From a candidate division FCPU426 bacterium (GTDB taxonomy: Bacteria > Oederibacteriota > JAJYGY01 > DAIDJD01): a DNA stretch of 64,000 nucleotides. Made by a program: the position numbers and the translations under genes. Below, piece after piece: positions 1 to 64,000 of this stretch. The DNA is taken from positions 17,588-81,587 of the forward strand of contig DAIDJD010000092.1 of assembly GCA_027451505.1 (NCBI GenBank), in the 5' to 3' direction. The notes below the pieces were generated by a model. That model did no database searches. It was given only the letters and a program-made list of their open reading frames with translations, and was not told the DNA's origin. Within the stretch, counting starts at the first letter, position 1; each line of letters begins with the position of its first letter.

Positions 1-717
1 CGTCTGGCCCTGCTTGCCGCCTTGAGTTCTCTGGCGTGGCGCCGGCTCAGGCCCTGGGGCTTGGTGTTCGTGGCGGTCCTGCTCTACGGGTGCGCCACGG
101 CGGGGGATTTCTACCCCGGGACCCGCTACCTGGCCTGGGGGTGGCCCCTTCTGTGGGCCCTGGCCGCGGCGGCCCTGTGCGCCTGGATCCGGCGCCCGGG
201 GTTGGCCGCGGCGGCCATGGCGCTGGCGGCGCTGTGGTCCTACCAGGCCTTTTGGGCCTTTCCAGGGCTGATGCGCGGCGGTTGGCGCGCCGGGGCCGAG
301 CGGGTCGCGGTGGCCCGGCTCATGGACGCGGTGGTGCCTCCCGGCCAGCGCGTGGCGTCGGATTGGGCCGGCACGTTCTACTATTACTCGGACGTCCAGG
401 GGGAGGACCTCCTGGGCAAGTGCGATCCGGTGGTGGCCGCGGCACGCCCCGATCCCGGACTGGGCCCCACGGCCCACGACAAAATGGACCTGGCCTATTC
501 CCTCGGGGAGGTCCGCCCGGACTGGGTGCTCCTGGTCCCGCCCGGGCAGGATCCGGGGCTGCGTTGGCTGCACACGGCCTACGACGCGCGCATCTGGAAC
601 GACCCGCTGTTCGCCGCCCACTGCCGCGCGTCCGCGCGCCTAGTGGGGGGGCATTGGGCCCTGTGCCGCTGCCGGTGGGGCGACCCCAGGGGCGGCTCCC
701 ATCCCCACCCGCGCTGA
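1..717 (+). CDS. hypothetical membrane protein, probably the 3' part of a gene that starts upstream of the window
   Basis: ORF frame is open back to position 1 with no in-frame stop; hydrophobic Trp/Leu/Ala-rich segments; no recognisable motif. Confidence 0.3.
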   Translation, partial: RLALLAALSSLAWRRLRPWGLVFVAVLLYGCATAGDFYPGTRYLAWGWPLLWALAAAALCAWIRRPGLAAAAMALAALWSYQAFWAFPGLMRGGWRAGAERVAVARLMDAVVPPGQRVASDWAGTFYYYSDVQGEDLLGKCDPVVAAARPDPGLGPTAHDKMDLAYSLGEVRPDWVLLVPPGQDPGLRWLHTAYDARIWNDPLFAAHCRASARLVGGHWALCRCRWGDPRGGSHPHPR

Positions 718-726
718 AAGGATCCC

Positions 727-2445
727 ATGGATATCTCCGACCGGAACCTGGAACGCCTCATAGAACGGTTCCACCTCCTGGACCCGGCGCAGTTGGCGGA
801 GGCGCGCCTCGAGATGGAGAAGTCCAAGAGCGGAACGGGCCTCCAGAGCGTTTTGCTCAACCTGGGATACCTCAAGGAGGAGGACCTCCTCAGGGCCTCG
901 GCCGAACACTTGGGCATCCCCTACGTGGACGTGGAAGGCCTTTCCCCGGAGCCCGCCGTGGTCCTCCTGGTGCCCGAGGAATTGGCCTTGTCCAAGGGGG
1001 TTCTGGCGCTGGAGCGCCAGGGCCAGCAGCTCGTCTGCGCGATGCAGGACCCCAACGACGTGGTGACCCAGGACCTCATCCAGAGGCGGGCCAGGGTCAC
1101 GGTGGTGCCCCATCTCGCGGCCCGCGGCGCGATCCTGAAGAAGCTCGCGGACTACCACGACCACTACAAGGTCGCGGTGGTCGAGCACCTGATGAAGACC
1201 GTGCGGGACCAGGGCCGCGAACTCACCCAGCAGATCGGGCTCAACATCCAGAGCATCGAAAGCGTCACGGAGCAGGCGCCGATCATCCGGGCGGTCAACC
1301 TCATCATCATCGGGGCGCTGCTCAAGCGCGCCTCGGACATCCACCTGGTGCCCGAGAAGCAGACGCTCAAGGTGAAGTACCGGGTCGACGGGGTGCTCCA
1401 GGACGAGCAGTCCCTCAGCATGGCGGACGCTCCGGCGGTGATCGCGCGCATTAAGGTCATGTCCAAGCTCGACATTTCCGAGCGCCGCCTGCCCCAGGAC
1501 GGCGCGTTCCAAATCCTTCTGGAGGGCCGCGAGATCGACTTCCGCGTGGCGGTGACCCCCACCATCTTCGGGGAGAAGATGGTCCTGCGCGTCCTCGACA
1601 AGAGCGGCATCGTGCTGGGCCTGGACCACCTCGGCTTCGGCGCGGACCAGCTCCGGGGCTTCAAGCAGCAGATCCACCGGCCCCACGGCATCATCCTGAT
1701 CGTCGGCCCCACGGGCAGCGGCAAGACCACCACGCTGTACGCCGCGCTCAACATCCTCAACACCGGCGACAAGAACATCACGACGGTCGAGGATCCCGTG
1801 GAATACAAAATCGAGGGGCTCACCCAGATCCAGACCCACTCCGAGATCGGCCTGGATTTCGCGGCGGCGCTGCGCAGCATCCTGCGCCAGGACCCCGACG
1901 TGGTCCTGATCGGGGAGATCCGCGACCAGGAGACCACCGAGATCGCCGTGCGCGCGGCCCTCACCGGCCACCTCGTGTTCGCCACGCTGCACACCAACGA
2001 CGCGTCCTCGGCGGTATCCCGGCTCACCGAGATGGGGGCCGAGCCTTTCCTGGTCGCCAGCGCCCTGCGCTGCGCGCTATCCCAGCGCCTCGTGCGCAAC
2101 ATATGCCCGCAGTGCCGCGAGTCCTACGACCTTCCCGCGGAACTGGCCCCGCGCCTGAGGGATTCCTTCGGAAACCTTCCGCCGGCGGGCACCAAGCTGT
2201 GGCGCGGCCGCGGCTGCAACTACTGCTTCCATACCGGGTACCGGGGGCGCAGCGCCGTGAGCGAGCTCCTGGTGGTGGACGAGGCCATCCGCGGCCGCAT
2301 CGCGGCCCGCGGCTCCAGCGTGGAGATGCAGAGCTTGGCCCTGGCTGCCGGCATGAAGTCGATGTACCAGGATGGCGTGGATAAGGTGCTTAAGGGCGTC
2401 ACCACCCTCGAGGAGATCCTCGAAGTGGCGGAGGATCTGGCCTGA
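727..2445 (+). CDS. gspE: type II secretion / type IV pilus assembly ATPase (GspE/PilB family)
   Basis: N-terminal T2SSE_N-like region, Walker A GPTGSGKTT, Asp/His boxes, C-terminal tetracysteine CPQC...CNYC zinc motif typical of GspE/PilB. Confidence 0.85.
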   Translation: MDISDRNLERLIERFHLLDPAQLAEARLEMEKSKSGTGLQSVLLNLGYLKEEDLLRASAEHLGIPYVDVEGLSPEPAVVLLVPEELALSKGVLALERQGQQLVCAMQDPNDVVTQDLIQRRARVTVVPHLAARGAILKKLADYHDHYKVAVVEHLMKTVRDQGRELTQQIGLNIQSIESVTEQAPIIRAVNLIIIGALLKRASDIHLVPEKQTLKVKYRVDGVLQDEQSLSMADAPAVIARIKVMSKLDISERRLPQDGAFQILLEGREIDFRVAVTPTIFGEKMVLRVLDKSGIVLGLDHLGFGADQLRGFKQQIHRPHGIILIVGPTGSGKTTTLYAALNILNTGDKNITTVEDPVEYKIEGLTQIQTHSEIGLDFAAALRSILRQDPDVVLIGEIRDQETTEIAVRAALTGHLVFATLHTNDASSAVSRLTEMGAEPFLVASALRCALSQRLVRNICPQCRESYDLPAELAPRLRDSFGNLPPAGTKLWRGRGCNYCFHTGYRGRSAVSELLVVDEAIRGRIAARGSSVEMQSLALAAGMKSMYQDGVDKVLKGVTTLEEILEVAEDLA

Positions 2446-4661
2446 TGTCCCTGGCCGCCGAGATTATGGCCGCCCTCGCGGCGCGCCCCGAGGGCCTGAG
2501 CCGGGCCGAGCTTTTGCGCGAACTTGGGCTTCCGCGCCGCCTGGGGTCCAAGCTCGAGGCCGACCTGGGGCGCTTGGTCGATTCCGGACGGGTGGCCCGC
2601 GACGCGCGCCACCGCTACCGGGCGGCTGCGTACCGGGCCGGCACCGGGGATCCGGGGTGCGAGGCCACCTTCATCCTTACCTCATCGGGGAGCGCCTTCG
2701 CCCGGATGGATTCCGGGGCCGAATTTTTCGTGCCCGAACGCCTGCGGGGTTGGGCCCTGCCCGGGGATCGGGTGGCCCTGAGGCCCCGCCCGGAGCCCGC
2801 CGTCCGCGCGGCGCCCCCGATGCGCGGCAGGCGCGCGCGGGCGGCCCCGACCGACGCGCCCGGACGCAAACCCGTGGCCGAGGTCACCGGGGTCCTGAAG
2901 CGCGGCCGGGAGCGCTGGGTGGGTCGGCTGCGCCGGGAGGGGGGCGCCTGTTTCAACGATGTGCGCCTGGGGGACCTGGAGCTCGAGCTGGAGCTGGATC
3001 CCGACGCGGCGCCGCCGGCCGGGACCGCGGACGGCGAGTGGATCGTCAGTTCCGCTCCGGGGCTGGACGGGTCCGGGCGCGAACCCGCCCCTTCCCGGTT
3101 CCTGAGCCGGCTGGGGGGGGACTCGACGCCCCACCTGGACACGCTGATCCTGGTGAACAAGGCGGGGCTGCGCGAAGCCTTCCCCGAGGCGGCCCTGAGG
3201 GAGGCCTCCGCCTGGGGCGGCGAGGTCGAGCCCGCGGCGCTGGAGGGCCGCCTGGACCTGCGCGCCGGTGTCGTCGTCACCATTGACGGAGCCGACGCCA
3301 AGGACTTCGACGATGCCGTATCCGTGGAGAGGACCCCCACGGGATGGCGCCTGGGGGTGCACATCGCCGACGTCTCCCACTACGTCCGCCCGGGGACGGC
3401 CCTGGACGGCGAGGCCTACGCGCGCGCGACGAGCGTGTACCTGCCGGACCGGGTGCTGCCCATGCTTCCGGAGGCCCTCAGCAACGGCCTGTGCTCCCTC
3501 AACCCGGGGGTGGATCGCCTGACCCTGAGCGCGTTGATCGAGTCCGACGCGCGCGGGCGCTTGGGGCGGGCCTCCTTCGCCCGCAGCGTGATCCGGTCGG
3601 CGCGCCGTTGCACCTATGAGGAGGTCGAGGATTTCCTGGATGGGCGCGCCGACCTGGCCGGCCCGGGCACCGGGGCCGTGGGCCCTGCCCTGAAGGACAT
3701 GCGCGAACTGGCCCATCTGCGGCGGGCGCTGAGGGAGGAGCGCGGGGCGCTGGACTTCGACTTTCCCGAGACCAAGGTGACCCTGGACGCGGAGGGACGC
3801 CCCACCGCGCTCCTGCGGAGGGCCCGGTTGTTCTCCCACCAGCTCATCGAGGAGTTCATGCTGGCGGCCAACGAGGCCGTGGCCCGGGAATTGCGGTCCC
3901 GCGGGTTCCCGCTGCTGTACCGGGTGCACGAGCGTCCGGACCAGGAAAAGCTCGCCGAAACGCTGGCGCTCTTCGGGCGCCTCAAGCTGGGGGGCGGCCC
4001 CCGCGGCGCGTCGGTGACCCCCAAAGACCTCCAACGCATCCTGGAGCGCGCCCGGGGGCTTCCCCAAAAGCGCCTGGTGGAGACCCTGCTCCTGCGCAGC
4101 CTTAAATTGGCGCGCTACAGCGCCGACCACGACATCCATTTCGCCCTGGCCCTAGAGGATTATTGTCACTTCACCTCCCCGATCCGGCGTTACCCCGACT
4201 TGGTCGTGCACCGGATGTTGGCGGCCTTCCTGGGGGGGGCGTCCCCCGCGGATGCGCGGGGACAAACCGGGCCCCTGGGCGAGGCCGGGATCCACTGCTC
4301 GGAGATGGAGCGCAAGGCCGAATCCTGTGAGCGCGACTGCGTGCGCGCCAAGCAGGTGCGCTACCTCGAGGAGCGTCTCGGCAGGGTCTATCCCGCCACC
4401 GTGGTCTCGGTGACCCATTTCGGCTTCTTCTGCGAAATCGACCCGTTCCCCGCGGAGGGCTTGGTGCCCTTGGGGGGCTTGTCCGACGACCACTACGACC
4501 ATGACGCGGCCAACCACGCCCTGGTGGGGCGCGCCTCGGGGCGCGTCATCACGATCGGCGACAAACTTTGGGTCCGTGTGCTGCGCACGGACTGGGAACT
4601 CCTGAGGGCCGACTTTGAGGCCCTTTGGAGGGAGCCCGAGGAGGGAGTCTCCGCCTCCTGA
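2445..4661 (+). CDS. rnr: ribonuclease R (RNB-family 3'-5' exoribonuclease with C-terminal S1 domain)
   Basis: RNB catalytic motif VVTIDGADAKDFDDAVSVE, cold-shock/S1-like C-terminus; start overlaps gspE stop (TGATG). Confidence 0.9.
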   Translation: MSLAAEIMAALAARPEGLSRAELLRELGLPRRLGSKLEADLGRLVDSGRVARDARHRYRAAAYRAGTGDPGCEATFILTSSGSAFARMDSGAEFFVPERLRGWALPGDRVALRPRPEPAVRAAPPMRGRRARAAPTDAPGRKPVAEVTGVLKRGRERWVGRLRREGGACFNDVRLGDLELELELDPDAAPPAGTADGEWIVSSAPGLDGSGREPAPSRFLSRLGGDSTPHLDTLILVNKAGLREAFPEAALREASAWGGEVEPAALEGRLDLRAGVVVTIDGADAKDFDDAVSVERTPTGWRLGVHIADVSHYVRPGTALDGEAYARATSVYLPDRVLPMLPEALSNGLCSLNPGVDRLTLSALIESDARGRLGRASFARSVIRSARRCTYEEVEDFLDGRADLAGPGTGAVGPALKDMRELAHLRRALREERGALDFDFPETKVTLDAEGRPTALLRRARLFSHQLIEEFMLAANEAVARELRSRGFPLLYRVHERPDQEKLAETLALFGRLKLGGGPRGASVTPKDLQRILERARGLPQKRLVETLLLRSLKLARYSADHDIHFALALEDYCHFTSPIRRYPDLVVHRMLAAFLGGASPADARGQTGPLGEAGIHCSEMERKAESCERDCVRAKQVRYLEERLGRVYPATVVSVTHFGFFCEIDPFPAEGLVPLGGLSDDHYDHDAANHALVGRASGRVITIGDKLWVRVLRTDWELLRADFEALWREPEEGVSAS

Positions 4662-4795
4662 ACCGGAACTTCGGGCGGTTCCCCGCATCCGCCTGGATCT
4701 GGCCCACCCCGGCCCTTTCGCCGCGCCAAGCGGGGCTCGGGACTCGCGCCTTGCCAATGCCGATGCCCTTGAGCAAGGTGAGGCGCCACCAAGCC

Positions 4796-4824
4796 TTGTA
4801 TGGATTATGGCAAAGGGTTATACT
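4796..4824 (+). promoter_or_regulatory. candidate sigma-70 promoter TTGTAT-N17-TATACT in an AT-rich island upstream of the sigma-54 activator gene
   Basis: hexamers read directly at 4796-4801 and 4819-4824 with 17-nt spacer; local GC far below the window average. Confidence 0.35.
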
Positions 4825-4867
4825 GAATTAGTTTCAAAATGGAACACCAAAACGTCTTTGATAGGCC

Positions 4868-5980
4868 ATGACCCAAACCATCACCTCCATCGTCCCTGTG
4901 CCCCCCGCTTCGGCATCCCTTGGGGCCGAAGCGGGACTGCCCGTGTTGGGGCAGTCCCCGGGCATCAAGCGCGTGCTGAACCTGGCCCAAAAGGTGGCCC
5001 CCACGGACAGCCCCGTGCTCATCACCGGCGAGACCGGCACGGGCAAGGAATTGATCGCCCGGATCATCCACGCGGCCTCCCGACGGGCCAGGGGACCGTT
5101 CGTGGCGGTCAACGCCGGGGCCATCCCTGAGAATCTGCAGGAGAGCGAACTCTTCGGCCACCACAAGGGCGCCTTCACCGGGGCCGTGGCGGACCGCCGC
5201 GGCCTCTTCGAGGAGGCCGATGGCGGCACGTTGTTCCTCGACGAAATCGGCGACGCCAGCCCTGGGCTGCAGGTGAGGCTCCTGCGGGTCCTTCAGAACG
5301 GCAGCATCCGTCGTGTGGGTGAGAGCGTGGAGAGGCCGGTGGACGTTCGCTTGGTCGCCGCGACCAACCGGGTCCTGGAGCGCATGGCCGAACGAGGGGA
5401 GTTTAGGGAGGACCTGTTTTTCCGGCTCAACGTCGTGCACCTGCATCTGCCGCCGCTTCGGGAGCGGGGCGAGGACTTGGACCTCCTCCTGCGGGCCAAT
5501 CTGGCGCGGTTCGCCGAACGCCTGCGCAAGGAGGTGCGGGGATTCACCGCGGCGGCCTGGGACGCCCTGCGCGCCTACTTCTACCCCGGCAACATCCGCG
5601 AATTGGAGAACATCGTCCACCACGCCGTTCTCATGGCCGAGGGTCCCGAGGTGGAACTGTCCGACCTGCCGCCATACCTTAAGGCGAGGCTGGCCCTGCC
5701 CGCTCCGGAGCCGGGTCCCTGGAGGGAGGTCGCGCCTTTGGAGGTGCCCCGGGAGGCCTGGGGCAGGCCGGGTTCGCGTCCGGCCGCCTCCGAGTCCGCG
5801 TACGTGGCGCCCCACGTGGATCTGGGGGACGGCTTCCTGAGCATCTCGGACATGGAAAAGCAGCTCATCTCCGCCACCCTGGGAAGGCTCAAAGGGAACC
5901 AGAGCGTGGCCGCCCGGAAGCTGGGTGTGAGCCGTTCCACGCTGTGGCGCAAGATGAAGGAATATGGACTCCAGGCCTGA
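4868..5980 (+). CDS. sigma-54-dependent transcriptional activator (bacterial enhancer-binding protein) lacking an N-terminal sensory/receiver domain (PspF/HrpS-like architecture)
   Basis: AAA+ sigma-54 interaction domain with GETGTGKE Walker A, ESELFGHHKGAFTGA (GAFTGA loop), C-terminal Fis-type HTH QSVAARKLGVSRSTLWRKMKEYG; only about 40 aa precede the AAA+ core. Confidence 0.85.
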   Translation: MTQTITSIVPVPPASASLGAEAGLPVLGQSPGIKRVLNLAQKVAPTDSPVLITGETGTGKELIARIIHAASRRARGPFVAVNAGAIPENLQESELFGHHKGAFTGAVADRRGLFEEADGGTLFLDEIGDASPGLQVRLLRVLQNGSIRRVGESVERPVDVRLVAATNRVLERMAERGEFREDLFFRLNVVHLHLPPLRERGEDLDLLLRANLARFAERLRKEVRGFTAAAWDALRAYFYPGNIRELENIVHHAVLMAEGPEVELSDLPPYLKARLALPAPEPGPWREVAPLEVPREAWGRPGSRPAASESAYVAPHVDLGDGFLSISDMEKQLISATLGRLKGNQSVAARKLGVSRSTLWRKMKEYGLQA

Positions 5981-7229
5981 GGAAGGCATCGCCCGGGGAG
6001 GCCTGACCCTGGCCCGGGCCAGGGAAGCGCTCAAAGATTGGCAGGGCCATATGCGGCGGGGGGCCGCCTTGCCCAGCGAGGACGAATACGTCGCGGCTTT
6101 GGCCCTGGTGCCGTGGCTGCCCCAGCCCGGCGTCTATCTGGCCCGCACGCTGCGCGCCTTCGCCGATTTCTGTTCGGCCCAGGGCCGGCTGGACGACGCC
6201 GTTTCCCTTTTGGCGCGCATCGCCGAGGGGCCCGGGCGCAAGAGCGAGGTTTTCTGGCGCGACTACGCCGTGCTGCTGTTCCGCCAGGCGCTCAAGCGCC
6301 TGGCCGCCGGGAGGGTGGCCCAGTCCAATGAATCCCTGGGGCGGGCCGCGGCGCTGTTGAGGGGCCCGGCCGCCCTTCCCGAGGTCTGGAACGCGGCCTG
6401 GGAAGGCTATTCCGAAATGGCGCTTTGGTTCGAGCGCGCCGGCGATGCGCTTCCGGCGCGCCTGCACGCGGAACACGCGCTGGAGTACGCCCAGCGCTGC
6501 GGCCGCCGAGAAGAGGCCCTGGAGTGGCTTCGCCGCCTGGCCCAAGCGGCCCAGCACGGCAGGGGCGCCTTCGCCGCCTTGGACTGGCTGCGCCGCATGC
6601 ACGCCTTGGGGCGCGAAGGTTGGACAGGAGCCGGGGCATTCGCGGTGCGCAGCGCCGTGGGTTTGGCCCAGGCCGAGGCCGCCTTGGGACGGGAGGCGGG
6701 CATGGACGCCATCTTCCACGAGGTGGAGACTTGGCTGCGGGAGCCTCCGTCGGACCTCCTGGCCTTGGCCGATTTGAACTTGGCCTGGGGCCTGGTCTTG
6801 GGACTTGAACGGGGCCGGGAACGCCTCGAACAGGCCCATCGGTTGCGTTCCACCGCGTTGGGTGAAGACCATCCCAAGACCCTCGAAGCCTTCCGGGCCC
6901 TGGGAGGATGGCGCCAAGAGGACACTGGACCTTCCCCAGGGACGGACTCCGGCCCACGCGAATGGGACGGTGGCGCAAGATTCGAAGGACCCAAAGACTC
7001 CGGGGGGGAATCCCAGGAATCCGAATTGAAGCGACTCCATCGGCGTTTGGCGCGGCTTTGCCACCCGGACGCCGGGTTGGATGACGCATCCGAGAGCGAA
7101 ATCACTTGGCGCCACGAAACCATGATCCGGGTGAATCGGGCGGCCGAGTCCGGGAACCTATTTTTACTGCGCGCGCTGTTGGATGAGGCGCTTTCCAGGA
7201 TGGGCACCGGCAAACAAGTCCCGCTTTGA
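5964..7229 (+). CDS. hypothetical helical (TPR-like) protein with a C-terminal J-domain-like segment
   Basis: C-terminus LKRLHRRLARLCHPDAG...ITWRHETMIRVNRAAESGN resembles J-domain helices II-III with the HPD tripeptide; start overlaps the activator gene stop by 17 nt; GC falls in the last ~400 nt. Confidence 0.5.
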   Translation: MDSRPEEGIARGGLTLARAREALKDWQGHMRRGAALPSEDEYVAALALVPWLPQPGVYLARTLRAFADFCSAQGRLDDAVSLLARIAEGPGRKSEVFWRDYAVLLFRQALKRLAAGRVAQSNESLGRAAALLRGPAALPEVWNAAWEGYSEMALWFERAGDALPARLHAEHALEYAQRCGRREEALEWLRRLAQAAQHGRGAFAALDWLRRMHALGREGWTGAGAFAVRSAVGLAQAEAALGREAGMDAIFHEVETWLREPPSDLLALADLNLAWGLVLGLERGRERLEQAHRLRSTALGEDHPKTLEAFRALGGWRQEDTGPSPGTDSGPREWDGGARFEGPKDSGGESQESELKRLHRRLARLCHPDAGLDDASESEITWRHETMIRVNRAAESGNLFLLRALLDEALSRMGTGKQVPL

Positions 7230-7236
7230 GGTGAGC

Positions 7237-7632
7237 ATGGCTATCAAACCTTGGTCTTTGGGAACTCTGATTCGCTTGCGTTGCCCAGTGTGCGGCGAAG
7301 ACACGTTCAAAACCGGGTGGTTCCAAACGGCTTCGGCCTGTAGAGCCTGCGCCACGGTTTTTGAGGAAGAGGATGGGTTTTATGCTGGAGCGATCTATCC
7401 TATGTATGGAATGATCGCAGGGTTGGGAGCTTTGGGCATGCTCCTGGGATGGCTTTTGGGGCTTTCATTTGAAAAAAGCCTATTTATGGACGGATTTATT
7501 ATTATTTTGGCATCTCCGTGGCTTTTCCTGTATTCAAGAATACTTTTTTTGTATACCCATCATAGATTTTTCAAAAACTTCGATGGTCCTGCTGAGTCGG
7601 CAAGCGAGGTAAAGGTAAAAAGAGAAGGATAA
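7237..7632 (+). CDS. DUF983-family zinc-ribbon membrane protein
   Basis: CPVCGE...CRAC zinc ribbon followed by DGxxF and two hydrophobic helices, matching the DUF983 pattern; the 3' half is strongly AT-rich. Confidence 0.5.
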   Translation: MAIKPWSLGTLIRLRCPVCGEDTFKTGWFQTASACRACATVFEEEDGFYAGAIYPMYGMIAGLGALGMLLGWLLGLSFEKSLFMDGFIIILASPWLFLYSRILFLYTHHRFFKNFDGPAESASEVKVKREG

Positions 7633-7644
7633 GGGTGGGTGGCC

Positions 7645-7695
7645 GGGTTCAAGCGCGGCGATGGATGGTGCGCAGGGGTTCAAGGGGTTCTTGAA
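7645..7695 (+). promoter_or_regulatory. candidate enhancer (UAS): direct repeat GGGTTCAAG x2, and inverted repeat TTCAAG-gggtt-CTTGAA at 7679-7695
   Basis: repeats read directly; centred about 125 bp upstream of the sigma-54-type promoter at 7813-7828. Confidence 0.3.
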
Positions 7696-7812
7696 ATCCC
7701 GGGGGCGCATATCTTTTCGTTTTTAAACACTTCATTGCGGTTGTTTGATTTTAGATCCATCTTTGCTTCGAAATGAAATTAACAAAAATACATATAACCT
7801 TTTAAATATAAA

Positions 7813-7828
7813 CGGCACGGTCCTTGCG
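7813..7828 (+). promoter_or_regulatory. candidate sigma-54 (-24/-12) promoter CGGCACG-gtcc-TTGCG upstream of dnaK
   Basis: GG and GC dinucleotides separated by exactly 10 nt, with extended match to TGGCACG-N4-TTGCW; about 50 nt upstream of the dnaK start; preceded by an AT-rich tract. Confidence 0.4.
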
Positions 7829-7880
7829 TGATATCCAGGCATACCAGTTCCATTAAGGATTCGAAAGCGAGGCGACATTC

Positions 7881-9800
7881 ATGGGAAAAATCATCGGCAT
7901 TGATCTGGGGACCACCAATTCCTGCGTGGCCATCATGGAAGGCGGGGAACCCAAGGTCATCAACAATTCCGAAGGCAATAGGACCACTCCTTCGGTGGTG
8001 GGTTTCGCCAAGGACGGTTCCCGGCTGGTGGGCCAGGCCGCCAAGAGGCAGGCCGTCACCAATCCCGAGAATACCGTGTTCTCGGCCAAACGGTTCATCG
8101 GTCGGCGCTTCAACGAGGTCCAGGCCGAGGCCAAGCGCATGCCTTTCAAGGTGGTCGCCGCCGACAACGGGGACGCCGCCATCGAGATCAAGGACAAGCG
8201 CTACGCCCCCCCTGAGATCTCGGCCATGGTGCTGCAGAAGCTGAAGGCCGACGCCGAGGCCTACCTCGGGGAGCCCGTGACCCAGGCCGTGATCACCGTG
8301 CCGGCCTACTTCAACGACAGCCAGCGCCAGGCCACCAAGGACGCCGGAAAGATCGCCGGCCTCGAGGTCCTGCGCATCATCAACGAGCCCACCGCGGCGT
8401 CCCTGGCCTACGGCTTGGACAAGAAGGGCAAGAACGAAAAGATCGCGGTCTACGACCTGGGCGGGGGCACCTTCGACGTCTCCATCCTGGAGATCGGGGA
8501 TGGCGTCTTCGAGGTGCGCGCCACCAACGGGGACACGCACCTGGGCGGCGACGACTACGACGAGGTCGTGCTCGAGTGGCTGGCCTCCGAGTTCCAGAAG
8601 GCCGAGGGCATCGATCTGCGCAAGGACCGCATGGCCCTGCAACGCCTGAAGGAGGCCTCGGAAAAGGCCAAGATCGAGCTCTCCAGCGCCGCCTCCACGG
8701 ACATCAACTTGCCGTTCATCACCGCCGACGCCACCGGGCCCAAGCACCTCAACGTGAGCCTGAGCAGGGCCAAGCTGGAGCAGTTGGTCGCGGGGCTGAC
8801 CGACCGCACCAAGGGCCCCTGCCAGCAGGCCCTCAAGGACGCCGGCCTTTCGGCCTCGGAGATCGACGAGGTGGTGCTGGTGGGCGGCATGACGCGCATG
8901 CCCAGCGTGGTGCAATACGTCAAGGAGCTCTTCGGCAAGCAGCCCCACCAGGGGGTGAACCCCGACGAAGTGGTGGCCGTGGGCGCCGCCATCCAGGCCG
9001 GCGTGCTCAAGGGCGAGGTCAAGGACGTGCTGCTGCTGGACGTCACCCCGTTGAGCCTGGGCATCGAAACCGAGGGTCGGGTGTTCACGAAACTGATCGA
9101 GCGCAACACCACGGTGCCGACCCGCAAGAGCCAGGTCTTCAGCACGGCCAGCGATAGCCAGCCCTCGGTGGAGGTGCATGTGCTGCAGGGCGAGCGCCCC
9201 ATGGCCTCGGACAACAAGACCATAGGACGCTTCCACCTCGACGGGATCCCGCCCGCGCCCCGGGGCGTACCCCAGATCGAGGTGACCTTCGACATCGACG
9301 CCAACGGCATCCTGGCGGTGAGCGCCAAGGACCTGGGCACGGGCAAGGAGCAGAAGATCACCATCACCGCCAGCTCCGGGCTCGCCAAAGACGAGGTGGA
9401 GCGCCTCGTCCAGGAGGCCAAGGCGCACGAGGCGGAGGACAAGAAGCGCCGTGAGGCGGCCGAGGTCCGCAACCACGCCGAGAGTCTGGCCCATTCCGTC
9501 GAGAAGACGCTCAAGGACCTCGGCGACAAGGTTCCCGAGGATAAGCGCAAGGACCTGGAGGCCCAGGCCGCCGCGCTGCGCGAGGAGCTCAAGAACGAGT
9601 CCGACGCGGAGGCGCTCAAGCGCAAGGCCGACGCGTTGGCGGAGGCCATGGCGGCGGTCTCCGAGGAGTTGTACAAGAACGCCAAGCCCGAAGCCGCTCC
9701 CGGCGGCCCGGATGGCGGGCCGGCCCAAGCCGGCGCCGCGGCCGGGGCCAAGACCGTCGACGCGGATTTCGAGGTCGTGGACGAGAAGAAAAAGGACTGA
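7881..9800 (+). CDS. dnaK: molecular chaperone DnaK (Hsp70)
   Basis: [25 protein letters not shown], full Hsp70 ATPase and substrate-binding domains; RBS GAGG upstream. Confidence 0.97.
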
Positions 9801-9833
9801 ACACCATCACCGCAGCAAGGAGGAACAACACGT

Positions 9834-10124
9834 ATGAAACTGCGTCCGCTCAACGATAAGATCGTGGTCAAGCCGATCGAGGCCGAGGAAACCGTGAAGG
9901 GGGGCATCATCATCCCCGACAACGCCAAGGAGAAGCCCCAGCAGGCCGAGGTGGTCGCCGTCGGCCCCGGAAAGCTCCTTGAAAACGGCAACCGGGTCGT
10001 CCCCGGGGTCAAGCCGGGGGAACGGGTGCTTTACTCCAAGTACAGCGGCAGCGAGTTCAAGGTCGGCGGCGACGAGCTTCTGGTCCTGGACGAGGGCGAC
10101 ATCCTGGCCGTCGTCGAGAAGTAG
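9834..10124 (+). CDS. groES: co-chaperonin GroES
   Basis: 96 aa, [13 protein letters not shown]...GGIIIPD canonical Hsp10; only 33 nt after dnaK. Confidence 0.95.
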
Positions 10125-11843
<1,719 letters not shown>

Positions 11844-11852
11844 GAGTCCCCT

Positions 11853-11891
11853 GGGGGACCCGCCGGATTGCCGGCGGGTCCCCTTCATTTT
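11853..11891 (+). terminator. rho-independent terminator after groEL
   Basis: perfect 13-bp stem GGGGACCCGCCGG / CCGGCGGGTCCCC with ATTG loop, followed by TTCATTTT. Confidence 0.8.
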
Positions 11892-11903
11892 CCACCCCGT
11901 CCG

Positions 11904-11930
11904 GGAACTTTCCCGGGCGGGTCGTGCGTC
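11904..11930 (+). promoter_or_regulatory. candidate ECF (sigma-E-like) promoter GGAACTT-N16-CGTC upstream of the ABC/GldG/CbpA/HtrA gene set
   Basis: motif read directly; GGAAC -35 is typical of group-4 sigma promoters; downstream cluster ends with htrA, a classic envelope-stress gene. Confidence 0.25.
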
Positions 11931-12041
11931 CGGTGGGTTGGGATTCGTACGTGACGTCTTGCGCCCGGCGACCGGGCCTTCCGGACCCGGGCGCCGCCAA
12001 GGCCCGCCCGGAGCCGACTACCACGCGGGGGTTTCCTGCTT

Positions 12042-13022
12042 ATGATCGAAGTCAGCGGTCTGACCAAGGAATACGGCGCCTTCAAGGCCGTCAAGGGCGT
12101 CAGCTTTTCGGTGGAGCGCGGCCAGATCCTGGGCTTCCTGGGGCCCAATGGGGCGGGGAAGAGCACGGTGATGAAGATCCTCACCTGCTACCTGCCGGCC
12201 ACCTCGGGACGGGCCGGCGTCGCCGGCTTCGACTGCGAACTGCAGGCCCGTGAGGTGCGCAAGCGCATAGGCTACCTGCCCGAGAACAACCCGCTTTACC
12301 TGGATATGCGCGTCGGCGAATACCTGGACTTCGCGGCCCACGCCAAGGGGATCGCGGGGCCGTCCCGCAGGGCCGCCGTGGCCCGGGTCTGCGAGGAGAC
12401 CGGTCTGGGGTCCGTCACGGGACGCCTCATCGGGCAGCTCTCGAAGGGCTTCCGCCAGCGCGTGGGCCTCGCCCAGGCCCTGGTGGGTGATCCCGAAGTG
12501 CTCATCCTGGACGAGCCCACCGTGGGCCTGGATCCCCGGCAGATCCTTGAGATACGCAACCTCATCCGTTCCATGGCGGGGCGCCGCACCGTCGTGCTGT
12601 CCACCCACATCCTCCCCGAGGTCAGCGCGGTCTGCGACCGCGTGGTGATCATCAACAAAGGCTTGGTGGTGGAGCAGGACAGCACCGCCAACCTCGGCCG
12701 CAAACTGGCCAAAAGCGACCGGGTCCAGGTGGGCGTCGCCGGCCCCGGCGAGGAGGCCCGGATCCTGTTGGGCGGGCTTCCCGGGGTCCAGCGGGCCCAG
12801 GTGCGCTCCGAAAGCGAAGGCGTCGCGGTGCTTGAGGTGGAGAGCACCAAGGGGACGGACCTCAGGGCGGACATAGCCCGGGCTGTGGTGTCCAAGGGTT
12901 GGGGCTTGGTCGAGCTCAAGGCCTTGGGGCTGGGCCTCGAGGAGGTCTTCCTTCAATTGGTCACCCAGGACAGCGAACACGCGGCCGCGGAGACGGCCGC
13001 GGTCACGGAGGCGGCGGCATGA
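12042..13022 (+). CDS. ABC transporter ATP-binding protein (ABC-2 subfamily)
   Basis: Walker A GPNGAGKST, signature LSKGFRQR, Walker B LILDEPTVGLD. Confidence 0.85.
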   Translation: MIEVSGLTKEYGAFKAVKGVSFSVERGQILGFLGPNGAGKSTVMKILTCYLPATSGRAGVAGFDCELQAREVRKRIGYLPENNPLYLDMRVGEYLDFAAHAKGIAGPSRRAAVARVCEETGLGSVTGRLIGQLSKGFRQRVGLAQALVGDPEVLILDEPTVGLDPRQILEIRNLIRSMAGRRTVVLSTHILPEVSAVCDRVVIINKGLVVEQDSTANLGRKLAKSDRVQVGVAGPGEEARILLGGLPGVQRAQVRSESEGVAVLEVESTKGTDLRADIARAVVSKGWGLVELKALGLGLEEVFLQLVTQDSEHAAAETAAVTEAAA

Positions 13023-13780
13023 CCACGAACCTTTACCCCATCTACCGGCGCGAGACCCGCGCCCTTTTCCTTTCCCCGGTGGCGTGGATCGTGCTGTTCG
13101 CGTTCTACTCCTTGGCCGGTTTTTTCTGGGTGGCCCCGCTGTCGCAGTACGCCTTCTATTCCGTCATGATGGCGGAACGCGGCCAGGTGATGAAGCTGGT
13201 GGACTACCTGATCGCCCCGTTCCTGGGGAACGTCACGGTCACCTTCATCTTCCTCCTGCCCCTGGTGAGCATGCGCCAGTTCAGCGAGGAGAAGAAGTCG
13301 GGGACCATTGAAACCCTCTTCACCTATCCCTTCAGCGACCTCGACATCGTCCTGGGCAAGTGGTTGGCGGCCGTCACGCTCCTGGGCGTGATGCTCCTGC
13401 CGCTGCTGATGGATTTCGGCTTGATCGCGGACAAGGTGGCCGTTCCCTGGCCCGTGGTGGCCACGGGGATGGCGGGGGTCTTCATGGTGGGCGCCTGCTA
13501 CTTGGCCGTGGGCCTGTTCACTTCGGCCCTGACGGAGAACCAGGTGGTCGCGGCGGCCCTGAGTTTCGGGGCCCTGCTGCTGCTGTTCGTGCTCAACTGG
13601 CTGGCCGCCTCGGCCAGCGGGTCGTTGCACGACCTCATCGGGCAGCTGTCGATCACCACCCACATGCAGGACCTCACCAAGGGGTTGCTCGCGCTCAAGG
13701 ACGTCACCTACTTCATCCTTTTCACCGCGTTCATGCTCTTCTGCACCCTGAGGGTGCTCGAGAGCAAGAAGTGGAGGTAA
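13019..13780 (+). CDS. ABC-2 type transporter permease
   Basis: about 250 aa, six predicted hydrophobic helices; ATGA overlap with the ATPase gene. Confidence 0.65.
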   Translation: MTTNLYPIYRRETRALFLSPVAWIVLFAFYSLAGFFWVAPLSQYAFYSVMMAERGQVMKLVDYLIAPFLGNVTVTFIFLLPLVSMRQFSEEKKSGTIETLFTYPFSDLDIVLGKWLAAVTLLGVMLLPLLMDFGLIADKVAVPWPVVATGMAGVFMVGACYLAVGLFTSALTENQVVAAALSFGALLLLFVLNWLAASASGSLHDLIGQLSITTHMQDLTKGLLALKDVTYFILFTAFMLFCTLRVLESKKWR

Positions 13781-13782
13781 GC

Positions 13783-15354
13783 GTGCGCCGGGAATACGCC
13801 AAGGCGGCCGGCTGGACCGCCCTCATCGCCCTCGCCTCCGCGGGCGTCACCTACGCCGTGCGGGGGATCGCGGACCTTTGGTTGTGGCTGCCCCTCGGCC
13901 TGGGCGTCGCGCTGGCGGCGGTCTGGGCGGCGGCCCTGGGTAGGGAAGCCTTCCAGGTGGTCTCCTCCCGGCGGGCGCGCCAGGGGGGACAAAGCCTGGT
14001 GTACGCGGCGGCCGTCCTGACCATCGTGCTCGTGCTGCAGTCCCTCGCCGTCAACAGTTCGGTGAGCGTCGACTTGACCAAGGACAAGGCCTTCACCCTC
14101 TCCGAGCAGACGGTCAAGACGGTGAAGGGGCTCACCCAGAAGGTGGAGTTCCTGGCCTTCTACGGGGCCAGCGCGCCCGGGCGCCCGGCCTTCGAGGATC
14201 TCCTGAAGCGCGTGCGCGCGCTGAATCCGGCCCGGGTCGGCTATGACTTCGTGGATCCGGTGCGCAAACCCCTGGAGGCCCAGGAGTACGGGGTCCGTGA
14301 GCAGGGGACCACGGTGGTGGTGTGCGGAGACCGCAAGGAGACCCTGACCGGATCGCAGGAGGAGGACCTGCTCAACGCCCTGCTCAAGGTCAGCGCGGGC
14401 CAGACCGAGAACGTCTACTTCCTCGCCGGCCACCAGGAGGCCGATCTGGGCGATTCCTCGGCCCAGGGCCTTTCCGGACTGAAGACCGCCCTGGAGTCCG
14501 ACTCCTTCCAGGCGAGCACGCTGAATCTCGCCACCGCGCCGGGCGGGGTGGTGCCCGAGGACGCCGCCGTCGTCGTCCTGGCGGGCCCCCGGACGGACCT
14601 CATGGAACCCGAGCTCAAAGCGCTCACCGATTTCCTGGGGCGCGGCGGCCGGATCTTCGTGGCTTTGGACCCGCGCGCCGAGGTGCCCAGGTTGCGGGCT
14701 TGGCTGGCCAAGGCGGGCATCGTCTTCGACAACGACATCGTCATCGACATGAACCCCTTCAGCCAGCTTTTCGGCGCCTCGCCGGTGGCCCCCATCGTCA
14801 ACTCCTTCGACGGCACCAATCCCGCGACCAAGGACCTTTCCCAGCAGCATGGGCAGGCCCTCTTCCCCCAGACCTCCGGCTTCAGCGAGGGAACCCTTCC
14901 GCCGCAGGCGGCCTACACGGAACTGGCCCGGACCCTGCCGACGGCCTTCGGCTGGACGGGCAAGGGCGACCGCGCGCCCACCCATCCGGGGCCCCGCGAC
15001 AAACGCGGGCCGGTGGCGGTCATGGTGTCGCTGCAGGCCCCGGTCAAGGACTTTGGGGGGGCGCCCAACGCGCCGGCGGACGAGAACGCGCGGCTGGTCG
15101 CGATGGGAAGCAGCGTGCCCCTGCAGAACCGGGCCGTGGGCGCCTTCAACAACCAGGACTTGATCGTCAACAGCCTGCGTTGGCTTTCCGACCAGGACAA
15201 GCGCATCGCCCTGGCCCCCAAGCCCGTGGACAACCAGCCCCTGTACCTGAACCAGGCCCGGGCCCGCCTCATCCACTGGAGCGTGGTCCTCCTGGCCCTC
15301 GGCGCGCTCGCCGCGGGCGTGGCCGTGTCTTTGGCGCGCCGGAGGTCGGCATGA
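13783..15354 (+). CDS. GldG-like ABC transporter auxiliary component
   Basis: N- and C-terminal transmembrane anchors flanking a large periplasmic domain; gene order ATPase-permease-GldG-like; GTG start 2 nt after the permease stop. Confidence 0.6.
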   Translation: MRREYAKAAGWTALIALASAGVTYAVRGIADLWLWLPLGLGVALAAVWAAALGREAFQVVSSRRARQGGQSLVYAAAVLTIVLVLQSLAVNSSVSVDLTKDKAFTLSEQTVKTVKGLTQKVEFLAFYGASAPGRPAFEDLLKRVRALNPARVGYDFVDPVRKPLEAQEYGVREQGTTVVVCGDRKETLTGSQEEDLLNALLKVSAGQTENVYFLAGHQEADLGDSSAQGLSGLKTALESDSFQASTLNLATAPGGVVPEDAAVVVLAGPRTDLMEPELKALTDFLGRGGRIFVALDPRAEVPRLRAWLAKAGIVFDNDIVIDMNPFSQLFGASPVAPIVNSFDGTNPATKDLSQQHGQALFPQTSGFSEGTLPPQAAYTELARTLPTAFGWTGKGDRAPTHPGPRDKRGPVAVMVSLQAPVKDFGGAPNAPADENARLVAMGSSVPLQNRAVGAFNNQDLIVNSLRWLSDQDKRIALAPKPVDNQPLYLNQARARLIHWSVVLLALGALAAGVAVSLARRRSA

Positions 15355-16712
15355 AGGAGGGGAGCCGGACCCTGGTCGCCTTGGGGGCGGCCCTCGCGTT
15401 GGGGACGGGCTATTGGGTTTGGGCCGTGAAGATCCAGCCCCGGCGGGCCCAGGAGGCCGAGGACGCCAAGCTCCTGTTCAAGGGCCTCAACCCCGCAGGA
15501 ACCTCGGAGATCCTCCTGCGCAAGGCGGGCTATCCGGACGTGCTCCTGCGCAAGGTCCAGGGACAGTGGCGCCTGGTCACCCCGGTGGCCGCCCCGGCCG
15601 ATCCGGCCGCCGTGGGGGGCATCCTGACCCAACTGGAGCAGGCCAAACGCGGCGAGGTGGTTTCCGGACCGGGCACTACGCTGCGGGACTTCGGCCTGGA
15701 CCATCCCCGGGGGGCGGTGACCTTCAGCCCGGACACGCCCGGCGCCAAGGCCCAGGTCCTGTATTTCGGCATCGACAGCCCCCTCGGCGGCCAGACCTAC
15801 GCCGAGGTGGAGGGCCGTCCTGGGGTGTTCCTCACCGACCTCTACGTCAAGGACGCGATCCTCAAGGACGCGGGCCAGTTGCGGGACAAGACCGTGTGGA
15901 GCTTCCAGAGGGACGATGTCGTTTCCGTGCGGTCCGGGATCTCGGGGTTCACCCTGGAGCGGAACAAGGACGGCTTCTGGAGGGTGGTCGCCGGGGCGCG
16001 GAACGAGCCGGCCAAGCCAGACCAGGTGCAGCAGTGGTTGGACGTCCTTTCCAGCCTGCGCGCCGATTCGGTGCCCAGCGAGACCGGACGCGGGAAGTTC
16101 GGCCTGAAGGCGCGCGCGCGCTCGCTCACGGTCACCCTCAAGGGCGGCCAGGAGATGGTCCTGCGTGAGGGCTCCGAAGCCAAGCCCGGACCCGGATTCT
16201 ACGTCCAAGTGGCCGGCCAGGGGCCGGTGTACCAGCTCCCCGAGTACCAGAAGGCCCAGATCGAGAAGAAGGCCGACGGCCTGATGGACCTGGATGCCTT
16301 CGGTTTCGACACCTCCTCGGTGGGACGCTTCACCGTGGCCCGGCCCGGGCGCAAGACCCTCACGGCGGTGCGGGCGGACGGGGTGTGGGGCTGGGTCCCC
16401 GCGGCCCCTCCCAAGCCCGGCGTCCGTGCCTTCGACTTCCCCGGGTTCCTGGCTTCGCTGGCCCACACCCAGGTCCTGGGGCGCCTTCCGGACGCGGACA
16501 GGCCGGCCCACCCCGTGGCCACGGTCACCCTCTACGGGGATACGGGTGGGGTCCTGGAGACGGTTGAATTCGGGACGCGACGTGGCCCGGGGCAGGTGGC
16601 GACGAGCGCGACCAAGCACCAGGTGGTGGTGGTGCCCGTGAACCTTCTGGACGGGCTGCCCCAGCACGCCCCATCGGCGACCCCGGCTTTGACGCCGACG
16701 GCCGCGCGCTAA
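15351..16712 (+). CDS. DUF4340-like protein that commonly follows GldG-type genes
   Basis: N-terminal signal/anchor, then soluble domain; ATGA overlap with the upstream gene. Confidence 0.45.
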   Translation: MKEGSRTLVALGAALALGTGYWVWAVKIQPRRAQEAEDAKLLFKGLNPAGTSEILLRKAGYPDVLLRKVQGQWRLVTPVAAPADPAAVGGILTQLEQAKRGEVVSGPGTTLRDFGLDHPRGAVTFSPDTPGAKAQVLYFGIDSPLGGQTYAEVEGRPGVFLTDLYVKDAILKDAGQLRDKTVWSFQRDDVVSVRSGISGFTLERNKDGFWRVVAGARNEPAKPDQVQQWLDVLSSLRADSVPSETGRGKFGLKARARSLTVTLKGGQEMVLREGSEAKPGPGFYVQVAGQGPVYQLPEYQKAQIEKKADGLMDLDAFGFDTSSVGRFTVARPGRKTLTAVRADGVWGWVPAAPPKPGVRAFDFPGFLASLAHTQVLGRLPDADRPAHPVATVTLYGDTGGVLETVEFGTRRGPGQVATSATKHQVVVVPVNLLDGLPQHAPSATPALTPTAAR

Positions 16713-16724
16713 AGGGGGGACGCC

Positions 16725-17606
16725 GTGGCGGGGGGGGTGGCCGATCTCTACGCGGCGTTGGGCGTCCCCGAATCCGCCTCGGCCGAGGAGATCAAGAGGG
16801 CCTACCGGGCCCTGGCCAAGCGGTGGCACCCCGACGCCAACCCCGGCGACCGGGGTGCGGAGGAGCGCTTCAAGCAGATCGGCCAGGCCTACGAGATCCT
16901 GTCCGACCCCGACAAGCGGCGCCGCTACGACGCCCTGCGCCGTTCCCCGGTTCCCGAACCGGAGACCGGGGCGCCCCCTTGGGCCTCCTCCGGAGGGGCG
17001 GCCGCCTGGGGAGGCTCCGCCAGCGTGGAGGATTTGTTCTCCATGTTTTTCGGCTCCGGGGAGGCCGGGCCGGGGCCCTTCGGGGTGCCGGACCAGGGAG
17101 GGGACTTCGACAGCGAAGTCTGGGTCTCCTTCGAGGACGCGGCCCTCGGGAATCCGGTGACGGTGCGCCTGGAGGGAAGGCCCCAGCCGCTGAAGCTCAA
17201 CCTGCCGCCCGGAGCGGAAAGCGGGCTGCGGATGAGGCTCGCGGGCCAAGGGGCGCCCCGGCGGCGCGGGCGGCGGGGCGACCTCTTTCTCACGCTCAAG
17301 GTGCGCCCCTCGGAGCGTTTCAGCCGCAGGGGCCTGGACATCCACGGATTCGTGGAGGTGAACCTCGCGCAGGCCCTGTTGGGCGCGCGGGTCCAAGCCC
17401 CCACCCTGCGGGGAAGCGCGCGCGTCGGGGTGCCCGCCGGGACCCAGCCCGGGACCCTGCTGCGCCTTGCGGGCCAGGGCATCGAGGCCGAGGGCCGGCG
17501 GGGAGACCATTTTGTTGAGGTGCGGGTGAAGCTGCCCACCGACCTCGACGAGCCGGAAAAAGCGGCGATCTTGGGCATGGCCCGTCGCCGCGGCTGGGCG
17601 CTTTGA
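16725..17606 (+). CDS. DnaJ-class co-chaperone without zinc-finger domain (CbpA-like)
   Basis: J domain DLYAALGV...[13 protein letters not shown]...[14 protein letters not shown], Gly-rich linker, DnaJ C-terminal domains, no CxxCxGxG repeats. Confidence 0.8.
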
Positions 17607-17620
17607 GGAGAGGGTACGCC

Positions 17621-19006
17621 ATGAAGCTCCGATATGCACTGCTTCCCGCGTTGCTGCTCGGGGCGCCGCTGCGGGCCTCCTCGGTCGCCGGCCTCCCGAA
17701 CTTCCGCGACGTGGCCCGCAGGATCCGCCCGGCCGTGGTCAACCTTTCGGTGGTCAAGGACGTGTCCGAGGACCAGCAGGACCCCTTCGCCGGGCAGTTT
17801 TTCGGGCGGTTTTTCGGCCAGCAGGGCGGTCCCCAGCAGTGGTTCCAGCAGCGCAGCCTGGGCTCGGGGGTGATCATCGACGCCAAGCGCGGCTACATCC
17901 TCACCAACAACCACGTCGTCGAGGGCGCGGACGCGATCACCGTCAAATTCGCCGACAAGCGCGAGGCCAAGGGCACCGTGGTGGGGCGGGACCCCAAGAC
18001 GGACCTCGCGGTCGTGCAGGTCAAGGGCATGCATGGACTCGCCCAGGCCTCCTTCGGCGACAGCGACAAGGTTGAGGTGGGCGACTGGGTCCTGGCGGTG
18101 GGTTCGCCCTTCGGCCTGGAGCAGACGGTCAGCCATGGCATCATTTCGGCGAAGGGGCGGGTCATCGGTGAGGGCCCCTACGACGACTTCCTGCAGACGG
18201 ACGCCCCCATCAACCCGGGCAACAGCGGGGGGCCCTTGGTGGACATGGACGGCGACGTCATCGGCATCAACACGGCCATCACCACCCAGAGCGGCGGAAG
18301 CGAGGGGGTGGGCTTCGCCATCCCCAGCGACATGGCCCGCGGCATCTACCGGCAGATCGTGGAGCACGGCAAGGTCACCCGAGCCTGGCTGGGGGTCAGC
18401 ATCCAGGACCTCGATCCCGCCCTGGCCGCCCGCTTCGGCCTTCCGGCGGACTCCCCGGGGGTCCTCATCGCAGACGTGATGCCCAAAGGGCCCGCGCACG
18501 ACGCCGGCATCCGCCCCGGGGACGTCGTCCTCGCGTTCAACGGGAAGGCCATGGCGGACTCCCGGCAGCTCCAGAGGAATGTGGCCGGGGCGCCGGTGGG
18601 CCAGCGCGCGAGCCTCAAGATCTGGCGCGATGGTTCGGCGCGGAGCGTTTCCGTTGTTTTGGGGGACATGACCCAAAGCGATGCCGGCGGCGCCCAGGAC
18701 GCGGACGAGGAGCCCATCACCAGCCCCAAGTTGGGCGTGGATGTGCGGCCCCTGACCCCGGACGAGGCCAAGGGACATGGCGCAGGCGGCGTGGTCGTGA
18801 CCCGCGTGGACAGCGGCTCCGCGGCCGACAACGCCGGGCTCCAACCCGGGGACGTCATCCTGGAGCTGGGCAAGGACAGGGTGGCTGGAACGGACCAGTT
18901 TTCGTCCTTGGTGGCCGCCCTGAAGGCGGGATCCAGCGTGGTGGTGCGCGTCCGTCGTGACGGACGGAGCTTCTACGCGGCGCTGCAGGTACCCGGGGGC
19001 CAGTAG
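17621..19006 (+). CDS. htrA: periplasmic serine endoprotease HtrA/DegP/DegQ with two PDZ domains
   Basis: catalytic triad context (HVVEGA, DLAVV, GNSGGPL), two PDZ segments; signal peptide; RBS GAGGAGAGGG. Confidence 0.9.
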   Translation: MKLRYALLPALLLGAPLRASSVAGLPNFRDVARRIRPAVVNLSVVKDVSEDQQDPFAGQFFGRFFGQQGGPQQWFQQRSLGSGVIIDAKRGYILTNNHVVEGADAITVKFADKREAKGTVVGRDPKTDLAVVQVKGMHGLAQASFGDSDKVEVGDWVLAVGSPFGLEQTVSHGIISAKGRVIGEGPYDDFLQTDAPINPGNSGGPLVDMDGDVIGINTAITTQSGGSEGVGFAIPSDMARGIYRQIVEHGKVTRAWLGVSIQDLDPALAARFGLPADSPGVLIADVMPKGPAHDAGIRPGDVVLAFNGKAMADSRQLQRNVAGAPVGQRASLKIWRDGSARSVSVVLGDMTQSDAGGAQDADEEPITSPKLGVDVRPLTPDEAKGHGAGGVVVTRVDSGSAADNAGLQPGDVILELGKDRVAGTDQFSSLVAALKAGSSVVVRVRRDGRSFYAALQVPGGQ

Positions 19007-19026
19007 GTCGGGACGGTTTCCCCAAA

Positions 19027-19056
19027 GGCCGGCCCCCCCGGGCCGGCCTTTTTTTT
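19027..19056 (+). terminator. rho-independent terminator after htrA
   Basis: stem GGCCGGCCC / GGGCCGGCC with CCCC loop, followed by TTTTTTTT. Confidence 0.85.
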
Positions 19057-19154
19057 GCTCCACCAAGCCCGTCGGCAGACAAATCACCCCCCCGGCACGC
19101 TCCTTCTTGCAGGACCATCGCCCGCTCCGGGCGCGGAGCCGCCCCCGGCAGGAC

Positions 19155-19793
19155 ATGGACCAGGGCCCACACCGAACCTTCGACGAGAGCTTCAACGCGT
19201 GGTTCGCGGGCGCGCGGCCGAGGCTTCTGCGACTCGCCTTAAGCAGGGTGCGGGACCGGGCCCTGGCCGAGGACGTGGTCCAGGACACGGCGTTGGCCCT
19301 TTGGCGGCGCCTCGCCAAAGGCGGGGTCCGCGACCTGGATTCCTACGCCGATCGGGCCGTCTGGATCAACTCGATCCGGGGGGCCTCCCGGCGGCGCGTC
19401 GATCTGCCCTTGGACGGGGCCGGGGAAGGGGACATGCCGGCGGTGCCGCCCGAAGTCGAGGAGTGGCTCGAGGCCGCCGAATGGGAGGAGGCCTTGGCGG
19501 GCCTGCCGCTGCCCCAGGCCGCCGCGTTGCGCCTGCGGTTTTACGCGGACATGACCTACGCCGAAATGGCCCGGAACCTGTCCGTGGGGCTCAACACCGC
19601 CGCCAGCCGTACCCGCTACGCCCTCACCGCGCTGCGCAAGATCCTTTCGGCCCGCGATGCCCCCCCCGCCGGCCGACGGCCCCGTGCCGCCCCGAAGGGG
19701 GATCCACTGGAGGAACGCCATGCAGATCAACGTCGAAGCCGAACGCCCCGCGCCGGGGCGCAACCGAGGCGGGGCCCCGGGCGGCCCCTTTGA
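19155..19793 (+). CDS. ECF-type RNA polymerase sigma factor (sigma-70 family regions 2 and 4)
   Basis: region 2 AEDVVQDTALALW, region 4 HTH AALRLRFYADMTYAEMARNL...TRYAL. Confidence 0.75.
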   Translation: MDQGPHRTFDESFNAWFAGARPRLLRLALSRVRDRALAEDVVQDTALALWRRLAKGGVRDLDSYADRAVWINSIRGASRRRVDLPLDGAGEGDMPAVPPEVEEWLEAAEWEEALAGLPLPQAAALRLRFYADMTYAEMARNLSVGLNTAASRTRYALTALRKILSARDAPPAGRRPRAAPKGDPLEERHADQRRSRTPRAGAQPRRGPGRPL

Positions 19794-20214
19794 GGCCGAT
19801 GCGTCCCGTACGGACCGGACGGCGATGAGTTTCGGAGGGGGCCGGGTGGCCGTCGCCGGCATCGTCGGCGGCTTCGGCATCGCGGTGGGCGGTTCCGCGG
19901 TGCTCCTGGGGCTGGGGCAGTCCCTGGGGCCGGCCGTGCTGACCGTGTTGGTGGTGTTGGCCTTGGTCGGCGGCGGTTTGGTGTGCCTGGTCTCGGCGTT
20001 CTTCGGCCTGGTCATCCCGCGCCACCTGGGCCAGGGGCCGTGGATGGACCCGGAGAAATGGCGGCGGTTCGCCCTGGAGCGGCGTTTATGGCATGAGCGC
20101 CATGGCGCGGGCGCCTGGGGGCCCTGGTATGGGGCCCGCAGGGAGGAACCCGTCGGGGAGGGGGACGCCCCGGGGAAAAGTCGGCGGCGCCGCGGAGAGT
20201 CCGTGCGCTCCTGA
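19720..20214 (+). CDS. hypothetical Gly-rich membrane protein downstream of, and overlapping, the ECF sigma gene (possible anti-sigma partner)
   Basis: RBS GGAGGAA then ATG; two hydrophobic segments; overlaps the sigma gene 3' end by about 74 nt; no recognisable anti-sigma domain. Confidence 0.35.
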   Translation: MQINVEAERPAPGRNRGGAPGGPFEADASRTDRTAMSFGGGRVAVAGIVGGFGIAVGGSAVLLGLGQSLGPAVLTVLVVLALVGGGLVCLVSAFFGLVIPRHLGQGPWMDPEKWRRFALERRLWHERHGAGAWGPWYGARREEPVGEGDAPGKSRRRRGESVRS

Positions 20215-20249
20215 GGTGACGGGCGCCCCTGGCCGGTTTACAATCGTCC

Positions 20250-20663
20250 ATGGCCACCGTGCGTTTCGTCGAATCCGCCCTCGACCTCGAGCAGGCCCGC
20301 GACCTGCGGCGATCGGTCTTTTGCGGGGAAATGAACTGGGACCGCAGCGTGGTGGATGACGGATCCGATCCGGGCGATGGCGTGGCCCTGGGATGGGAGG
20401 GGGGCAAGCCGGCCGCCACCGGGAGGCTTGCGCGTCGGGGGGAGAGGGCCTGGCTGGAGCTCCTGGCCGTACTGCCGGCCCTCAGGCGCAGGGGCCTGGC
20501 GTCGGCGGTGGTGTCCCTGCTTGGTCAGCGCGCGAAGGCAGCCGGGTCGACCGAAATCTGGGCCCTGGCGCCGGCCGGGAGCGTCCCGGCCTTCAGGGGC
20601 CTGGGCTTCCTCCCCCGCGGCGGGGAGGACGATGTGTTCCTGATGGCCAAGGGGTTGGGGTGA
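20250..20663 (+). CDS. GNAT family N-acetyltransferase
   Basis: 137 aa; acetyl-CoA binding motif region RRRGLASAVVSLLGQRA. Confidence 0.6.
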   Translation: MATVRFVESALDLEQARDLRRSVFCGEMNWDRSVVDDGSDPGDGVALGWEGGKPAATGRLARRGERAWLELLAVLPALRRRGLASAVVSLLGQRAKAAGSTEIWALAPAGSVPAFRGLGFLPRGGEDDVFLMAKGLG

Positions 20664-20665
20664 GC

Positions 20666-22459
20666 ATGGCGACGACCAAGATGCCCACGGCCGCGGCCCT
20701 CCATTCGCTGCTGCAGACGGCGCGCCCTTACATCCTGCTGCAGAACAGCCTCACCTATTATGTCGACCTGCCGGCCTTCCTGATCCTCAACGGCGACTTC
20801 AAGAGTTGGCACACCCTCGTCACGCGGCGCCAGCCCAAGGAGACGCCCATGGACTACGAGGGTTTCGCGCATTGGGAGGAGCGGGTCCGGTACAACGAAC
20901 GCTGCCTGGCCAAGGTGTGCGCAACGCGCAAGACGGTCTGCGCCCCCTTGCGCGGGCTCCACGGCCTGTTCGTGCCGGTGATCAAAGCGGGACGCTGCCT
21001 GGGCGTGCTCCAGACGGGCGTGTTCCTCATGGCCGTGCCCACGGAGGCCGAGCTCGCGGCGCTGTGGAAGGATTTGAGCGGGCGCAATCCCCTGCCCAAC
21101 GACGAGGCCTTCTGCGCTTATGCGCGCGCCGTGGCCGATACGCCGGTCCTCGATGCGGAACTCGTCGCCGCCTTGACCGAGGCGCTCGAGCTTTTTTCCG
21201 CCTTCCTCACCGGGGCGCTGGACGGGGCGGCCGCGGCGTCCCGCCTGGATGTTCTCCAGAGGGACGTCTTCGCCCGGCGCCTTTGGCACCATCAGTGGGT
21301 CGAGTGGCAGGCCATCAGCCCGAAGTTCTTCCGCTTCAACGGGGACCACCGCCGGCTCATGGCTTGGGAGGTGGAGGAACTGGGCATCGAGCGGTTCCCC
21401 ACCACCGTGATGGCGGCCAAACGCGAGGGCACGGGCAAGGAGTGGGCGGACGCCCTCGCGGCCATGTCCTTCCAACGCGAGGCCCGCCGCGTCGCGCCGG
21501 AATTGGGCCAGACCCTGGCCCATCCTTTGGGATACTACGGCACCCTTCTGCTGACCTCGGCGGACCCCGCCACCGCCGCGCCGCGCGCCGCCGAGGAGAT
21601 CCTGAACCGGGCGCACGAATTCTCGCGGCGCATGTCCCGCCGCTTCGGCTGCAAGGTCTGGGTGGGCATCGGCGGCACGGACCCGAGCGGGACGGCGCTG
21701 AAGGGCTCCTACCACGAGGCGGTGGCGGCCCTCCACGTGGCCCTGTCCAAGGGCGAGACCGTGGTGCGCTATCGGGACCTGGGGCCCGCGGCCCAGGAGG
21801 GGAGCGGTCTGCGCGCGGGCATCGAGGAGCTGTCGCGAGCCCTCCTGGAGCAGGGGCGGGCCCGGGCCGGGGAGCGCGCGGCGGCCTTCATCCAAAACGT
21901 CCTCATGAAGACCCTGGGCCGGCCCGAGGCCAGCCGGCGGGCCTTCATCGAGGTGATCGACCGCCTTCTGGGGGCCCTCGAGACCCGCAAGGGGCTGGAC
22001 GCCCAGGATTTGGCCCGCTTCGAGGCCGACGTCATCTTCAAGATGGAGACGGCCTTCGACCTGGCGGAGATGGTCGGTCGTTTCGAGTCGGCCCTGGACC
22101 TGCTGCTGTCCTTTTTGGAGCGTCCGGTGTCCGGGGACAAATACTTCCGCCTCAATCGGGCCTGCCAGGCCATCGACACGGGCCTCAACGAGCCCTGGAC
22201 CCTTCCGGGGGTGGCCCGCCAATTCGGCTTTTCCACCACCACCTTTTCCAGGGAATTCGCCCGCCACACCGGGCGGCCGTTCTCCGATTACCTGCTGCAC
22301 AAGCGCATCGAAAAGGCCAAGCGCATGCTGGCCGAGGGCCTGGCCCTGGAACAGGTGGCCGAGGCCTGCGGCTTCCGTTCGGTGAACTATTTCATCCAGA
22401 TCTTCAAACGCAAAGTCGGGCTGCCGCCGGGCCGTTACGGGCGGCAAAAAGGGGCCTGA
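20666..22459 (+). CDS. AraC/XylS-family transcriptional regulator with a large (~480 aa) uncharacterised N-terminal domain
   Basis: C-terminal twin HTH ARQFGFSTTTFSREFARHTGRPFSDYLLHKRIEKAKRML...ACGFRSVNYFIQIFKRKVGLPPGRY. Confidence 0.75.
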   Translation: MATTKMPTAAALHSLLQTARPYILLQNSLTYYVDLPAFLILNGDFKSWHTLVTRRQPKETPMDYEGFAHWEERVRYNERCLAKVCATRKTVCAPLRGLHGLFVPVIKAGRCLGVLQTGVFLMAVPTEAELAALWKDLSGRNPLPNDEAFCAYARAVADTPVLDAELVAALTEALELFSAFLTGALDGAAAASRLDVLQRDVFARRLWHHQWVEWQAISPKFFRFNGDHRRLMAWEVEELGIERFPTTVMAAKREGTGKEWADALAAMSFQREARRVAPELGQTLAHPLGYYGTLLLTSADPATAAPRAAEEILNRAHEFSRRMSRRFGCKVWVGIGGTDPSGTALKGSYHEAVAALHVALSKGETVVRYRDLGPAAQEGSGLRAGIEELSRALLEQGRARAGERAAAFIQNVLMKTLGRPEASRRAFIEVIDRLLGALETRKGLDAQDLARFEADVIFKMETAFDLAEMVGRFESALDLLLSFLERPVSGDKYFRLNRACQAIDTGLNEPWTLPGVARQFGFSTTTFSREFARHTGRPFSDYLLHKRIEKAKRMLAEGLALEQVAEACGFRSVNYFIQIFKRKVGLPPGRYGRQKGA

Positions 22460-22580
22460 TCCGCCCAACCCTCCAGGCCCCGGAAGGGGCCCCTCCCGGT
22501 CCGCGGACGGCCCCCGTGGCGGCCCGGCCCCGCATTTGCTACCATGACGCCCTCGAACCCCGCATGGAGGCGCCCGGCGC

Positions 22581-24530
22581 ATGGAATTGAGGACCATCAG
22601 CCCCGAGATCGACGGCGGCAAGTACGCCGCCAAATGCGAAACCGACCGCGACTTCGTGGTCGAGGCCGAGGCTCCGGGCGCGGCCGAGGCCGTGCTCAAG
22701 ACCCGCCGTCAAGGCGACGCCGCCTGGGACAGCGTCCCCATGGGATCCCTCGCGTCCGCCGGATGCGAGGGCCGCTTCCGGGGGGCCGTGCGCCTGGCCC
22801 GCGCGGGGACCTACGTCTACACGGTCGAAGCCCGCTCCGCCGGCCCCCGGCCCGAGACCGTCACCTATCCCGAACGCCGGGTGGTGGTGGAGCCGCCCCA
22901 CGCCCGCGTGGGGGCCTGGTACGAGCTTTTCCCCCGCTCCCAGGGGCGGGTCCCGGGGGTCAGCGGCACCTTCAAGGACTGCGAGGACCGGCTTCCGGCC
23001 ATCCAGGCCATGGGCTTCGACGTCCTCTACTTGGCCCCCATCCACCCCATCGGGCGCACCAACCGCAAGGGGCCCAACAACACCCTTTGGGCGGGCCCGG
23101 GCGACCCGGGTTGCGTGTGGTCCATCGGCGACGCCTCGGGCGGGCACACCGCCATCCATCCCGACCTGGGCACGCTGGACGATTTCCGGCGCTTTTGCGC
23201 CAAGGCCCGCGGGCTCGGAATCCGCGTCGCCCTGGATGTGGCCCTGACCTGCTCCTACGACCATCCTTGGCTCAAGGAGCATCCGGACTGGTTCTTCCAC
23301 AACCCCGACGGCAGCATCAAATACGCCGAGAACCCCCCCAAAAAGTATGAGGACACGGTCTTCCTCAATTTCTACCCGCCGGACCGCGAGCGTATGTGGG
23401 AGGAACTCAAAGGCATCTTCACCTTCTGGATCTCCCAGGGGGTGGACATCTTCCGCATCGACAACCCCCACACCAAGCCCGACGACTTCTGGGCCTGGTG
23501 CATCCCCGCCGTGAAGGCCGCGCACCCCGAGGCCGTCTTCCTCTCCGAGGCGTTCACCTACTATGAACGCCTCGAACTCCTGGCCAAGATCGGGTTTTCG
23601 CAGTCCTACACCTATTTCACCTGGCGCACGCGGCGCGACGAGATCCTGGAGTACATGGCCCGCCTGACCGGGACCTACGTGAAGGATTTCCTCAGGCCGA
23701 ATTTTTTCGCCAACACCCCGGACATCCTTCCGAAGAACCTCCAGGAGGGCGGGCGGCCGGCCTTCCTGCAGCGTCTGGCGCTGGCGGCGACGCTCTCCCC
23801 GACCTACGGGATCTATTCCGGGTTCGAACTGTGCGAAAACCGGGCCCTGCCCGGGGGCGAATCCTACGCCGACTCCGAGAAGTACGTGTGCAAGGTGTGG
23901 GACTGGGACCGCGCCGGGAACATCAAGGATTTCATCGCCTGCGTCAACCGCGCGCGCCGGGACAACGAGGCCTTGCGGCACCTCGACAACCTGGTCTTTA
24001 CCAGTTCGACCGACGAGCACGTGCTGGCCTTCACCAAGGTCAGCCCGGATCGGTCCAACGCCGTGCTGGTGGCGGTCAACCTCGATCCCTACGCCAAACG
24101 CGACACCCGGGTCACCGTGCCCCTGGAACGCCTGGGTCTGGGGCACCGCTACCGGGCCGTCGAGCAGATCACCGGCAGGGCCTACGCGTGGCTGGGCCGG
24201 GAGATCAACCTGCAGCTGCCCCGGGAGGAACCCGTGCAGATCTACCGCCTGGAGCCTCCGGCCTCGGCGGCGGCTCCGGCCCGGACCGAGCCTTCGCCCT
24301 TGGCGGAGGCCCATTTTTCGCGCTTCGCCGAGCTCCGGCGCCGGGCCGCGCGCGAAAGCGACCTGTTGGCGCGGCGCGAGATGAAGCAGTTGTTCCACGA
24401 CGAGATGCTGCACCGGGTCTACTACGGCCCCTCCTACGACGCGGCGTACCACGGGGCGCTGGACGCCCTCGCGCGCGCGCAGGGATTCGATTCGATCCTG
24501 GAGATGTCGGTGGGCACGCCGGGCCATTGA
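22581..24530 (+). CDS. glgE: alpha-1,4-glucan:maltose-1-phosphate maltosyltransferase (GH13_3)
   Basis: N-terminal ...IDGGKYAAK..., GH13 catalytic regions (FRIDNPHTKP, LSEAFT), length 649 aa typical of GlgE. Confidence 0.8.
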   Translation: MELRTISPEIDGGKYAAKCETDRDFVVEAEAPGAAEAVLKTRRQGDAAWDSVPMGSLASAGCEGRFRGAVRLARAGTYVYTVEARSAGPRPETVTYPERRVVVEPPHARVGAWYELFPRSQGRVPGVSGTFKDCEDRLPAIQAMGFDVLYLAPIHPIGRTNRKGPNNTLWAGPGDPGCVWSIGDASGGHTAIHPDLGTLDDFRRFCAKARGLGIRVALDVALTCSYDHPWLKEHPDWFFHNPDGSIKYAENPPKKYEDTVFLNFYPPDRERMWEELKGIFTFWISQGVDIFRIDNPHTKPDDFWAWCIPAVKAAHPEAVFLSEAFTYYERLELLAKIGFSQSYTYFTWRTRRDEILEYMARLTGTYVKDFLRPNFFANTPDILPKNLQEGGRPAFLQRLALAATLSPTYGIYSGFELCENRALPGGESYADSEKYVCKVWDWDRAGNIKDFIACVNRARRDNEALRHLDNLVFTSSTDEHVLAFTKVSPDRSNAVLVAVNLDPYAKRDTRVTVPLERLGLGHRYRAVEQITGRAYAWLGREINLQLPREEPVQIYRLEPPASAAAPARTEPSPLAEAHFSRFAELRRRAARESDLLARREMKQLFHDEMLHRVYYGPSYDAAYHGALDALARAQGFDSILEMSVGTPGH

Positions 24531-24612
24531 CGGCCCGCGGTGGCCGGCCTTCCGGTTTCGGCCCGTCTCTGCTATGCTTGAGTCCCACGTAACTCCCCCT
24601 GCTGTGGAGGCA

Positions 24613-25224
24613 ATGGTGCAAGTCCTCACCCTCTTGGTCCGTTGGACCCATTACGTCGCGGGTGTCCTGTGGATCGGCCACCTGTGGTTCTTCAATTTCG
24701 TGAACTCCAACCTGCAGGCCGACCCCAAGTACACCCCCGAAGCCAAAAAAGTGGCCAACCCGCTGCTGATGACCCGGGCGCTTTTCATGTTCCGTTGGGG
24801 GGCGATGTTCACCTTCCTGAGCGGCCTCTACCTGCTGTGGTTCATCTACATGTCCTCCACCGGGATCGGGTTCAACAATCCGCGCGGCATGTACATCATG
24901 ACCGGGGCCACGTTCGGAACCATCATGTGGTTCAACGTCTGGGGCATCATTTGGCCGCGCCAGAAGAAGATCATCAGCGCCCAGCAGGGCGGACCGGCCG
25001 TCGACCCCAAGCTCGCCAAGCAGGCCACCTTGGCCAGCAAGGTCAACACCTACCTCTCGGTTCCGCTGCTTTTGGGCATGATGGGCGGCCACGACCCGAA
25101 CTACGAATTCCCGGGCGGGGCCCTGGGCCTGGCCTTCGGCGTGGCCCTGGGACTGTTCGTGGTGTGGATGGCCTACAAGCTCGCGCCCAAGGTCAAGACC
25201 CAGTTGTTCCAACCGCAGGCCTAG
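24613..25224 (+). CDS. hypothetical integral membrane protein with conserved His/Trp-rich helix (HYVAGVLWIGHLWFFNF)
   Basis: RBS GGAGG 6 nt before ATG 24613; 4-5 hydrophobic helices. Confidence 0.4.
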   Translation: MVQVLTLLVRWTHYVAGVLWIGHLWFFNFVNSNLQADPKYTPEAKKVANPLLMTRALFMFRWGAMFTFLSGLYLLWFIYMSSTGIGFNNPRGMYIMTGATFGTIMWFNVWGIIWPRQKKIISAQQGGPAVDPKLAKQATLASKVNTYLSVPLLLGMMGGHDPNYEFPGGALGLAFGVALGLFVVWMAYKLAPKVKTQLFQPQA

Positions 25225-25249
25225 AGCCCGCTTCCTCCGGGGAGTGGAA

Positions 25250-25287
25250 CGCGGGCCGGGGCTTCGGCACCGGCCCGCGTTTTTTTC
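25250..25287 (+). terminator. rho-independent terminator
   Basis: stem CGCGGGCCGG / CCGGCCCGCG with 10-nt loop, followed by TTTTTTT. Confidence 0.75.
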
Positions 25288-25344
25288 GCGCAGGCTTCGG
25301 ACGTGCGCGGTGCCCGCGGACGGAATGCCCTTCTGGATTTTTGA

Positions 25345-25764
25345 ATGCCTACCTTTCCGGTGTCCCCGCAGTCGATGGCCGAACTGGAGGCCCTTTGCGC
25401 CAAGCTTGGACTGCGCGAGGAGGATCTGGAGGAGCGCTTCATCCGTTCAGGAGGGCATGGCGGGCAGAATGTGAATAAGGTAAGCACTTGCGTGGTGCTT
25501 GTGCATCGCCCCACAGGCTTGGTGGTGCGCTGCCAGCGGGAACGCAGTCAGGGGCTCAATCGCTTTTGGGCCCGGCGCCTCCTGGCCCAAAAATTGGACG
25601 AGAAAATCAATGGCGCGGTAAGCGAAAAAAGGTCCGAAGCTGAAAAGGTGCGCAGGCAGAAGCGCCGGCGAAGTCGGCGTTCCAAAGAAAAGATGTTGGA
25701 AAATAAGCGTTTTCATGGAAGCAAAAAAGCCCTGCGCAGGGCCGTTGGCGCGGGTGCGGATTGA
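25345..25764 (+). CDS. arfB: alternative ribosome-rescue factor ArfB (peptidyl-tRNA hydrolase, class I RF-like)
   Basis: GGQ motif GGHGGQNVNKVST, and basic C-terminal tail KRRRSRRSKEK typical of ArfB. Confidence 0.85.
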   Translation: MPTFPVSPQSMAELEALCAKLGLREEDLEERFIRSGGHGGQNVNKVSTCVVLVHRPTGLVVRCQRERSQGLNRFWARRLLAQKLDEKINGAVSEKRSEAEKVRRQKRRRSRRSKEKMLENKRFHGSKKALRRAVGAGAD

Positions 25765-25844
25765 GCGTTTTTCGTTTCGAAATAGTCTTGGAATAAAAGC
25801 ATATTTCTGTTAGAAGTGTTTTGTTCGATTTTCACGGAGGGTCC

Positions 25845-26135
25845 GTGACCAAGATCGAAATTGTCGAAGCACTGGCCGAGAAGACCGGTATGCAGAAGAA
25901 GGACGCCGAGGGCGTCCTGGAGACGCTGGTCAACACCATCCAAGAGAGCCTCAAAAGCGGCCAGAAGGTGAATCTGGCGGGGTTGGGAACCTTCGTGGTG
26001 GTGGAAAAAAAGGCCCGCGTCGCGCGCAATCCCAAGACCGGCGAGACCGTCCAGGTGGAGGCCAAGAAGGCTCCTAAATTCAAACCCGGCAAGCAGCTCA
26101 AAGAATTGCTCTCGGGTCAGGTTCCTTCGGCTTGA
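25845..26135 (+). CDS. hup: DNA-binding protein HU
   Basis: MTKIEIVEALAEKTG...GFGTF.V..KKAR.ARNPKTGE.V...A, about 96 aa; RBS GGAGGG; AT-rich promoter region upstream. Confidence 0.9.
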   Translation: MTKIEIVEALAEKTGMQKKDAEGVLETLVNTIQESLKSGQKVNLAGLGTFVVVEKKARVARNPKTGETVQVEAKKAPKFKPGKQLKELLSGQVPSA

Positions 26136-26992
26136 ACCGTCCTTCGAGACGGAGTTTTTCGTTTGTCGTCCCCGATGCCTCCGCGGAGCGCATAGGCGCG
26201 GCGTTGGGTGGGATCTTTCCGGATGGGGTGTTGCACCAGCCCTGCCCCGGGGGACGCACCCGGTTGCAAGGTTGGCTGCCCGCGGGACGCGCCGAATTGA
26301 GCCAGGCGCAAAAGCGCCTCCTCGCGGCCTTGGGGATAGGCCGGTTGCGGCGCGAACGTCCGGCACCGTCCAAGCCCACCAAGCCTTTCGGCCGTTTTCC
26401 GCCCCGCCGGGTGGGTCCTTTCCGCATCCTCGCCGCCGGGGATCCTGCCTTGGCCCGCCGGCCCCGTCCCCCTCGGACCATCGTGTTGACCCAGGGGCAA
26501 GCCTTCGGCAGCGGCCGCCACGAGTCCACCCTTCTGATGCTTCGGGCCTTGTGCGCCCGCCCGCCCGCGGGTACGGTGCTGGATGTCGGCGCCGGTTCCG
26601 GGATCCTGGGCTTCGCCTGCCTGGAGCTGGGCGCGGAGCGCGTCGTGGCCGTGGAGCAGGAGACGGCGGCCTGCGCCGAGTTGAGGGCCAACCGGGACCT
26701 CAACTCCGTGGAAGCGGTTCGCCTGCCGGTGCTGGCCGGGCGTTTTCCCCTGCGGCGCCTGGAGGGCCGGCGTTTCGCGACGGTGTTGGCCAACCTCGTC
26801 ACCCCGGTCCTGGTGGACCTGATGCCCGCGCTTTCCCGAGCCCTGGCGCCCGGCGGCGCGCTGCTGTGCTGCGGGATCCACACGCGCCCCGAGGCGCTTC
26901 GCGTGGCGCGGGCGGCGCGCTCCGAAGGGTTGGCGGCCCGGGGGGAAGGCGAATTGCGCGGCTGGCGCCTGCTGCGCCTCACAAGGGCCTGA
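26132..26992 (+). CDS. prmA: ribosomal protein L11 methyltransferase
   Basis: FGSGRHESTLLML (PrmA GTGxHxTT-like motif), SAM motif LDVGAGSGILG, DLN... layout. Confidence 0.65.
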   Translation: MNRPSRRSFSFVVPDASAERIGAALGGIFPDGVLHQPCPGGRTRLQGWLPAGRAELSQAQKRLLAALGIGRLRRERPAPSKPTKPFGRFPPRRVGPFRILAAGDPALARRPRPPRTIVLTQGQAFGSGRHESTLLMLRALCARPPAGTVLDVGAGSGILGFACLELGAERVVAVEQETAACAELRANRDLNSVEAVRLPVLAGRFPLRRLEGRRFATVLANLVTPVLVDLMPALSRALAPGGALLCCGIHTRPEALRVARAARSEGLAARGEGELRGWRLLRLTRA

Positions 26993-27007
26993 GGGCCCGG
27001 AGGGCCT

Positions 27008-27820
27008 ATGGTCCGCACCGCCTTGGTGCTCGTCGCCGTCGCTCTGGCGCCCGCCGGGGCGGGCGCCGACACCCAGTACGTGTCGGGCCGCGCCCTGGAC
27101 GCCTGCCAGGCCTTCGACACCACCCTGGGCGGCCTCGAGGACGGGTCCCTGGACGGCCGGACCGCCCGCGCGCGCTTCCTGGCCCTTTGGCCGGTGCTGC
27201 GCAAGGCGGGGCCCGTGCTCGGACGCGGACGGCGTTGGGCCTGGATGTTCCCCCTGCCGGGCTACGACGCGGGCTGCTTCGGCCTGAGCTACGACCCCGA
27301 CGGCTACCGCTTCCTGGACGGCCCGCGGGCCCGGGGCTACGCCGGGCTGAGGCTCTACATCCGCGACGGCGGCAGAAGGGGCTTGGAGGACCGCACCGGA
27401 AGGCCCGAACCCGTGGTCAGCGCCACCGACGGCGTGGTGGTCGCCTCGCATCCGTACCGGCGCGGCGATGGCGGCCCCTGGGGCGGGTACTGCATGGTCT
27501 ACGACCGGCGGGGGGGGCTGTTTTTCCTTTACGGGGATCTGGCCAACCTGCGCGTCAGCCCGGGCCAGTTGGTGCTCCAAGGGGAAGTTCTGGGGTGGCT
27601 GGGCCGCACCGATCCCGAGGTCCGCGCGCACGATCTGGGCACCCAACTGCGCTTCGAGGTCCACACCTTCGACGGGGGGCTGTTCTATCCGGTTTATCCC
27701 GGCCGCGACCTGCGCGAGGCCGGGCACACCGAATGGCCCATCCCGCCCGGCGTGGTGCGCCCGCGCTTCCGCGCGCCCCAGGGACCTCCGCCCACCCCCT
27801 CCGCCTTTCGGACCCCATAG
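27008..27820 (+). CDS. LytM/M23-domain protein with degenerate active site (likely non-catalytic)
   Basis: signal peptide; LytM-like GQLVLQGEVLGWLGRTDPEVRAHDLGTQLRFEVH, where the HxH zinc ligands of HLHFE are replaced. Confidence 0.45.
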   Translation: MVRTALVLVAVALAPAGAGADTQYVSGRALDACQAFDTTLGGLEDGSLDGRTARARFLALWPVLRKAGPVLGRGRRWAWMFPLPGYDAGCFGLSYDPDGYRFLDGPRARGYAGLRLYIRDGGRRGLEDRTGRPEPVVSATDGVVVASHPYRRGDGGPWGGYCMVYDRRGGLFFLYGDLANLRVSPGQLVLQGEVLGWLGRTDPEVRAHDLGTQLRFEVHTFDGGLFYPVYPGRDLREAGHTEWPIPPGVVRPRFRAPQGPPPTPSAFRTP

Positions 27821-27913
27821 AGTCCTTGCCCGGGCGCTCCGTATTCCGGACAATGGCCCCCTTTCGGACCGCCCGACCGGGCGGAGCCGCGCCCAGCCGT
27901 TTCCGGAGCGCCC

Positions 27914-29938
27914 ATGAAGCCCCTTGAGAAGGTTCCCCAGTCCGTCATCGACACCGTGCGCGTGCTGAGCATGGACGCGGTGCAGAAGGCCAACAGCGGC
28001 CACCCCGGCACGCCCATGGGCGCCGCCGAGATGAGCCTGGTTCTGTGGAGCCACTTCCTGCGTTTCCATCCCGAACATCCGGATTGGCGCGACCGGGACC
28101 GTTTCGTGCTGAGCGTGGGCCACGCCAGCGTCCTGCTGTACAGCCTGCTGCACCTGTTCGGGTACGACTGCACGCTGGACGACCTCAAGTCCTTCCGTCA
28201 GCTCGGGTCGCGCACTGCGGGCCATCCCGAATACGGCCACCTGCCCGGCGTCGAGATGACCACCGGCCCCCTGGGCCAGGGCGTCAGTTCGGCCGTGGGG
28301 CTGGCCATGGGCCAGCTGCTGCTGGCCGGGCGCTTCAACACGCCCGGGATGCCCGTGGTGCACGGCAGGGTCTGGTGCCTGGCGGGCGACGGCTGCCTCA
28401 TGGAGGGGGTCTCCGCCGAGGCCGCCAGCCTGGCCGGCCACCTCGGATTGGGCAATCTCACCGTCATCTACGACAAGAACGACGTCAGCATCGACGGCAG
28501 CACCGAGGTGACCTTCACCGAGGACGTGGCCGCGCGCTACGAGGCCTACGGCTGGAACGTGGCCAAGGTCTCGGCCTACGACCAGGCCTCCTTCGCCGCC
28601 GCCCTGGAGGCCTCGCGCCACTCCCCCCGGCGGCCCACCTTGGTCATCGCCCAGAGCGTCATCGGCCGCGGCGCGGCCAGCATGGAAGGCAGCGCCGCCA
28701 CCCACGGCGCGGCCCTGGGGCAGGCCGAGGTCGACGCCACCAAGCAGAAGCTGGGCTGGACCCTGCCGCCCTTCCACGTCCCCGACGAGGCCCGGGCATG
28801 GTGCGCCGCGCGCGTCGCCGAAAAAGCCAAGGTCCACGAGAAGTGGGAGAAGGATTTCGCGGCCTGGCGCCGTGCCGAGCCGGAGCTGGCGCGGGAGTGG
28901 GACCGCCACTGGTCCCAGGACGTCGAGGAAGGCGCCCTGCTGAAGGCCGTCGAGGGGATGGAGCGCGAGAAGGCCGCCGGCCGCAAGCACGGGGGCAGGA
29001 TCCTCAACGCCTTGGCCCGGGAGTGCCCCTGGCTGGTCGGCGGGTCGGCCGACCTCATCGAGAGCAACGGGGTCCTTCTCAAGGACAGCACCGTCATGCG
29101 CTGGAGCCCGCGGGGGGTCTTCGAGGGGCGCAACATCTACTTCGGGGTCCGGGAGCACGCCATGGGCGCCGTGGTCAACGGGCTGAACCTCCACGGCGCC
29201 TGGCGCGCCTACGGGGCCACCTTCCTGCAGTTCTCCGATTACATGCGCCCGGCCCTGAGGCTGGCGGCCTTGATGCGGCTGCGCAGCGTCTTCGTCTTCA
29301 CCCATGACAGCCTCTTCCTGGGCGAGGACGGCCCCACCCACCAGCCCATCGAGCACCTCGCCGGGCTGCGCCTCATCCCGGGGCTGACCGTGTGGCGCCC
29401 CGGCGACGGCCTGGAGACCGGCATGGCCTGGGCCTGGACCGCGGCCCACGCCCGGGGGCCGGTGGCCCTGTGCCTGAGCCGCCAGGTCCTTCCCACCCTG
29501 GCCTTCCCCGAAGGCTTCGACCGCAAGCAGGTGTGGCGCGGCGGCTATGTCCTGCGCGAGGATCCGCGGGCCCGCGTGACGCTCATCGCCACCGGCAGCG
29601 AGGTGGCCCTGGCCGACGCGGCCCTGGGTCTGCTGGCCCAGGCCGGGATCCCTGCCCGGCTGGTGAGCATGCCCAGCGTCTGCGTGTTCAAGGCCCAGGA
29701 CGCCGCCTACCGTGACGGGGTCCTGGGGCGTTTGCCGCGCGTCACCCTGGAGGCCGGATCCACGGCCCAGTGGGCCTCCTTGGCCGGCTCCGGGGCCCTG
29801 GCCATCGGGGTGGACGGTTTTGGGGTTTCCGGGCCCCCGGAGGACCTGGCCCGGCATTTCGGTTTGACCCCCGAGAAGGTGTCCGCGCGGATCCGGGAGT
29901 GGCTGCGCGCCCAGGCCCCGGACCAGGTTCCGGCGTGA
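27914..29938 (+). CDS. tkt: transketolase
   Basis: SGHPGTPMGAAE, GDGCLMEG ThDP-binding motif; 674 aa. Confidence 0.95.
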   Translation: MKPLEKVPQSVIDTVRVLSMDAVQKANSGHPGTPMGAAEMSLVLWSHFLRFHPEHPDWRDRDRFVLSVGHASVLLYSLLHLFGYDCTLDDLKSFRQLGSRTAGHPEYGHLPGVEMTTGPLGQGVSSAVGLAMGQLLLAGRFNTPGMPVVHGRVWCLAGDGCLMEGVSAEAASLAGHLGLGNLTVIYDKNDVSIDGSTEVTFTEDVAARYEAYGWNVAKVSAYDQASFAAALEASRHSPRRPTLVIAQSVIGRGAASMEGSAATHGAALGQAEVDATKQKLGWTLPPFHVPDEARAWCAARVAEKAKVHEKWEKDFAAWRRAEPELAREWDRHWSQDVEEGALLKAVEGMEREKAAGRKHGGRILNALARECPWLVGGSADLIESNGVLLKDSTVMRWSPRGVFEGRNIYFGVREHAMGAVVNGLNLHGAWRAYGATFLQFSDYMRPALRLAALMRLRSVFVFTHDSLFLGEDGPTHQPIEHLAGLRLIPGLTVWRPGDGLETGMAWAWTAAHARGPVALCLSRQVLPTLAFPEGFDRKQVWRGGYVLREDPRARVTLIATGSEVALADAALGLLAQAGIPARLVSMPSVCVFKAQDAAYRDGVLGRLPRVTLEAGSTAQWASLAGSGALAIGVDGFGVSGPPEDLARHFGLTPEKVSARIREWLRAQAPDQVPA

Positions 29939-29943
29939 TCCGG

Positions 29944-30840
29944 ATGCGCCCCTACGCGTTCGGGCTGGCCCTGGCCTGTGCGGCGGGCCGCTGCGCGGCG
30001 GCGGCCGTCCCGGCCGCCCCGGCCGCGCTGTCGTCCACGGCCGCGTCCGTGGCCCGGGCCAAGAACGGCGCGGCCGTCGAGGCCGCCCCCGGACGGGTTT
30101 CCCCGGCGCCGTCCAGCCGAACGGCCGCGGCGACGGGGTTGATTCCGGCCGGGGAGAGCACCCTCGGGCTGCTGGGCTACTACGGGACCAGCCCCCTGCG
30201 CTGGCGCACCTCGGATCTGTTGTGGCTGGCCCCCTCGGTGGCCCTTTCCTGGGTCACGCTGCACAACGACTTGCCCATCTACCGAACCCTTTCCCTGGGT
30301 TCGGCGCGCAAGACTTGGTTGAACCACAGCATGCCGACGGTCTCGGCGTTGGGCGAAGGCCTGACCGAGGCCGGCTTGACCGCGTTGGGCACCCAGTTCG
30401 GGTCCGAACGCTTCCGCCGAACCTCGGTGACCGCGTTGGAGGCCCTTTCCATCGCCGCGGTCTACGGCCAGGTCTTCAAGTTCGCGGCCTGGTCCAACCG
30501 GCCCTACGAGAACGACCAGGCCCACACCTTCTTCGACTACAGCCAGCACACCATGGGGATGCCCTCGGGGCACTCCTTCTCGGCCTTCGCCGTGGCCGAG
30601 GTCTATGGGGCCGAGTACGGGAGGGAATGGACCTATCCGGTGGCCGCGCTGATCGTGTATTCCCGCGTGTACAACCAGGACCATTGGCCCAGCGACGTGG
30701 TCGTGGGCTCCCTTTTGGGGATCACGGCGGGCGTGGCGGCCCGACATTTCGCCGCGCTCAACGGGACGTCCGACTTCGGTTTCGGGGTCTCCTCCGACGC
30801 CATCGGCACGCCGGAGGGGGTCTTCCATGCGCGCTTCTAG
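29944..30840 (+). CDS. PAP2-superfamily membrane phosphatase
   Basis: PAP2 motifs ...NRPYE..., PSGHS, SRVYNQDHWPSD. Confidence 0.7.
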   Translation: MRPYAFGLALACAAGRCAAAAVPAAPAALSSTAASVARAKNGAAVEAAPGRVSPAPSSRTAAATGLIPAGESTLGLLGYYGTSPLRWRTSDLLWLAPSVALSWVTLHNDLPIYRTLSLGSARKTWLNHSMPTVSALGEGLTEAGLTALGTQFGSERFRRTSVTALEALSIAAVYGQVFKFAAWSNRPYENDQAHTFFDYSQHTMGMPSGHSFSAFAVAEVYGAEYGREWTYPVAALIVYSRVYNQDHWPSDVVVGSLLGITAGVAARHFAALNGTSDFGFGVSSDAIGTPEGVFHARF

Positions 30841-32023
30841 CCCCGCCTTTGCGCGCCGCCCGGCCGCCGTCGCGGCCCTGTTGGCGACGGTTTGGGTCCT
30901 CCCCGCGGCCCTGCGGGCCTGGACCGATCCCTTTGCCCAATGGACCGCCGACGGCTACACCCAGGTGCTGCAGATCGACCGACCCTCAAATGGGCGGCCC
31001 CCCTACGGACCCGTGGACGCCTATGGGATCGCCCCCATGGCCGCGGGCTACATCTGGGACGGCCTGCAGTTCCGCGACCTGAACGTGAGCCTGCAGGGGC
31101 CCCTGGGATGGGACGGCTGGAGCGCGGTGGCCGAGGCCCAGGTCTACCTGAGCCAGGCCTCCATCGACGACTTCTACGTGCGCTATGACGGCGCCTGGGG
31201 CGCCTTCCGTTTCGGCAACGTCTTTCTCCCCTTCGGACAGGAGCAGCAGACCGACAAGGCCGACCTCATCGGGGTCCAGCGCAGCCTGCTCTACGGGTTC
31301 GAGAACTACGGCGCGGCCCGGCCCTGGGGCCTCCAACTGCTCAACCAGCGCGGCCTGGGGCTGCGCTGGGATGGCGCGCGCTCCTTGGGGCCGCTCACGG
31401 CCACGGCCGCGGCCTCGCTCCAGGACTTCGCCGGCGGCCAGCTCTACCAGGGGGCCTTAGGAGGGGTGGGGCGGATCGGGCTGGGTTGGAGCCGCGGTTC
31501 GTGGATGGCCTCCCTGGGCCTTTCCGGAGCCGCGGCCCGAGTGGCCCTGGAGCAGCCCTACGCCTTCGCGCCCCTGGGCGCGCCCCAAGGGGCCGCGTTC
31601 GTTTCTCCACCGGTGTTCCAGGGGAAGCACGCGATGGAGACCTGGGGGGGGGACCTGTCCTTGGGGGCCGGTCCGCTGCACGCCGCGGGGGAATGGGACG
31701 GGCAGGAACTCGACGGCTTTTGGAGGGGAGGAGGGGAAGCCACGGTGTGGCTGGATTTGGGCCCCTGGCTGGCGGCCTGGCGCGCGCCGCGGGGCTGGCG
31801 GCGGGCCCGGATCTACGGACGCTGGGAGCAGGTCGTCAGCGGCTTCAACGATGGGGTGCTGTTGGGCGGAGCGCTGTATCGGGACGCCACCGTGGGCTTG
31901 GACCTTCCCACGGGTTGGTCCCACGCGAGCGTAAGGCTGGAGTACCTGTGCCTGTACAGCCCCAGCTTCGGCGTCCTCCCGGACGGCCGCATCGCCCAGG
32001 CGGAATTCCAGGTCAAGCTGTAG
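30827..32023 (+). CDS. hypothetical exported protein, possible outer-membrane beta-barrel
   Basis: signal peptide, alternating aromatic/Gly-rich strands; no named domain recognised. Confidence 0.35.
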   Translation: MRASSPAFARRPAAVAALLATVWVLPAALRAWTDPFAQWTADGYTQVLQIDRPSNGRPPYGPVDAYGIAPMAAGYIWDGLQFRDLNVSLQGPLGWDGWSAVAEAQVYLSQASIDDFYVRYDGAWGAFRFGNVFLPFGQEQQTDKADLIGVQRSLLYGFENYGAARPWGLQLLNQRGLGLRWDGARSLGPLTATAAASLQDFAGGQLYQGALGGVGRIGLGWSRGSWMASLGLSGAAARVALEQPYAFAPLGAPQGAAFVSPPVFQGKHAMETWGGDLSLGAGPLHAAGEWDGQELDGFWRGGGEATVWLDLGPWLAAWRAPRGWRRARIYGRWEQVVSGFNDGVLLGGALYRDATVGLDLPTGWSHASVRLEYLCLYSPSFGVLPDGRIAQAEFQVKL

Positions 32024-32111
32024 CCGCAGGGGCGGACATCCTTTCCTGGCCGGTGGCCCAGTTCGGTTTCCTTCCCGCGCGGGGTAGGTTTAAGGGGGGA
32101 GAAATTATTAT

Positions 32112-32158
32112 TTGACTACCATTCATGTGTATGGTATTATACCCATACACCTGAATGG
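32112..32158 (+). promoter_or_regulatory. recA promoter (TTGACT-N17-TATTAT) with overlapping 40-bp inverted repeat CCATTCATGTGTATGG-N8-CCATACACCTGAATGG (candidate SOS/repressor operator)
   Basis: hexamers at 32112-32117 and 32135-32140; 16-bp arms with one mismatch at 32119-32134 and 32143-32158; core palindrome GGTATtATACC over the -10. Confidence 0.45.
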
Positions 32159-32242
32159 TGACGGTTCGGCCCGCCCTGACGTGATGACATCCAGGGTGCC
32201 GGTGCATGCCGAGGGAACCCCAGCCCTGTCCGGAGGATGGTG

Positions 32243-33433
32243 ATGTCCGCCAACAACGAAAAGCAGCGCGCGCTTGAGATGGCACTGGCCGAAATCGAGA
32301 AGCAGTTCGGCAAGGGTTCCATCATGAAGCTTTCCGACGCCCCGGCCATCGACGTGGAGGCCATCCCCACCGGGGCCCTCAGCCTGGACATGGCCCTGGG
32401 GGTCGGGGGCATGCCCCGCGGCCGCATCGTCGAGATCTACGGACCGGAGTCCAGCGGCAAGACCACCCTGACCCTCAGCATCGTGGCCCAGGCCCAGAAG
32501 CTGGGCGGAATAGCGGCCTTCGTCGACGCCGAGCACGCCATGGACCCGGACTACGCCCGCAAGTTGGGCGTCAACATCGACGAGCTCCTGGTCAGCCAGC
32601 CCGAAAGCGGCGAGCAGGCCCTGCAGATCGTCGAGACCCTGGTGCGCTCCTCGGCCATCGACATCATCGTCGTGGATTCGGTGGCGGCCCTCGTGCCCAA
32701 GGCCGAGATCGACGGGGAGATGGGCGAGAGCCTGCCGGGGTTGCAGGCCCGGCTCATGAGCCAAGCCCTGCGCAAGCTCACCGCGCTGGTGGCCAAGAGC
32801 CGCACCTGCGTCGTCTTCATCAACCAGTTGCGCGAGAAGATCGGGGTCATGTTCGGGAGCCCCGAAACCACGCCCGGGGGCAAGGCCCTCAAGTTCTACA
32901 GCTCCGTGCGCCTGGACATACGCCGCATCGAGACCATCAAGAACGGGCAAGATGCGGTGGGCAACCGGGTGCGCGTCAAGACCGTCAAGAACAAGTGCGC
33001 CCCCCCCTTCCGGGAAGCTCTCTTCGACATCCTCTTCGGCGAGGGCATCAGCCGCGAGGGCACGGTGTTGGACATGGCCGCGGACCTGAACGTGGTCGAA
33101 AAGGCGGGTTCCTGGTTCGCCTACGAGGGCAACCGCATCGGCCAGGGCCGCGACCAGGTGCGCGCCTTCCTCAAGGACAACCCGGCGCTTTGCGACGCCA
33201 TCGACAAGAAGGTTCGAGAGGAGATGGCCCGGCTCAACAAGGTCAAAGCTGAGGAGGCGGCGGCCCGCAGCCAGGCCAACGCCAGCCGCTACGCGGAGTT
33301 CCCCACCCCGGCGCAGATCGCCTCGGGCAAGAGCGTGGTGGCCGAGTCCGGGACATCGGCCAAGGCCCCGGTTCCTGCGGCTCCGGCCAAGGCTCCCGTG
33401 GTCCCCAAGCCCGCGGCCGCCGAGAAGAAATAA
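32243..33433 (+). CDS. recA: recombinase RecA (with about 45-aa Ala/Pro/Lys-rich C-terminal tail)
   Basis: ...[24 protein letters not shown], Walker [10 protein letters not shown]; RBS GGAGG 6 nt upstream of ATG 32243. Confidence 0.95.
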
Positions 33434-33449
33434 CCCGACTTGAGCACGT

Positions 33450-33498
33450 GGGGAGGGGGCGTCCGCCGTTGTGCGGACCGCCCCCTCCCCATTTTGTT
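33450..33498 (+). terminator. rho-independent terminator after recA
   Basis: long stem GGGGAGGGGGCGTCCGC / GCGGACCGCCCCCTCCCC, followed by ATTTTGTT. Confidence 0.7.
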
Positions 33499-33512
33499 CG
33501 TCCACTTGGCCG

Positions 33513-33887
33513 TCAGCGCCCCAGGCGCGCCCAGAGGTCGGCCGCGTTGAGCCCCAGGGAGAGCAGCGCCAGGCCGGCGCTGAAGAACGTGACCGCCTTG
33601 TCGATCCTGGCGGTGTCCACGGGCCTTCGGGTCAGCTTGCGGATGAGGAAAGGGATGTAGGGCCCGGAACTGTCTTTTCCCAGCCCCAGACGGCGGCGCA
33701 CGGCCCATTGCGCCTCGGTAAGGGGGCAGGCCCCGAACACGATCCAGGCCGCCAGGGTCAGGGCGATGAGGCCCAGGTGCCAGGGGCGGAGGGTCCTGGG
33801 GATCCACCCCACCACGATGAACCCCACAATGCCCAAGTGCAATATATGTCCCAGCACGTTCAGGATCCGGTAGCCCCACACACGCAT
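33513..33887 (-). CDS. hypothetical small membrane protein (3-4 TM helices)
   Basis: only plausible minus-strand ORF in the recA-asmA gap; hydrophobic helices; convergent with recA. Confidence 0.45.
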   Translation of the reverse strand: MRVWGYRILNVLGHILHLGIVGFIVVGWIPRTLRPWHLGLIALTLAAWIVFGACPLTEAQWAVRRRLGLGKDSSGPYIPFLIRKLTRRPVDTARIDKAVTFFSAGLALLSLGLNAADLWARLGR

Positions 33888-34041
33888 CGCTTCCCCCCGT
33901 TCCCTGGGCCTGGAGGCCCGGCCTCCCCGCGGGTTCGGCCCCGGGGAGTTGGGGCATTATAGCGCCGGGGAGGGTCGCTGTCGCGTCCCGCCCCCGGGTC
34001 GACAAGGCGGAGAGGCTTTGGTACAAAGCTACCGTCGGCCG

Positions 34042-35631
34042 ATGATTTTCCCAGACCCCTTGCCCGAGGTTCCCTTGTCCTCCCCCTCCTCAGCCTTGAA
34101 ACCGTCCCCAGCGCCCTCGGGCGTCCGTCGTTGGCCTTGGTGGCTCAAATTGTCCGCGGCCGTGGCCCTTCTCTTCATCCTGGCCAGCTTGGTGGCCCCC
34201 CTGTTGCTGCCCTGGTCCCGCCTGAGGCGCCAGGCCGTCGACGCCGGAAGCCGACGCCTGGGCCGGACCCTGGCCATAGGCGACGTCAAGGTCGGGCTGT
34301 TCAGCGGGGTGACCCTGAGGGACTTCAGCCTGGCGAACGCCGGGGCGGGCTACGCCGACCAGCCCCTTTTCCGGGCCTCCGAGGCCCGGCTCAGCGTGTC
34401 CCTTTTGCCGCTGTTCTCCGGCCGTGTCGTGGTCGACCAACTGCTTTTCGTCAAGCCGGACCTCCTCCTGGAGACGGATCGGAGGGGCGTTTCCAACCTT
34501 AGCGGACTAGGGTCCGCGGCCCCCGGCTCCCAGGCCTCCCCCGCGCGGGCGTCCCAGGCTTCCTCCGCGCAGGCGCCCCAGGCCTTCCCGGTGCTGGTCG
34601 AGAACTTCGAGATCCAGGACGCCACCCTGACCCTGCGCGACGACCGCCGTCCGGGCCAGGACCGGGTCGTGCACCACTTCAACCTCAAGGTGCTCGGGCT
34701 GGGCCTGGAACATCCCGGCACCTTCCGGGTGGAGTCGGGCCTCACCCTGACGCAAGGGGACGGGAGCCCCTTGCCCGTGGCCTTGAGCGGGGTCTTCACC
34801 TACGACCCCGCCGCGGGCTCGCTGCGGGTGCAGCGCCTGAACCTCACGGCGCCGTCGCTGGCCGTGGACGCCTCCGGCCTGCTCACGGACGTGCGCGCGC
34901 CCAAAGGGAAGTTGGGGCTGGACCTCAAGGCCGATCTCGCGCATCTGCCGGTCCTGATCGCGGCCTTCAAGCCGACGGTCGGGAAAGCCCTGGAAGGGAT
35001 GCTGGCCGGCCAGGCCCAGGCGCACGCCGACGTCACCCTGGAAGGCGGGCCCGGCGGGATGGCCGATGGGCTCCGAGCCACCGCGACCTTCGGGATCACG
35101 GACGCGGTCCTGCAGGCCTGCTCCGACCAACTCAAGATCGCCCGCGCCCTTCCCTACGCGCCGGTTCGGGACCTCCTGTCGCGGCCCCTGACCTTCGCCA
35201 CGGTCCGGGGGGCGTTGGACTACGCCGGGGGCAAGGCCACGCTGACGAGCTTCGAGGCCGGCAGCGGGCCGGGCTTGAGGGGCGGCGCGATGTTCCTGCA
35301 GGCCTCAGGCTGGCTGATTCCGGGAGGGGCCGTCGACCTCAGCTTCGTGCCCCACCTCAATCCGGCCATGATGAAGGGCGGCCCCGGGCGACTGGCGGCC
35401 CTGGCGGATCCCCAAGGCTGGCCCACCCTGGACTGGATCGGGCTCAAGGGAGCCGACTTCGCGTCCGCCCGGCCGGACGTGACCCCGGTCCTAAAAAAGG
35501 CGGCGCGCGCCGTTTGGAGCCGCGCCAAGGGGCGTTTGACGCGGACCCTGGGCGCGCGGATCCGGCAGGCCCTGCCCAAAGGCCTGCCCTCCGGCGTGTC
35601 GCGCGGCCTGGGCCGCCTGTTCGGGAATTGA
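34042..35631 (+). CDS. AsmA-family outer-membrane biogenesis protein
   Basis: N-terminal anchor, then LAIGDVKVGLFSGVTLRDFSLAN... AsmA-like beta-rich repeats. Confidence 0.45.
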   Translation: MIFPDPLPEVPLSSPSSALKPSPAPSGVRRWPWWLKLSAAVALLFILASLVAPLLLPWSRLRRQAVDAGSRRLGRTLAIGDVKVGLFSGVTLRDFSLANAGAGYADQPLFRASEARLSVSLLPLFSGRVVVDQLLFVKPDLLLETDRRGVSNLSGLGSAAPGSQASPARASQASSAQAPQAFPVLVENFEIQDATLTLRDDRRPGQDRVVHHFNLKVLGLGLEHPGTFRVESGLTLTQGDGSPLPVALSGVFTYDPAAGSLRVQRLNLTAPSLAVDASGLLTDVRAPKGKLGLDLKADLAHLPVLIAAFKPTVGKALEGMLAGQAQAHADVTLEGGPGGMADGLRATATFGITDAVLQACSDQLKIARALPYAPVRDLLSRPLTFATVRGALDYAGGKATLTSFEAGSGPGLRGGAMFLQASGWLIPGGAVDLSFVPHLNPAMMKGGPGRLAALADPQGWPTLDWIGLKGADFASARPDVTPVLKKAARAVWSRAKGRLTRTLGARIRQALPKGLPSGVSRGLGRLFGN

Positions 35632-35650
35632 CCCCCGCCGTCGAGGAGCC

Positions 35651-36796
35651 ATGAAGGTCACCCTTTTCACCCGCGAATATCCGCCCCATGTCTACGGGGG
35701 CGCCGGGGTCCACGTGAAGTTCCTCGCGCGCGAGCTCGCGGCGATCATGGACGTGGACGTCCGCTGCTTCGGGGAGCAGGACCTGCGCGAGGGCCGGCTC
35801 AGCGCCGTGGGGTACGCCCCCTGGGCCGACCTCAAAGGTCCCCAAAAGTTCATCCCGGCCCTGGAGACCCTGTCGGTGAACCTGCTGTCCCAGGCGCGGG
35901 CCATCGATTCCGACGTGGTGCACAGCCACACCTGGTACGCCCATTTCGCCGGCCTCCTCGCCAAGATCCTCTACGGCAAGCCGTTCGTCCTCACCTGCCA
36001 CAGCCTGGAACCCCTGAGGCCCTGGAAGGAGGAGCAGCTCGGCAGCGGCTACGCCCTGAGCTCCTGGATCGAGCGCACCTGCGTGGAGTCCGCCGACGCG
36101 GTGGTGGCGGTCTCCAAGGGCATGCGGGAGGACATCCTCCGCCACTTCCGCGTCCCCGAGGAGCGGGTGGCCGTGGTCCACAACGGGATCGACCCGCTCC
36201 TTTGGACCCGCAGGGCCCTCTCCCCGGCGCTCAAGGGGCGCTGGGGGATCGCCGACGACTACGTGCTCTTCCTGGGCCGCTGCACCCAGCAGAAGGGCGT
36301 CGAGCACCTGGTCGACGCCGCCGGGGAAATCCCGGCCCAGGTCGTCCTGGCCATGGGCGGGGCCGACACCAAGGAATACGCCGACCGGGTGGCCGCCAAG
36401 ATCCGGGGCCGGGACAACATCGTGCACATCGACCGCATGCTGACCGAGGACGAGGCCGCCCAACTCTACAGCGGGGCCCGGGCCTTCGTTTGCCCCTCGA
36501 TCTACGAGCCCTTCGGGATCATCAACCTGGAGGCCATGGCCTGCGGGGCCCCGGTGGTGGCCTCGGCCGTGGGCGGCATCGTGGAGATCGTCGTCGACGG
36601 GGAGACCGGGCTGTTGGTGCCCCCGGGGGATCCGGCGGCCCTGGCCCGGGCCGTGCGGGCCCTTCTGGCGGACCCGGGCCGTGCCCGGGCCCTGGGCGAG
36701 GCCGGGCGGCGGCGCGCCGAGGAACGCTTCAGTTGGGCCTCCATCGCCTCCCGTACGCGGGACCTCTACGCCGGGTTGGTCCGGGCCGGGGCGTGA
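35651..36796 (+). CDS. GT4 glycosyltransferase of the GlgA/GlgM type (alpha-maltose-1-phosphate synthase / glycogen synthase family)
   Basis: N-terminus MKVTLFTREYPPHVYGGAGVHV is close to the actinobacterial GlgM/GlgA N-terminus; GT4 C-terminal E-X7-E region. Confidence 0.7.
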   Translation: MKVTLFTREYPPHVYGGAGVHVKFLARELAAIMDVDVRCFGEQDLREGRLSAVGYAPWADLKGPQKFIPALETLSVNLLSQARAIDSDVVHSHTWYAHFAGLLAKILYGKPFVLTCHSLEPLRPWKEEQLGSGYALSSWIERTCVESADAVVAVSKGMREDILRHFRVPEERVAVVHNGIDPLLWTRRALSPALKGRWGIADDYVLFLGRCTQQKGVEHLVDAAGEIPAQVVLAMGGADTKEYADRVAAKIRGRDNIVHIDRMLTEDEAAQLYSGARAFVCPSIYEPFGIINLEAMACGAPVVASAVGGIVEIVVDGETGLLVPPGDPAALARAVRALLADPGRARALGEAGRRRAEERFSWASIASRTRDLYAGLVRAGA

Positions 36797-38127
36797 GCCC
36801 GGGACCCAACCGCCTGGAGCGCAGGCTGGCCGGGCTCACCCGGCCGGCCGTGGTGCCGGGGCTGGAGCGGGTGCGCGCCCTGCTCCGGCGCCTGGGGGAC
36901 CCCCAACGCGGGCTGCGGGTGCTGCACGTGGCCGGCACCAACGGAAAGGGCAGCGTCTGCCGCATGCTCGAAGGGGCGCTGTTGGCCTCGGGACGGCGGG
37001 CCGGGCTGTTCACCTCGCCCCACTTGGTGCGCTTCAACGAGCGCTTCCGCTTCCTGGGGCGCTCCGCCGGCGACCGCGCGCTGGAGGCCTCCGCGGCCCC
37101 GCTGTGGGCGGCCCTGGAGGCCCAGGCCGCGGCCGTGGAGGGCCCGGCCACCGTGTTCGAGGCCCTCACCGCGTTGGCCTTCCTCCACTTCCGCAGGGTG
37201 GCGGCCGAGGTGGTGGTGCTCGAGGCCGGCCTGGGGGGCCGCCTGGACTCCACCAACGTGGTCGAACGGCCGCTGTTGACGCTGATCACCAACATCTCCC
37301 TGGACCACACCCGGGAGCTCGGCCGCACCGAGGCCGCCATCGCCTTCGAGAAGGCCGGAATCCTCAAGCCCGGAAGCCCCTTGGTGACGGCGGCTTCCGG
37401 CAAGGCGCGCGCCGTGATCCTGCGGCGGTTCCGCCGGGTCCAGGGGGCGGGATCCCGCACGTCGGTGGTGGCGCTGCGGCCGGACCGGGACTGGCGGGTC
37501 CTGGAATGCCGCGAGGAGCCCGAGGAGGGCCGCCAGCGGGTCGTGATGGCGGTGGGGCCCCGGGTCCACACCGTCGATCTGCCGTTGTTGGGGGCCCACC
37601 AGCACCAGAACCTGGCCTGCGTCCTGGCCGCGTGCGGCCTTCTGGAACGGCGTCTGGAGCTCGATCCGGCCTCGGTCGCGCGGGGACTGGCCCGCGCCCA
37701 TTGGCCGGGACGGCTGCAGGTGTTGTCCCGAAGGCCCCTGACCCTTCTGGATGGGGCCCACAACCCCGGCGGCGCCAAGGCCTTGGCGGACTTCGCGCGG
37801 ATCCTTCTGGCCCGAAGGCGTCCGCGGCGCGTGGCCTGGGTGGTGGGCGTGCTGGCGGACAAGGATTGGAAGAGGATGTTCCGCTGCTGGATGGGTTTGG
37901 CCGGGCGTTGGTTCGTGGCCGAGCCCCCGGATCCCCGGGCCCTGCCCGTGGGGGAGGCGGTCCGTTGGTTGAAACGCCAGGGGGCCTCGGTCCAAGGCGA
38001 GGGAAGCCTGCCCAGGGCCCTGGAGCGGGCCCGGATCTGGGCCGGACCGGACGGGGTGGTGGTGGCCGCCGGCTCGCTGTATGGCGCCGGGGTCCTGCTC
38101 CGAGCCGAGGGCGTGATCGCGTTTTAG
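36793..38127 (+). CDS. folC: bifunctional folylpolyglutamate synthase / dihydrofolate synthase
   Basis: P-loop HVAGTNGKGS, Mur-ligase family layout; GTGA overlap with the upstream gene. Confidence 0.8.
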   Translation: MSPGPNRLERRLAGLTRPAVVPGLERVRALLRRLGDPQRGLRVLHVAGTNGKGSVCRMLEGALLASGRRAGLFTSPHLVRFNERFRFLGRSAGDRALEASAAPLWAALEAQAAAVEGPATVFEALTALAFLHFRRVAAEVVVLEAGLGGRLDSTNVVERPLLTLITNISLDHTRELGRTEAAIAFEKAGILKPGSPLVTAASGKARAVILRRFRRVQGAGSRTSVVALRPDRDWRVLECREEPEEGRQRVVMAVGPRVHTVDLPLLGAHQHQNLACVLAACGLLERRLELDPASVARGLARAHWPGRLQVLSRRPLTLLDGAHNPGGAKALADFARILLARRRPRRVAWVVGVLADKDWKRMFRCWMGLAGRWFVAEPPDPRALPVGEAVRWLKRQGASVQGEGSLPRALERARIWAGPDGVVVAAGSLYGAGVLLRAEGVIAF

Positions 38128-38148
38128 GGGCGTTTTTCCTCAACATTC

Positions 38149-38178
38149 TTGACGGAAAGAAGTTTCATAAAGTAAAAT
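38149..38178 (+). promoter_or_regulatory. candidate sigma-70 promoter TTGACG-N18-TAAAAT in an AT-rich island
   Basis: hexamers read at 38149-38154 and 38173-38178. Confidence 0.35.
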
Positions 38179-38282
38179 TTTTCGTCCTACTGGCCTTTTC
38201 CCGGCGCCGTGCCGACAAGGCGGGTTTCGTTGTCCCGCGATAAGGAAAGGCTTGGTTGGAAGGGTGTTTTTCGGAGCGTACC

Positions 38283-39383
<1,101 letters not shown>

Positions 39384-39448
39384 GGGCCTCCCCCCGCCGC
39401 GGGGAGGGCGCCCCCAGACCCGTCCGACGGGACGCCCTCCCTCCCCGC

Positions 39449-41881
39449 ATGGCCCTTTCCCTGCCTCGCATCCCCTTTCCCGCGTTCGTGCGGGGCCTTC
39501 TGGCCGCCGCGTTCCTGGCGTTGGCCTCGGGCGCCGCCGGCGCCCCCGCGCCCCTCCCTTCGGCCGCGCCGGCTCCCGTCTCCCCCACCGCCCTTGTCCC
39601 GGTCGGCACCGGTGCCCCCACCCCCTTGAGCCCTTCCGCCGGCGGCCTCACCGGCACGGCCGGCGCCCGGGGCGTCTCCGGAACCGCGAAGCCCAAGGGC
39701 GCGCGCCGCGGCCCGCGCGGCCCGGGCTTCGCCCGGTCCTTCGACCAGACCAAACCCATCTCCATCCAGGGCCACCGCGTCCGGTTCGACCAGCAGGATG
39801 AGACGCTGCTGGCCGAAGGCGACGTGGTGCTCGTCAGCGGCGACACCCAGGTCCACGCCCAGCGCCTTTGGTACGACGTGAAGCAGGGCCTGTTGAGGGC
39901 CGAGGGCAACGTGGTGGTGGCCGACTCCTCGGGCGACACGCTGTGGGCCAAGCGCTTGGCCATGAACCAGGTCAGCCGCACGGGCCAGGCGCGCGGCATC
40001 CTCTACACCCAGTCCCCATGGGTGGCGACCTGCGGCGGCGCGGACATGCTTCCCGGGAACGTGGTCGTGCTCCACGGGTGCGAATGCACGAGTTGCCGCC
40101 AGGAGGTCCCGATGTGGCGCATCTGGGCCAAGAAGATGCGCTTCAAGGCCGGGGATTCGATCACGGCCTGGGGGGTGTGGCTCTACACCGGCCGGGTTCC
40201 GGTTTTCTACATCCCCTATTTTTCCCGCAGCATCAAGGACCCCCGGCCGCCCATCGAGATCAAACCCGGATATTCCTCCGTCCTGGGCAACTACGAGGAC
40301 CTGGGCTACAACTACTACCTGGGCAACGGGCAATACGGGACCGTGCGCTACGACCAGATGTCCAACTACGGCAGCGGGTTCGGGTGGGGCCAGCACTACA
40401 AGGTCCCGGGCGGATCCGGCACCGTGGCGGGGTACTTCAACAACCAGAAGAACGACCCGTCCGTGGACAACTACAGCGCGAATTGGACCCACAAGCAGGA
40501 CCTGGGCCACGGCCTCACCCTGCAGGGCAATCTCCAGCTCCTGAGCAACCCGGACTTCAACGAGATCTTCGACATGAGCCAGGTCGACAGCTTCTCGCAG
40601 ACCAGCTACGTGGAGCTGTCCTCCCACCAGAAGACCTATTCCTGGGACCTGCAGGCCGGGTACACGAACTCCATCCAGTCCCTCCCGGTGGTGGGCAGCG
40701 CCCAGATGGTGACCCAGTCCGTGGTGACCCAGGAGACCCTCCCCAGTTTCACCTACTCCCACGACTCCACCGCGTTTTTCCCGGACAGCCTATGGGCGCC
40801 CGCGCGGCTCCTGTACTGGGGCGTCCAGGCGAGCGCCCAGCGCCAATTGGTCGTCCCCCAGGTGCTCGACAACCTTTCGGGGACCGCCACGGAGGCCTTC
40901 GACCCGAACTTGGACTACTACATGGATGGGGTCACGATCTCGCCCACCATCAGCGACACCTTCCCCATCCGCCACGACCTTTCCCTGAACACCGTCGAGA
41001 CGCTGAACATGGGTTGGGTCGAGAACGAGGCGGTGCGCTCCCAGGGGGCCGCCCCGCAGGGGACCCTGAGCCTGGTCATCCCCCCGGCCGAACCCGGCGT
41101 GGGGTCCGCGCTGGCGGGCTTCGGCACGGCGGAGGACCTGCAATGGCGGGCCCGGCGGGGTCTGACGACGGACCTCACCTACCAATACCAGCGCCAGCTC
41201 GACCCCCAGGTGGGCATCCTCTGGTCCGGGGAGGCGGTCAACCTGCTGGCGCTCAAGCTCCAGGAGGAGCCGGTCCGGCACTTGAGCCTGCTGGCCACCG
41301 GGAGCTACGACCTGAGGCCCTACAGCGTGCCCCGGCAGCTCGAACGCCTCTCCCTCATCAACCTCCAGTCCTCCTGGACCCCGCCCGACGGGCGTTCGGG
41401 CTCCCTGAGCGGGTCCTACAGCGTGCCCAACGCCGCCTTCAAGACGGTGGACGCCTCCTACAACGCCTCCGACCCGGGACGGCGCTGGCAGACCAACCTG
41501 AGCGCGGACTGGGTCAACAACGCCATCATCCAGATCCAGCCGCCGCAGGACTTCACCGCCCCGCCCGAACTGGGGCCCTACATCCCCCGCGTGATGCCCG
41601 ACCAGCTTTTCGTCGGGATCCGCAACTCCCTGGCCTTGGGCCCGAAGTGGAAGGTCAGCTACTACGACCAGTTCGATCTGGTGAACCGGCGCCTGAACCA
41701 GCAGGCCTACACCGTGGACCGGGATTTCGATTGCATCGACCTCCAGATCTACGCCCGTCAGGACCTCTTCATGGGGTGGCAATACGGCTTTTCGGTGAGC
41801 CTTTCCGCGGCCCCCAGCGTGAAGTTCGACACGAACCAGCTCAACTCGGACCTGTTCAACCCGGCCCAATACGGGTACTGA
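39449..41881 (+). CDS. lptD: LptD/OstA-like outer-membrane LPS-assembly protein
   Basis: signal peptide, OstA-like N-terminal domain, VPVFYIPYF motif characteristic of the LptD barrel, 810 aa. Confidence 0.6.
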   Translation: MALSLPRIPFPAFVRGLLAAAFLALASGAAGAPAPLPSAAPAPVSPTALVPVGTGAPTPLSPSAGGLTGTAGARGVSGTAKPKGARRGPRGPGFARSFDQTKPISIQGHRVRFDQQDETLLAEGDVVLVSGDTQVHAQRLWYDVKQGLLRAEGNVVVADSSGDTLWAKRLAMNQVSRTGQARGILYTQSPWVATCGGADMLPGNVVVLHGCECTSCRQEVPMWRIWAKKMRFKAGDSITAWGVWLYTGRVPVFYIPYFSRSIKDPRPPIEIKPGYSSVLGNYEDLGYNYYLGNGQYGTVRYDQMSNYGSGFGWGQHYKVPGGSGTVAGYFNNQKNDPSVDNYSANWTHKQDLGHGLTLQGNLQLLSNPDFNEIFDMSQVDSFSQTSYVELSSHQKTYSWDLQAGYTNSIQSLPVVGSAQMVTQSVVTQETLPSFTYSHDSTAFFPDSLWAPARLLYWGVQASAQRQLVVPQVLDNLSGTATEAFDPNLDYYMDGVTISPTISDTFPIRHDLSLNTVETLNMGWVENEAVRSQGAAPQGTLSLVIPPAEPGVGSALAGFGTAEDLQWRARRGLTTDLTYQYQRQLDPQVGILWSGEAVNLLALKLQEEPVRHLSLLATGSYDLRPYSVPRQLERLSLINLQSSWTPPDGRSGSLSGSYSVPNAAFKTVDASYNASDPGRRWQTNLSADWVNNAIIQIQPPQDFTAPPELGPYIPRVMPDQLFVGIRNSLALGPKWKVSYYDQFDLVNRRLNQQAYTVDRDFDCIDLQIYARQDLFMGWQYGFSVSLSAAPSVKFDTNQLNSDLFNPAQYGY

Positions 41882-42000
41882 GGTTTGGGCCGGCCCCGTC
41901 CGACGGGTCGTCGGCCGCCTTGAGGGGGGCGGGGCGCTCCGCTATAATCCAACTCCGGCGCGACGCACCCGCGGGTGCCGGGATTTTCAAGGGGGCGGAC

Positions 42001-43302
42001 TTGGAGCTTTGCGTCATTGGGGTGGGGTACGTCGGCCTGGTCACGGGAACATGCTTCGCCGACCTGGGCAACCGGGTGGTGTGCGTCGACACCGACAAGC
42101 CCAAGATCGAGGGGCTGAAGAAGGGGCGCATCCCCATCTATGAGCCCGGACTGGAGGAACTGGTCCGCCGAAACCACAAGGACAAGCGCCTGGTGTTCAC
42201 CACGGAATTGAAGGAGGGCCTCAAGGGGGCCCAGATCGCCTTCATCGCGGTGGGAACGCCCAGCGCGGCGGGGGGCGAGGCCAACCTGGAGTACGTCAAG
42301 GCCGCGGCCCGGGGCATAGGGCGCCACTGTTCCGGCGACCTCATCGTGGTGGACAAGAGCACGGTGCCGGTGGGCATGGGCGACATGGTGGCCGGCATCA
42401 TCTCCGACGAGCTCGAGTCGCGCGGGGCCAAACATGCCGTCTCGGTGGTCTCCTGCCCCGAGTTCCTGCGCGAGGGTTCCGCGATCCACGACTTCATGAA
42501 CCCGGACCGGGTGGTCATCGGCTGCCGCGACCGCCGTCCCGCCGACAAGGTCGCGGAGCTGTTCAAGGGCCTGCCGGGGAAGACCATGATCACGGATCTG
42601 CGCTCGGCGGAGATGATCAAATACGCCAGCAACGCCTTCCTGGCCACCAAGATCAGCTTCATCAACGAGATCGCCAATTTGTGCGAGCGGGTCGACGCCG
42701 ACGTCGCCCAGGTGGCCGAAGGCATGGGGCTGGACGGCCGCATCGGCTCGGCTTTCCTCAACGCCGGCGCGGGCTATGGCGGGAGCTGCTTCCCCAAGGA
42801 CGTCAGCGCCCTGGTGCACATCGCGGAGAAGGAAGGCTACGAGTTCCGCATCCTTAAGAGCGTGATGGCCGTCAACGAGGCGCAGAAGCGCGGCGTCCTC
42901 GCCCGCATCAAGCGCCTCATGGGCACCTTCGAGGGCAAGACGGTGGGCGTGCTGGGCCTGGCCTTCAAGGCCAACACCGACGACATGCGCGAGGCGGTGA
43001 GCCTGGACGTGGTGGCGGGCCTGCTCGAGAAGGGCGCGCGGGTGCGCGCCTTCGACCCGGCCGCCACGGAGCACGCGCGCCGCATGCTGCCCCAGGCCCA
43101 ATACTGCGAGGACGCCATCGGCGCGGCCCGCGGCGCCCATTGCTTGGTGGTGCTCACGGAGTGGAACGAGTTCAAGGAACTCAACCTAGCGGCCGTGAAG
43201 AAGGTCATGAAGACCCCGCTGCTGGTCGACGGCCGCAACCTCTACGATCCGGCCAAGGTCAAGAAGCTGGGATTCTCCTACCAGGGCGTGGGCCGTTCCT
43301 AG
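42001..43302 (+). CDS. ugd: UDP-glucose 6-dehydrogenase family (nucleotide-sugar dehydrogenase)
   Basis: Rossmann start LCVIGVGYVGLVTG, catalytic GGSCFPKD; probable TTG start. Confidence 0.85.
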   Translation: MELCVIGVGYVGLVTGTCFADLGNRVVCVDTDKPKIEGLKKGRIPIYEPGLEELVRRNHKDKRLVFTTELKEGLKGAQIAFIAVGTPSAAGGEANLEYVKAAARGIGRHCSGDLIVVDKSTVPVGMGDMVAGIISDELESRGAKHAVSVVSCPEFLREGSAIHDFMNPDRVVIGCRDRRPADKVAELFKGLPGKTMITDLRSAEMIKYASNAFLATKISFINEIANLCERVDADVAQVAEGMGLDGRIGSAFLNAGAGYGGSCFPKDVSALVHIAEKEGYEFRILKSVMAVNEAQKRGVLARIKRLMGTFEGKTVGVLGLAFKANTDDMREAVSLDVVAGLLEKGARVRAFDPAATEHARRMLPQAQYCEDAIGAARGAHCLVVLTEWNEFKELNLAAVKKVMKTPLLVDGRNLYDPAKVKKLGFSYQGVGRS

Positions 43303-43334
43303 GCCTCCCGCCCGCCCTTGAGGCGAGGCCTCCC

Positions 43335-44444
43335 GTGATTAAAGTCCCCCTGATCGACCTGCCCGGCCAGGTCCGGCCCTTCAAGGCCCGCATCCTGAAG
43401 GACTGGGCCCTCATCCTGGAGCGGGGAGCCTACATCAACGGCCCCCACGGCAAGGCCTTCGAGGCCGAGCTGGCGGCCTATCTGGGGGCCCGTTTCGTGG
43501 TCGGCTGCAACAGCGGCACCGACGCCCTGGTGCTGTCCCTGCGCGCCCTGGGGGTCGGGCCGGGGCATTCCGTCCTGGTTCCGGCGTTCAGCTTCTTCGC
43601 GACGGCGGAGGCCGTGAGCCTGGTGGGCGCCCGTCCCGTGTTCTGCGACATCCTGCCGGACAGCTTCCTGCTGGACCCGGAGGACGCCCTGCGGCGGCTC
43701 ACCCCCGACTGCCGCGCGGCCATCCCGGTGCACCTGTTCGGCCGCGTTTTCGACGTGGCGGGATTCCGCGCCCGCCTGAAGGCGGCGGGGCGGCCGGACC
43801 TGCGGATCCTGGAGGACGGCTGCCAGAGCCTGGGTGCGGAACTCAAGGGCCGCAAGGCCGGCGCCTTGGGCGACGCCGCCGCCATCAGCTTCTATCCCAC
43901 CAAGAACCTGGCCGCGGCCGGGGACGCGGGCGCCCTGGCCACCGACGACGCGGATTTGGCAGCGCTGGCCCGGCGGCTGCGCGAGCACGGCATGCCCCGG
44001 CGCTACGAACATACCGAGATCGGGTACAACAGCCGCCTCGACGAGCTGCAGGCCGCCGTGCTCCGGCGCAAGCTTCCCAAGCTCGACGTCTGGACGCGCC
44101 GCCGGCGGGAACTGGCGACGGCCTACGCCCGGGTCCTCAAGGGCCTGCCGCTGGGGCTGCCCGCGCAGGCCGCGGGGGACTGCTGGCACCAGTACACCGT
44201 GCGCGTGCCGGGCGGCCGCCGCGACGCCCTCCGGGACCACTTGGCGGCCGCCGGGATCGGCACCTCGGTGTTCTACCCCGTGTGCATGCACCAGCAGGCC
44301 CCTTACGCCGCCGGGGCGCCCGCGCTGCCGGTGGCCGAGGCGGCGGCGCGTGAGGTGCTTTCGCTGCCGATGTTCCCGGGCCTCACGGCCGCGCAGATGC
44401 GTGCCGTCGGCGCCGCGGTGCGGGGCTTCTACGCCGGGCGCTAG
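43335..44444 (+). CDS. DegT/DnrJ/EryC1/StrS (ArnB-like) PLP-dependent sugar aminotransferase
   Basis: fold-type I aminotransferase; SFYPTKNL (PLP lysine region). Confidence 0.85.
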   Translation: MIKVPLIDLPGQVRPFKARILKDWALILERGAYINGPHGKAFEAELAAYLGARFVVGCNSGTDALVLSLRALGVGPGHSVLVPAFSFFATAEAVSLVGARPVFCDILPDSFLLDPEDALRRLTPDCRAAIPVHLFGRVFDVAGFRARLKAAGRPDLRILEDGCQSLGAELKGRKAGALGDAAAISFYPTKNLAAAGDAGALATDDADLAALARRLREHGMPRRYEHTEIGYNSRLDELQAAVLRRKLPKLDVWTRRRRELATAYARVLKGLPLGLPAQAAGDCWHQYTVRVPGGRRDALRDHLAAAGIGTSVFYPVCMHQQAPYAAGAPALPVAEAAAREVLSLPMFPGLTAAQMRAVGAAVRGFYAGR

Positions 44445-44502
44445 GCCGCGCGCGAACGGCGGAAGCCCCTCCGCCGAGGCTTCCCGCGCCCTCGCCTGGG
44501 CC

Positions 44503-46982
<2,480 letters not shown>

Positions 46983-47006
46983 AGCGTCCCGCAAAGGAGC
47001 CATGAG

Positions 47007-47783
47007 ATGAAGACCCCGTCCTTGTCCCAAACGCTGGCGTTGGCCCTCGCGCTGGCCGGCCCCGCGTCCCTGTCCGCCGCGGCCCGCCCCTCCCTCGCGG
47101 CGCAGCGCGCGGCGGTGCTCGCGCGGCTGCCCGCATCGGCGCCCCGGAGGCTTTCCGACCTCTACCGCGTCTTCGAGGGGGCGCTGGGCGAGGGCCTGGG
47201 CGTCCCGGTCCGCGCGTCCGTGGTCCGGCTTTGGGGCATCAGTTGGCAGCTTGTCCGCGACGCGCGCTTCCCCAAGGCGGAAGTGCACCTGAAGACCTTC
47301 CGGGCGCAGGGGTTGCGCTTCGACAAGGCCGATTTCATCTTCCGGGATTTGGTCGTGGATCGCAGGGCCCTGTGGAAGGGTCGCCTCGAACTCAAGGACG
47401 TGCGCGAATCCCAGACCCAACTGGTGTTCACCCTCAGGTCCCTGGACCAAAAGCTCGCGTCCTCGGACGGCACCGAACCCGGGATCCGCGCGGACCTCGA
47501 GGCTCAGCGCCTCGTGCTCACCGGCAAGGGCACGTTCCTGGGGCTGGCCTGCTCCACGGTGGAGACCTGCCGGCTCGTCTGGAACCCGGCGGCCCGCACG
47601 TTGAGCCTGGTCCCGGTGGAACGGATCTTCGGGGGGCGCAAGGTGCCCCACTGGCTCTGGGGCCTCGCCAAAGGAATGGTTCCGTCCGCTCCGGTGCTGG
47701 ATTTCGGCGCATCCTGGATCCCCTTCAACATCCGCCAAGTCCACGTCGGTTGGGACGAGGTGGACCTTTCGACCGACTGGTGA
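47007..47783 (+). CDS. hypothetical secreted protein
   Basis: signal peptide MKTPSLSQTLALALALAGPASLSAA; no recognised domain. Confidence 0.4.
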   Translation: MKTPSLSQTLALALALAGPASLSAAARPSLAAQRAAVLARLPASAPRRLSDLYRVFEGALGEGLGVPVRASVVRLWGISWQLVRDARFPKAEVHLKTFRAQGLRFDKADFIFRDLVVDRRALWKGRLELKDVRESQTQLVFTLRSLDQKLASSDGTEPGIRADLEAQRLVLTGKGTFLGLACSTVETCRLVWNPAARTLSLVPVERIFGGRKVPHWLWGLAKGMVPSAPVLDFGASWIPFNIRQVHVGWDEVDLSTDW

Positions 47784-47784
47784 G

Positions 47785-48816
47785 GTGCGCGTGATCCGGG
47801 ATGCCGTCATCCTCGCGGGGGGCTTCGGGACCCGCCTGCGACCCTTGACCTCGGGGACCCCTAAACCGCTCCTGCCCGTGGCGGGGCGGCCCTTCGTGGA
47901 GACCCTCCTGGCCCGCCTGGCCCAAGCGGGGGTGAAACGGGTGGTGCTGTCGGTGCACCACCAGCCCGAAGCCTGGCGGCGGGCCCTTCCGCGGCTGAGG
48001 CGGTTTTCCATGCGCCTGGAGCTGCGCCGGGAACCCGAGCCCCTGGGGACCGGAGGCGCGATCCGCTTCGCCTGGCCCGACCCCGATCGGCCCTGCCTGG
48101 CGCTCAACGGGGACGCGCTCAGCGATTTTGACGTCCGCTCGCTGTTGAGCCGGCACGCCGCCTTGGGCGCCGCCGCCACGTTGTGGGCGGTGTCGGTCCC
48201 GGACACGAGCGCCTTCGGCGTGCTTGAGGCGGGCCGGGACGGGCTGATCCGGCGTTTCTTGGAGAAGCCGCGGCCCGGACAGACCCGCAGCCGTCTCATC
48301 AACGCCGGCCTCTACGCCCTGGAGCCGGAGGTGCTCAGGCGCATCCCGGCCGGGCGCCCCGTCAGCGTGGAACGCGAGGTGTTCCCGGGCCTGCTTGAGG
48401 CGGGGCTGAAGGTCGGCCTATGCTCGCAGGGCAGCCCTTACTGGAACGACATAGGCACCCCGGCGGCCTACCTCAGGGCGAACCAGGATGTCCTGGCGGG
48501 CGCCCTTTGGCGCGGCAAGGGGCTGGCGCCGGCGCTGTGGGGACGCCCCGACCGCGGGCGCAACATCCTGGGCCGGGGGGTCCGGATGGGGCGGGGCGCC
48601 GAAGTGTCCTCCAGCGTGTTGGGGGCGGGGTGCCGGGTGGATGAGGGGGCCGGCGTCGTCGGTAGCGTGCTCATGGATGGGGTTCACGTGGGCTCCGGCG
48701 CCCGGGTGGAAGGGGCCGTGCTCGGAACCGGTTGCGTGGTGGGCGAAGGTTGCGTGCTGCGGCCGGGCGCGGTTCTGGGCGCGGGCACGCGCTTGGCCCC
48801 GGGAAGCCGCACGTGA
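47785..48816 (+). CDS. sugar-1-phosphate nucleotidylyltransferase with C-terminal left-handed beta-helix (mannose-1-phosphate guanylyltransferase-like)
   Basis: AILAGGFGTRLRPLT nucleotide-binding motif; hexapeptide repeats at the C-terminus. Confidence 0.7.
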   Translation: MRVIRDAVILAGGFGTRLRPLTSGTPKPLLPVAGRPFVETLLARLAQAGVKRVVLSVHHQPEAWRRALPRLRRFSMRLELRREPEPLGTGGAIRFAWPDPDRPCLALNGDALSDFDVRSLLSRHAALGAAATLWAVSVPDTSAFGVLEAGRDGLIRRFLEKPRPGQTRSRLINAGLYALEPEVLRRIPAGRPVSVEREVFPGLLEAGLKVGLCSQGSPYWNDIGTPAAYLRANQDVLAGALWRGKGLAPALWGRPDRGRNILGRGVRMGRGAEVSSSVLGAGCRVDEGAGVVGSVLMDGVHVGSGARVEGAVLGTGCVVGEGCVLRPGAVLGAGTRLAPGSRT

Positions 48817-49982
48817 GGCGGTGCCCCTGGGTCCGGGCGCTGATCTTGGCCCTGGCGGCGGCTTCGGTCCCTGCGGTTCGGGCCTCGGCGTCCGTCTCCG
48901 CGGCGCCGCCGCCGCCCCATGCCGCCGTCGGCCGCGGTCCGGATCACCTTCTCGCGGCCATCTGTTACCACCGTTTCGGCCCCGAGACGGCCAAGGATCC
49001 CTACCGCATTTCGCTCAAACGCCTCGCCGGGGAGCTGCGGTGGCTGCGCGCCCACGGGTGGCAGGGGGTGACCCTCGCCCAGGTCGGGCGCGCCCTCGAC
49101 GGTGACGCCGGCGCGCTTCCGCCCAAGGCGGTGCTGCTGACGGTGGACGACGGGTACCGGGCCGGGGCGGCCGCGGCTCCCGTGTTCCGGCGCTACGGCT
49201 ACCGCGCCGTCTTTTTCGTCGTGCCCTCGGTGCTGGGGCGCGGCGCCTTCCTCTCCTACGCCGACCTCCGCCGCCTCGAACGCGAAGGCTTCCAGGTGGC
49301 CAGCCACACCCTGACCCACCCGGACCTGGCCAAGGTGCCCCGGGGCCTGGACCCGACGGGCTACGCCCGCTGGGTGCGCCGGGAACTTGGGGAGCCCAAA
49401 CGCATGCTCGAGGAGGCCCTGGGCCACCCCGTGACCGCGCTGGCGTGGCCCTACGGCGCCTACAACCCGGCCATCGCGGCGGAGGCGCTCCGCCTGGGTT
49501 ACCGCCAGCTTTGGTCGGTGAGCGGGGGCCTCAACGACGACGCGACCCTGGACCGCTCGAGGTTGCGCCGCATCATCCTCATCGGCCATCCCAGCCTGGG
49601 CTCGTTCGCCCGGCGCCTGGAGTTGCTTCCCTTGAAGCCGTTCCCGGGCGGCATCCACGAGGGCGCCCTCTACTACCGCTCCAGCCTGCCCCTGCGCGTG
49701 GATCTGCCCCCCGGGGCCCGCGCCGTGCTGGGGGGCCGTCCCGTGACCCTGGACCGGCGCCACGGCTTCTGGATCGGCGCGGGGCTGAAGAACGGGTTCC
49801 ACTACCTCAATGTGGCGGAGGCGGATCACGGGATCGAACGCATGACGCCCTTCCTGTTCCAGGTGGCCCCCGACGCCTGGAGGCCCTGTTTTGAGGCCCT
49901 GGAGGCGCCGCAAGAGCCGCCGCGGGCCCTGCTTCCGGATGGCGGCGGGGCTTCCGGGGCCGCGCCCGAGAGGAGACCATGA
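48813..49982 (+). CDS. polysaccharide deacetylase (NodB-homology / CE4) family protein, secreted
   Basis: signal peptide; LTVDDGY and HTLTHPDL motifs; GTGA overlap with the upstream gene. Confidence 0.7.
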   Translation: MRRCPWVRALILALAAASVPAVRASASVSAAPPPPHAAVGRGPDHLLAAICYHRFGPETAKDPYRISLKRLAGELRWLRAHGWQGVTLAQVGRALDGDAGALPPKAVLLTVDDGYRAGAAAAPVFRRYGYRAVFFVVPSVLGRGAFLSYADLRRLEREGFQVASHTLTHPDLAKVPRGLDPTGYARWVRRELGEPKRMLEEALGHPVTALAWPYGAYNPAIAAEALRLGYRQLWSVSGGLNDDATLDRSRLRRIILIGHPSLGSFARRLELLPLKPFPGGIHEGALYYRSSLPLRVDLPPGARAVLGGRPVTLDRRHGFWIGAGLKNGFHYLNVAEADHGIERMTPFLFQVAPDAWRPCFEALEAPQEPPRALLPDGGGASGAAPERRP

Positions 49983-50773
49983 TCGAGACCCGGGGGATAG
50001 ACCAGAAGCGCCGCATCATCCTGGCGTTGGACGTCGACAACCGCGAGAAGGCCGAGGAGTGGGTGCATCGGCTCAAGGTGCACGTTGGTTGCTTCAAGGT
50101 GGGCCTGCAGCTGTTCACCAAGGAGGGCCCCGAACTCGTGCGGTCGGTGCGCGCCCGCGGCGGGCGGGTCTTCCTGGACCTCAAGTTCCACGACATCCCC
50201 AACACGGTGGCCCGGGCCTGCGAATCGGCGGCGGCCCTGGGCGTGGACTTCCTCACCGTCCACGCCTTGGGCGGGAAGGCCATGCTGCGGGCCGGGGTCG
50301 AGGCCCTCGCCTCGACGGCCACGCGCATGCGCCTGCAGCGTCCACGCCTTCTCGCGGTCACCGTGCTCACCAGCCACGATGCGCGGTCCCTGCGCGGCGA
50401 GGTGGGGCTGCGGCTGCGGCCCGAGGCCGAGGTGCTGCGCCTGGCCGCGCTCGCCAAGGCGTCGGGCTGCGACGGGGTGGTCTGTTCGCCCATGGAGGTC
50501 GCCGCCATCCGGAAGGCCTGCGGGCCCGGGTTCCTCGTCGTCACCCCCGGGGTGCGGCCCGCCGGGGCGCCCAAGGGGGACCAGAAGCGCACCCTCACTG
50601 CGGGCCAGGCGATCGCCCGGGGTTCCGACTTCCTGGTGGTCGGCCGGCCCATCACCGGGGCCGCCGACCCGGTGGCTGCGGTGGAGGAGATCGCGGCCGA
50701 CATGGCGCGCGCCGCGGCCCCCGCCGCGCGGAGGGTGGGGGCGGTCCGGGGCGCGAAGGGGGTGCGTGCGTGA
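49979..50773 (+). CDS. pyrF: orotidine-5'-phosphate decarboxylase (long type)
   Basis: ILALDVD...CFKVG, DLKFHDIPNT motifs; ATGA overlap. Confidence 0.9.
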   Translation: MIETRGIDQKRRIILALDVDNREKAEEWVHRLKVHVGCFKVGLQLFTKEGPELVRSVRARGGRVFLDLKFHDIPNTVARACESAAALGVDFLTVHALGGKAMLRAGVEALASTATRMRLQRPRLLAVTVLTSHDARSLRGEVGLRLRPEAEVLRLAALAKASGCDGVVCSPMEVAAIRKACGPGFLVVTPGVRPAGAPKGDQKRTLTAGQAIARGSDFLVVGRPITGAADPVAAVEEIAADMARAAAPAARRVGAVRGAKGVRA

Positions 50774-51351
50774 ACGAAGCCGAGGTCTTGGAGATCTTTC
50801 GGGGGTCCGGGGCCTACCTTGAGGGGCACTTCCTGCTGACGTCGGGGCGCCATTCGGCGGCCTATGTCGAGAAATTCATGGTCCTCCAGCAGCCCCGGCA
50901 TTGCGGGGCGCTGTGCGCGGCCCTGGCGGATGAGTTCCGGGACCTCGCGCCCACGGTGGTGGTGGGGCCCGCGGTGGGCGGCATCCTTCTGGCCTACGAA
51001 ACCGCCCGGGCCCTGGGGGTGCGCGGGATCTTCCTGGAGCGCGAGAACGGGCGGCTCGTCCTCAGGCGGGGTTTCGAGATCCTGCCCCAGGACCGCGTGC
51101 TGGTGGTTGAGGACGTGGTCACCACGGGCACCTCGGTGTTCGAGGTCCTCGGGGCCCTGGGCAGGGAGGTCTCGGAGGGGCGGGTGGTGGGCGTCGGCCA
51201 CCTGGTCGACCGCAGTTCTGGCTCCGTGGATTTCCGCGTGCCGCGACAGAGGGCGCTGCTGACCTTGGACCTTCCGTCTTGGGAGGCTTCCGAGTGCCCG
51301 CTGTGCCGCGAGGGGAAGCCGCTGACCAAGAGGGGAAGCCGTGCCTCCTGA
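50770..51351 (+). CDS. pyrE: orotate phosphoribosyltransferase
   Basis: PRPP-binding VLVVEDVVTTGTS; GTGA overlap with pyrF. Confidence 0.85.
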   Translation: MNEAEVLEIFRGSGAYLEGHFLLTSGRHSAAYVEKFMVLQQPRHCGALCAALADEFRDLAPTVVVGPAVGGILLAYETARALGVRGIFLERENGRLVLRRGFEILPQDRVLVVEDVVTTGTSVFEVLGALGREVSEGRVVGVGHLVDRSSGSVDFRVPRQRALLTLDLPSWEASECPLCREGKPLTKRGSRAS

Positions 51352-52654
51352 GGCGCGGCGGGCGGTCGCCGAGACCATCACCGTGGGCTCCGAACTGACC
51401 CGGGGCCTGAGCGTGGACACCCATTCCGCCCTCCTGGCCCGCGCGCTGGAAGGGGTCGGTTTCCCGGTCCGCTTCCAGGTCAGCGTCGGGGACGCCCTGG
51501 ACGACATCGCCTCCGCGCTGACCCAGGCGCTGGGGCGGGCCGACGTGGTCGTGGTCACCGGTGGACTGGGTCCGACCGTCGACGACCTTACCCGCGAGGC
51601 GGTGGCCAAGGCCACGGGCCGGGAGCTCTCCGAGGACCCGGCCCTGTGGGCCGCGATCCAGGAGCGCTTCCGCGCGGCCGGCCGGGCCCCCAGCCCGAAC
51701 AACCGCAGGCAGGCCTTCGTCGTGCAGGGGGCCGAGCCCCTGACCAATCCCCACGGCACGGCCCCGGGCATGCGCCTCGAACACGGGGGCCGCGTGGTCT
51801 TCGCCCTGCCCGGACCGGGGGTCGAACTCAAGGCCATGCTGGAGGAGACGGTGCTGCCGTTCCTCGAGGCCCGCCGAGGCGTCACGGTGGCCCGGCGCGT
51901 CCTCCAGGTGTACGGCCTCGGGGAAAGCGCCGTGGACGCGGCCCTCCAGGGGCTGGTCCCGGAAGGGGACACCGAAAGCCTCGCGCTCCTGGCCAAGACG
52001 GACCACGTCGAGGGCATCCTGAGCGCCACGCGGCCGATCGGGCCGGAGGCCCGCGCGGCCGTCGAGGCCCTTGAGAGCGCCGCCCTGGAGATCCTCGGGG
52101 AACGGGTCTACTCCATGGATGGTCGCAGCCTGTGCGAGGTGGTGGTGGGCCTGCTCCGCGAGCAGCGGCTCAATCTGGCCGTGGCGGAAAGCTGCACCGG
52201 AGGCGCGGTCGCCGCGCGGATCTGCTCCGTTCCCGGAGCCTCGGAGGTCTTCCTCGGTGGGATGGTCACCTATTCCGACGAATCCAAGCAGGCGCTTCTG
52301 GAGGTGCCATCCTTCGTCCTGGCCAAGGCCGGGGCGGTGAGCCGCGACACGGCCTTGGCCATGGCCGTCGGGTTGGCGCGCCGCCTGGACGCGGACTACA
52401 GCCTGGCCGTGACCGGTATCGCCGGACCCGGCGGCGGGAGCCCGGGCAAGCCGGTCGGCACGGTCCATTTCGCCCTCGCGGGCCCCGCCGGTGTCGCGCA
52501 CCAGACGGCCCATTTCCGGAATTCGGACCGCGCCGGGGTGCAGGCCCGGGCCGTCCAGGCGGCCCTGTGGATGGTGTACGCGAGCCTCGCGGGGCTGGAA
52601 CTTCCGCCCGAGGTCGAGGACCGGGGGGCGGCCCCCGTCCAGCCCGGGGCCTGA
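51341..52654 (+). CDS. cinA: CinA-like protein (MocF-type domain plus NMN deamidase PncC domain)
   Basis: N-terminal TITVGSELTRG...VVVTGGLGPTVDD; C-terminal CinA domain ...AESCTGG... Confidence 0.85.
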   Translation: MPPEARRAVAETITVGSELTRGLSVDTHSALLARALEGVGFPVRFQVSVGDALDDIASALTQALGRADVVVVTGGLGPTVDDLTREAVAKATGRELSEDPALWAAIQERFRAAGRAPSPNNRRQAFVVQGAEPLTNPHGTAPGMRLEHGGRVVFALPGPGVELKAMLEETVLPFLEARRGVTVARRVLQVYGLGESAVDAALQGLVPEGDTESLALLAKTDHVEGILSATRPIGPEARAAVEALESAALEILGERVYSMDGRSLCEVVVGLLREQRLNLAVAESCTGGAVAARICSVPGASEVFLGGMVTYSDESKQALLEVPSFVLAKAGAVSRDTALAMAVGLARRLDADYSLAVTGIAGPGGGSPGKPVGTVHFALAGPAGVAHQTAHFRNSDRAGVQARAVQAALWMVYASLAGLELPPEVEDRGAAPVQPGA

Positions 52655-52659
52655 ACCCG

Positions 52660-53238
52660 GTGCCCGCGGCGGACGCGCGGCTGTTCCTCGCGGTCCCGCC
52701 GGGGCTCCGGGAGCGCCGCGCTTTGGCCGCGGCCCGGGACGCGCTTCCCCGGGGCCCGTGGATCCTGGATCCCGTGGCCGACGCGGATTTTCATCTCACC
52801 GTGCATTTCCTGGGGGCGACCCCGCTGCGTTTGGTGGACGACCTTAGGAGGGAACTGGGCGCGGTGTGCCACGCGCGCCGCCGTTTCGACCTGCGCCTGG
52901 GCCGTGTCCGGGCCTTCCCGGACGCCGGCGATCCCCGGGTGGTGTGCATCGGGATCGAGGACCCCGGGGGCCGGTTCGAGGAACTCCGGGCGGCGACGGG
53001 ACGGGTGCTGAGGGCGTACGGGATTCCGGGGACGGGGCGGGAGGTGGAGCCCCACGTGACCCTGGCCCGCGTGGAGAGGCCGGACCCGGGCCGGAGCCCG
53101 GGGGCCCCCTTGGCGGCGGCCCCGGGGGCGGGAGGCAGGGAGGGGTTCGGGGTGGAGGCGTTGGCCTTGATGAGGTCGCGGCCCGAGGCGGAGGGGCCCC
53201 CGCGCTATGAGGCCCTCGCCGTCTTGCCGTTGTCCTGA
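52660..53238 (+). CDS. thpR: RNA 2',3'-cyclic phosphodiesterase (2H phosphoesterase, ThpR/LigT)
   Basis: two H-x-T-x motifs, FHLTVHF and PHVTLAR. Confidence 0.75.
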   Translation: MPAADARLFLAVPPGLRERRALAAARDALPRGPWILDPVADADFHLTVHFLGATPLRLVDDLRRELGAVCHARRRFDLRLGRVRAFPDAGDPRVVCIGIEDPGGRFEELRAATGRVLRAYGIPGTGREVEPHVTLARVERPDPGRSPGAPLAAAPGAGGREGFGVEALALMRSRPEAEGPPRYEALAVLPLS

Positions 53239-53249
53239 GGACGGACCCG

Positions 53250-55073
53250 CTACTGCAGCGCCGCGGCGAAGAAGCGGCCGGCGATGGGCGCGGCCACGCT
53301 CATGCCGGTTCCCTCCCGGTCGCAGAACACCGCCACGGCCAGCTTGGGGTGGTCGGCGGGGGCGAAGCCGATGAACCAAGCGTCCAGGGCCGCGTGCGGA
53401 TGGGTGCGGGAGGTGCCGGTCTTGCCGGCGATGAGGATGCCCTCGACGCGCGCGCGTTTGCCGATGCCGTCCCCGCCTTCGACGGTGTCCTCCATGACCC
53501 GGGTCACCCGGGCCGCGGTCCCGGCGCGCATCACGCGGTCCTCCACGACCGGTTGGTCCTGGTACAGGATTTCACCCACCGGCCCGCGCACCGACTTGAC
53601 GATCTGGGGCTTGAGCAGGACCCCGCCGTCGGCGATCACCAAGGCCATCCGGGCCGCCTGCAGGGGGCTCACGCGGAACCCCTTGCCCAGCCCGCAGGAA
53701 AGGTTGGCCAAGTCGAACTGGTCGTCGGCCTCCTGGGGGGTGTAGGGGCGCGCGGCGCGGATATCGACGCGGCGACCGTCGGCCAAGTCGAAGCCCAAGT
53801 CCATGTCGCGGTTGAAGCCGAACAGGTTGATCATCCTGAGCAGGGCGTCCGGACCCATGGCCTCGGCCACCCGGTACAGCGCGATGTTGGAGCTCACGGC
53901 CATGGCCTGTTTGAGGCTGCCGATCTCGCCGTGGTACTCCCAGTCGCGGAAGATCTTGCCGTCCAAGGAGATGGCGGTCGGGGGGGTCATGGGGAAGAGC
54001 TTGGCCATATCCACGCCCGTCTCGAGGGCCGCGGCGGCGGTCATGATCTTGGCGATGGACCCGGGCTCGAAAAGGCCGTCCAGGGCGCGGTCCTGCAGGG
54101 GCTGGTTGGGGTCGTCCCGCAGGCGGCCCCACTGCCGGTCCACCTTCTCGGGCAGGAAGCTGGGCTGGCTCACGGCGCACAGCACCTCCCCCGTGGACAC
54201 GTCGAGGGCGACGATGGCCCCCTTGCGCCAGCCCAGCGCCTGGCTGGCCGCCTCCTGGAGGCGGGCGTCGAGCGTGAGTTGGACCTGGTCGGCGGGGAAG
54301 AGGGGCTTCAAGTCGCGCTCCAGGCCCGCATCGCCCCTTTTCTGGCTCAGGTATCCGATGACATGGGCCGTGAGCTGGGCGCGCGGGTATCCCACCGCGC
54401 CCAGGGTGTCGCCCGAGACGTCCTGGCGCGCCAGGGGCTCGCCGTTGCGGTCGATGATGCTGAAGAGGCTGCCCCGGGAGAGGGCGTCCTCGGCGATCCT
54501 CGCGCCGTTCTGGGCCTCGGTCAGGCCCGGATCGCCGGCCAGGGCCCGCTTGAAGTCGGCGTCGGCGCTGGCCACATGGCCCTGGGCCATGGCGCAGGCG
54601 CCTTCCCCGGCGCTCGCTTGGGGAAGTCCTGGGGAGAGCGCGATGGCCTGGTCGAATTCGGCGTGCGCCTCGTCCCAATCGCCGCGGTCGAGGTAGCGGT
54701 TGCCCTCGTCGCAGTGGGCCCGGGCGTAGGAAGCCCCCAGGCCCAGGCTGCGGGCCCGGGCGTACGCGGCCGCCGCGTCGGCCGGGCGGTCCAGGCGGTC
54801 CAGCGCCAAGCCCAGGGCGTCCTGGACCTGGGCGCTGGTGGGGTGGTCCGCCGCCAGGGCGTTGAGGCGGTCGAGCGCCTCCTCGGCGCGCCCGCTCTGG
54901 GCCAACCCCAGGGCGCGGTGGACCCGCGCGGGCAAACCGAATCCGAAGCGCCAAGCCACCCATAGCGCCAGGAGCGCCGCGGCGACGGTCATCAGCAGGG
55001 AGGCGACGGGCGGTCCTTGGCGCCGGCGGGAAGGTCGGCTCGAGGCGGGGGTCTTCAGGGGGGAGAGGGGCAT
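53250..55073 (-). CDS. class B penicillin-binding protein (FtsI/PBP2-type transpeptidase) with an N-terminal membrane anchor plus TPR repeats
   Basis: SxxK (GSIAKIM), SSN, KTGT motifs; upstream TPR-like repeats (YARAHCDEGNRYLDRGDWDEAHAEFDQAIAL); RBS AAGGAA before ATG at 55073. Confidence 0.8.
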   Translation of the reverse strand: MPLSPLKTPASSRPSRRRQGPPVASLLMTVAAALLALWVAWRFGFGLPARVHRALGLAQSGRAEEALDRLNALAADHPTSAQVQDALGLALDRLDRPADAAAAYARARSLGLGASYARAHCDEGNRYLDRGDWDEAHAEFDQAIALSPGLPQASAGEGACAMAQGHVASADADFKRALAGDPGLTEAQNGARIAEDALSRGSLFSIIDRNGEPLARQDVSGDTLGAVGYPRAQLTAHVIGYLSQKRGDAGLERDLKPLFPADQVQLTLDARLQEAASQALGWRKGAIVALDVSTGEVLCAVSQPSFLPEKVDRQWGRLRDDPNQPLQDRALDGLFEPGSIAKIMTAAAALETGVDMAKLFPMTPPTAISLDGKIFRDWEYHGEIGSLKQAMAVSSNIALYRVAEAMGPDALLRMINLFGFNRDMDLGFDLADGRRVDIRAARPYTPQEADDQFDLANLSCGLGKGFRVSPLQAARMALVIADGGVLLKPQIVKSVRGPVGEILYQDQPVVEDRVMRAGTAARVTRVMEDTVEGGDGIGKRARVEGILIAGKTGTSRTHPHAALDAWFIGFAPADHPKLAVAVFCDREGTGMSVAAPIAGRFFAAALQ

Positions 55074-55362
55074 GGAATTCCTTGGAATCGGAGGGGACCA
55101 TGGCGGCCGGCCGAAGGCGCATTTTAACAGAGCGGGCCCCCAGGTCAACAAACGCCGGAGCCCCGGCCGCGGCGTCGACCGTCGGTGGCCCGGGAGGCCC
55201 ACCTTGCGCCGCGGGGGCGTCCCGGGGCCGGTTCACGCCACCGCCTTGTGTTCTCCTTCGGTTTGGTCTATCGTTTCCACGGAATACCCGCCCCGCTCAA
55301 GGCCCAGGCGCACCGTCGGCCCGGGAGTTGGGGGCCCCACCTTTACTCACGTAGGAGCCGAC

Positions 55363-55410
55363 ATGGCCCGTTCCCGTCAAAAGCGCAAGACCGTCAACAA
55401 GAAGAAGTAG
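55363..55410 (+). CDS. candidate 15-aa highly basic small ORF (MARSRQKRKTVNKKK)
   Basis: strong RBS AGGAG 6 nt upstream; stop codon 2 nt before the ATG of the next gene; no homology claim. Confidence 0.15.
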   Translation: MARSRQKRKTVNKKK

Positions 55411-55412
55411 CC

Positions 55413-56093
55413 ATGAACCCCGGCCCGAACCCTACCAACCCTCGGCCCGGCTCGGCGCCGGTCCTTGTTCTCGCCCTGGCGGCCGCGGCGTTGGGCTTGG
55501 CCGCCTGCGGCACCGGCGTTCGCCAGAGCCCGGCCGCCTCCGAGGACACCGGCACCGTGCGCGCCGTCCAGGCCGCGAACTCCACGTACACCACCCGCTC
55601 CGGGGACACGCCTGTGTCGGTGGCCGCGCGTCCCGACGTGTATTCCGACCCGGAACTGTGGCCCCTGCTCAAGGAGGCCAACGCCGAGGTGCTCAAGGGC
55701 ATCTCCCCCTATGGTCCCATCCCGGCGGACACGGTCCTGGTGATCCCCCGCGGGGTGTCCCAGGAGCGCCTGGAGGCCGCCCGCGCCGAGGCCCGCAGGG
55801 TCGCCTTCGAACGCAAGCGCAAGGGGGAAGTCCGGCGGCCCACGGCTGAAGCCGCCCCGCTTTCACCGACGGTGTCCGCGGCCCAGGCGTCCCCGGTCGC
55901 GTCCGCGGCGTCCCCATCCGCAGCGCACGCGGCGGCATCCACCACGGGAGCCGCCTCCCCGGCCTCACCGACGACGAAGGCCAAGGCCGCTGGACGCGGC
56001 CTGCCCCTCACCCTGCTCATCGTGTTGGTGTTGGCCGCCCTCGCGGCGGTGCTGGTGGTGTTCTTCAGGCGGGATCGCAAGGACTTCGACTGA
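55413..56093 (+). CDS. LysM-domain lipoprotein with C-terminal membrane anchor
   Basis: lipobox LAAC; LysM segment YTTRSGDTPVSVA...VLVIP; Ala/Ser/Pro-rich linker; C-terminal hydrophobic helix. Confidence 0.6.
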   Translation: MNPGPNPTNPRPGSAPVLVLALAAAALGLAACGTGVRQSPAASEDTGTVRAVQAANSTYTTRSGDTPVSVAARPDVYSDPELWPLLKEANAEVLKGISPYGPIPADTVLVIPRGVSQERLEAARAEARRVAFERKRKGEVRRPTAEAAPLSPTVSAAQASPVASAASPSAAHAAASTTGAASPASPTTKAKAAGRGLPLTLLIVLVLAALAAVLVVFFRRDRKDFD

Positions 56094-56123
56094 GGCGGCG
56101 CGAGCCGTCTCGCGTCCCGGGTC

Positions 56124-57656
56124 ATGTCCTCGCTCTCGCCTAATCTTCAACTCCGGCAGCAGCAGCGGTTGGTGATGACGCCGCAGCTCAAGCAGGCGTT
56201 GAAGATCCTCCAGCTCAACACCGGCGAGCTGGGCGACCTCATCGAGAACGAACTGGCCGAAAACCCGATGCTGGAGGAGATCGGATCCGAGGCCGAAGCG
56301 GCCGAGGCGGGGCCGTCCTCGGAATCCGAATCCGGATCGGCGGGCGAGGCCGACGAGGCGTCCCGGGCGGCTTCGCCCGAATCCGAGGCCGCCCCCGAGG
56401 GGCCGGTGGAGGCCCCGGTCGAGGCCACCCGGGAACTGGAATTGGAGGGGCCCGGGGCCGAACTCGACGACTGGGCCCAGTACCTCGATGACGACGGCAC
56501 CGACTACAGTTTGGCCCGTTCCGAGCGCGAGGACGGCGAAGAAAAGCCCGGATTCGAGAGCTTCCTTTCCCGGGCCGAGACCCTCCAGGAACACCTGTTG
56601 CGGCAGCTCGAGTCCGAGGAACTCCCCCCCGAGCAGCGGAGACTGTGCGAGGAGATCATCGGTCGGGTCGACGAGCGGGGCTACCTTGACGAGGGCCTCG
56701 AGGGGATAGGGCGCGACTGCGGCGCCGGGGCGCCCGAGCTGTTCCATGCCTTGCGCCGTGTCCAGTCCCTGGACCCTCCGGGGGTCGCCGCCCGGGACCT
56801 GCGCGAGTGCCTCCTGCTCCAACTTGAGGCTCTGGGTGCCAAGGGCGGGGCCGCGTGGGACGCGTTGGAAAGCCATTACGACGATGTGGTGCACCGGCGC
56901 TGGGACCGCGTCGCCAAGGCGTTGCGGCTCGATCCCGGGGAGGCGGCCCGGGCCGAGGCCCTGGTCGCTTCCCTGGAGCCCATACCCGGCCGGCCCTACG
57001 GGGGGGCCCCCAACGCGGGGGTGCGGGTGGACGCGGTGGTGGAGAAGGATCCGCTCACCGGCTCCTACCGGGTGGTCATCGCCGATGGCGGCCTGCCCCG
57101 CCTCGGCTTCAACGCCTACTACCGCCGCCTGATCAAATCCGGCGGGGCCTCGTTGGCCGATCCCGAGACCCGGGCCTGGCTCAAGGACCGCCAGCAGTCC
57201 GCGTTGTGGCTCATGCGCGGCATCCAGCAGCGCCACCGCACGCTGCGTCGGGTTTTGGAGGAAATCGTCCAGGAACAGAAGGGCTTCCTGGACAGCGGCC
57301 CGGCGGCGTTCCGTCCGCTGACGCTCAAGGACATCGCCGGCCGCACGGGCCTGCACGAAAGCACCATCTCCAGGGTTTGCACCGGGAAGTACGTGCAGAC
57401 GCCCCGCGGGGTCTTCGAACTCAAGTTTTTTTTCGCCTCCTCCCTGCGCACGGACGACGGCGAGACCAGCTCCCGCGCGGTCAAGGACCGGCTGCGGGAG
57501 CTCATCGGCGAGGAGGACGAGGGCCAGGCGGTGCGGTCGGACCTGGAATTGGCCGGGATCCTGAGCCAAGAGGGTGTGCGCATCGCCCGGCGCACGGTGG
57601 CCAAATATCGCGAGGAGTTGCGCATCCCCCCGGCCCATTTGCGTCGCAAAAGCTGA
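56124..57656 (+). CDS. rpoN: RNA polymerase sigma-54 factor
   Basis: region I LQLRQQQRLVMTPQLKQALKILQL; C-terminal RpoN box ARRTVAKYRE. Confidence 0.95.
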   Translation: MSSLSPNLQLRQQQRLVMTPQLKQALKILQLNTGELGDLIENELAENPMLEEIGSEAEAAEAGPSSESESGSAGEADEASRAASPESEAAPEGPVEAPVEATRELELEGPGAELDDWAQYLDDDGTDYSLARSEREDGEEKPGFESFLSRAETLQEHLLRQLESEELPPEQRRLCEEIIGRVDERGYLDEGLEGIGRDCGAGAPELFHALRRVQSLDPPGVAARDLRECLLLQLEALGAKGGAAWDALESHYDDVVHRRWDRVAKALRLDPGEAARAEALVASLEPIPGRPYGGAPNAGVRVDAVVEKDPLTGSYRVVIADGGLPRLGFNAYYRRLIKSGGASLADPETRAWLKDRQQSALWLMRGIQQRHRTLRRVLEEIVQEQKGFLDSGPAAFRPLTLKDIAGRTGLHESTISRVCTGKYVQTPRGVFELKFFFASSLRTDDGETSSRAVKDRLRELIGEEDEGQAVRSDLELAGILSQEGVRIARRTVAKYREELRIPPAHLRRKS

Positions 57657-57688
57657 GCCCTTCGCTCGCCCGCGCCGGCGGCACCCAA

Positions 57689-57770
57689 TTGACAGTGCCC
57701 GGGTTCCCGTGGTAGTTTCGCTTAGGGAAAAATCAATAAAATCAAGGCTTTTCATAAAAGTCGGGAACCC
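57689..57770 (+). promoter_or_regulatory. candidate internal promoter (TTGACA-N18-TAGTTT) flanked by 9-bp inverted repeat GGGTTCCCG...CGGGAACCC around an AT-rich tract upstream of hpf
   Basis: TTGACA at 57689-57694; IR arms at 57701-57709 and 57762-57770. Confidence 0.25.
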
Positions 57771-57783
57771 ACGGGGAGGCGCC

Positions 57784-58323
57784 ATGCAGATCCAGATCGC
57801 CGGGCAGCACGTCGAGGTGACGCCCGGTTTGCGCCAGTTCATCGCGGCCAAATTTGAGCGGCTCGGGGACATGCATCCCAGCGCGCGCAAGGCGGCCGTG
57901 GTGCTATCGGTGGAGAAGTACCGGCACACCGCCGAAATCCACCTCCACGTCGACGGCGTGGAATTGAGCGCCAAAAAGACCACCAAGGACATGTACGCCA
58001 GCCTGGAACAGGCCTTGGAGGCGATCGAGCAGCAGGCCGACAAGCGCAAGGACCGGCTGCGCACCAGCGGCAGCCTGCGGCGGGGCAAAGCCAAGGTCGA
58101 GCGCCTGCGGGCCCGGGGCGGGGCGGCCGACGCGGAGACGGCGCCTCCCCCCAAAGTGGCGCGCCTGCGGCCCTCGACGCCCCGTTCCCTGACCCTGGAG
58201 GAGGCCGTGGAGGCCCTGGAGGCTTCGGGCAACGGGTTCGTGCTGTTCAAGGAGCCCGGACGTTCCGGGACCCGCCTGCTCGTCCGGCGCCCGGACGCGA
58301 GCTACGCGCTCACCGAGGTCTGA
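57784..58323 (+). CDS. hpf: ribosome hibernation promoting factor (long form)
   Basis: MQIQIAGQHVEVTPGLRQFI...; C-terminal dimerisation extension; canonical position after rpoN. Confidence 0.9.
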   Translation: MQIQIAGQHVEVTPGLRQFIAAKFERLGDMHPSARKAAVVLSVEKYRHTAEIHLHVDGVELSAKKTTKDMYASLEQALEAIEQQADKRKDRLRTSGSLRRGKAKVERLRARGGAADAETAPPPKVARLRPSTPRSLTLEEAVEALEASGNGFVLFKEPGRSGTRLLVRRPDASYALTEV

Positions 58324-58333
58324 GGAGGCGGGA

Positions 58334-58798
58334 ATGCGTATCTCGGAATTCCTGGTCCCGGAGGCGGTGCTGGTCGACCTTAAGGCGACCAACAAGCGGG
58401 ACGTGCTCATCGAACTGCTCCAGCCCCTTGCCAAGGCCGGCCGCATCGCCGACGCCAAAAAAATGGTGGAGGTGCTCCTTGAGCGCGAGGAGCTGGGTTC
58501 CACGGGGATCGGCGGACGCATCGCCATCCCCCACGGCAAGGCGGCCCAGGTCCGGGAACTCTCGGCCGGCCTGGGCGTCTCCCGCGCCGGGATCCCGTTC
58601 GACGCGCTGGATGGGGAACCGGTGAACCTCTTCATCGCCCTGGTGGCCCCGGAGGGGTCGGCGGGCCTGCACCTTAAGGCCCTGGCCCGCGTCTCCAGCC
58701 TGCTCAAGGATCGGGCCTTCAAGAAGGCCTTGATGGGCGCCCAGACCCGCGAGGACGTTTTGCGCCTCATCGAGGCCGAAGAGAAGGACAAGGGCTAG
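58334..58798 (+). CDS. ptsN: PTS EIIA-Ntr (fructose/mannitol-type IIA)
   Basis: phosphorylatable His context RIAIPHGK; 154 aa; canonical position after hpf. Confidence 0.85.
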   Translation: MRISEFLVPEAVLVDLKATNKRDVLIELLQPLAKAGRIADAKKMVEVLLEREELGSTGIGGRIAIPHGKAAQVRELSAGLGVSRAGIPFDALDGEPVNLFIALVAPEGSAGLHLKALARVSSLLKDRAFKKALMGAQTREDVLRLIEAEEKDKG

Positions 58799-58802
58799 CC
58801 GC

Positions 58803-60071
58803 GTGCGCCTGCGCGTTCCCAGCGGCCCGGGCATCAAACGCTGGCTTTCGCTGCTGGTCCTGAGCATCCTGGTCCTGGCCTTCGCCCTCAGCGGCATGAT
58901 GGGCAGGATCTTCGCCGGATGGCGGGTGAACGTCGTCTCCCCGGTCACGCTGCGGCGGTGGACGCGCCAGGTCCAGAGCCTGCGTTTCGTGGACTACGCC
59001 CTCGCCATGACGGCGGTGTGGGGCATCACCCTGGCCCTGCGGCGCCTCTATTTCAACGTGCTGGCCTTCGCCGCGCGTGAACCCCAGGCGGCGAGCGCCC
59101 CGGCCCTCAGGGCCCGCCGGGCCCGGGGCCCGCGGGTGGTGGCCATCGGCGGCGGAACCGGGCTGCCCAACCTGCTCAGCGGACTGAAGGCCTACACGGA
59201 CCGGCTCACCGCCGTGGTGACGGTGGCCGATGACGGCGGCTCCTCGGGGCGCCTGCGCCGCGACCTGCGCATCCTCCCCCCGGGGGACCTGCGCAATTGC
59301 CTGGTGGCGCTGGCCGAGACCGAGCCGCTCATGGCGAGGCTCTTCCAGCACCGCTTCACGCGCCAGGGGGCCCTGGCCGGGCACAGCTTCGGCAACCTGT
59401 TCATCGCCGCGCTCACCGAGGTCACGGGCGATTTCGGCGAGGCGGTCCGGGCCAGCAGCAAGGTCCTGGCGGTCAGCGGGCAGGTGCTGCCGGTCACGTT
59501 GGAGGATGTGCGCCTCGTGGCCACTTTGGCGGACGGACGCGTCATCTCCGGCGAGAGCCGCATCACCTCGGCCGGCGGCGTCATCCGCAGGCTGGTGCTG
59601 GAGCCCGCCGGGGCGAGGCCGAACGTGGAGGTGCTCCAGGCGATCGCCCGAGCCGACGCCATCGTCCTTGGGCCGGGCAGCCTCTACACCAGCATCCTGC
59701 CCAACCTGCTGCTCGAACCTGTGGCGCGGGCGGTCGAACGCAGCGGCGCCCTGAAGATCTACGCCTGCAACGTCATGACCCAGCCCGGCGAAACGGACGG
59801 CCTGCCCGTCTCGGGGCACCTCAAGGCGCTGAAGGAGCATACGCGTTTGGCGCTGGTCGACACGGTGTTGGCCAACACCGAGCAACCCAGCGATGAAATC
59901 CTGGAGCGCTACGCCCGCCAGGGCCAGCACCCGGTCGCGGTGGACCGCGACGCCATCGAGGCGCTGGGGGTCCGCCTGGTCAAGGCCCGCCTGCTGGAGG
60001 CCCGGGACGGCCTCATCCGGCACCATCCCGGACGCCTGGCCCGCGCCGTCATCCGCTTGATCGTCCTATGA
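58803..60071 (+). CDS. YvcK/CofD-family (UPF0052, gluconeogenesis factor-like) protein with an extra N-terminal transmembrane segment
   Basis: VVAIGGGTGLPNLLSGLK...VVTVADDGGSSGRLR...LFQHRF...GHSFGNLF is near-colinear with B. subtilis YvcK; about 60-aa hydrophobic N-terminal extension. Confidence 0.75.
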   Translation: MRLRVPSGPGIKRWLSLLVLSILVLAFALSGMMGRIFAGWRVNVVSPVTLRRWTRQVQSLRFVDYALAMTAVWGITLALRRLYFNVLAFAAREPQAASAPALRARRARGPRVVAIGGGTGLPNLLSGLKAYTDRLTAVVTVADDGGSSGRLRRDLRILPPGDLRNCLVALAETEPLMARLFQHRFTRQGALAGHSFGNLFIAALTEVTGDFGEAVRASSKVLAVSGQVLPVTLEDVRLVATLADGRVISGESRITSAGGVIRRLVLEPAGARPNVEVLQAIARADAIVLGPGSLYTSILPNLLLEPVARAVERSGALKIYACNVMTQPGETDGLPVSGHLKALKEHTRLALVDTVLANTEQPSDEILERYARQGQHPVAVDRDAIEALGVRLVKARLLEARDGLIRHHPGRLARAVIRLIVL

Positions 60072-60481
60072 TCCCGGTATTGGTCCTGACCCACGGTGAA
60101 CTCGCGGCGGCGCTCCTCGGGGCGGCGGAATCCATCCTTGGGCGTCAGGACCGCGCCGCGGCCCTGGGCCTGGAGGCCTCGGAGAGCAGGGAAGCCTTCG
60201 CCGGACGGGTCCGCGCCGCGGCGGACCAACTGGGCGCGCCCGCGCTGGTCCTGGTCGACCTCGCGGGAGGCACACCCTGGAACGCGGCCTTGCTCTGCGG
60301 CCTGGCGTCCGATCCCGGCGAAATCCTGGCGGGCGTGAATCTCCCCGTGCTTTTGGAGGCGCTCGGCCGGAGGGACGGGCCCGGGGCCTCGCCCAGGACC
60401 CTGGCCGCGGACCTGGCGGCCCTGGGGGCCGCGGCCTTCGCCAGGGCGTCCGACCTCATGGCGCGCGGGGCGGCGGCGTGA
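60068..60481 (+). CDS. PTS mannose-family EIIA component
   Basis: MIPVLVLTHGELAA (active His in the THG context); ATGA overlap with the upstream gene. Confidence 0.8.
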   Translation: MIPVLVLTHGELAAALLGAAESILGRQDRAAALGLEASESREAFAGRVRAAADQLGAPALVLVDLAGGTPWNAALLCGLASDPGEILAGVNLPVLLEALGRRDGPGASPRTLAADLAALGAAAFARASDLMARGAAA

Positions 60482-60960
60482 GCGTCCTCCTGGCCCGCGT
60501 CGATGACCGTCTCATCCACGGACAGGTCGTGGTGGGATGGGCGCGGGCACTGGAGGCGGACTGCCTGGTCGTGGCCAACGATGCTGTGGCCGCGGATCCT
60601 CTGCAACGGACGCTCCTGCCCATGGCCGTCCCGCCGCATATCCGCGTGGCCATCCTGCGCCTCACCGAGGCGGCCGAGGCCGTGGCCAAGGGGACCCTGC
60701 CGGGCCAGCGCGTGATCTTGCTGTTCGCGTCGCTCCCGGATGCCGCCCGTTTCATGGCCGCCGGGGGGCCGCTGAAGGAACTCAACATCGGCGGCATACG
60801 CCTGGCCCCCGGCCGCCAAGCCCTGCGCACCGCGGTGGCCCTCGGGCCCGAGGATGTGCGCGCGGCGCGCGACCTAGCCGGTTGCGGGGTTGCCTTGGCC
60901 CTGCGCATGGTGCCGTCCGAACCGGCGGAACCCCTGCTGCCCCTTCTGCCCCCGAATTGA
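60478..60960 (+). CDS. PTS mannose/sorbose-family EIIB component
   Basis: ARVDDRLIHGQVVVGW (EIIB-Man phospho-His motif); GTGA overlap. Confidence 0.85.
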   Translation: MSVLLARVDDRLIHGQVVVGWARALEADCLVVANDAVAADPLQRTLLPMAVPPHIRVAILRLTEAAEAVAKGTLPGQRVILLFASLPDAARFMAAGGPLKELNIGGIRLAPGRQALRTAVALGPEDVRAARDLAGCGVALALRMVPSEPAEPLLPLLPPN

Positions 60961-60991
60961 GCCGGGGGGGCCTGGGCCACACGAGGAACGC

Positions 60992-61786
60992 ATGCTCCCG
61001 TTGGGTACGCTGATCCTCCTGAGCGCCGTGGGCGGACTCCTGGGCCTGGATTCCACGGGTGCCCTCCAGGTGATGCTGTCCCGGCCTTTGGTGGTGGGGG
61101 CCCTCTTCGGCGTGCTCCTGGGGAACCTTTCCCTGGGGCTGGTGCTGGGCAGCATGGTCGAGCTGTTGTGCATCGCGGGTCCGCCCGTGGGCAGCCTGGT
61201 GCCGCCGGACTCCACGGCCGCCGCCGCCGCCGCCGCGACCGTGGCGGTGCGCCTCGCGCACCTCAGGCCCGGGCATTGGACCACGGCCGCGGCCGCCCTG
61301 GGGTTCCTGGCGGCGGTGCCCGCGGGCGCGCTGGGCGCGCGCGCCGAGGTGTGGCAGCGCCGATGGACCAATCGCCTGAGCCGGAGGGCCGACGCGGAGT
61401 TGGACGCCGGCAGGCTGCCCCGCCTGGGGATCCTCCTGGCCGCCGCCCTGGGAATGGCTTTCTTGAGGGGCTTTCTGGTGTGCGCCCTGGTGCTGGGGGT
61501 GGGCGTGCCCGTGTTGGCGGGCATCTTCAAGGGGTTGCCGGTGGAGGGCCTGTACGCGCTGCGCTGGTCGTTCTGGCTGTTCTGGCTCCTGGGCTTGGCA
61601 GTCGCGGCCGACCAGTTCTGGGACCGCCGCGGCCTGCGGACCGCGGCCGGCGTTTCGCTGGGCGTGGCGGTGTTCGGCGCGGCCGTGGGGGCCGGCCAGG
61701 GTGAGGTGTTGGCCGCGGTGATCGGCGCGGCCGGGGTCGCCGGGGTGTGGATCTGGCTGGCCAACCGCAACGAGGGCTGGACGTGA
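60992..61786 (+). CDS. PTS mannose-family EIIC permease component
   Basis: multi-pass membrane protein in the ManY position; RBS GAGGAA. Confidence 0.75.
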   Translation: MLPLGTLILLSAVGGLLGLDSTGALQVMLSRPLVVGALFGVLLGNLSLGLVLGSMVELLCIAGPPVGSLVPPDSTAAAAAAATVAVRLAHLRPGHWTTAAAALGFLAAVPAGALGARAEVWQRRWTNRLSRRADAELDAGRLPRLGILLAAALGMAFLRGFLVCALVLGVGVPVLAGIFKGLPVEGLYALRWSFWLFWLLGLAVAADQFWDRRGLRTAAGVSLGVAVFGAAVGAGQGEVLAAVIGAAGVAGVWIWLANRNEGWT

Positions 61787-62562
61787 AGTCCGGGGCAAGT
61801 TGGCGCATCGAGGCTGCGCTGCGTGCCACGCTCCTGCAGGGCGCCTGGAATTTCGAGCGCATGCAGAACCTCGGGTGGGCCTATTGCATGGAGCCGGCCC
61901 TGCGCGCCCTCTACCCGGATCCGGCCCGCAGGGCCGCCGCCCTGCGGCGCCACCTGGAGCTGTTCAACACCCATCCGTACCTGGCGCCCTACGTCCTGGG
62001 GGCGGCCCTGCGGGCGGAATCCGAGGCCGCGGCGGGCCGCGGCGGCGTCGAGGCCGTCGCGGCCATCAAGGCGGGCCTTTCCCCGGCGTTGGCGGCCGTC
62101 GGCGACTCCTTTTTTTGGGCCAACCTGCGCCCCGCCGCCGGGCTGTTGGGGGTGGTGTGGCTGTGGCTGGCGCCCGGCCGTCTGCGCCTGGCGGCCCCGC
62201 TGGTCTTCCTCGGGGCCTACAACCTGGCCTCCCTCCCCCTGCGTCTGCGCGGCGTGCGCGCGGGCTGGCTCAAGGGGGACGGCGTGGCGGTGCACGTCGC
62301 GCGGCTCGGCCTTCCGGCGAAGGCCGAGGGGCTGCGGCGCATGGCGCTGGTCCTGGTGGCCGGGCTCTGCGGCGCGCTCGCCCGCATCAACCAGCCCGCG
62401 GTGGGGCCTTCACCGGTGGCGGACAATTTCCTGTTCCTCGGGGCCGGGCTGCTGATGCTCCTGCTCCTGCGCCTGAGCGTCCGTCCCGTGGTGCTGCTGG
62501 TGCTGTGCACACTGGCCTCGCTGGTCCTGGCGCTGGCCATCCCCCCCATGAACCCGCATTGA
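61783..62562 (+). CDS. PTS mannose-family EIID permease component
   Basis: WNFERMQNLGW motif typical of ManZ/EIID; GTGA overlap. Confidence 0.8.
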   Translation: MKSGASWRIEAALRATLLQGAWNFERMQNLGWAYCMEPALRALYPDPARRAAALRRHLELFNTHPYLAPYVLGAALRAESEAAAGRGGVEAVAAIKAGLSPALAAVGDSFFWANLRPAAGLLGVVWLWLAPGRLRLAAPLVFLGAYNLASLPLRLRGVRAGWLKGDGVAVHVARLGLPAKAEGLRRMALVLVAGLCGALARINQPAVGPSPVADNFLFLGAGLLMLLLLRLSVRPVVLLVLCTLASLVLALAIPPMNPH

Positions 62563-62573
62563 AAGATCCGACT

Positions 62574-62852
62574 ATGGCCGAGCCCCTCCACCGCGACATC
62601 CCCATCGTCAACAAGCTGGGCCTGCACCTGCGGGCCGCGGCCCAGTTCGTCCAGCTTTGCGGACGCTATCCCTGCGACGTTTGGGTCGCCAAGGACGGGC
62701 GCCGCGTCAACGGGAAGAGCATCATGGGCGTGATGACCCTGGTGGCGGTCAAGGGCAGCACCCTGGGGGTCGATGCGGAGGGGGAGCGCGCCTCCGAGTG
62801 CCTGGATGCCCTGGCCAAACTGGCCGCCGAACGCTTCGGGGAAAAGGAGTGA
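62574..62852 (+). CDS. ptsH: phosphocarrier protein HPr
   Basis: 92 aa; active-site His15 context NKLGLHLRAAA. Confidence 0.85.
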   Translation: MAEPLHRDIPIVNKLGLHLRAAAQFVQLCGRYPCDVWVAKDGRRVNGKSIMGVMTLVAVKGSTLGVDAEGERASECLDALAKLAAERFGEKE

Positions 62853-64000
62853 ACCTTTCGCTCAAAGGCGTTCCCGCCTCGCGCGGGATCGTCATCGGAC
62901 CCGCCCTCGTGCTCTCCGGCGCCGCCGGGGACGATGGCCAGGAGCGGCGCCTGGAGCCGCGCGAGGTCGAACCCGAGATCGAGCGCCTGCTGAAGGCGGT
63001 CGCGACCACGCGCGACCAACTCCTGGACCTGAAGCGGCGGGTGGCCATGGAGATCGGCCAGAAGCACGCCGAGATCTTCAACGCGCACATCCTCTTCCTG
63101 GACGACCCGACCTTCCTCGTCGAGACCCAGGAGCAGGTCCGCAAGCAGCGGACCTGCGCGGAGTGGGCGGTCCGCGGCTACGTCGACCGCTATGCGCGCA
63201 TGCTCGACGCCGTCGGGGACGGCATGATGCGGGAGCGCCAGGGGGACATCCGCGACGTGGGGAAACGCGTCGTGCAGAATCTGCGGGGCGGGTCGCTCGC
63301 GCCGCTGTCGGAATCGGCCGAGCGGCGCATCCTGGTGGCCCGCGACCTGAGCCCGTCGGAGACCGCCCAACTCGACTTGGGCAAGGTCCTGGCTTTCGCC
63401 ACGGACCAGGGGGGCCCCACCTCCCACACCGCCGTGATCGCCCGGACCATGGAGATGCCCGCGGTGGTCGGCCTGGAGCAGGCCACCCTCCACATCAAGG
63501 ACGGGGACACGCTGATCCTGGACGGCGGGGCGGGCGTCGTGGTGGTGTCCCCGGACAAGGAGACGCTCGCCCGCTACCGCCAGCGCCAGGCCGAACTTAA
63601 GGTCAAGGAGCGCGAACTCAAGGCGGTCTCGCGGCTGCCCGCCGTCACCAAGGACGGCCGGGTCATCAAGGTCTTCGGGAACATCGAGCTTCCCGAGGAG
63701 GCCAGGAACGCCGCGGCCAAGGGCGCCGAGGGGGTGGGGCTCTTCCGGACCGAATTCCTCTTCGTGAACCGGAACAACCTGCCCACCGAGGAGGAGCAGT
63801 TCGAGGCCTACCGCCTGGCCCTCCGGCACAGCCATCCCCACCCGGTGACCATCCGGACGCTGGACCTGGGCGGGGACAAGTTCGTCACCCACCTCGGCAT
63901 GTCCGGGGAGATGAACCCCTTCCTGGGGTTGAGGGCCATCCGTCTGTGCCTGGCCCATCCCTACGTCTTCAAGGTCCAACTGCGCGCCATCCTACGGGCC
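62849..64000 (+). CDS. ptsI: phosphoenolpyruvate-protein phosphotransferase (PTS enzyme I), 5' partial; continues beyond the window
   Basis: GTGA overlap with ptsH; phospho-His region GGPTSHTAVIARTMEMPAVVG; no stop before the window end. Confidence 0.9.
   Translation, partial: MNLSLKGVPASRGIVIGPALVLSGAAGDDGQERRLEPREVEPEIERLLKAVATTRDQLLDLKRRVAMEIGQKHAEIFNAHILFLDDPTFLVETQEQVRKQRTCAEWAVRGYVDRYARMLDAVGDGMMRERQGDIRDVGKRVVQNLRGGSLAPLSESAERRILVARDLSPSETAQLDLGKVLAFATDQGGPTSHTAVIARTMEMPAVVGLEQATLHIKDGDTLILDGGAGVVVVSPDKETLARYRQRQAELKVKERELKAVSRLPAVTKDGRVIKVFGNIELPEEARNAAAKGAEGVGLFRTEFLFVNRNNLPTEEEQFEAYRLALRHSHPHPVTIRTLDLGGDKFVTHLGMSGEMNPFLGLRAIRLCLAHPYVFKVQLRAILRA

Follow-up and report, generated by a model that had tools for sequence, protein, structure and literature searches.

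Textbook accounts attribute the control of bacterial heat-shock genes to sigma-32, HrcA/CIRCE and HspR. A sigma-54 activator driving a heat-shock gene, lonD, is known from Myxococcus xanthus (the HsfA/HsfB system), where HsfA is a response regulator bearing a receiver domain and acting under a histidine kinase, and no J-protein is known to be involved. Other sigma-54 activators are built of the AAA+ and HTH domains only: PspF of the Escherichia coli phage-shock system and HrpS are controlled in trans by partners encoded nearby, PspA and HrpV, respectively, and an arrangement of this kind is proposed here.

Chaperone genes may also be placed under the control of the chaperones themselves. In the sigma-32-DnaK/DnaJ system of E. 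coli, HspR-DnaK of Streptomyces and HSF1-Hsp70-DNAJB1 of eukaryotes, the factor governing the chaperone genes is inactivated by free Hsp70, which reaches it through a J-protein, and Hsp70 is in turn titrated by unfolded proteins; the circuit that we propose would follow the same logic. In the case of HSF1, Hsp70 dismantles the oligomeric activator.

Chaperone genes with sigma-54 promoters have been described as well. The transcription start site map of Flavobacterium psychrophilum places SM4 sigma-54 promoters before dnaK, groES-groEL and other heat-shock genes (PMC9723704), and -24/-12 promoters of chaperone genes were predicted in Bacteroidota and Planctomycetota (PMC12316311). The activator of these regulons and the signal to which it responds have not been identified (PMC9723704, PMC12316311).

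In this work we analysed a 64-kb stretch of DNA (the window) of an uncultured soil/peat bacterium of candidate division FCPU426, which carries an activator gene, a gene for a TPR and J-like protein (TPR-J) and dnaK-groESL. We suggest that the locus forms a dedicated sigma-54 proteostasis switch, in which the activator drives dnaK-groESL and is restrained in trans by DnaK and the J-protein acting together, a proposal to which we give an even chance of being correct. A literature search for such an activator/J-protein pair found no paper describing one.

A sensor-less sigma-54 activator

The activator gene (positions 4868-5980, + strand) encodes a protein of 370 aa, for which the original prediction claimed the full AAA+ sigma-54 domain, with its GAFTGA motif, and a Fis-type HTH. 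Pfam analysis bears this out, as it recognised Sigma54_activat (PF00158; E 1.8e-69, residues 27-192), AAA_lid_14 and, at residues 326-366, HTH_8 (PF02954; E 1.5e-14). The translation shows the GETGTGK (Walker A), DEIGD (Walker B) and GAFTGA (residues 101-106) motifs, which do not vary across the aligned orthologues, except for A/S at the second position of GAFTGA; one GAFTDA variant occurs in L011.

Also the near absence of an N-terminal regulatory domain proved to be real. Only about 26 residues precede the AAA+ domain, and the extension cannot be longer, since there is no in-frame start codon further upstream. All 10 aligned orthologues (63-80% identical, with an unvarying HTH recognition helix) are likewise short, i.e. 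352-377 aa, and the closest cluster representatives, approximately 60 in number, are mostly of 320-380 aa, the shorter ones originating from small contigs. The next-nearest relatives, beyond this group, carry a receiver domain. Sensor-less activators of ~320 aa also occur in Fibrobacterota and Firestonebacteria. The linker of about 50 aa between the AAA lid and the HTH contains the conserved motifs PLEVPREAW..P and VDLGDGF.

In the NCBIfam comparison only the central and HTH parts of the NtrC, NifA and PspF models matched, all below the equivalog cut-offs. Classification as a PspF orthologue was rejected, with a score of 271 bits against the TIGR02974 cut-off of 443.55 and no PspA-type protein encoded in the operon. 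As the activator is devoid of a regulatory domain, we infer that it is controlled in trans by the TPR-J protein, with which it is co-translated.

The overlapping TPR-J gene

The TPR-J gene (5964-7229, + strand; 421 aa) starts 17 nt before the activator stop codon. This upstream start is supported by the conservation in homologues of residues located before the internal Met30, i.e. L14, T15, L16, W26, Q27 and H29 (present in at least 90% of the homologues), and a similar short overlap of the two genes is found in L001, L004, L012 and L016. AlphaFold2 modelling (pLDDT 88), Foldseek searches and family alignments divide the protein into a TPR-like solenoid (residues 16-313, nt 6009-6902), a disordered linker bearing an unvarying W334..G336 G337..F340 motif (nt 6963-6983), and a C-terminal three-helix J-like domain (residues 351-416, nt 7014-7211).

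The helical solenoid is predicted with high confidence, and Foldseek searches with the model led to TPR structures (E ~2e-4), human P58IPK/DNAJC3, which combines TPR and J parts, ranking second for the full model. The TPR_12 profile gave 27.6 bits with the window protein, just under the threshold of 30.1, and matched 32 of the 33 family members (best E 2.2e-10), while NCBIfam contained no matching family. The expectation that the gene overlapping the activator stop codon encodes a helical protein was correct.

The original prediction also saw a J-domain-like segment in the C-terminus of this protein, and here the outcome is mixed. The HPD tripeptide (H367 P368 D369; 7062-7070) is unvarying in 33 of 33 family members and is placed between helices II and III. 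It closes the strongly basic helix II, in which at least 90% of the members retain K356, R357, R360, R361 and R364. The PF00226 model scored 14.8 bits with the window protein, i.e. under its gathering threshold of 27.8, and gave sub-threshold matches with 32 of 33 members (best E 0.0015). When a profile of the C-terminal part was compared with PDB, the best matches (approximately 32) were all J-domain chains (best E 0.0017), with helix II and HPD in register with the DnaJ chains. Alignment to canonical J-domains with hhalign, again with HPD in register, gave 72% probability and E 3.4e-5. In a search of 1.8 billion proteins with the same profile, 53 of 61 sampled matches were PF00226-positive (E 0.01 or better), and one relative that was checked individually exceeded the PF00226 threshold. 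The window protein is thus not recognised at the Pfam threshold, and fold searches did not return J-domains. The profile comparisons, made both directly and via intermediate sequences, nevertheless support, together with the unvarying HPD, the assignment of the C-terminus as a divergent J-domain.

Conservation of the gene pair

The synteny on which the original prediction relied is conserved: activator and TPR-J genes lie in one operon in every examined locus whose contig reaches that position, including a 32%-identical relative of 45% GC. The operon of most relatives contains additional genes, which encode a secreted protein of about 520 aa, a TMEM260-like membrane protein, a DUF983 protein and LigT. 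The ~520-aa protein resembles secreted proteins with Fn3 and beta-barrel parts; it was considered as a paralogue of TPR-J and rejected, as the two share no similarity. Direct overlap of the activator and TPR-J genes characterises the window's clade, in which TPR-J is the only partner left.

The content of the operon allows for another suggestion, which we consider unlikely, namely that TPR-J works as a specialised co-chaperone, e.g. for clients connected with the envelope genes that the operon contains, and has only its expression in common with the activator. The TMEM260-like, Fn3 plus beta-barrel-like and DUF983 proteins of the relatives would fit such a role, co-chaperones of the TPR-plus-J type, P58IPK among them, serve as ordinary chaperone adaptors, and the locus as a whole is a proteostasis island, which also contains a cbpA-like dnaJ and htrA. 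The activator might then be constitutive, or be governed by its own abundance, by temperature, by the DUF983 membrane protein or by the secreted ~520-aa protein; that the extra genes could supply the real signal also weighs against the explanation that we favour below. However, TPR-J is the sole operon gene kept with the activator in every examined locus, it is translationally coupled to it in the window's clade, and the sensor-less activator would otherwise be left with no visible control.

A sigma-54 promoter directly before dnaK

The pair had been described as sitting immediately upstream of dnaK-groES-groEL. The gene order is as stated, and all these genes share one strand, but a DUF983-like gene and a 248-nt AT-rich intergenic region intervene. 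The former (7237-7632, + strand) encodes a protein of 131 aa, in which a CxxC zinc ribbon is combined with hydrophobic helices. Its Pfam DUF983 match (E 7.7e-4) is under threshold, as are the similarly weak matches of the L004 and L006 homologues. A gene of this type follows TPR-J in most relatives, with tblastn matches in L017-L020, and its GC content is 0.46, compared with 0.68 in the neighbouring genes.

The target operon (7881-11843, + strand) comprises dnaK (7881-9800; Pfam HSP70, E 3.8e-272), groES (9834-10124) and groEL (10194-11843), in an order common to L001, L004, L006, L008, L012, L013 and L016. It is closed by a strong intrinsic terminator (11853-11884, + strand) with a 14-bp stem containing 12 G-C pairs.

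A sigma-54 promoter, CGGCACGGTCCTTGCG, was identified at positions 7813-7828 of the + strand (GG 7814-7815, GC 7826-7827). It starts 68 nt ahead of the dnaK ATG. Equivalent -24/-12 sites are present in 15 of the 15 related loci reaching dnaK; the distance from the beginning of the site to this gene, determined for 10 loci, amounts to 63-69 nt. All share GGCA-N7-TTGC (a TGGCAC-N5-TTGC element), and these two blocks are the only unvarying upstream columns in an alignment whose intergenic region shows 45% identity. Each locus, and likewise the whole window, contains a single match to the strict pattern, always before dnaK; in this lineage, dnaK-groESL is the only operon found with a sigma-54 promoter of this type. 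The rpoN gene (56124-57656, + strand), with its Sigma54_AID, Sigma54_CBD and Sigma54_DBD domains (activator-interacting, core-binding and DNA-binding, respectively) and the RpoN box ARRTVAKYR, lies in the same window, so that the sigma factor needed is encoded by the same genome.

Just upstream of the promoter there are AT-rich blocks (GCTTCGAAAT... and AACAAAAATACATAT; 7765-7799, + strand), which are semi-conserved among relatives and may possibly constitute a site for a DNA-bending protein. A second sigma-54-like site in the DUF983 gene (7508-7523), with two mismatches, was dismissed as a chance match, of which about 23 are expected in the window. No CIRCE/HrcA operator was matched in the window, and a sigma-70 promoter scan of positions 4500-12100 gave nothing at threshold; a hand-picked TTGTAT-17-TATACT before the activator gene was considered too weak to claim. 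The sigma-54 promoter, rpoN, the DUF983-like gene and the additional operon genes of most relatives had all been overlooked in the original prediction.

A palindromic candidate enhancer

In 11 of the 15 dnaK loci a perfect 14-nt palindrome, ACAGCGCGCGCTGT, is located 94-133 bp upstream of the -24 element, and it does not vary even though the flanking DNA is poorly conserved. Neither the window nor the loci most closely related to it, L001, L004 and L016, have it before dnaK, although the HTH recognition helix is unchanged there. In the window, L001 and L004, inverted repeats of at least 12 nt were also looked for before dnaK, and none were found.

A copy of the palindrome with one mismatch, ACTGCGCGCGCTGT, lies in the 3' end of the TPR-J gene (7166-7179), 634-647 nt upstream of the -24 element, and is the sole match with at most two mismatches in 64 kb. 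It coincides with codons for LLRALL; L001 has a degenerate version at this coding position and L015 an identical sequence, which points to a possible coding constraint. As the LRAL codons may account for this sequence, we do not claim it as the enhancer of the window.

The window, L001, L004 and L016, with no palindrome before dnaK, weigh against our preferred explanation, and so does the distant relative L021, whose activator/TPR-J cluster does not adjoin dnaK and whose contig yielded no -24/-12 site. They would be in accordance with a quite improbable alternative, in which the activator serves another regulon, the sigma-54 promoter of dnaK is served by a different activator and the proximity of the genes is historical; the IS66 fragments that follow the activator/TPR-J cluster of L015 could be read in the same way. 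On the other hand, the order activator ... TPR-J ... promoter-dnaK is retained in 15 loci, neither the 64 kb nor any other locus has a further strict -24/-12 site, and a scan of the metagenome collection for the palindrome combined with the promoter returned the same type of locus only, with no further regulon members. With a conserved sigma-54 promoter directly before dnaK, the findings speak against an unrelated regulon, and the conclusion that dnaK-groESL is the target of the activator is well supported.

Proposed mechanism

A sigma-54 promoter on the dnaK operon and an activator always encoded with TPR-J raise the possibility that DnaK controls its own production. In the model that we propose, the sensor-less AAA+ activator would drive dnaK-groES-groEL from the promoter at 7813-7828, in most relatives from the palindromic enhancer. 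TPR-J would bind the activator with its solenoid or with the WDGG..F motif of its own linker, possibly by contacting the PLEVPREAW and VDLGDGF motifs in the linker of the activator. DnaK in its ATP-bound state would be loaded onto the activator by the J-domain, with its basic helix II and HPD. This would either block formation of the active hexamer or dismantle it. Unfolded proteins would then titrate DnaK away and free the activator, so that more DnaK, GroES and GroEL would be made and the negative loop closed. Judged by sequence and gene order, such a negative-feedback circuit through TPR-J and DnaK is plausible. Its full form, a thermostat based on Hsp70 titration, in which the TPR-J adaptor delivers DnaK and the activator stays inactive until unfolded proteins draw DnaK off, is in our view somewhat less likely than not.

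The same gene linkage and J-domain evidence would also serve a model of the opposite sign, in which DnaK, brought in by TPR-J, helps to fold, assemble or recycle the activator, so that both proteins would be required for activation, or in which TPR-J is a PspA- or HrpV-like anti-activator removed by DnaK. A precedent for a positive role exists in Herminiimonas arsenicoxydans, where the sigma-54/AoxR-dependent aox operon is no longer induced in a dnaJ mutant (PMC2848651). Nothing in the sequence decides between restraint and activation by TPR-J. However, self-activation of chaperones without a brake would create a positive loop, which is unusual for proteostasis control, and we consider this alternative rather improbable in comparison with restraint by DnaK.

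Comparison with known systems

The partner protein of this locus differs from those of PspF and HrpS in being a TPR solenoid with a J-like domain, and not a homologue of PspA/IM30 or HrpV, and the target is dnaK-groESL instead of psp or hrp genes. The domain order of the partner protein, with the J-domain placed C-terminal to a TPR solenoid, is that of human P58IPK/DNAJC3 and DNAJC7. Sequence similarity to these proteins cannot be detected outside the repeat and J motifs. The J-like domain of the bacterial protein is divergent and consists of three helices, and the genetic partner of this protein is a transcription activator.

With regard to the sigma-54 chaperone regulons of Bacteroidota and Planctomycetota, the locus has the advantage that a candidate activator, a likely enhancer (in most relatives) and a candidate regulator adjoin the target. 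Promoter, activator and a plausible chaperone-linked regulator stand side by side, which makes the hypothesis concrete and testable in a heterologous host, and, if true, it might provide a lead to the regulators of those regulons.

As compared with sigma-32, HspR and HSF1, the circuit suggested by the sequence would employ a sigma-54 AAA+ factor and a dedicated, co-translated J-adaptor in place of general DnaJ. Should this be confirmed, Hsp70 acting via a dedicated J-protein would constitute a new class of input for AAA+ sigma-54 activators, and the logic of chaperone titration would have arisen independently on different transcription machinery. The activator would then be the first chaperone-controlled enhancer-binding protein of bacteria, and the locus a bacterial counterpart of HSF1-Hsp70-DNAJB1.

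Organization of the activator locus in the window and in related genomes

The gene of the sensor-less sigma-54 activator (4868-5980) is preceded by genes for a GspE/PilB-type ATPase (727-2445) and RNase R (2445-4661) and followed by those for the 421-aa TPR-J protein (5964-7229) and a small DUF983-like protein (7237-7632), a 248-nt AT-rich spacer, dnaK (7881-9800), groES (9834-10124) and groEL (10194-11843), all on the forward strand, with a strong forward-strand terminator (11853-11884) after groEL. The original prediction placed the activator/J-protein pair immediately upstream of dnaK-groES-groEL; it does lie upstream on the same strand, but the DUF983-like gene intervenes. The GC content of the latter is 46% (37-44% in its 3' half), versus about 68% in the adjoining genes, and its homologues in the related loci L016 and L004 are likewise poorer in GC than their neighbours. 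Its 3' half occupies the place of the candidate enhancer of relatives (see below).

As predicted, the activator contains the full AAA+ sigma-54 module (PF00158, E 1.8e-69) with GAFTGA, the AAA lid and a Fis HTH, and hardly any N-terminal domain: the AAA+ domain begins after just 26 residues, and a start further upstream is not possible. The TPR-J start codon lies 17 nt ahead of the activator stop, and this overlapping start is real, because the first 29 residues of the TPR-J protein are conserved among homologues. The otherwise variable activator linker carries two conserved motifs, PLEVPREAW..P and VDLGDGF, and all orthologues share the HTH recognition helix SRSTLWRKMKEYG unchanged. The orthologue group comprises about 60 cluster representatives. 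Matches below about 53% identity are a mixture of ordinary receiver-domain NtrC-type regulators and further sensor-less activators of other phyla; five of these (P0251, P0253, P0261, P0267 and P0278; about 320-350 aa, 48-52% identical) come from Chitinispirillales, Firestonebacteria and other MAGs, and some are present on many contigs.

The TPR-J proteins form a small family of 33 clusters (90% identity), metagenomic throughout; one species-representative genome carrying it bears the label candidate division FCPU426. Wherever a contig extends that far (L001, L004, L006, L008, L011-L014, L016 and the P0028 contig, with fragments L009, L015, L017 and L020), the activator and TPR-J genes share one operon, and an obligatory genetic partnership is well supported by this synteny. 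The genes usually run activator, [~520-aa protein], TPR-J, DUF983-like, [LigT], dnaK-groES-groEL, often with a TMEM260-like protein upstream. The clade of the window has lost the ~520-aa and LigT genes, leaving the activator and TPR-J genes directly overlapping. A distant relative, L021 (TPR-J 32% and activator 58% identical, GC 45%), keeps activator, ~520-aa protein, TPR-J and LigT together; its contig carries no dnaK, Sel1-repeat and Tex genes standing at the expected position. GspE and RNase R are split there into several ORFs (L021:1-2935), probably by long-read frameshift errors. On the 4.8-kb contig of the closest relative, L015 (68% identity), IS66-family pieces (TnpB_IS66, zf-IS66; L015:2319-3595) replace dnaK after activator, TPR-J and DUF983, reflecting an insertion there or a break in the assembly.

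The ~520-aa protein (492-535 aa; L006:3699-5249, L008:6393-7991, L011:4405-5982, L013:4457-5992, L014:4473-6035, L021:4114-5592) is encoded between the activator and TPR-J genes in most relatives and is missing from the window, L001, L004, L012 and L016. It belongs to no Pfam family. A signal peptide and an Fn3-like domain are present, and the C-terminal part, with ..FVY at its very end, points to an outer-membrane beta-barrel. Directly 5' of the activator, many relatives encode a TMEM260-N-like (glycosyltransferase-C-like) membrane protein with TPRs (L006:447-2618, L008:3381-5270, L013:1253-3370, L014:1260-3398), where the window has RNase R and a 206-nt gap. On one alternative reading, the signal would come from these membrane or secreted proteins, and the TPR-J protein would be only a co-expressed co-chaperone. 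The LigT-type 2',5' RNA ligase/2H phosphoesterase (L001:11330-11878, L006:6834-7385, L008:9613-10164, L012:7608-8159, L021:9281-9823; 64-93% identical among themselves) in most relatives separates the DUF983-like gene from the dnaK promoter. With RNase R, also a conserved neighbour, it hints at a link to RNA damage.

Downstream of groEL, the region 12042-19006 is a proteostasis island, in which a GldA/F/G-like ABC system (ABC_tran, ABC2 membrane, ABC_transp_aux, DUF4340) is followed by a CbpA-like DnaJ (16725-17606), whose stop is overlapped by an HtrA/DegP protease gene (17603-19006). L001 has the same order at least as far as dnaJ. Elsewhere in the window, two long, well-coded ORFs (39449-41881, 810 aa; 30827-32023, 398 aa; GC3 about 0.9) gave no Pfam match at E 1e-5.

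Promoter and candidate enhancer of dnaK-groESL

The sequence CGGCACGGTCCTTGCG (7813-7828), which the original prediction did not mention, matches the sigma-54 consensus TGGCAC-N5-TTGCW. Six aligned dnaK upstream regions average 45% identity, and their sole invariant upstream columns are those of the GGCA and TTGC blocks; the element starts 63-69 nt from the dnaK start in 10 loci. A single match to the strict pattern is present in the 64-kb window and in each locus, always at the same position; by a rough estimate from base composition, about 0.4 chance matches would be expected in the window alone, so that the argument rests on conservation. A second -24/-12-like site with two mismatches, TGGCATCTCCGTGGCT (7508-7523, +, inside the DUF983-like gene), is probably a chance match, as about 23 such are expected in the window. 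The window encodes rpoN (56124-57656), contains no CIRCE element and shows no sigma-70-like promoter within 4500-12100. Together with the conserved element, this makes dnaK-groESL very probably sigma-54-dependent. Downstream of rpoN lie a ptsN-like PTS EIIA-Ntr gene (58334-58798) and a CofD/YvcK-like gene (58803-60071), the classical rpoN neighbourhood.

In 11 of 15 dnaK loci a perfect palindrome, ACAGCGCGCGCTGT, starts 94-133 bp ahead of the -24 element, amid otherwise divergent DNA. In most LigT loci it begins 1-3 nt past the LigT stop, and further downstream in L011 and L014. Because of its distance and absolute conservation, an enhancer for a Fis-HTH activator is a better fit than a terminator or operator. 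Semi-conserved AT-rich blocks between palindrome and promoter may bind a bending protein. The palindrome is missing upstream of dnaK in the window, L001, L004 and L016, despite the identical recognition helix. A one-mismatch copy in the window (7166-7179, inside the TPR-J gene, encoding LLRALL) may reflect coding constraint, judging by its counterparts in L001 and L015. The activator might alternatively serve another regulon; among 241 million metagenome records scanned, the palindrome followed 80-110 nt later by the promoter occurred four times, always in the same locus type, and no second regulon member emerged. Sequence comparisons give good support to the predicted sensor-less nature of the activator and, at dnaK-groESL, to a conserved putative sigma-54 promoter, joined in most loci by a candidate enhancer.

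The divergent J-like domain of the partner

In the confident AlphaFold2 model of the TPR-J protein (33-sequence alignment, pLDDT 88), residues 16-313 form a TPR-like solenoid and residues 318-348 a disordered linker, within which a W..GG..F motif is nonetheless invariant. Three helices (351-366, 377-396, 399-416) make up the C-terminus, with HPD (367-369) in the first inter-helix loop. Foldseek matched TPR proteins, ranking second human P58IPK/DNAJC3, which likewise combines TPRs with a J-domain. The predicted J-domain-like segment with HPD was borne out in part. The window protein scores 14.8 bits against a PF00226 threshold of 27.8 (Pfam), and helix I is absent; however, 32 of the 33 family members give a sub-threshold PF00226 match, the sole recurrent non-TPR family. 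The best 32 or so PDB matches of the C-terminal profile are all J-domain chains (best E 0.0017), aligned with helix II and HPD in register, and hhalign against canonical J-domains, including the CbpA-like DnaJ of the window, gave 72% probability (E 3.4e-5). Among 1.8 billion proteins the profile found 1,734 matches at E 1e-3 or better; 53 of 61 sampled were PF00226-positive (best E 1.9e-7), and one checked individually exceeded the threshold. HPD is invariant in the family and helix II strongly basic, both as in functional J-domains. We therefore consider it reasonably likely that the C-terminus belongs to a divergent J-domain subfamily.

Proposed regulation and its parallels

In Flavobacterium psychrophilum, sigma-54 promoters have been mapped before groESL, dnaK, grpE-dnaJ, lon, htpG and clpB, the responsible activator being left unnamed (PMC9723704), and for Bacteroidota and Planctomycetota an enrichment of such chaperone promoters has been predicted (PMC12316311). 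Dependence of a chaperone operon on sigma-54 thus has known precedents. Full-text literature searches returned no paper in which an enhancer-binding protein and a J-domain protein form a pair; so far as these searches go, a sensor-less activator coupled with its own dedicated TPR-J protein is new. Its interest is tempered by the divergent J-domain, the enhancer missing in the window's own clade and the small uncultured lineage; the locus nevertheless offers a concrete, heterologously testable model of chaperone regulation.

The original prediction proposed DnaK feedback; the gene pair, activator and J-like partner are observed, and the interpretation is supported in part only. The TPR-J protein would dock on the activator, candidate docking elements being the two activator linker motifs and the partner's WDGG..F motif; its J-domain would load DnaK, restraining the activator, and stress would release the activator by drawing DnaK off. 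Alternatively, the J-protein and DnaK may act positively, for which DnaJ in the sigma-54/AoxR system of Herminiimonas is a precedent (PMC2848651). The proposed restraint by DnaK would parallel sigma-32/DnaK-DnaJ, HspR/DnaK and HSF1/Hsp70-DNAJB1 in logic, and the activator/TPR-J pair parallels PspF/PspA in architecture.

Follow-up and report, generated by a model that had tools for sequence, protein, structure and literature searches.

The heat-shock response of bacteria is usually described as being controlled by sigma-32 or by a repressor (HrcA, HspR or CtsR). Several of these regulators are part of chaperone-titration loops, in which the regulon's own chaperone holds the regulator until unfolded proteins compete: sigma-32 with DnaK/DnaJ in Escherichia coli, HspR with DnaK in Streptomyces, and HrcA with GroEL in Bacillus. 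Other, heat-inducible stress genes depend on sigma-54, for example ibpB of E. coli and lonD of Myxococcus xanthus, the latter with the HsfA/HsfB two-component system. A further type of sigma-54 control is represented by the PspF-PspA system of E. coli, where the activator consists of an AAA+ domain and a helix-turn-helix (HTH) only, is controlled in trans by its partner, and has a binding site that overlaps its own promoter.

Sigma-54 promoters with mapped starts were reported in Flavobacterium psychrophilum before groES-groEL, dnaK, grpE-dnaJ, htpG, lon and clpB (PMC9723704), and a matrix-based survey predicted sigma-54 regulons in Bacteroidota and Planctomycetota that are enriched in chaperone genes (PMC12316311). 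Thus an earlier reading of the locus studied here, made from the sequence only, went too far when it called sigma-54 control of the main chaperones unusual. In the literature we found, the activator behind the sigma-54 chaperone promoters and its way of sensing protein damage are not named, and no circuit of an enhancer-binding protein (EBP), a J-domain protein and DnaK is described.

We analysed a 64-kb stretch of DNA, here called the window, whose relatives are labelled candidate division FCPU426. As in Bacteroidota and, by prediction, Planctomycetota, core folding genes lie behind a -24/-12 element, where a CIRCE/HrcA operator or a promoter for sigma-32 would otherwise be expected. The lineage differs and is uncultured, dnaK, groES and groEL share one operon, and the target is adjoined by the gene of the presumptive activator, by the operator of this activator and by a J-domain-like partner. 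Like ibpB and lonD, the genes would be driven by sigma-54 together with an EBP. However, those are single accessory genes, and HsfA has a receiver, whereas here the central Hsp70/Hsp60 operon is concerned and the activator has no receiver. Our best explanation, to which we give a probability of roughly 70%, combines a sigma-54 promoter of dnaK-groES-groEL, an EBP encoded 1.9 kb upstream as its activator, a 15-bp dyad as the activator site, a terminator between the two operons, and, as a much less certain part, control of the EBP by DnaK and a TPR protein with a J-domain-like module (TPR-J). The features concerned are compiled in Table 1.

Table 1. Features of the activator and chaperone operons and rpoN in the window (positions count from the first nucleotide of the window).
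Feature	Position	Strand	Remarks
Activator operon promoter, sigma-70-like, TTGTAT-17 nt-TATACT	4796..4824	+	read from sequence
Near-perfect dyad GTTTCAAAATGGAAC, candidate autoregulatory operator	4831..4845		roughly +1 to +15 relative to the promoter above
Sigma-54 enhancer-binding protein (EBP), 370 aa	4868..5980	+	Pfam Sigma54_activat E 1.8e-69, HTH_8 E 1.5e-14
TPR protein, 421 aa, C-terminal J-domain-like module (residues ~351-416)	5964..7229	+	HPD at nt 7062-7070
DUF983-like small zinc-ribbon/membrane protein, encoded at the end of the activator operon	7183..7632	+	weak DUF983 match
Direct repeat GGGTTCAAG, first copy	7645..7653	+	repeat family D3; second copy 7676-7684, inside hairpin
Probable intrinsic terminator at the end of the activator operon: hairpin (7664-7713), T-tract (7714-7724)	7664..7724	+	RNA fold, terminator scan
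Dyad GTTTGATTTTAGATC, candidate activator (UAS) site	7743..7757		family-conserved; centre about -89 from predicted start
Weak second dyad-like site GCTTCGAAATGAAAT	7765..7779		7.7 bits on minus strand
Conserved AT-rich box, window ACAAAAATACATAT, relatives ACAAATATACAAT	7782..7795	+	conserved alignment columns, between dyads and -24 element
Sigma-54 -24/-12 promoter element CGGCACGgtccTTGCG	7813..7828	+	GG 7814-15, GC 7826-27; CGGCACG-N4-TTGCG
Predicted dnaK transcription start	7838..7840	+	inferred from -12 GC distance; 5'UTR ~42 nt
dnaK (Hsp70)	7881..9800	+	Pfam HSP70 E 3.8e-272
groES	9834..10124	+	Pfam Cpn10 E 6.5e-32
groEL	10194..11843	+	Pfam Cpn60_TCP1 E 1.1e-76
Terminator after groEL, 14-bp stem, 12 GC pairs	11853..11884	+	closes inferred dnaK-groES-groEL operon
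rpoN (sigma-54), complete	56124..57656	+	Pfam Sigma54_AID, Sigma54_CBD, Sigma54_DBD; RpoN box ARRTVAKYR

The terminator scan gave no plus-strand call between dnaK and groEL. The window encodes sigma-54 itself and at least one EBP; rpoN is followed by hpf and then by an EIIA(Ntr)-like gene. In every relative contig that is long enough, the EBP gene is followed by dnaK-groES-groEL, and this linkage holds down to about 50% identity. The genes between the EBP and dnaK vary among the relatives, and in one contig dnaK comes directly after the EBP gene. Contig P0049 was used for gene order only.

The GG and GC of the -24/-12 element before dnaK are separated by exactly 10 nt, and the GC lies 54 nt upstream of the dnaK ATG. 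The element matches TGGCACG-N4-TTGCW at 14 of 16 positions; the deviations are C for T at the first position (-26) and G for A/T at the last (-11). The GC content around it is 39-45% compared with 70% in the window. The sequence-only reading had thus described the element, its AT-rich surroundings and its distance of about 50 nt from dnaK correctly. It had also suggested a matrix scan. Scored with a general, approximate weight matrix for sigma-54, the site reached 11.5 bits, but it ranked only fifth in the window, and about 4.9 equal or better matches are expected per shuffled 64 kb, so that window-wide it is not beyond chance. Within the 248-nt dnaK upstream region (plus strand only) the local P was about 0.03 with the matrix and 0.002 with the core pattern GGCACG-N4-TTGC, whose exact form occurs only once in the 64 kb. 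The strongest generic matrix match, at 33838 on the minus strand, lies inside an open reading frame and was judged to be a chance hit.

Because the score of the site stays within chance window-wide, it is the comparative data and not the motif score that support a promoter function. In all 17 related loci compared, whose EBPs are 50-80% identical, TGGCA[CT]-N5-TTGC[AT] is located 60-82 nt before dnaK with the same spacing between GG and GC. In the alignment of the dnaK upstream regions the GGCA and TTGC columns are invariant, whereas the flanks have diverged. This conservation indicates that the element is very probably a functional sigma-54 promoter of dnaK-groES-groEL, as the sequence-only reading had proposed, and transcription of the operon would then depend on rpoN. 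At sigma-54 promoters the +1 is usually found 11-13 nt downstream of the -12 GC, and the start predicted in Table 1 was placed on this basis. RNAalifold on a MAFFT alignment revealed no consensus structure in the predicted 5'UTRs. Individual folds of the predicted 5'UTRs show a hairpin.

Signals of the common heat-shock systems were not detected, in agreement with the sequence-only reading. No CIRCE/HrcA operator (TTAGCACTC-N9-GAGTGCTAA) with up to three mismatches is present anywhere in the window, and no sigma-32-like CTTGAA/CCCCATNT pair occurs in 7633-7880. The consensus scan gave no sigma-70-type pair, and Rfam no match in the whole window. The analysis covered the 64-kb window; a second dnaK or groEL, rpoH or hrcA may lie elsewhere in the genome.

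A further conserved signal is the AT-rich box between the dyads and the -24 element. Its k-mers ACAAATAT and ATATACAA were present in 6 of 15 loci compared with 0.2 expected. The box may be a bending site, although the IHF consensus WATCAANNNNTTR was not seen in it by eye, or it may be a sigma-70-type -10 (TACAAT) for basal expression. In the relatives the TACAAT-like box is located 20-33 nt upstream of the GG; the window has TACATA and lacks the invariant final T. If used as a -10, the box could give sigma-54-independent expression of dnaK. Possibly, the operon has tandem promoters, a weak sigma-70-type promoter for basal expression and the sigma-54 promoter for induction by stress. Dual promoters are common for chaperone operons, and conservation is seen for the box as well as for the -24/-12 element. 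However, the box has no conserved -35 partner, its version in the window is degenerate, and no sigma-70 pair passed the scan. We regard tandem promoters as a tentative extension of, and not as a competitor to, the explanation preferred here, with which they are compatible.

The gene at 4868-5980, which the sequence-only reading had named as the activator, indeed encodes an EBP and is syntenic with dnaK across the family. The protein comprises an AAA+ domain (residues 27-192) with the GAFTGA loop in the context GHHKGAFTGA and the Walker A motif GETGTGK, and an HTH_8 domain (326-366), but no N-terminal regulatory domain. This architecture fits the PspF/HrpR/HrpS type. Although the match covers the whole PspF model (NCBIfam TIGR02974), it reached 271.3 bits and not the cut-off of 443.55, hence the EBP is not a PspF orthologue; no equivalog model was reached. 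About 60 orthologues with 53-80% identity were found. Paralogues in species-representative genomes are at most 51% identical and, except in L016, have no dnaK nearby; they were considered to be outside the system. Near them, the strict sigma-54 pattern was found only at a glnB-like gene. From domain content and gene linkage, the EBP is probably the activator of the dnaK sigma-54 promoter.

Where would the EBP bind? Motif discovery with a Gibbs sampler yielded the dyad GCTYCAWTTTGRRAC, present in all of the 16 dnaK upstream regions supplied, with an information content of 15.3 bits compared with 10.2 +/- 0.2 in shuffled sequences. As expected of an upstream activator site, for which a dyad-symmetric sequence about 80-150 bp before the start is typical, it recurs in orthologous promoters. 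The dnaK-proximal copy of the window is weak: with a leave-one-out matrix it reached 11.3 bits (local P 0.013), and 1.8 such matches are expected per shuffled window. Its offset from the GG is -71, and -66 to -69 in six relatives. The second dyad-like site aligns with GCTTCAAAATTAAAC and GTTTCAAAAATAAAT at the same position in two relatives, which is weak evidence.

The best match of the whole window, with 19.8 bits, is not before dnaK but at the head of the activator operon, 23 nt before the EBP start codon. The matrix was built from the dnaK upstream sites of other genomes only, and 0.1% of shuffled windows contained a match of this score. In nine relatives, too, the activator operon is headed by this dyad. 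The promoter of this operon lies below the -35 threshold of the consensus scan in the window, and its assignment therefore rests on conservation; the layout TTGnnn-17-TATA[GC]T was present in nine relatives, plus L104.

These distributions argue, on balance, for the 15-bp dyad being the binding site of the EBP. Bound about 40-120 bp upstream of the -24 element (7743-7757, perhaps also 7765-7779), the EBP would contact the sigma-54 holoenzyme and cause open-complex formation. At 4831-4845 it would cover the start of its own sigma-70-like promoter, most likely resulting in negative autoregulation. This would resemble PspF, which likewise has no sensory domain and a site overlapping its own promoter. 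The likeness has its limits, since a pspA-like gene is lacking, cytoplasmic chaperones and not membrane-stress proteins are the target, and the candidate partner is TPR/J-like.

The dyad could also be the operator of an unlinked regulator such as a heat-shock repressor, with the sigma-54 promoter being real and the EBP serving another target. The position of the dyad over the start of the EBP operon is indeed that of a repressor operator, and its right half, TGGAAC, is possibly reminiscent of the sites of other regulators. Yet the conserved cluster encodes no DNA-binding protein other than the EBP, and an inverted repeat of 15 bp is what a dimeric HTH of the Fis type would be expected to bind. 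Moreover, the EBP, the dyads and the sigma-54 promoter have stayed together despite 50-80% protein divergence and rearranged intervening genes. An unlinked regulator thus appears unlikely.

The region between the two operons contains a hairpin. The best single structure (7664-7713) has a dG of -21.1 kcal/mol, starts 32 nt past the stop of the upstream gene (7632) and is directly followed by TTTTCGTTTTT; in the tail TTTTCGTTTTTA, 9 of 12 positions are T. The terminator scan called a smaller version of it. A stable GC-rich hairpin, a U-tract and a location downstream of a stop are what is expected of an intrinsic terminator, and the element probably terminates the activator operon. If the activator operon ends here, dnaK has to rely on a promoter of its own. 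The DUF983-like gene, with which the activator operon closes, probably starts at the ATG at 7237; 116-aa orthologues of its product are encoded at the same position in relatives.

The sequence-only reading had interpreted part of this hairpin differently. It took the inverted repeat TTCAAG-N5-CTTGAA, together with the two copies of GGGTTCAAG (7645-7695), for an EBP enhancer about 150 bp upstream of the start. The repeats exist where they were placed, and enhancers are typically found at such a distance. In addition, the half-site TTCAA/TTGAA resembles TTGAAA/TTTCAA, which is enriched in the upstream regions of the relatives (11 of 15, 2.3 expected). However, the two arms (7679-84 and 7690-95) form, with the loop GGGTT, the apex of the long interrupted stem (RNA fold, z -2.16) of the 50-nt terminator-like hairpin with its T-tract. 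The inverted repeat has no counterpart among the relatives in sequence or position, and the GGGTTCAAG repeat at 7645-7653 is neither conserved nor a match to the dyad matrix. The leave-one-out matrix gave no match in 7645-7700, and unbiased motif discovery picked 7743-7757. An enhancer function of the inverted repeat is thus very improbable. Equally improbable is that the -24/-12 match is unused and dnaK is transcribed by a sigma-70-family holoenzyme (e. g. from the TACAAT-like -10) or by transcripts that run on from the operon before it: the matrix score is unexceptional window-wide, the TACAAT box is conserved in the relatives, and essential chaperones need a basal expression that a silent sigma-54 promoter would not supply, but GGCA/TTGC and their exact spacing would hardly have remained invariant among varying neighbours unless a sigma-54 site was under selection, consensus pairs for sigma-70 or sigma-32 were not found, the box in the window lacks the invariant T, and a terminator precedes the region.

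As the EBP has no sensory domain, it should be controlled in trans. The best candidate for this role would be the TPR protein, whose gene overlaps the EBP stop by 17 nt and would be co-translated with it. In the AF2 model (pLDDT 89) TPR helices (16-312) are followed by a disordered linker and three C-terminal helices. H367-P368-D369 is invariant in all 31 homologues and follows a basic helix II (ELKRLHRRLARLCHPD). The Pfam DnaJ match remained below the gathering score (14.8 bits, cut-off 27.8), but such a sub-threshold match was found in 30 of the 31 homologues, the best member reaching E 0.0015. In a PDB profile search the top matches were all J-domains (best E 5.8e-4), and hhalign gave 85% probability and E 6e-6 against an approximate J-domain alignment. 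Two of the homologues are named 'J domain-containing protein' by NCBI. Fold searches did not retrieve J-domains, and two relatives have no TPR-J gene in the interval from the EBP to dnaK.

The J-domain-like module with its invariant HPD suggests a feedback of DnaK on the activator. A possible interpretation is that the TPR-J protein brings DnaK to the EBP, which would be inactive until unfolded proteins titrate DnaK away. We put forward this feedback with considerable reservation. The logic would be that of the known titration loops. Unlike in these, the regulator would be an AAA+ activator of sigma-54, and the chaperone would be recruited by a dedicated J-like adaptor from the same operon. 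The same reservation applies to the picture as a whole, a self-contained sigma-54 heat-shock circuit in which a sensor-less activator represses its own gene through the dyad it uses at dnaK, is restrained by DnaK and TPR-J, and is released by titration.

The locus sets side by side, and conserved across the lineage, a promoter, a sensor-less activator, a probable operator at both the target and the activator's own gene, and a J-domain-like partner. Because the parts of the candidate circuit are adjacent and conserved, it could be rebuilt in E. coli for testing, although the organisms themselves are uncultured. If true, the logic of sigma-32 and DnaK would have been rebuilt on an enhancer-binding protein, and a candidate would be named for the type of regulator behind sigma-54 chaperone regulons.

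In the sequence-only reading, a sigma-54 promoter had been placed in front of dnaK-groES-groEL. Its three gene calls are correct and its -24/-12 element was re-read at exactly the same coordinates, in an AT-rich stretch of a window with 70% GC. The exact core GGCACG-N4-TTGC occurs only once in the window, and the 16-mer sigma-54 consensus with at most two mismatches matched five times versus 8.7 expected. With an approximate general sigma-54 matrix, after the compilation of Barrios et al., a scan found the site with 11.5 bits at rank 5 in the window, where about 4.9 equal scores are expected per shuffled 64 kb. If only the plus strand of the 248 nt upstream of dnaK is considered, the local chance of the site is P 0.03 for the matrix and 0.002 for the core pattern. 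The match by itself is barely above chance; thus the case for a promoter must rest on context and comparison. The top generic matrix score (TGGGACATATATTGCA, 14.3 bits, 33838-33853, minus strand) lies just inside the start of a minus-strand ORF (33513-33887) and was judged a chance match.

The terminator scan called no plus-strand terminator between dnaK and groEL. The window also carries the classic cluster of rpoN, hpf and an EIIA(Ntr)-like gene (56124-58798, plus strand). The usual gene upstream of rpoN is lptB; the ORF at this position (55185-56093) has no Pfam match. A canonical J-domain protein of 293 aa is encoded at 16725-17606 (plus strand), with neither an AT-rich upstream region nor a sigma-54 motif. 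rpoH, hrcA and extra copies of dnaK or groEL may be present elsewhere in the genome, outside the window.

Features of the window and of related loci (L numbers)
Feature	Position	Strand	Remarks
Promoter-like pair TTGTAT-17-TATACT	4796-4824		below the -35 threshold of the consensus scan
Activator gene (sigma-54 enhancer-binding protein)	4868-5980		Pfam Sigma54_activat residues 27-192 (E 1.8e-69), AAA lid, HTH_8 326-366
TPR protein gene	5964-7229		next after activator, overlaps its stop by 17 nt
Direct repeat GGGTTCAAG	7645-7653, 7676-7684		
Inverted repeat	7679-7684, 7690-7695		TTCAAG, CTTGAA
Dyad GTTTGATTTTAGATC	7743-7757		Gibbs sampler choice
Second dyad-like site, weak	7765-7779		matrix scan
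AT-rich box	7782-7795		ACAAATATACAAT in relatives; between dyads and -24 element, 20-33 nt upstream of GG
-24/-12 match CGGCACGgtccTTGCG	7813-7828	+	GG 7814-7815, GC 7826-7827
5'UTR stem-loop	7849-7861		also L081, L083, L085, L086, L089-L091, L094, L095, L100, L101, L103, L016
dnaK	7881-9800		ATG at 7881
groES	9834-10124		
groEL	10194-11843		
Strong terminator after groEL	11853-11884		
rpoN, complete	56124-57656		activator-interacting, core-binding and DNA-binding domains all present
FN3 signal-peptide protein	L100 8061-9638; L101 7992-9521; L102 4087-5604; L103 3699-5249		

In every sufficiently long contig of the relatives, dnaK-groES-groEL and an ABC transporter come after the activator. 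The genes between activator and dnaK vary (the TPR protein, a DUF983-like protein of 116 aa, a 2'-5' RNA ligase, a secreted FN3/beta-barrel-like protein of 505-525 aa), and in one contig dnaK directly follows the activator. The promoter box was sought in all loci with readable dnaK upstream DNA, and TGGCA[CT]-N5-TTGC[AT] was present 60-82 nt upstream of the dnaK start codon in 17 of 17, the window's version being the most deviant. In the alignment of the upstream regions the GGCA and TTGC columns are invariant and the neighbouring bases variable. Such conservation amid varying flanks is strong evidence for selection on a putative sigma-54 promoter before dnaK, and the promoter reading is well supported by it. 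A dnaK start site and rpoN dependence of the operon are predicted.

Some further features accompany these loci. In L104, an FCPU426-labelled locus, PhyH-like and Rieske oxygenase genes lie on the opposite strand between the activator operon and dnaK (8642-10640); despite this insertion the sigma-54 promoter, the dyads described below and the activator-operon dyad are kept. A further product of the activator operon in the more distant relatives is a signal-peptide protein, which combines an FN3 domain with an outer-membrane beta-barrel-like C-terminal region ending in F/Y. Upstream there is often a gene for a TMEM260-like membrane protein. These neighbours hint that the circuit may be connected with the envelope. 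Five relatives (L081, at about 11379-11392, L090, L091, L100, L103) carry the perfect palindrome ACAGCGCGCGCTGT between the 2'-5' RNA ligase gene and dnaK, immediately behind the former; its 8-mers were found in five loci versus 0.01 expected. The window has neither this gene nor the palindrome.

The proposed enhancer, TTCAAG-N5-CTTGAA, did not hold up. Both repeats are present. In RNA folding of 7633-7735 the palindrome caps a long, interrupted stem. Among single hairpins the best (7664-7713, dG -21.1 kcal/mol), of which the terminator scan also called a shorter version, starts 32 nt past the preceding gene's stop codon and is directly followed by TTTTCGTTTTTA. Judged by its sequence, this arrangement is built like an intrinsic terminator, probably that of the activator operon. 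No similar repeat was found at this position in the relatives, and 7645-7700 contains no match to the dyad matrix. In place of the enhancer we read a probable terminator and a different, conserved dyad.

This dyad emerged from an unbiased Gibbs sampler, which was applied to the 136 nt upstream of the AT box in 16 loci. The sampler converged on a 15-bp dyad, GCTYCAWTTTGRRAC, in every one of them, with an information content of 15.3 bits versus 10.2 +/- 0.2 in 12 shuffled sets. Measured from the GG, the sites fall into two groups, -58 to -71 or -93 to -117, equivalent to about -85 to -140 relative to the predicted start, a usual distance for enhancers. The window's own dyad near dnaK is weak (local P 0.013, but a shuffled window is expected to hold 1.8 such matches). 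Within the small DUF983-like gene, GC falls to 29% in the 3' half (7336-7646), against 70% for the genome, and two weak dyad-like sites (7377, 7461) lie there.

The whole window was then scanned with a matrix derived solely from dnaK dyad sites of the other genomes. By a wide margin the best match was GTTTCAAAATGGAAC (4831-4845, 19.8 bits), 23 nt upstream of the activator start codon; a match this strong or stronger occurred in 0.1% of shuffled windows. The same dyad, again near-perfect, heads the activator operon in nine relatives (L081, L083, L085, L086, L093, L096, L100, L103, L104), in each case 6-11 nt 3' of a promoter-like pair, TTGnnn-17-TATA[GC]T, which is itself conserved. Such a placement of the dyad, roughly +1 to +15 in a sigma-70-type promoter, is a repressor's position.

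Since the activator is the sole DNA-binding protein in the conserved cluster and the dyad is so placed, the locus is most simply read as follows: the activator would bind the dyad, repress its own operon and activate dnaK. PspF, which represses its own operon while activating its target, would be a parallel. The activator carries GAFTGA and Walker A and has only 26 residues N-terminal to its AAA+ domain, a PspF-type architecture. It is not a PspF orthologue (271 bits versus a cut-off of 443.55). Its roughly 60 orthologues (53-80% identity) are all metagenomic; one of them has a near-identical cluster-mate that bears the label candidate division FCPU426.

As the activator has no sensory domain, it needs a controller acting in trans. 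A candidate is the TPR protein. Its AF2 model (pLDDT 89) shows a TPR array (16-312), then a disordered linker and, at the C-terminus, three helices; the C-terminal segment reads ELKRLHRRLARLCHPD...RHELMVRVNxAAExGDL. The H-P-D is invariant in 31 of 31 homologues. Pfam DnaJ matches 30 of the 31, all below threshold, and two are named 'J domain-containing protein' by the NCBI pipeline. The top PDB matches of the segment profile are J-domains (best E 5.8e-4), and hhalign against nine J-domains, with approximate sequences, gave 85% probability (E 6e-6) over helix II-HPD-helix III. Helix I is absent, and modelling of the module in isolation gives a plain three-helix bundle. All this is consistent with a J-domain but not conclusive, so that the next step is an inference: the protein could bring DnaK to the activator and thereby close a chaperone-titration loop. 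We regard this as rather doubtful. In two relatives the gene is absent between activator and dnaK.

Two further elements flank the promoter. The conserved AT box may serve basal expression as a sigma-70 -10 (TACAAT), or it may be a site where the DNA bends; inspection showed no IHF consensus in it. In 13 of 17 predicted 5'UTRs, a short stem-loop of 4-7 bp precedes the dnaK Shine-Dalgarno by 5-12 nt. Its stems differ by clade (GTCC/GGAC, GGCC/GGCC, GCTCCC/GGGAGC, CGGC/GCCG, GCCCC/GGGGC) in a way that looks compensatory, the weakest being the window's (3 bp). Possible roles are mRNA stability or translation control.

Sigma-54 control of the main chaperone operon had been called unusual. This has to be softened, since the principle is not new: Flavobacterium psychrophilum has sigma-54 promoters with mapped starts before groES-groEL, dnaK, grpE-dnaJ, htpG, lon and clpB (PMC9723704), and a matrix-based survey found enrichment of chaperone COGs in the sigma-54 regulons predicted for Bacteroidota and Planctomycetota (PMC12316311). 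In the literature covered, which was partial by journal, we found no account of such a regulon that names a dedicated activator, the operator of that activator or a partner with a J-domain. The interest of the locus lies in the adjoining module of activator, putative operator and J-like protein.

What the first reader, a model, noticed from the sequence alone, without database searches (positions are those of the whole stretch)
11904..19056. ABC-2 / GldG-like / DUF4340 transporter genes coupled to a CbpA-like J-protein and HtrA, behind an ECF-like GGAACTT promoter
Six genes run head-to-tail with overlapping start/stop codons, from the ATPase to htrA. They are bounded by the groEL terminator and a strong terminator after htrA. 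This links an envelope-associated ABC export apparatus with a cytoplasmic J-domain co-chaperone and the periplasmic protease/chaperone HtrA. A GGAACTT-N16-CGTC motif typical of extracytoplasmic-function sigma promoters precedes the cluster. An ECF sigma gene follows at 19155. Together these suggest an envelope-stress module.
Basis: partly seen in the sequence, partly recalled or inferred. Interest (0 to 1): 0.6.

Follow-up and report, generated by a model that had tools for sequence, protein, structure and literature searches.

The report
ECF-promoter stress operon: transporter, J-protein, HtrA
In an uncultured, high-GC bacterial lineage, a membrane transporter of unknown function is kept next to a cytoplasmic co-chaperone and a periplasmic protease behind a conserved stress-type promoter, which gives the transporter family a testable link to envelope stress but is a new arrangement of known parts rather than a new kind of system.

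Summary
Six + strand genes lie at 12042-19006: a GldA-like ATPase, a GldF-like ABC-2 permease, a GldG-like protein, a DUF4340 protein, a class-B J-protein and a Do/HtrA protease. They are packed tightly (two ATGA overlaps; gaps of 2, 12 and 14 nt) between two strong hairpin terminators.

GGAAC-N18-CGTC at 11904-11930 is not significant in this window alone (6 matches, 5.05 expected). However, GGAAC-N16-18-CGT[C/T/A] sits at the same place, just after the groEL terminator, in 10 of 11 related loci. It is in 0 of 63 transporter loci from other phyla.

Within the clade, dnaK-groES-groEL-ABC-ABC2-GldG-DUF4340-J-HtrA keeps its order down to 44% J-protein identity. Several relatives carry extra promoters of the same type before htrA or the J gene, so the genes behave as one regulon.

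The ECF sigma at 19155 is real. It is absent from 5 of 12 related loci and has a different upstream motif, so its role as the driver is unproven.

Upstream, dnaK-groESL has a conserved sigma-54 promoter.

Verdict: a lineage-specific ECF-type stress module, and a new variant of a known kind.

The parts
11853..11884 (+). groEL terminator hairpin (14-bp stem, followed by TCATTTTCC)
   Evidence: An equivalent hairpin plus T-run follows groEL in L003-L009, L088 and L089.
11896..11921 (+). Second GC-rich hairpin that encloses the -35 GGAAC element
   Evidence: Window: -23.6 kcal/mol, z = -4.9. L001, L004, L088 and L089 have equivalent hairpins (z -3.8 to -7.1) whose arms differ in sequence but stay paired. 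L005, L006 and L009 have none. Function unexplained.
11904..11930 (+). ECF-type promoter candidate: GGAAC (-35), 18 nt, CGTC (-10), 138 nt before the ABC start codon
   Evidence: Present in the window. Conserved at the orthologous position in 10 of 11 clade loci, with a per-locus chance of 0.003-0.006. Absent upstream of 63 out-clade homologues.
12042..13022 (+). ABC ATPase, GldA-like
   Evidence: PF00005. TIGR03522 GldA 312 bits, below the 402.6 cut-off. Nearest solved relatives are the ABCA1/ABCA4 nucleotide-binding domains (E 1e-58) and NosF.
13019..13780 (+). ABC-2 permease, GldF-like, about six transmembrane segments
   Evidence: PF12679. TIGR03518 132.7 bits, below the 288.5 cut-off. Hydropathy profile. 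ATGA overlap with the ATPase gene.
13783..15354 (+). GldG-like accessory protein: N-terminal and C-terminal membrane segments with a large periplasmic part (DUF7088 + ABC_transp_aux/GIFT domain)
   Evidence: (IFT52 GIFT domain, E 6e-7).
15351..16712 (+). DUF4340 protein: one N-terminal membrane helix, then repeated beta/alpha modules
   Evidence: PF14238, E 1.4e-37. AlphaFold2 model with pLDDT 88. No PDB fold match at E <= 0.001. ATGA overlap with the GldG-like gene.
16725..17606 (+). Class-B (CbpA-like) J-protein: HPD motif, G/F-rich region, DnaJ_C, no zinc finger, no signal peptide
17621..19006 (+). Do/HtrA serine protease: signal peptide, His-Asp-Ser motifs (TNNHVV, TDLAVV, GNSGGPL), two PDZ domains
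   Evidence: (TIGR02037 485 bits, cut-off 416.2).
19024..19051 (+). Strong intrinsic terminator after htrA (12-bp stem, T8)
19155..19793 (+). ECF-type sigma factor: possible but unproven regulator
   Evidence: Sigma70_r2 and Sigma70_r4. TIGR02937 45.2 bits, cut-off 42.9. Adjacent to htrA in 7 of 12 clade loci.
19825..20214 (+). Conserved small two-transmembrane protein that always accompanies the sigma gene (candidate anti-sigma; no family match)
   Evidence: Homologous ORFs follow the sigma gene in L003, L004, L006, L088 and L089. No Pfam or NCBIfam hit.
7881..11843 (+). Conserved upstream block: dnaK (7881-9800), groES (9834-10124), groEL (10194-11843)
7813..7828 (+). Sigma-54-type promoter before dnaK (cGGCAC-N5-TTGC)
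   Evidence: TGGCA[C/A/T]-N5-TTGC is conserved before dnaK in L001, L003, L004, L005, L009, L088 and L089.

Best explanation
This is a lineage-specific stress regulon read from ECF-sigma-type promoters (GGAAC-N16-18-CGTC/T).

In this genome a single promoter at 11904-11930 transcribes six genes as one unit, ending at the terminator at 19024-19051. The unit sits just downstream of the groEL terminator and is insulated from it.

On induction the cell would make three things together:
- A type-V (ABC-2) ATP-driven exporter or mechanotransducer. Its periplasmic parts, the GldG-like and DUF4340 proteins, are anchored in the inner membrane.
- A cytoplasmic class-B J-protein that recruits DnaK, which is encoded just upstream.
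- A secreted HtrA protease/chaperone.

Shown here:
- the gene content and predicted topology;
- the tight packing of the genes;
- conservation of the gene order;
- conservation of the promoter motif, and its duplication in front of htrA or J in relatives.

Inferred, not shown:
- that the motif is an active promoter;
- that an ECF sigma reads it, whether the neighbour at 19155 or another;
- that the signal is envelope or heat stress;
- that the transporter acts on an envelope component, probably a lipid or lipid-linked molecule or a periplasmic client, rather than only being co-expressed.
For: - Gene identities and topology.
- Packing and flanking terminators.
- The order ABC-ABC2-GldG-DUF4340-J(-HtrA), preceded by dnaK-groES-groEL, is found in L001, L003, L004, L005, L006, L088 and L089, and partly in L007-L009, L087, L095 and two loci known only from gene tables. 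This holds down to 44% J-protein identity and 29% DUF4340 identity.
- The promoter motif is conserved in otherwise unalignable spacers, at a chance of 0.3-0.6% per locus.
- The motif is absent upstream of 63 out-clade homologues.
- A second motif of the same type lies in the J-htrA spacer of L001, L003, L004, L087, L088, L089 and L095. In L006 one lies before J, after a terminator. Co-regulation is therefore kept even where the operon is split.
- It is established knowledge (Helmann; Staron et al. 2009) that ECF promoters carry AAC in the -35 and CGT in the -10. E. coli sigma-E (GGAACTT-N16-TCAAA) drives degP/htrA.
- An ECF-type sigma with a conserved membrane partner lies next to htrA in 7 of 12 loci.
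Against: - There is no transcript data.
- In the window alone the motif is at chance frequency.
- The window's spacing (18 nt from GGAAC to CGTC) is 1-2 nt longer than in relatives.
- In the five closest loci the GGAAC sits in the loop of a strong hairpin. This could mean the sequence is kept for a structural reason.
- The adjacent sigma gene has no GGAAC motif upstream. It has a conserved (T/C)AGACA-N17-GATCAT-like motif instead, and it is missing in 5 loci that keep the promoter.
- The link between the transporter and J/HtrA is confined to one clade. None of 80 GldG loci from other phyla (54 with at least 5 kb held downstream) has J, HtrA, DnaK or GroEL in the flanks held. This argues against an obligate mechanistic partnership.
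Confidence: 0.62

Rival explanations
1. Conserved synteny without a shared function. The J-protein is simply DnaK's co-chaperone and a leftover of an ancestral dnaK...dnaJ heat-shock cluster. htrA and groESL were gathered into the same 'proteostasis island'. The ABC-2/GldG/DUF4340 transporter is an unrelated passenger that happens to sit between them.
For: - Outgroup J-proteins (40-42% identical) sit in classical chaperone contexts: grpE-dnaK-J-MerR in L094, J-MerR_2 (CbpM-like) in L096, and hsp20-J-MerR in L097.
- The transporter core occurs without any chaperone or protease neighbour in 80 loci from other phyla.
- One clade member keeps J but has no htrA next to it.
Against: - The order is kept across deep divergence within the clade (DUF4340 only 29% identical).
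- Spacing is tight: 1-12 nt between DUF4340 and J in the window, L005, L095 and the P0050 locus.
- Where the unit is split, each piece has the same promoter type. This is what selection for co-expression predicts, and it is not expected of a passive passenger.
Confidence: 0.2
2. One nine-gene heat-shock operon. Transcription starts at the sigma-54 promoter before dnaK and reads through the hairpins after groEL. The GGAAC...CGTC motif is not a promoter; it is part of the terminator/attenuator hairpin region.
For: - All nine genes are co-directional and always adjacent.
- In the window, L001, L004, L088 and L089 the GGAAC forms the loop and closing pair of a very stable hairpin.
- L001 has no separate terminator hairpin before it.
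Against: - L003, L005, L006, L007, L008 and L009 keep GGAAC and CGT[C/T] at a 16-nt spacing (N20 in the error-prone long-read contig L003) with no hairpin around them.
- The -10 CGT lies outside the hairpin and is also conserved.
- Further copies of the motif precede htrA or J, where there is no groEL terminator.
- Most loci have a canonical hairpin plus T-run right after groEL.
Confidence: 0.1
3. A gliding-motility GldAFG transporter, as the best family names suggest.
For: The best NCBIfam hits are GldA, GldF and GldG.
Against: - All three score far below the equivalog cut-offs: 312 against 402.6, 132.7 against 288.5, and 40.8 against 389.9.
- The same four-gene core is found in Paenibacillus, Chloroflexota, Cyanobacteria, Terriglobia and Myxococcota.
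- No other gld or type IX secretion genes were seen in the parts of the window that were annotated.
Confidence: 0.03

Closest known systems
E. coli sigma-E (RpoE) envelope-stress regulon with degP/htrA
   Same: The promoter has GGAAC(TT) in the -35 at a similar spacing. A periplasmic Do/HtrA protease is a target. A membrane-linked partner gene lies next to the sigma gene. Cytoplasmic chaperone capacity is raised by the same response (in E. coli through rpoH P3).
   Different: The -10 is CGTC/CGTT, the type seen with Bacillus sigma-W/M or alphaproteobacterial EcfG, and not TCAAA. htrA is co-transcribed or co-regulated with an ABC-2/GldG/DUF4340 transporter and a J-protein. No RseA/RseB-type anti-sigma was recognised. 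No autoregulatory GGAAC lies before the sigma gene. Sigma dependence was not tested.
Flavobacterium johnsoniae GldA/GldF/GldG gliding-associated ABC transporter
   Same: The architecture is the same: ATPase, ABC-2 permease, and a large accessory protein with a GIFT domain. These are the best family hits.
   Different: Scores are well below the equivalog cut-offs. An extra DUF4340 subunit is present. The context is chaperone/protease rather than gliding, and the phylum is different. The substrate is unknown in both systems (literature survey).
CbpA-CbpM (E. coli) and the actinobacterial dnaK-dnaJ-hspR operon
   Same: It is a class-B J-protein with J domain, G/F region and C-terminal substrate-binding domains, and no zinc finger. 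The nearest outgroup homologues are followed by a MerR_2 (CbpM/HspR-like) gene.
   Different: There is no CbpM/HspR partner here; htrA follows instead. The CbpA equivalog score is 136.8 against a cut-off of 403. The gene sits behind an ECF-type promoter, not a sigma-S or HspR-controlled one.
Type-V ABC systems with large extracytoplasmic parts (ABCA lipid exporters; NosDFY)
   Same: The ATPase's closest solved relatives are the ABCA1/4/3/7 nucleotide-binding domains, followed by NosF. It combines a six-helix ABC-2 permease with a large periplasmic accessory protein.
   Different: The periplasmic parts are separate proteins (GldG-like, DUF4340). The DUF4340 model has no solved fold relative, and the permease has no solved sequence relative. 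Any substrate analogy is inference only.

Membership tests
ECF-sigma-dependent promoter | -35 with GGAAC/AAC and -10 with CGT, 16-18 nt apart, upstream of the first gene | tested here: met
   11904-11930. The same pattern occurs in 10 of 11 clade loci.
ECF-sigma-dependent promoter | Occurrence beyond chance | tested here: met
   Not significant within the window alone (6 found, 5.05 expected). Conserved at the orthologous site with a per-locus chance of 0.003-0.006, and 0 of 63 out-clade controls have it.
ECF-sigma-dependent promoter | Transcription start a few nt after the -10, and dependence on a specific ECF sigma | not testable with these tools
   Needs 5'-end mapping, in vitro transcription or a two-plasmid reporter assay.
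ECF sigma / anti-sigma pair (gene at 19155) | Sigma70 regions 2 and 4 only; passes the ECF superfamily model | tested here: met
   PF04542, PF04545 and PF08281. TIGR02937 45.2 bits against a cut-off of 42.9, a narrow pass.
ECF sigma / anti-sigma pair (gene at 19155) | Co-transcribed anti-sigma with a recognisable anti-sigma domain | tested here: inconclusive
   A conserved two-transmembrane protein always follows the sigma gene, but it matches no anti-sigma family.
ECF sigma / anti-sigma pair (gene at 19155) | Autoregulation from the same promoter motif as its targets | tested here: not met
   No GGAAC...CGT lies upstream of the sigma gene. A different conserved motif, (T/C)AGACA-N17-GATCAT-like, is there instead.
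GldA/GldF/GldG gliding ABC transporter (TIGR03522/03518/03521) | Scores at or above the equivalog cut-offs | tested here: not met
   312.2 against 402.6; 132.7 against 288.5; 40.8 against 389.85.
ABC-2 / ABC_transp_aux / DUF4340 four-gene transporter module | ATPase, ABC-2 permease, PF09822 protein and PF14238 protein in this order | tested here: met
   The same core is found in Terriglobia and other Acidobacteriota and in Myxococcota; in the Chloroflexota, cyanobacterial and Paenibacillus loci the ATPase-permease-GldG part was detected without a DUF4340 hit.
CbpA (NF007618) with CbpM | Equivalog score and an adjacent cbpM (MerR_2) gene | tested here: not met
   136.8 bits against a cut-off of 403. 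The downstream gene is htrA. Outgroup homologues do have MerR_2.
Class-B J-domain protein | J domain with HPD, G/F region, DnaJ_C, no zinc-finger domain | tested here: met
Do/HtrA family (TIGR02037) | Score above cut-off, His-Asp-Ser motifs, two PDZ domains, signal peptide | tested here: met
   485 bits against a cut-off of 416.2. Sequence motifs. PDZ domains.
Single operon of six genes | Same strand, short or overlapping junctions, Shine-Dalgarno sequences, no strong internal terminator | tested here: met
Single operon of six genes | One continuous transcript | not testable with these tools
   Relatives carry extra promoters before htrA or J. Operon structure therefore varies within the clade.

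The most novel reading that the evidence does not exclude
The GldA/GldF/GldG-like/DUF4340 machine is itself an envelope quality-control device. It would use ATP to extract or export a damaged or mislocalised envelope component (lipid-linked material or a stalled membrane or secretory protein). It would work in a relay with DnaK and the J-protein on the cytoplasmic side and with HtrA on the periplasmic side. If so, this widespread four-gene module, of unknown function since the gld genes were found, would be a stress-repair system in general.
Probability: 0.12. Interest if true: 0.75.

Novelty: new variant of a known kind. Interest (0 to 1): 0.45.

Why it matters
The GldG-like (ABC_transp_aux/DUF7088) and DUF4340 proteins belong to an ABC module found across many phyla, and no substrate or role is known for it. 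Only four papers in the library mention DUF4340 at all.

Here a whole uncultured clade, whose only named relative is a candidate division FCPU426 genome, keeps this module under the same ECF-type promoter as a J-protein and HtrA, next to dnaK-groESL. That gives a concrete hypothesis that can be tested: the module is stress-induced and helps maintain the envelope.

It also shows a compact two-sigma layout of the proteostasis genes: sigma-54 for dnaK-groESL and an ECF-type promoter for the rest. This layout is unlike the sigma-32, HrcA or HspR schemes of model bacteria.

Tried and rejected
- Motif significance in the window alone: rejected. 6 matches against 5.05 expected. The other five window matches lie in coding sequence or on the non-coding strand (for example inside ptsN at 58555).
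- Other GGAAC matches in L001 and L004 (inside a LigT-like gene): explained by coding-sequence conservation.
- Rfam scan of the whole window at gathering thresholds: no RNA family.
The GldG alignment was used instead.
- Metagenome scan with DUF4340: only 3 useful loci.
- Organism name: the exact protein look-ups carry no names.
- A sigma-54 reading of 'TGGCACGGGAAC' in L006 and L007: rejected, because no TTGC follows at the -12 position.
- Gliding-motility assignment: rejected on family cut-offs.
- Literature searches found no report of this gene arrangement and nothing on sigma-54 control of dnaK-groESL in such a lineage.

Full report
**What is in the window**

The region is about 70% G+C, and almost every gene with high third-position GC lies on the + strand. 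From 7.8 kb to 20.2 kb the + strand reads as follows:

| Feature | Coordinates |
|---|---|
| dnaK | 7881-9800 |
| groES | 9834-10124 |
| groEL | 10194-11843 |
| 14-bp hairpin terminator | 11853-11884 |
| ABC ATPase | 12042-13022 |
| ABC-2 permease | 13019-13780 |
| GldG-like protein (DUF7088 + ABC_transp_aux/GIFT) | 13783-15354 |
| DUF4340 protein | 15351-16712 |
| J-protein | 16725-17606 |
| Do/HtrA protease | 17621-19006 |
| 12-bp hairpin with T8 | 19024-19051 |
| ECF-type sigma factor | 19155-19793 |
| Small two-transmembrane protein | 19825-20214 |

- The sigma, DUF4340 and J products as I delimit them are identical to proteins already called on a 92.9-kb NCBI contig.
- Two junctions are ATGA overlaps. 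The other three are gaps of 2, 12 and 14 nt, each with a GGAGG-like ribosome-binding site.
- By hydropathy the permease has about six membrane segments. The GldG-like protein has N- and C-terminal membrane segments around a roughly 400-residue periplasmic part. DUF4340 has one N-terminal anchor, HtrA has a signal peptide, and the J-protein has neither.
- The J-protein has HPD, a G/F-rich stretch and DnaJ_C but no zinc finger. HtrA has the His, Asp and Ser motifs and two PDZ domains.
The one inaccuracy is that only two of the five junctions really overlap.

**The promoter motif**

GGAAC at 11904, followed 18 nt later by CGTC (that is, GGAACTT-N16-CGTC), is present. In this window it means nothing statistically: the pattern GGAAC-N16-18-CGTH occurs six times against 5.05 +/- 2.05 expected. 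The other copies are in coding sequence or on the empty strand. The test that matters is conservation.

**Related loci**

The J-protein has a clade of about 50 metagenomic relatives at 44-69% identity. I fetched neighbourhoods for several of them. I then scanned species-representative genomes with a GldG alignment and metagenomes with a DUF4340 alignment.

- By tblastn with the window's proteins, L001, L003, L004, L005, L006, L088 and L089 all carry dnaK-groES-groEL-ABC-ABC2-GldG-DUF4340-J-HtrA in the same order.
- L007, L008, L009, L087 and L095, and two loci seen only as gene tables, carry the parts of the array that their contigs reach.
- DUF4340 is followed by J in 12 of 12 loci. J is followed by HtrA in 11 of 12; the exception is the P0050 locus. 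groEL precedes the ATPase gene wherever that side is visible.
- This holds down to 44% J, 39-42% GldG and 29% DUF4340 identity.
- The only named relative is L009, 'candidate division FCPU426 bacterium' (GroEL 88% identical). The lineage is probably that candidate phylum or a neighbour, but this is not established.

Outside the clade the core ABC-ABC2-GldG(-DUF4340) is common. It occurs in Terriglobia, Chloroflexota, Nodosilinea-type cyanobacteria, Myxococcota, Paenibacillus and others. However, none of 80 such loci has a J-protein, HtrA, DnaK or GroEL in the flanks (54 have at least 5 kb downstream and 59 at least 5 kb upstream).

**Conservation of the motif**

- In all eleven clade loci that include the groEL-ABC spacer, a GGAAC lies 38-96 nt after the groEL stop and 67-138 nt before the ATPase start.
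- It is followed by CGTC, CGTT or CGTA after 16 nt (L005-L009), 17 nt (L001, L004, L088) or 18 nt (window, L089). L003, a frameshift-ridden long-read contig, has 20 nt.
- The rest of the spacer cannot be aligned between the subgroups.
- Shuffling each spacer gives a match in 0.3-0.6% of trials. Even counting near-duplicate loci (L005/L008, L006/L007) once, the joint probability is negligible.
- As a negative control, none of 63 out-clade GldA-like genes has the pattern in the 250 nt upstream.
- Conserved AAC in the -35 and CGT in the -10 is the textbook signature of ECF-sigma promoters (my knowledge: Helmann 2002; Staron et al. 2009). Examples are E. coli sigma-E GGAACTT-N16-TCAAA, B. subtilis sigma-W TGAAAC-N16-CGTA and EcfG GGAAC-N16/17-CGTT. 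The point that several ECF sigmas can share one promoter is made in PMC6767563.

**More promoters of the same kind inside the cluster**

- In L001, L003 and L004 the last J codons (Trp-Glu-Leu, TGG GAA CTn) form a GGAAC that is followed at 16-17 nt by CGTC or CGTA.
- L088 and L095 have GGAAC-N17-CGT[C/T] in the J-htrA spacer, and L087 and L089 have GAAAC-N17-CGTC there.
- In L006 a GGAAC-N17-CGTC lies about 50 nt before the J start (25 nt after the motif's end), after a terminator-like hairpin. L005 has one in the 3' end of DUF4340.
- In the window the corresponding codons read TGG GCG CTT and the spacer has shrunk to 14 nt. Here htrA has lost its own promoter and depends on the one at 11904.
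- The conserved entity is therefore a regulon whose operon boundaries drift.

**The neighbouring sigma**

- It passes the ECF superfamily model narrowly, and no subfamily model reaches its cut-off.
- It is always followed by a conserved small protein with two membrane helices and a basic tail (...VCLVSAFFGLV[M/I]PRHL..GPWMDP[E/D]KWRRF...). This protein has no family match.
- The pair lies between htrA and a GNAT gene in the window, L003, L004, L006, L088, L089 and the P0034 locus.
- It is absent in L001, L005, L087, L095 and the P0050 locus. L001, L005, L087 and L095 still carry GGAAC-type promoters; no DNA was held for the P0050 locus.
- The sigma gene is preceded by a conserved (T/C)AGACA-N17-GATCAT-like motif and not by GGAAC...CGT.
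- Adjacency therefore makes it a candidate regulator, but nothing here shows that it reads the promoter. I put that at roughly even odds.

**An unexplained hairpin**

- In the five closest loci (window, L001, L004, L088, L089) the -35 sits at the tip of a 10-14-bp GC-rich hairpin, immediately after the T-run of the groEL terminator.
- In four of the five the loop is GGAA closed by G-C; in the window the register is shifted by about 1.5 nt.
- The arms differ completely in sequence but remain complementary.
- Folding energies are -19 to -32 kcal/mol, with z-scores of -3.8 to -7.1. The more distant loci have no such structure.
- This raises the rival reading that GGAAC is kept as a hairpin loop. 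That reading fails for the six loci without a hairpin, for the conserved CGT outside the hairpin, and for the copies before htrA and J.
- I cannot tell what the hairpin does. It could be a second insulator against read-through, or it could modulate the promoter.

**How the module probably works**

- The ATPase's nearest solved relatives are the nucleotide-binding domains of the ABCA lipid exporters, followed by NosF. The permease is of the ABC-2 (type V) kind. The GldG-like protein carries a GIFT domain like IFT52.
- The DUF4340 model is confident (pLDDT 88): a membrane helix followed by repeated beta/alpha modules, with no solved fold relative.
- By analogy, the four proteins form an inner-membrane ATP-driven machine with a large periplasmic superstructure. 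It would act on a lipid-like envelope component or do mechanical work in the periplasm.
- Co-expression adds DnaK-recruiting capacity in the cytoplasm (J) and protein clearance in the periplasm (HtrA).
- Every step beyond co-regulation is inference.
- A weak independent hint: a DUF4340 gene rises together with clpB and hspA under CO2 stress in Synechococcus PCC 7002 (PMC12789804). A DUF4340 protein is also scored as essential in Verrucomicrobium (PMC12283558).

**Comparison with known systems, and novelty**

- It works like the sigma-E/degP envelope-stress paradigm. It is not a member of the GldAFG equivalogs (all three fall below cut-off).
- It is not CbpA-CbpM either. It is below the cut-off and has no CbpM, whereas outgroup homologues at 40-42% identity do have a MerR_2 partner or sit in grpE-dnaK-J-MerR operons.
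- I found no paper describing this arrangement.
- It is a new, lineage-restricted combination of known parts under a known type of control. Its main value is as a functional lead for two poorly understood protein families.

Noticed in passing
window 7640-7880 (promoter 7813-7828); L001, L003, L004, L005, L009, L088, L089 upstream of dnaK: dnaK-groES-groEL is preceded by a conserved sigma-54-type promoter. It reads TGGCA[C/A/T]-N5-TTGC[A/T] in relatives and cGGCAC-N5-TTGC in the window. It lies about 45-65 nt before the dnaK start, after an AT-rich stretch. Sigma-54 control of the main chaperone operon is unusual.
   Followed up: partly
window 4868-5980, 5964-7229, 7183-7632: Three genes lie directly upstream of the sigma-54 promoter. 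The first is a sigma-54 activator with no N-terminal sensor domain (the AAA+ domain starts at residue 27, as in PspF). The second is a TPR protein whose C-terminus resembles J-domain helix II plus HPD ('LKRLHRRLARLCHPD', pairwise E 3e-5). The third is a small membrane protein. This suggests DnaK-titration feedback on the activator. The P0050 locus also has an activator right before dnaK.
   Followed up: partly
window 11896-11921; L001 5209-5240; L004 5013-5044; L088 6600-6631; L089 6523-6556: A strong hairpin with covarying arms encloses the -35 GGAAC, but only in the five closest loci (z -3.8 to -7.1). Its purpose is unknown.
   Followed up: partly
window 17595-17623 versus the J-htrA spacers of L001, L003, L004, L087, L088, L089, L095: Relatives have a second ECF-type promoter before htrA, in three cases built from the last three J codons (W-E-L). 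The window has lost it (TGG GCG CTT; spacer only 14 nt).
   Followed up: yes
window 19076-19113 and 19825-20214; L003, L004, L006, L088, L089: The sigma gene has its own conserved upstream motif, (T/C)AGACA-N17-GATCAT-like. It always travels with a conserved two-transmembrane protein of no known family. The pair behaves as an insertable cassette between htrA and a GNAT gene.
   Followed up: partly
window 56124-60071: An rpoN cluster: rpoN (sigma-54; TIGR02395 387 bits, cut-off 277), hpf, a ptsN-like ORF (assigned from its sequence by eye, not tested) and a CofD-like gene. The organism therefore has the sigma factor needed for the dnaK promoter.
   Followed up: partly
window 15351-16712: The DUF4340 protein gives a confident AlphaFold2 model (pLDDT 88, pTM 0.75): one membrane helix plus repeated beta/alpha modules. 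It has no significant match among solved structures.
   Followed up: partly
L094, L096, L097: The nearest J-protein homologues outside the clade (40-42% identity) are each followed by a MerR_2/MerR gene (CbpM or HspR type). The clade has therefore swapped that partner for htrA.
   Followed up: yes
window 1-64000: Nearly all ORFs with coding-like composition are on the + strand, and cumulative GC skew rises steadily across the window. This is consistent with one long leading-strand stretch.
   Followed up: no

Follow-up and report, generated by a model that had tools for sequence, protein, structure and literature searches.

A probable two-dyad repressor operator on the recA promoter of a candidate division FCPU426 bacterium

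The window analysed here, a stretch of 64,000 nucleotides from a candidate division FCPU426 bacterium, has a GC content of about 70% and carries on its forward strand a recA gene (32243–33433) encoding a protein of 396 amino acids (Pfam RecA, E = 9e-138). Its start was placed at the ATG at 32243, before which stands a ribosome-binding site, GGAGG (32232–32236, forward strand), and a database protein of 100% identity begins likewise with MSANN. The closest RecA proteins among the matches listed, 73–92% identical, belong to metagenomic bacteria. The first match with a name is that of candidate division FCPU426 (83% identity over 82% of the query), followed at about 70% by Firmicutes-like bacteria, Melainabacteria and Acidobacteria; on these matches the window is assigned tentatively to an uncultivated lineage related to FCPU426. 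The C-terminus of the protein is a long, basic, Ala-, Lys- and Pro-rich tail (33233–33430, residues ~331–396), which comes after a conserved SQANASRY(A/S)EFP motif and is also present in relatives; E. coli RecA has a short acidic C-terminal tail. The order recA, AsmA/DUF748, CobA-like, IclR is found in most relatives, the window retaining recA and AsmA only, and in five relatives recQ is found upstream of recA, either one or two genes away.

Elsewhere the window encodes dnaK, groES/EL, dnaJ, HtrA, HU, transketolase, rpoN and PTS proteins, and the sole other recombination-related gene within it is cinA, 19 kb off. A good match to the sigma-54 -24/-12 promoter, cGGCACGgtccTTGCg, stands directly before dnaK-groES-groEL (dnaK ATG at 7881), with a sigma-32-like CTTGAAA...CATATCT farther upstream (regions 7814–7830 and 7690–7715); no CIRCE element was found before dnaK in the window, which also encodes a sigma-54 activator (4868–5980) and RpoN itself (56124–57656).

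The recA promoter has the form TTGACT-N17-TATTAT, as an earlier note on this DNA had claimed. The -35 hexamer TTGACT (32112–32117, forward strand), of which TTGAC is invariant in 7/7 recA upstream regions compared, is followed by a 17-nt spacer and by the -10 hexamer TATTAT (32135–32140), the two hexamers matching the consensus at 10 of 12 positions. The -10 is TG-extended (TGgTATTAT, 32132–32140, forward strand, with the TG one base 5′ of the hexamer), its counterparts in relatives read TGGTATAAA, TGGTATATA, TAGTAT or TATAAC, and from its end to the recA ATG there are 102 nt. Sigma-70 promoter geometry predicts a transcription start 6–9 nt past the -10, at 32146–32149 on the forward strand.

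An inverted repeat (32118–32159) overlies this promoter. The 16-nt arms with one mismatch that had been reported for it are correct, and one more pair extends them to 17 nt: the left arm (32118–32134) is ACCATTCATGTGTATGG and the right arm (32143–32159) CCATACACCTGAATGGT, and in the repeat search they proved 94% complementary with 8 nt, TATTATAC, between them. The exact palindromic core GGTAT-t-ATACC, to which attention had also been drawn, is present at 32133–32143 but is peculiar to the window and unconserved in relatives, since the inter-arm spacer is here 2 bp longer than in the closest relatives, where it reads TATAAA or TATATA.

The repeat is AT-rich in a window of about 70% GC, and no other inverted repeat in the 64 kb combines arms of 16 nt or more with a loop of up to 12 nt and no more than one mismatch. 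An equally good one appeared in none of 20 Markov-1 simulations of the window and in none of 20,000 shuffles of the local 64-nt AT-rich segment; chance origin of the inverted repeat is excluded. Folded as single-stranded DNA it reaches -14.3 kcal/mol (z = -5.7). No further copy of the half-site or of the core was found in the 64-kb window at up to 3 mismatches.

The repeat had been described as one 40-bp unit with the -10 at its centre. Its arms are however palindromic in themselves, the spacing between them varies and in one relative they are separated, and the unit looks instead like two 16-bp dyads. The first, P1 (CCATTCATGTGTATGG, 32119–32134), is a quasi-palindrome with 6/8 internal pairs that fills the -35/-10 spacer; the second, P2 (CCATACACCTGAATGG, 32143–32158), is a quasi-palindrome that starts 2 bp past the -10 and lies over the predicted start. 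For a random 16-mer of the local composition, 6/7 outer pairs are expected with p ~0.002. Across the relatives described below, 5–7 of the 8 internal pairs are formed in 14/14 sites, giving the consensus CCATWCA-N2-TGWATGG (CCAT-N8-ATGG); the logo of the 28 half-sites reads C, C, A, T, W, C, A with 1.2–2.0 bits per position, the eighth position being uninformative. Some of the conservation of the inner half-sites may be due to the promoter itself, given their overlap with the extended -10.

The note had proposed a comparison with the recA upstream regions of related genomes. This was carried out for the window and six independent relatives, seven lineages in all, whose RecA proteins are 72–89% identical to that of the window, after merging of duplicate loci (L001 with L002, L003 and L091; L005 with L006; L008 with L009). 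The motif is conserved before recA in every one of the six relatives retrieved. Read in the order -35, left arm, spacer/-10 and right arm, the window has TTGACT, ACCATTCATGTGTATGG, TATTATAC and CCATACACCTGAATGGT; L001 has TTGACG, ACCATTCATGTGTATGG, TATAAA and CCATACACATGAATGGT; L004 has TTGACAA, ACCATTCAGATGTATGG, TATATA and CCATACATAGTTACGGT; L005 has TTGACAA, ACCATTCATCTGTATGG, TATATA and CCATACAGATTTACGGT; L008 has TTGACAG, ACCGTAAATCTGTATGG, TATATA and CCATACAGATTTACGGT; and L007 has TTGACAAAA, ACCATACACTTGTATAG, TATATGTTTA and CCATACAAGTTTATGGT. The seventh lineage, L104, has TTGACG, no left arm but 17 unrelated nt, TATAA and, as right arm, CCATACATATGAATGG. P1 thus stands at the matching position in L001, L004, L005, L007 and L008/L009, and P2 directly after the -10 in 7/7 lineages, starting 0–2 bp past it in most loci and 4 bp past it in L007.

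In the six compact promoters, those with both dyads in place, the inter-dyad spacer is 6, 8 or 10 bp and the centre-to-centre distance 22, 24 or 26 bp. The L104 promoter has a P2 that is a perfect match to the consensus (L104:9800–9815) and the sole dyad there, with a P1-like 16-mer, CCATACACACGTATAG, 80 bp upstream (96 bp from P2, centre to centre). Two complete dyads, each palindromic and able to occur apart, point to a double operator, and the two 16-mers are shown by these comparisons to behave as separable units. Directly upstream of the L104 recA promoter and between the two 16-mers lies an ORF whose translation reads as a RelE/ParE-like toxin (L104:9226–9700); it directly follows a small RH3-domain gene, and the promoter spacer there is unrelated sequence.

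The most diverged locus is informative about constraint. The genome of L007 has 38% GC vs 70% in the window, and four-fold silent sites in its recA are 25% identical to those of the window, which is saturation; its half-sites nevertheless read CCATACA, CTATACA, CCATACA and CCATAAA, at least three of the four being within one change of CCATACA. The genes 5′ of the element vary (a hypothetical protein, recQ, an NAD-binding protein, DUF4405, a toxin-antitoxin pair), from which it follows that the element belongs to recA. It was found in none of the 79 unrelated recA loci among the matches listed in a metagenome RecA scan, which contained one close relative (L009). A search of species-representative genomes with the promoter-plus-operator pattern gave 15 matches, only one of them genuine (MAG SMAG_U12676, DATHOE01, equal to L091); with a single pattern-bearing genome, and the window's own genome outside that collection, the lineage appears almost unrepresented among reference genomes. 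In viral contigs the double site had no match, and the 30 matches to the inner palindrome were all in low-GC (29–51%) contigs and all without the flanking arm sequence. Conservation of the bases across saturated silent sites in L007, together with their absence from the 79 unrelated recA loci, provides strong evidence, on sequence grounds, for purifying selection on specific bases of the element.

Downstream of the dyads, the recA leader presents conserved features of its own. A stem GUUCGGC...GCCGAG (32164–32214, forward strand; 13 predicted pairs, one of them compensatory) is predicted in the 5′-UTR around an inner helix and a near-invariant motif, GATGACATCC (32183–32192), whose version in L104, GGATGACATCC, is a palindrome. 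An Rfam search returned sub-threshold miRNA-hairpin noise only (≤18.7 bits vs cut-offs of 61–135). The conserved stem and motif could be an RNA element of the leader or else a second site on the DNA. In L007, a terminator-like hairpin, GGCTGTTTGGAAACAGCC and then CCGCTTTTTG, lies in the leader between promoter and ATG (L007:2945–2972) and may, judged by its sequence, be a transcription attenuator. A second, post-transcriptional layer of recA control is therefore possible.

The closest parallel to the arrangement of P1 is the recA promoter of E. coli, which in the K-12 record reads TTGATA-CTGTATGAGCATACAG-TATAAT and has a 16-bp LexA box in the exact position of P1. The E. coli SOS box and P1 are alike in being 16-bp dyads whose outer tetranucleotides are conserved and whose interior is AT-rich, and each exactly fills the recA spacer between a TTGAYA-like -35 and a TATAAT-like -10; compared by eye, the E. 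coli box and the 16-mer have C1, T4, A5 and A7 plus their mirror positions in common. The tetranucleotides differ, being CCAT/ATGG here and CTGT/ACAG in E. coli; unlike E. coli recA, the window promoter adds a second dyad over the start site, and the host is related to FCPU426 and not to the Proteobacteria. Two adjacent dyads associated with tight control recall the tandem LexA sites of Verrucomicrobia lexA and of the E. coli colicin, recN and lexA promoters, and the P1/P2 junction makes a third palindrome, TGTATGG-N6-CCATACA, as in the tandem-site model (PMC4951493); the motif sequence and spacing differ from those of tandem LexA sites, and compensatory changes are present here. Tandem LexA sites are documented at tightly controlled promoters (PMC4951493; PMC11332147), and precedents for multiple SOS boxes have been summarized (PMC11332147).

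We consider that the element is probably a repressor operator. The earlier proposal that a repressor bound at the repeat would occlude RNA polymerase is supported by the position of P1 in the -35/-10 spacer and of P2 over the predicted start: a dimeric repressor on either dyad would exclude the polymerase, P1 blocking the spacer and -10 and P2 the start site, and the two sites together would give tight repression. The binder would most likely be the SOS repressor of the lineage, a LexA with a specificity unlike all described motifs, and DNA damage would lift repression through RecA-stimulated self-cleavage of LexA. Taken as a whole, a two-dyad operator on the recA promoter that is most likely bound by a lineage LexA of new specificity is a reading to which we give somewhat better than even chances. 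Protein binding, repression, the identity of the binder as LexA and induction by damage are in each case what we infer, and the assignment to LexA and the SOS response draws on prior expectation. With a dyad that overlaps the recA promoter and is conserved at the orthologous promoters of the clade (seven lineages), the element may plausibly be the lineage's own SOS box.

The distances between the dyads bear on how such a repressor might bind. Centres 22, 24 and 26 bp apart leave one helix face, and this loss of helical phase argues against rigid cooperative binding; the variable spacing suggests that two dimers would bind largely independently.

If a LexA does bind here, its site has been re-lettered. 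The statement that the repeat matches no known LexA box was borne out by a motif scan of the seven lineage promoters, in which no conserved GAAC-N4-GTTC, CTGT-N8-ACAG, GTTC-N7-GTTC, TGTTC-N4-GAACA or TTAC-N3-GTAA was found, nor a conserved cyanobacterial, Geobacter, Xanthomonas, Leptospira or Bacteroidetes LexA motif. To our knowledge CCAT-N8-ATGG is not among the described LexA motifs, and a text search of the literature for CCATACA/TGTATGG half-site operators and for FCPU426 SOS biology returned nothing relevant. Seventeen LexA motifs had been reported by 2021, and they vary widely between phyla (PMC8565304), with turnover of the motif via tandem sites (PMC8565304; PMC4951493). The recA genes of outgroups present a different picture, an exact GAAC-N4-GTTC standing within 300 nt upstream in 55/72 loci vs 0/67 control segments (the 72 being the unrelated outgroup loci, L010–L088, with enough upstream sequence among the metagenome matches listed). 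This proportion gives, at the level of sequence motifs, a base rate for LexA control of recA in the nearest outgroups. Since GAAC-N4-GTTC is common in these outgroups and no known box is found in the lineage, the usual recA control site seems to have been replaced by the 16-mer.

That the operator is real but its binder is not a canonical LexA is an alternative which we regard as unlikely, though it deserves serious attention. The binder would then be another damage-responsive or recA-specific regulator, with a regulon that is maybe small or confined to recA; candidates could include a non-canonical S24 repressor as in Bacteroidetes, a UmuDAb-like protein, a DdrO/IrrE-like pair or an unrelated HTH protein. 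The failure of the 16-mer to fit any described LexA box (PMC8565304) is in keeping with this alternative, and control of damage regulons by proteins other than LexA has precedents (PMC8565304; PMC11332147; PMC13148647). The operators of UmuDAb/DdrR in Acinetobacter and of the LexA-like repressors of Bacteroidetes likewise fall outside all LexA motifs: that of UmuDAb is unusually large and has been modelled as two adjacent sites (PMC11332147), and the non-canonical Bacteroidetes regulators bind GGA-N5-TCC or CTAA-N5-TTAG (PMC8565304). Both systems, however, control translesion polymerase genes, and their operators have no sequence resemblance to the 16-mer.

In Deinococcus, recA has a palindromic RDRM operator that is bound by a non-LexA repressor, DdrO. 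A palindromic site at recA is common to that system and to the lineage, but the RDRM consensus (TTMYGYNNTDNNRCRKAA, 17–18 bp) is not conserved at the lineage recA promoters, its one match there being in L008 and having 2 mismatches. For LexA regulons a pair of operators at recA is unusual, which also counts against LexA as the binder.

Further points in favour of a non-LexA binder come from the lineage DNA, of which about 110 kb non-redundant (about 150 kb with duplicate loci) was scanned. No lexA was found in the window or the lineage loci, tblastn with E. coli and B. subtilis LexA (approximate query sequences) giving nothing better than E = 0.2, and scans that allowed three spacer lengths and as many as 4 mismatches found no further 16-mer beyond recA in this DNA, which holds no other classical SOS gene. 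Besides recA, the DNA scanned contains recQ and cinA only, and because it includes no classical SOS gene but recA, the missing second site and the missing lexA are uninformative rather than negative. Against a binder other than LexA stand the LexA-type box that overwhelmingly precedes recA in the nearest outgroups (55/72), and the 16-bp 4-N8-4 geometry and promoter-spacer placement, which mirror a genuine LexA site. The IclR protein is a poor candidate, since its gene, three downstream of recA in several relatives, has no motif before it and is absent from the window.

A further feature of the pair is its mirror symmetry. The mirror relation of the two sites extends to their centres, which are not palindromic. 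By hand count over the six compact promoters, P2 agrees with the reverse complement of P1 at 15, 16, 11, 13, 16 and 14 of 16 positions, and with P1 read directly at 12, 12, 11, 11, 10 and 12 of 16; on these counts the mirror symmetry of the pair exceeds what a palindromic consensus present twice would require. Across the same promoters 89% of arm cells are complementary and 5/17 positions have changed on both sides, one arm position showing CG, GC, AU and UA pairs and never a mismatch. Covariation scores 0.196, against a shuffle mean of 0.076 (0/500 shuffles reach the score) and no more than 0.067 in slid controls. In L008/L009 three outer bases are altered on both arms and perfect 17-nt arms are retained. 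In L004 and L005 a new right arm is combined with the old left arm, leaving 3–5 uncompensated outer-arm mismatches.

As read from the alignment, such compensatory changes go against a plain protein-operator model of half-site recognition, which predicts none. A hairpin or cruciform under selection would account for the mirror symmetry, and so would template-switch correction between close inverted copies. Templated quasi-palindrome mutation between close inverted repeats is a known process that can create covariation without selection. In the operator model, the symmetry would be attributed to such templated mutation between the close inverted copies, or to symmetric cooperative binding.

Improbable in our estimate, but directly suggested by these changes, is that the mirrored repeat acts as a nucleic-acid structure, instead of or besides a protein site. 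As DNA, a cruciform or hairpin with the -10 in its loop would couple recA transcription to supercoiling or single-strandedness; as RNA, a hairpin in read-through transcripts from the upstream gene, which is co-directional with recA in 7/7 loci, would serve as an insulator or processing site. Besides that shared strand, the complementarity kept by compensatory changes, with its score above 500/500 shuffles, speaks for structure, as do the perfect arms of L008/L009 after three compensated changes, the single-strand fold at z = -5.7 and a loop that varies between 6, 8 and 10 nt while the arms stay complementary. The arms are nonetheless not adjacent in all members. L104 has its perfect P2 without a nearby left arm, which makes a short-loop hairpin impossible there, and the uncompensated mismatches of L004 and L005 also speak against structure. 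With the predicted start inside the right arm the hairpin could not form part of the recA mRNA, the repeat has no T-tract after it, and templated mutation can yield the covariation without selection. Structure also leaves unexplained the self-palindromy of the arms and the fixed CCAT.CA across saturated divergence. Since loss of complementarity is tolerated in L104, L004 and L005, the arms are palindromic and specific bases are conserved, structure is not considered the primary function.

Accidental overlap of a strong promoter with a quasi-palindrome that is neutral, or left over from a mobile or repetitive element, is suggested by AT-rich sequence in a 70% GC genome but is very improbable for an element which is single-copy in the window, is fixed in position relative to the recA -35/-10 whatever the upstream gene, is conserved although silent sites are saturated, and is absent from the 79 unrelated recA loci among the matches listed and, as a double site, from viral contigs. 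Other identities were considered and rejected: a MerR-type spacer operator, the promoter spacer being 17–18 bp and not 19–20; DnaA, ARG and TyrR boxes, resemblances to which are not conserved across relatives; and a terminator of the upstream gene, there being no T-tract and the upstream genes differing.

A bolder interpretation, which we put forward tentatively and think unlikely, is that the element is more than a re-lettered LexA box. In that case either a damage regulator independent of LexA would use it as operator, the phylum having lost the canonical circuit or never possessed it, or the promoter itself would switch between duplex and hairpin or cruciform and gate recA by supercoiling or single-strandedness, with the 16-mers as a protein layer on top.

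LexA is a textbook case of a transcription factor whose target changes in evolution, and a change of motif is what specialists would expect. Should the 16-mer CCATWCA-N2-TGWATGG prove to be the lineage's SOS box, the LexA series would gain a new motif, and that motif would offer a handle on the damage regulon of a phylum represented by metagenomes only, in the form of a weight matrix and a probe for the promoter. With its mirrored layout, compensatory changes and variable spacing, the pair of sites is a clean natural case for the origin of tandem operators and bears also on how much of operator symmetry comes from templated mutation as opposed to selection. If the binder is not LexA, the promoter would represent another independent reinvention of damage-responsive recA control. 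The combination of a candidate-phylum motif with unusual compensatory symmetry is a concrete and testable lead.
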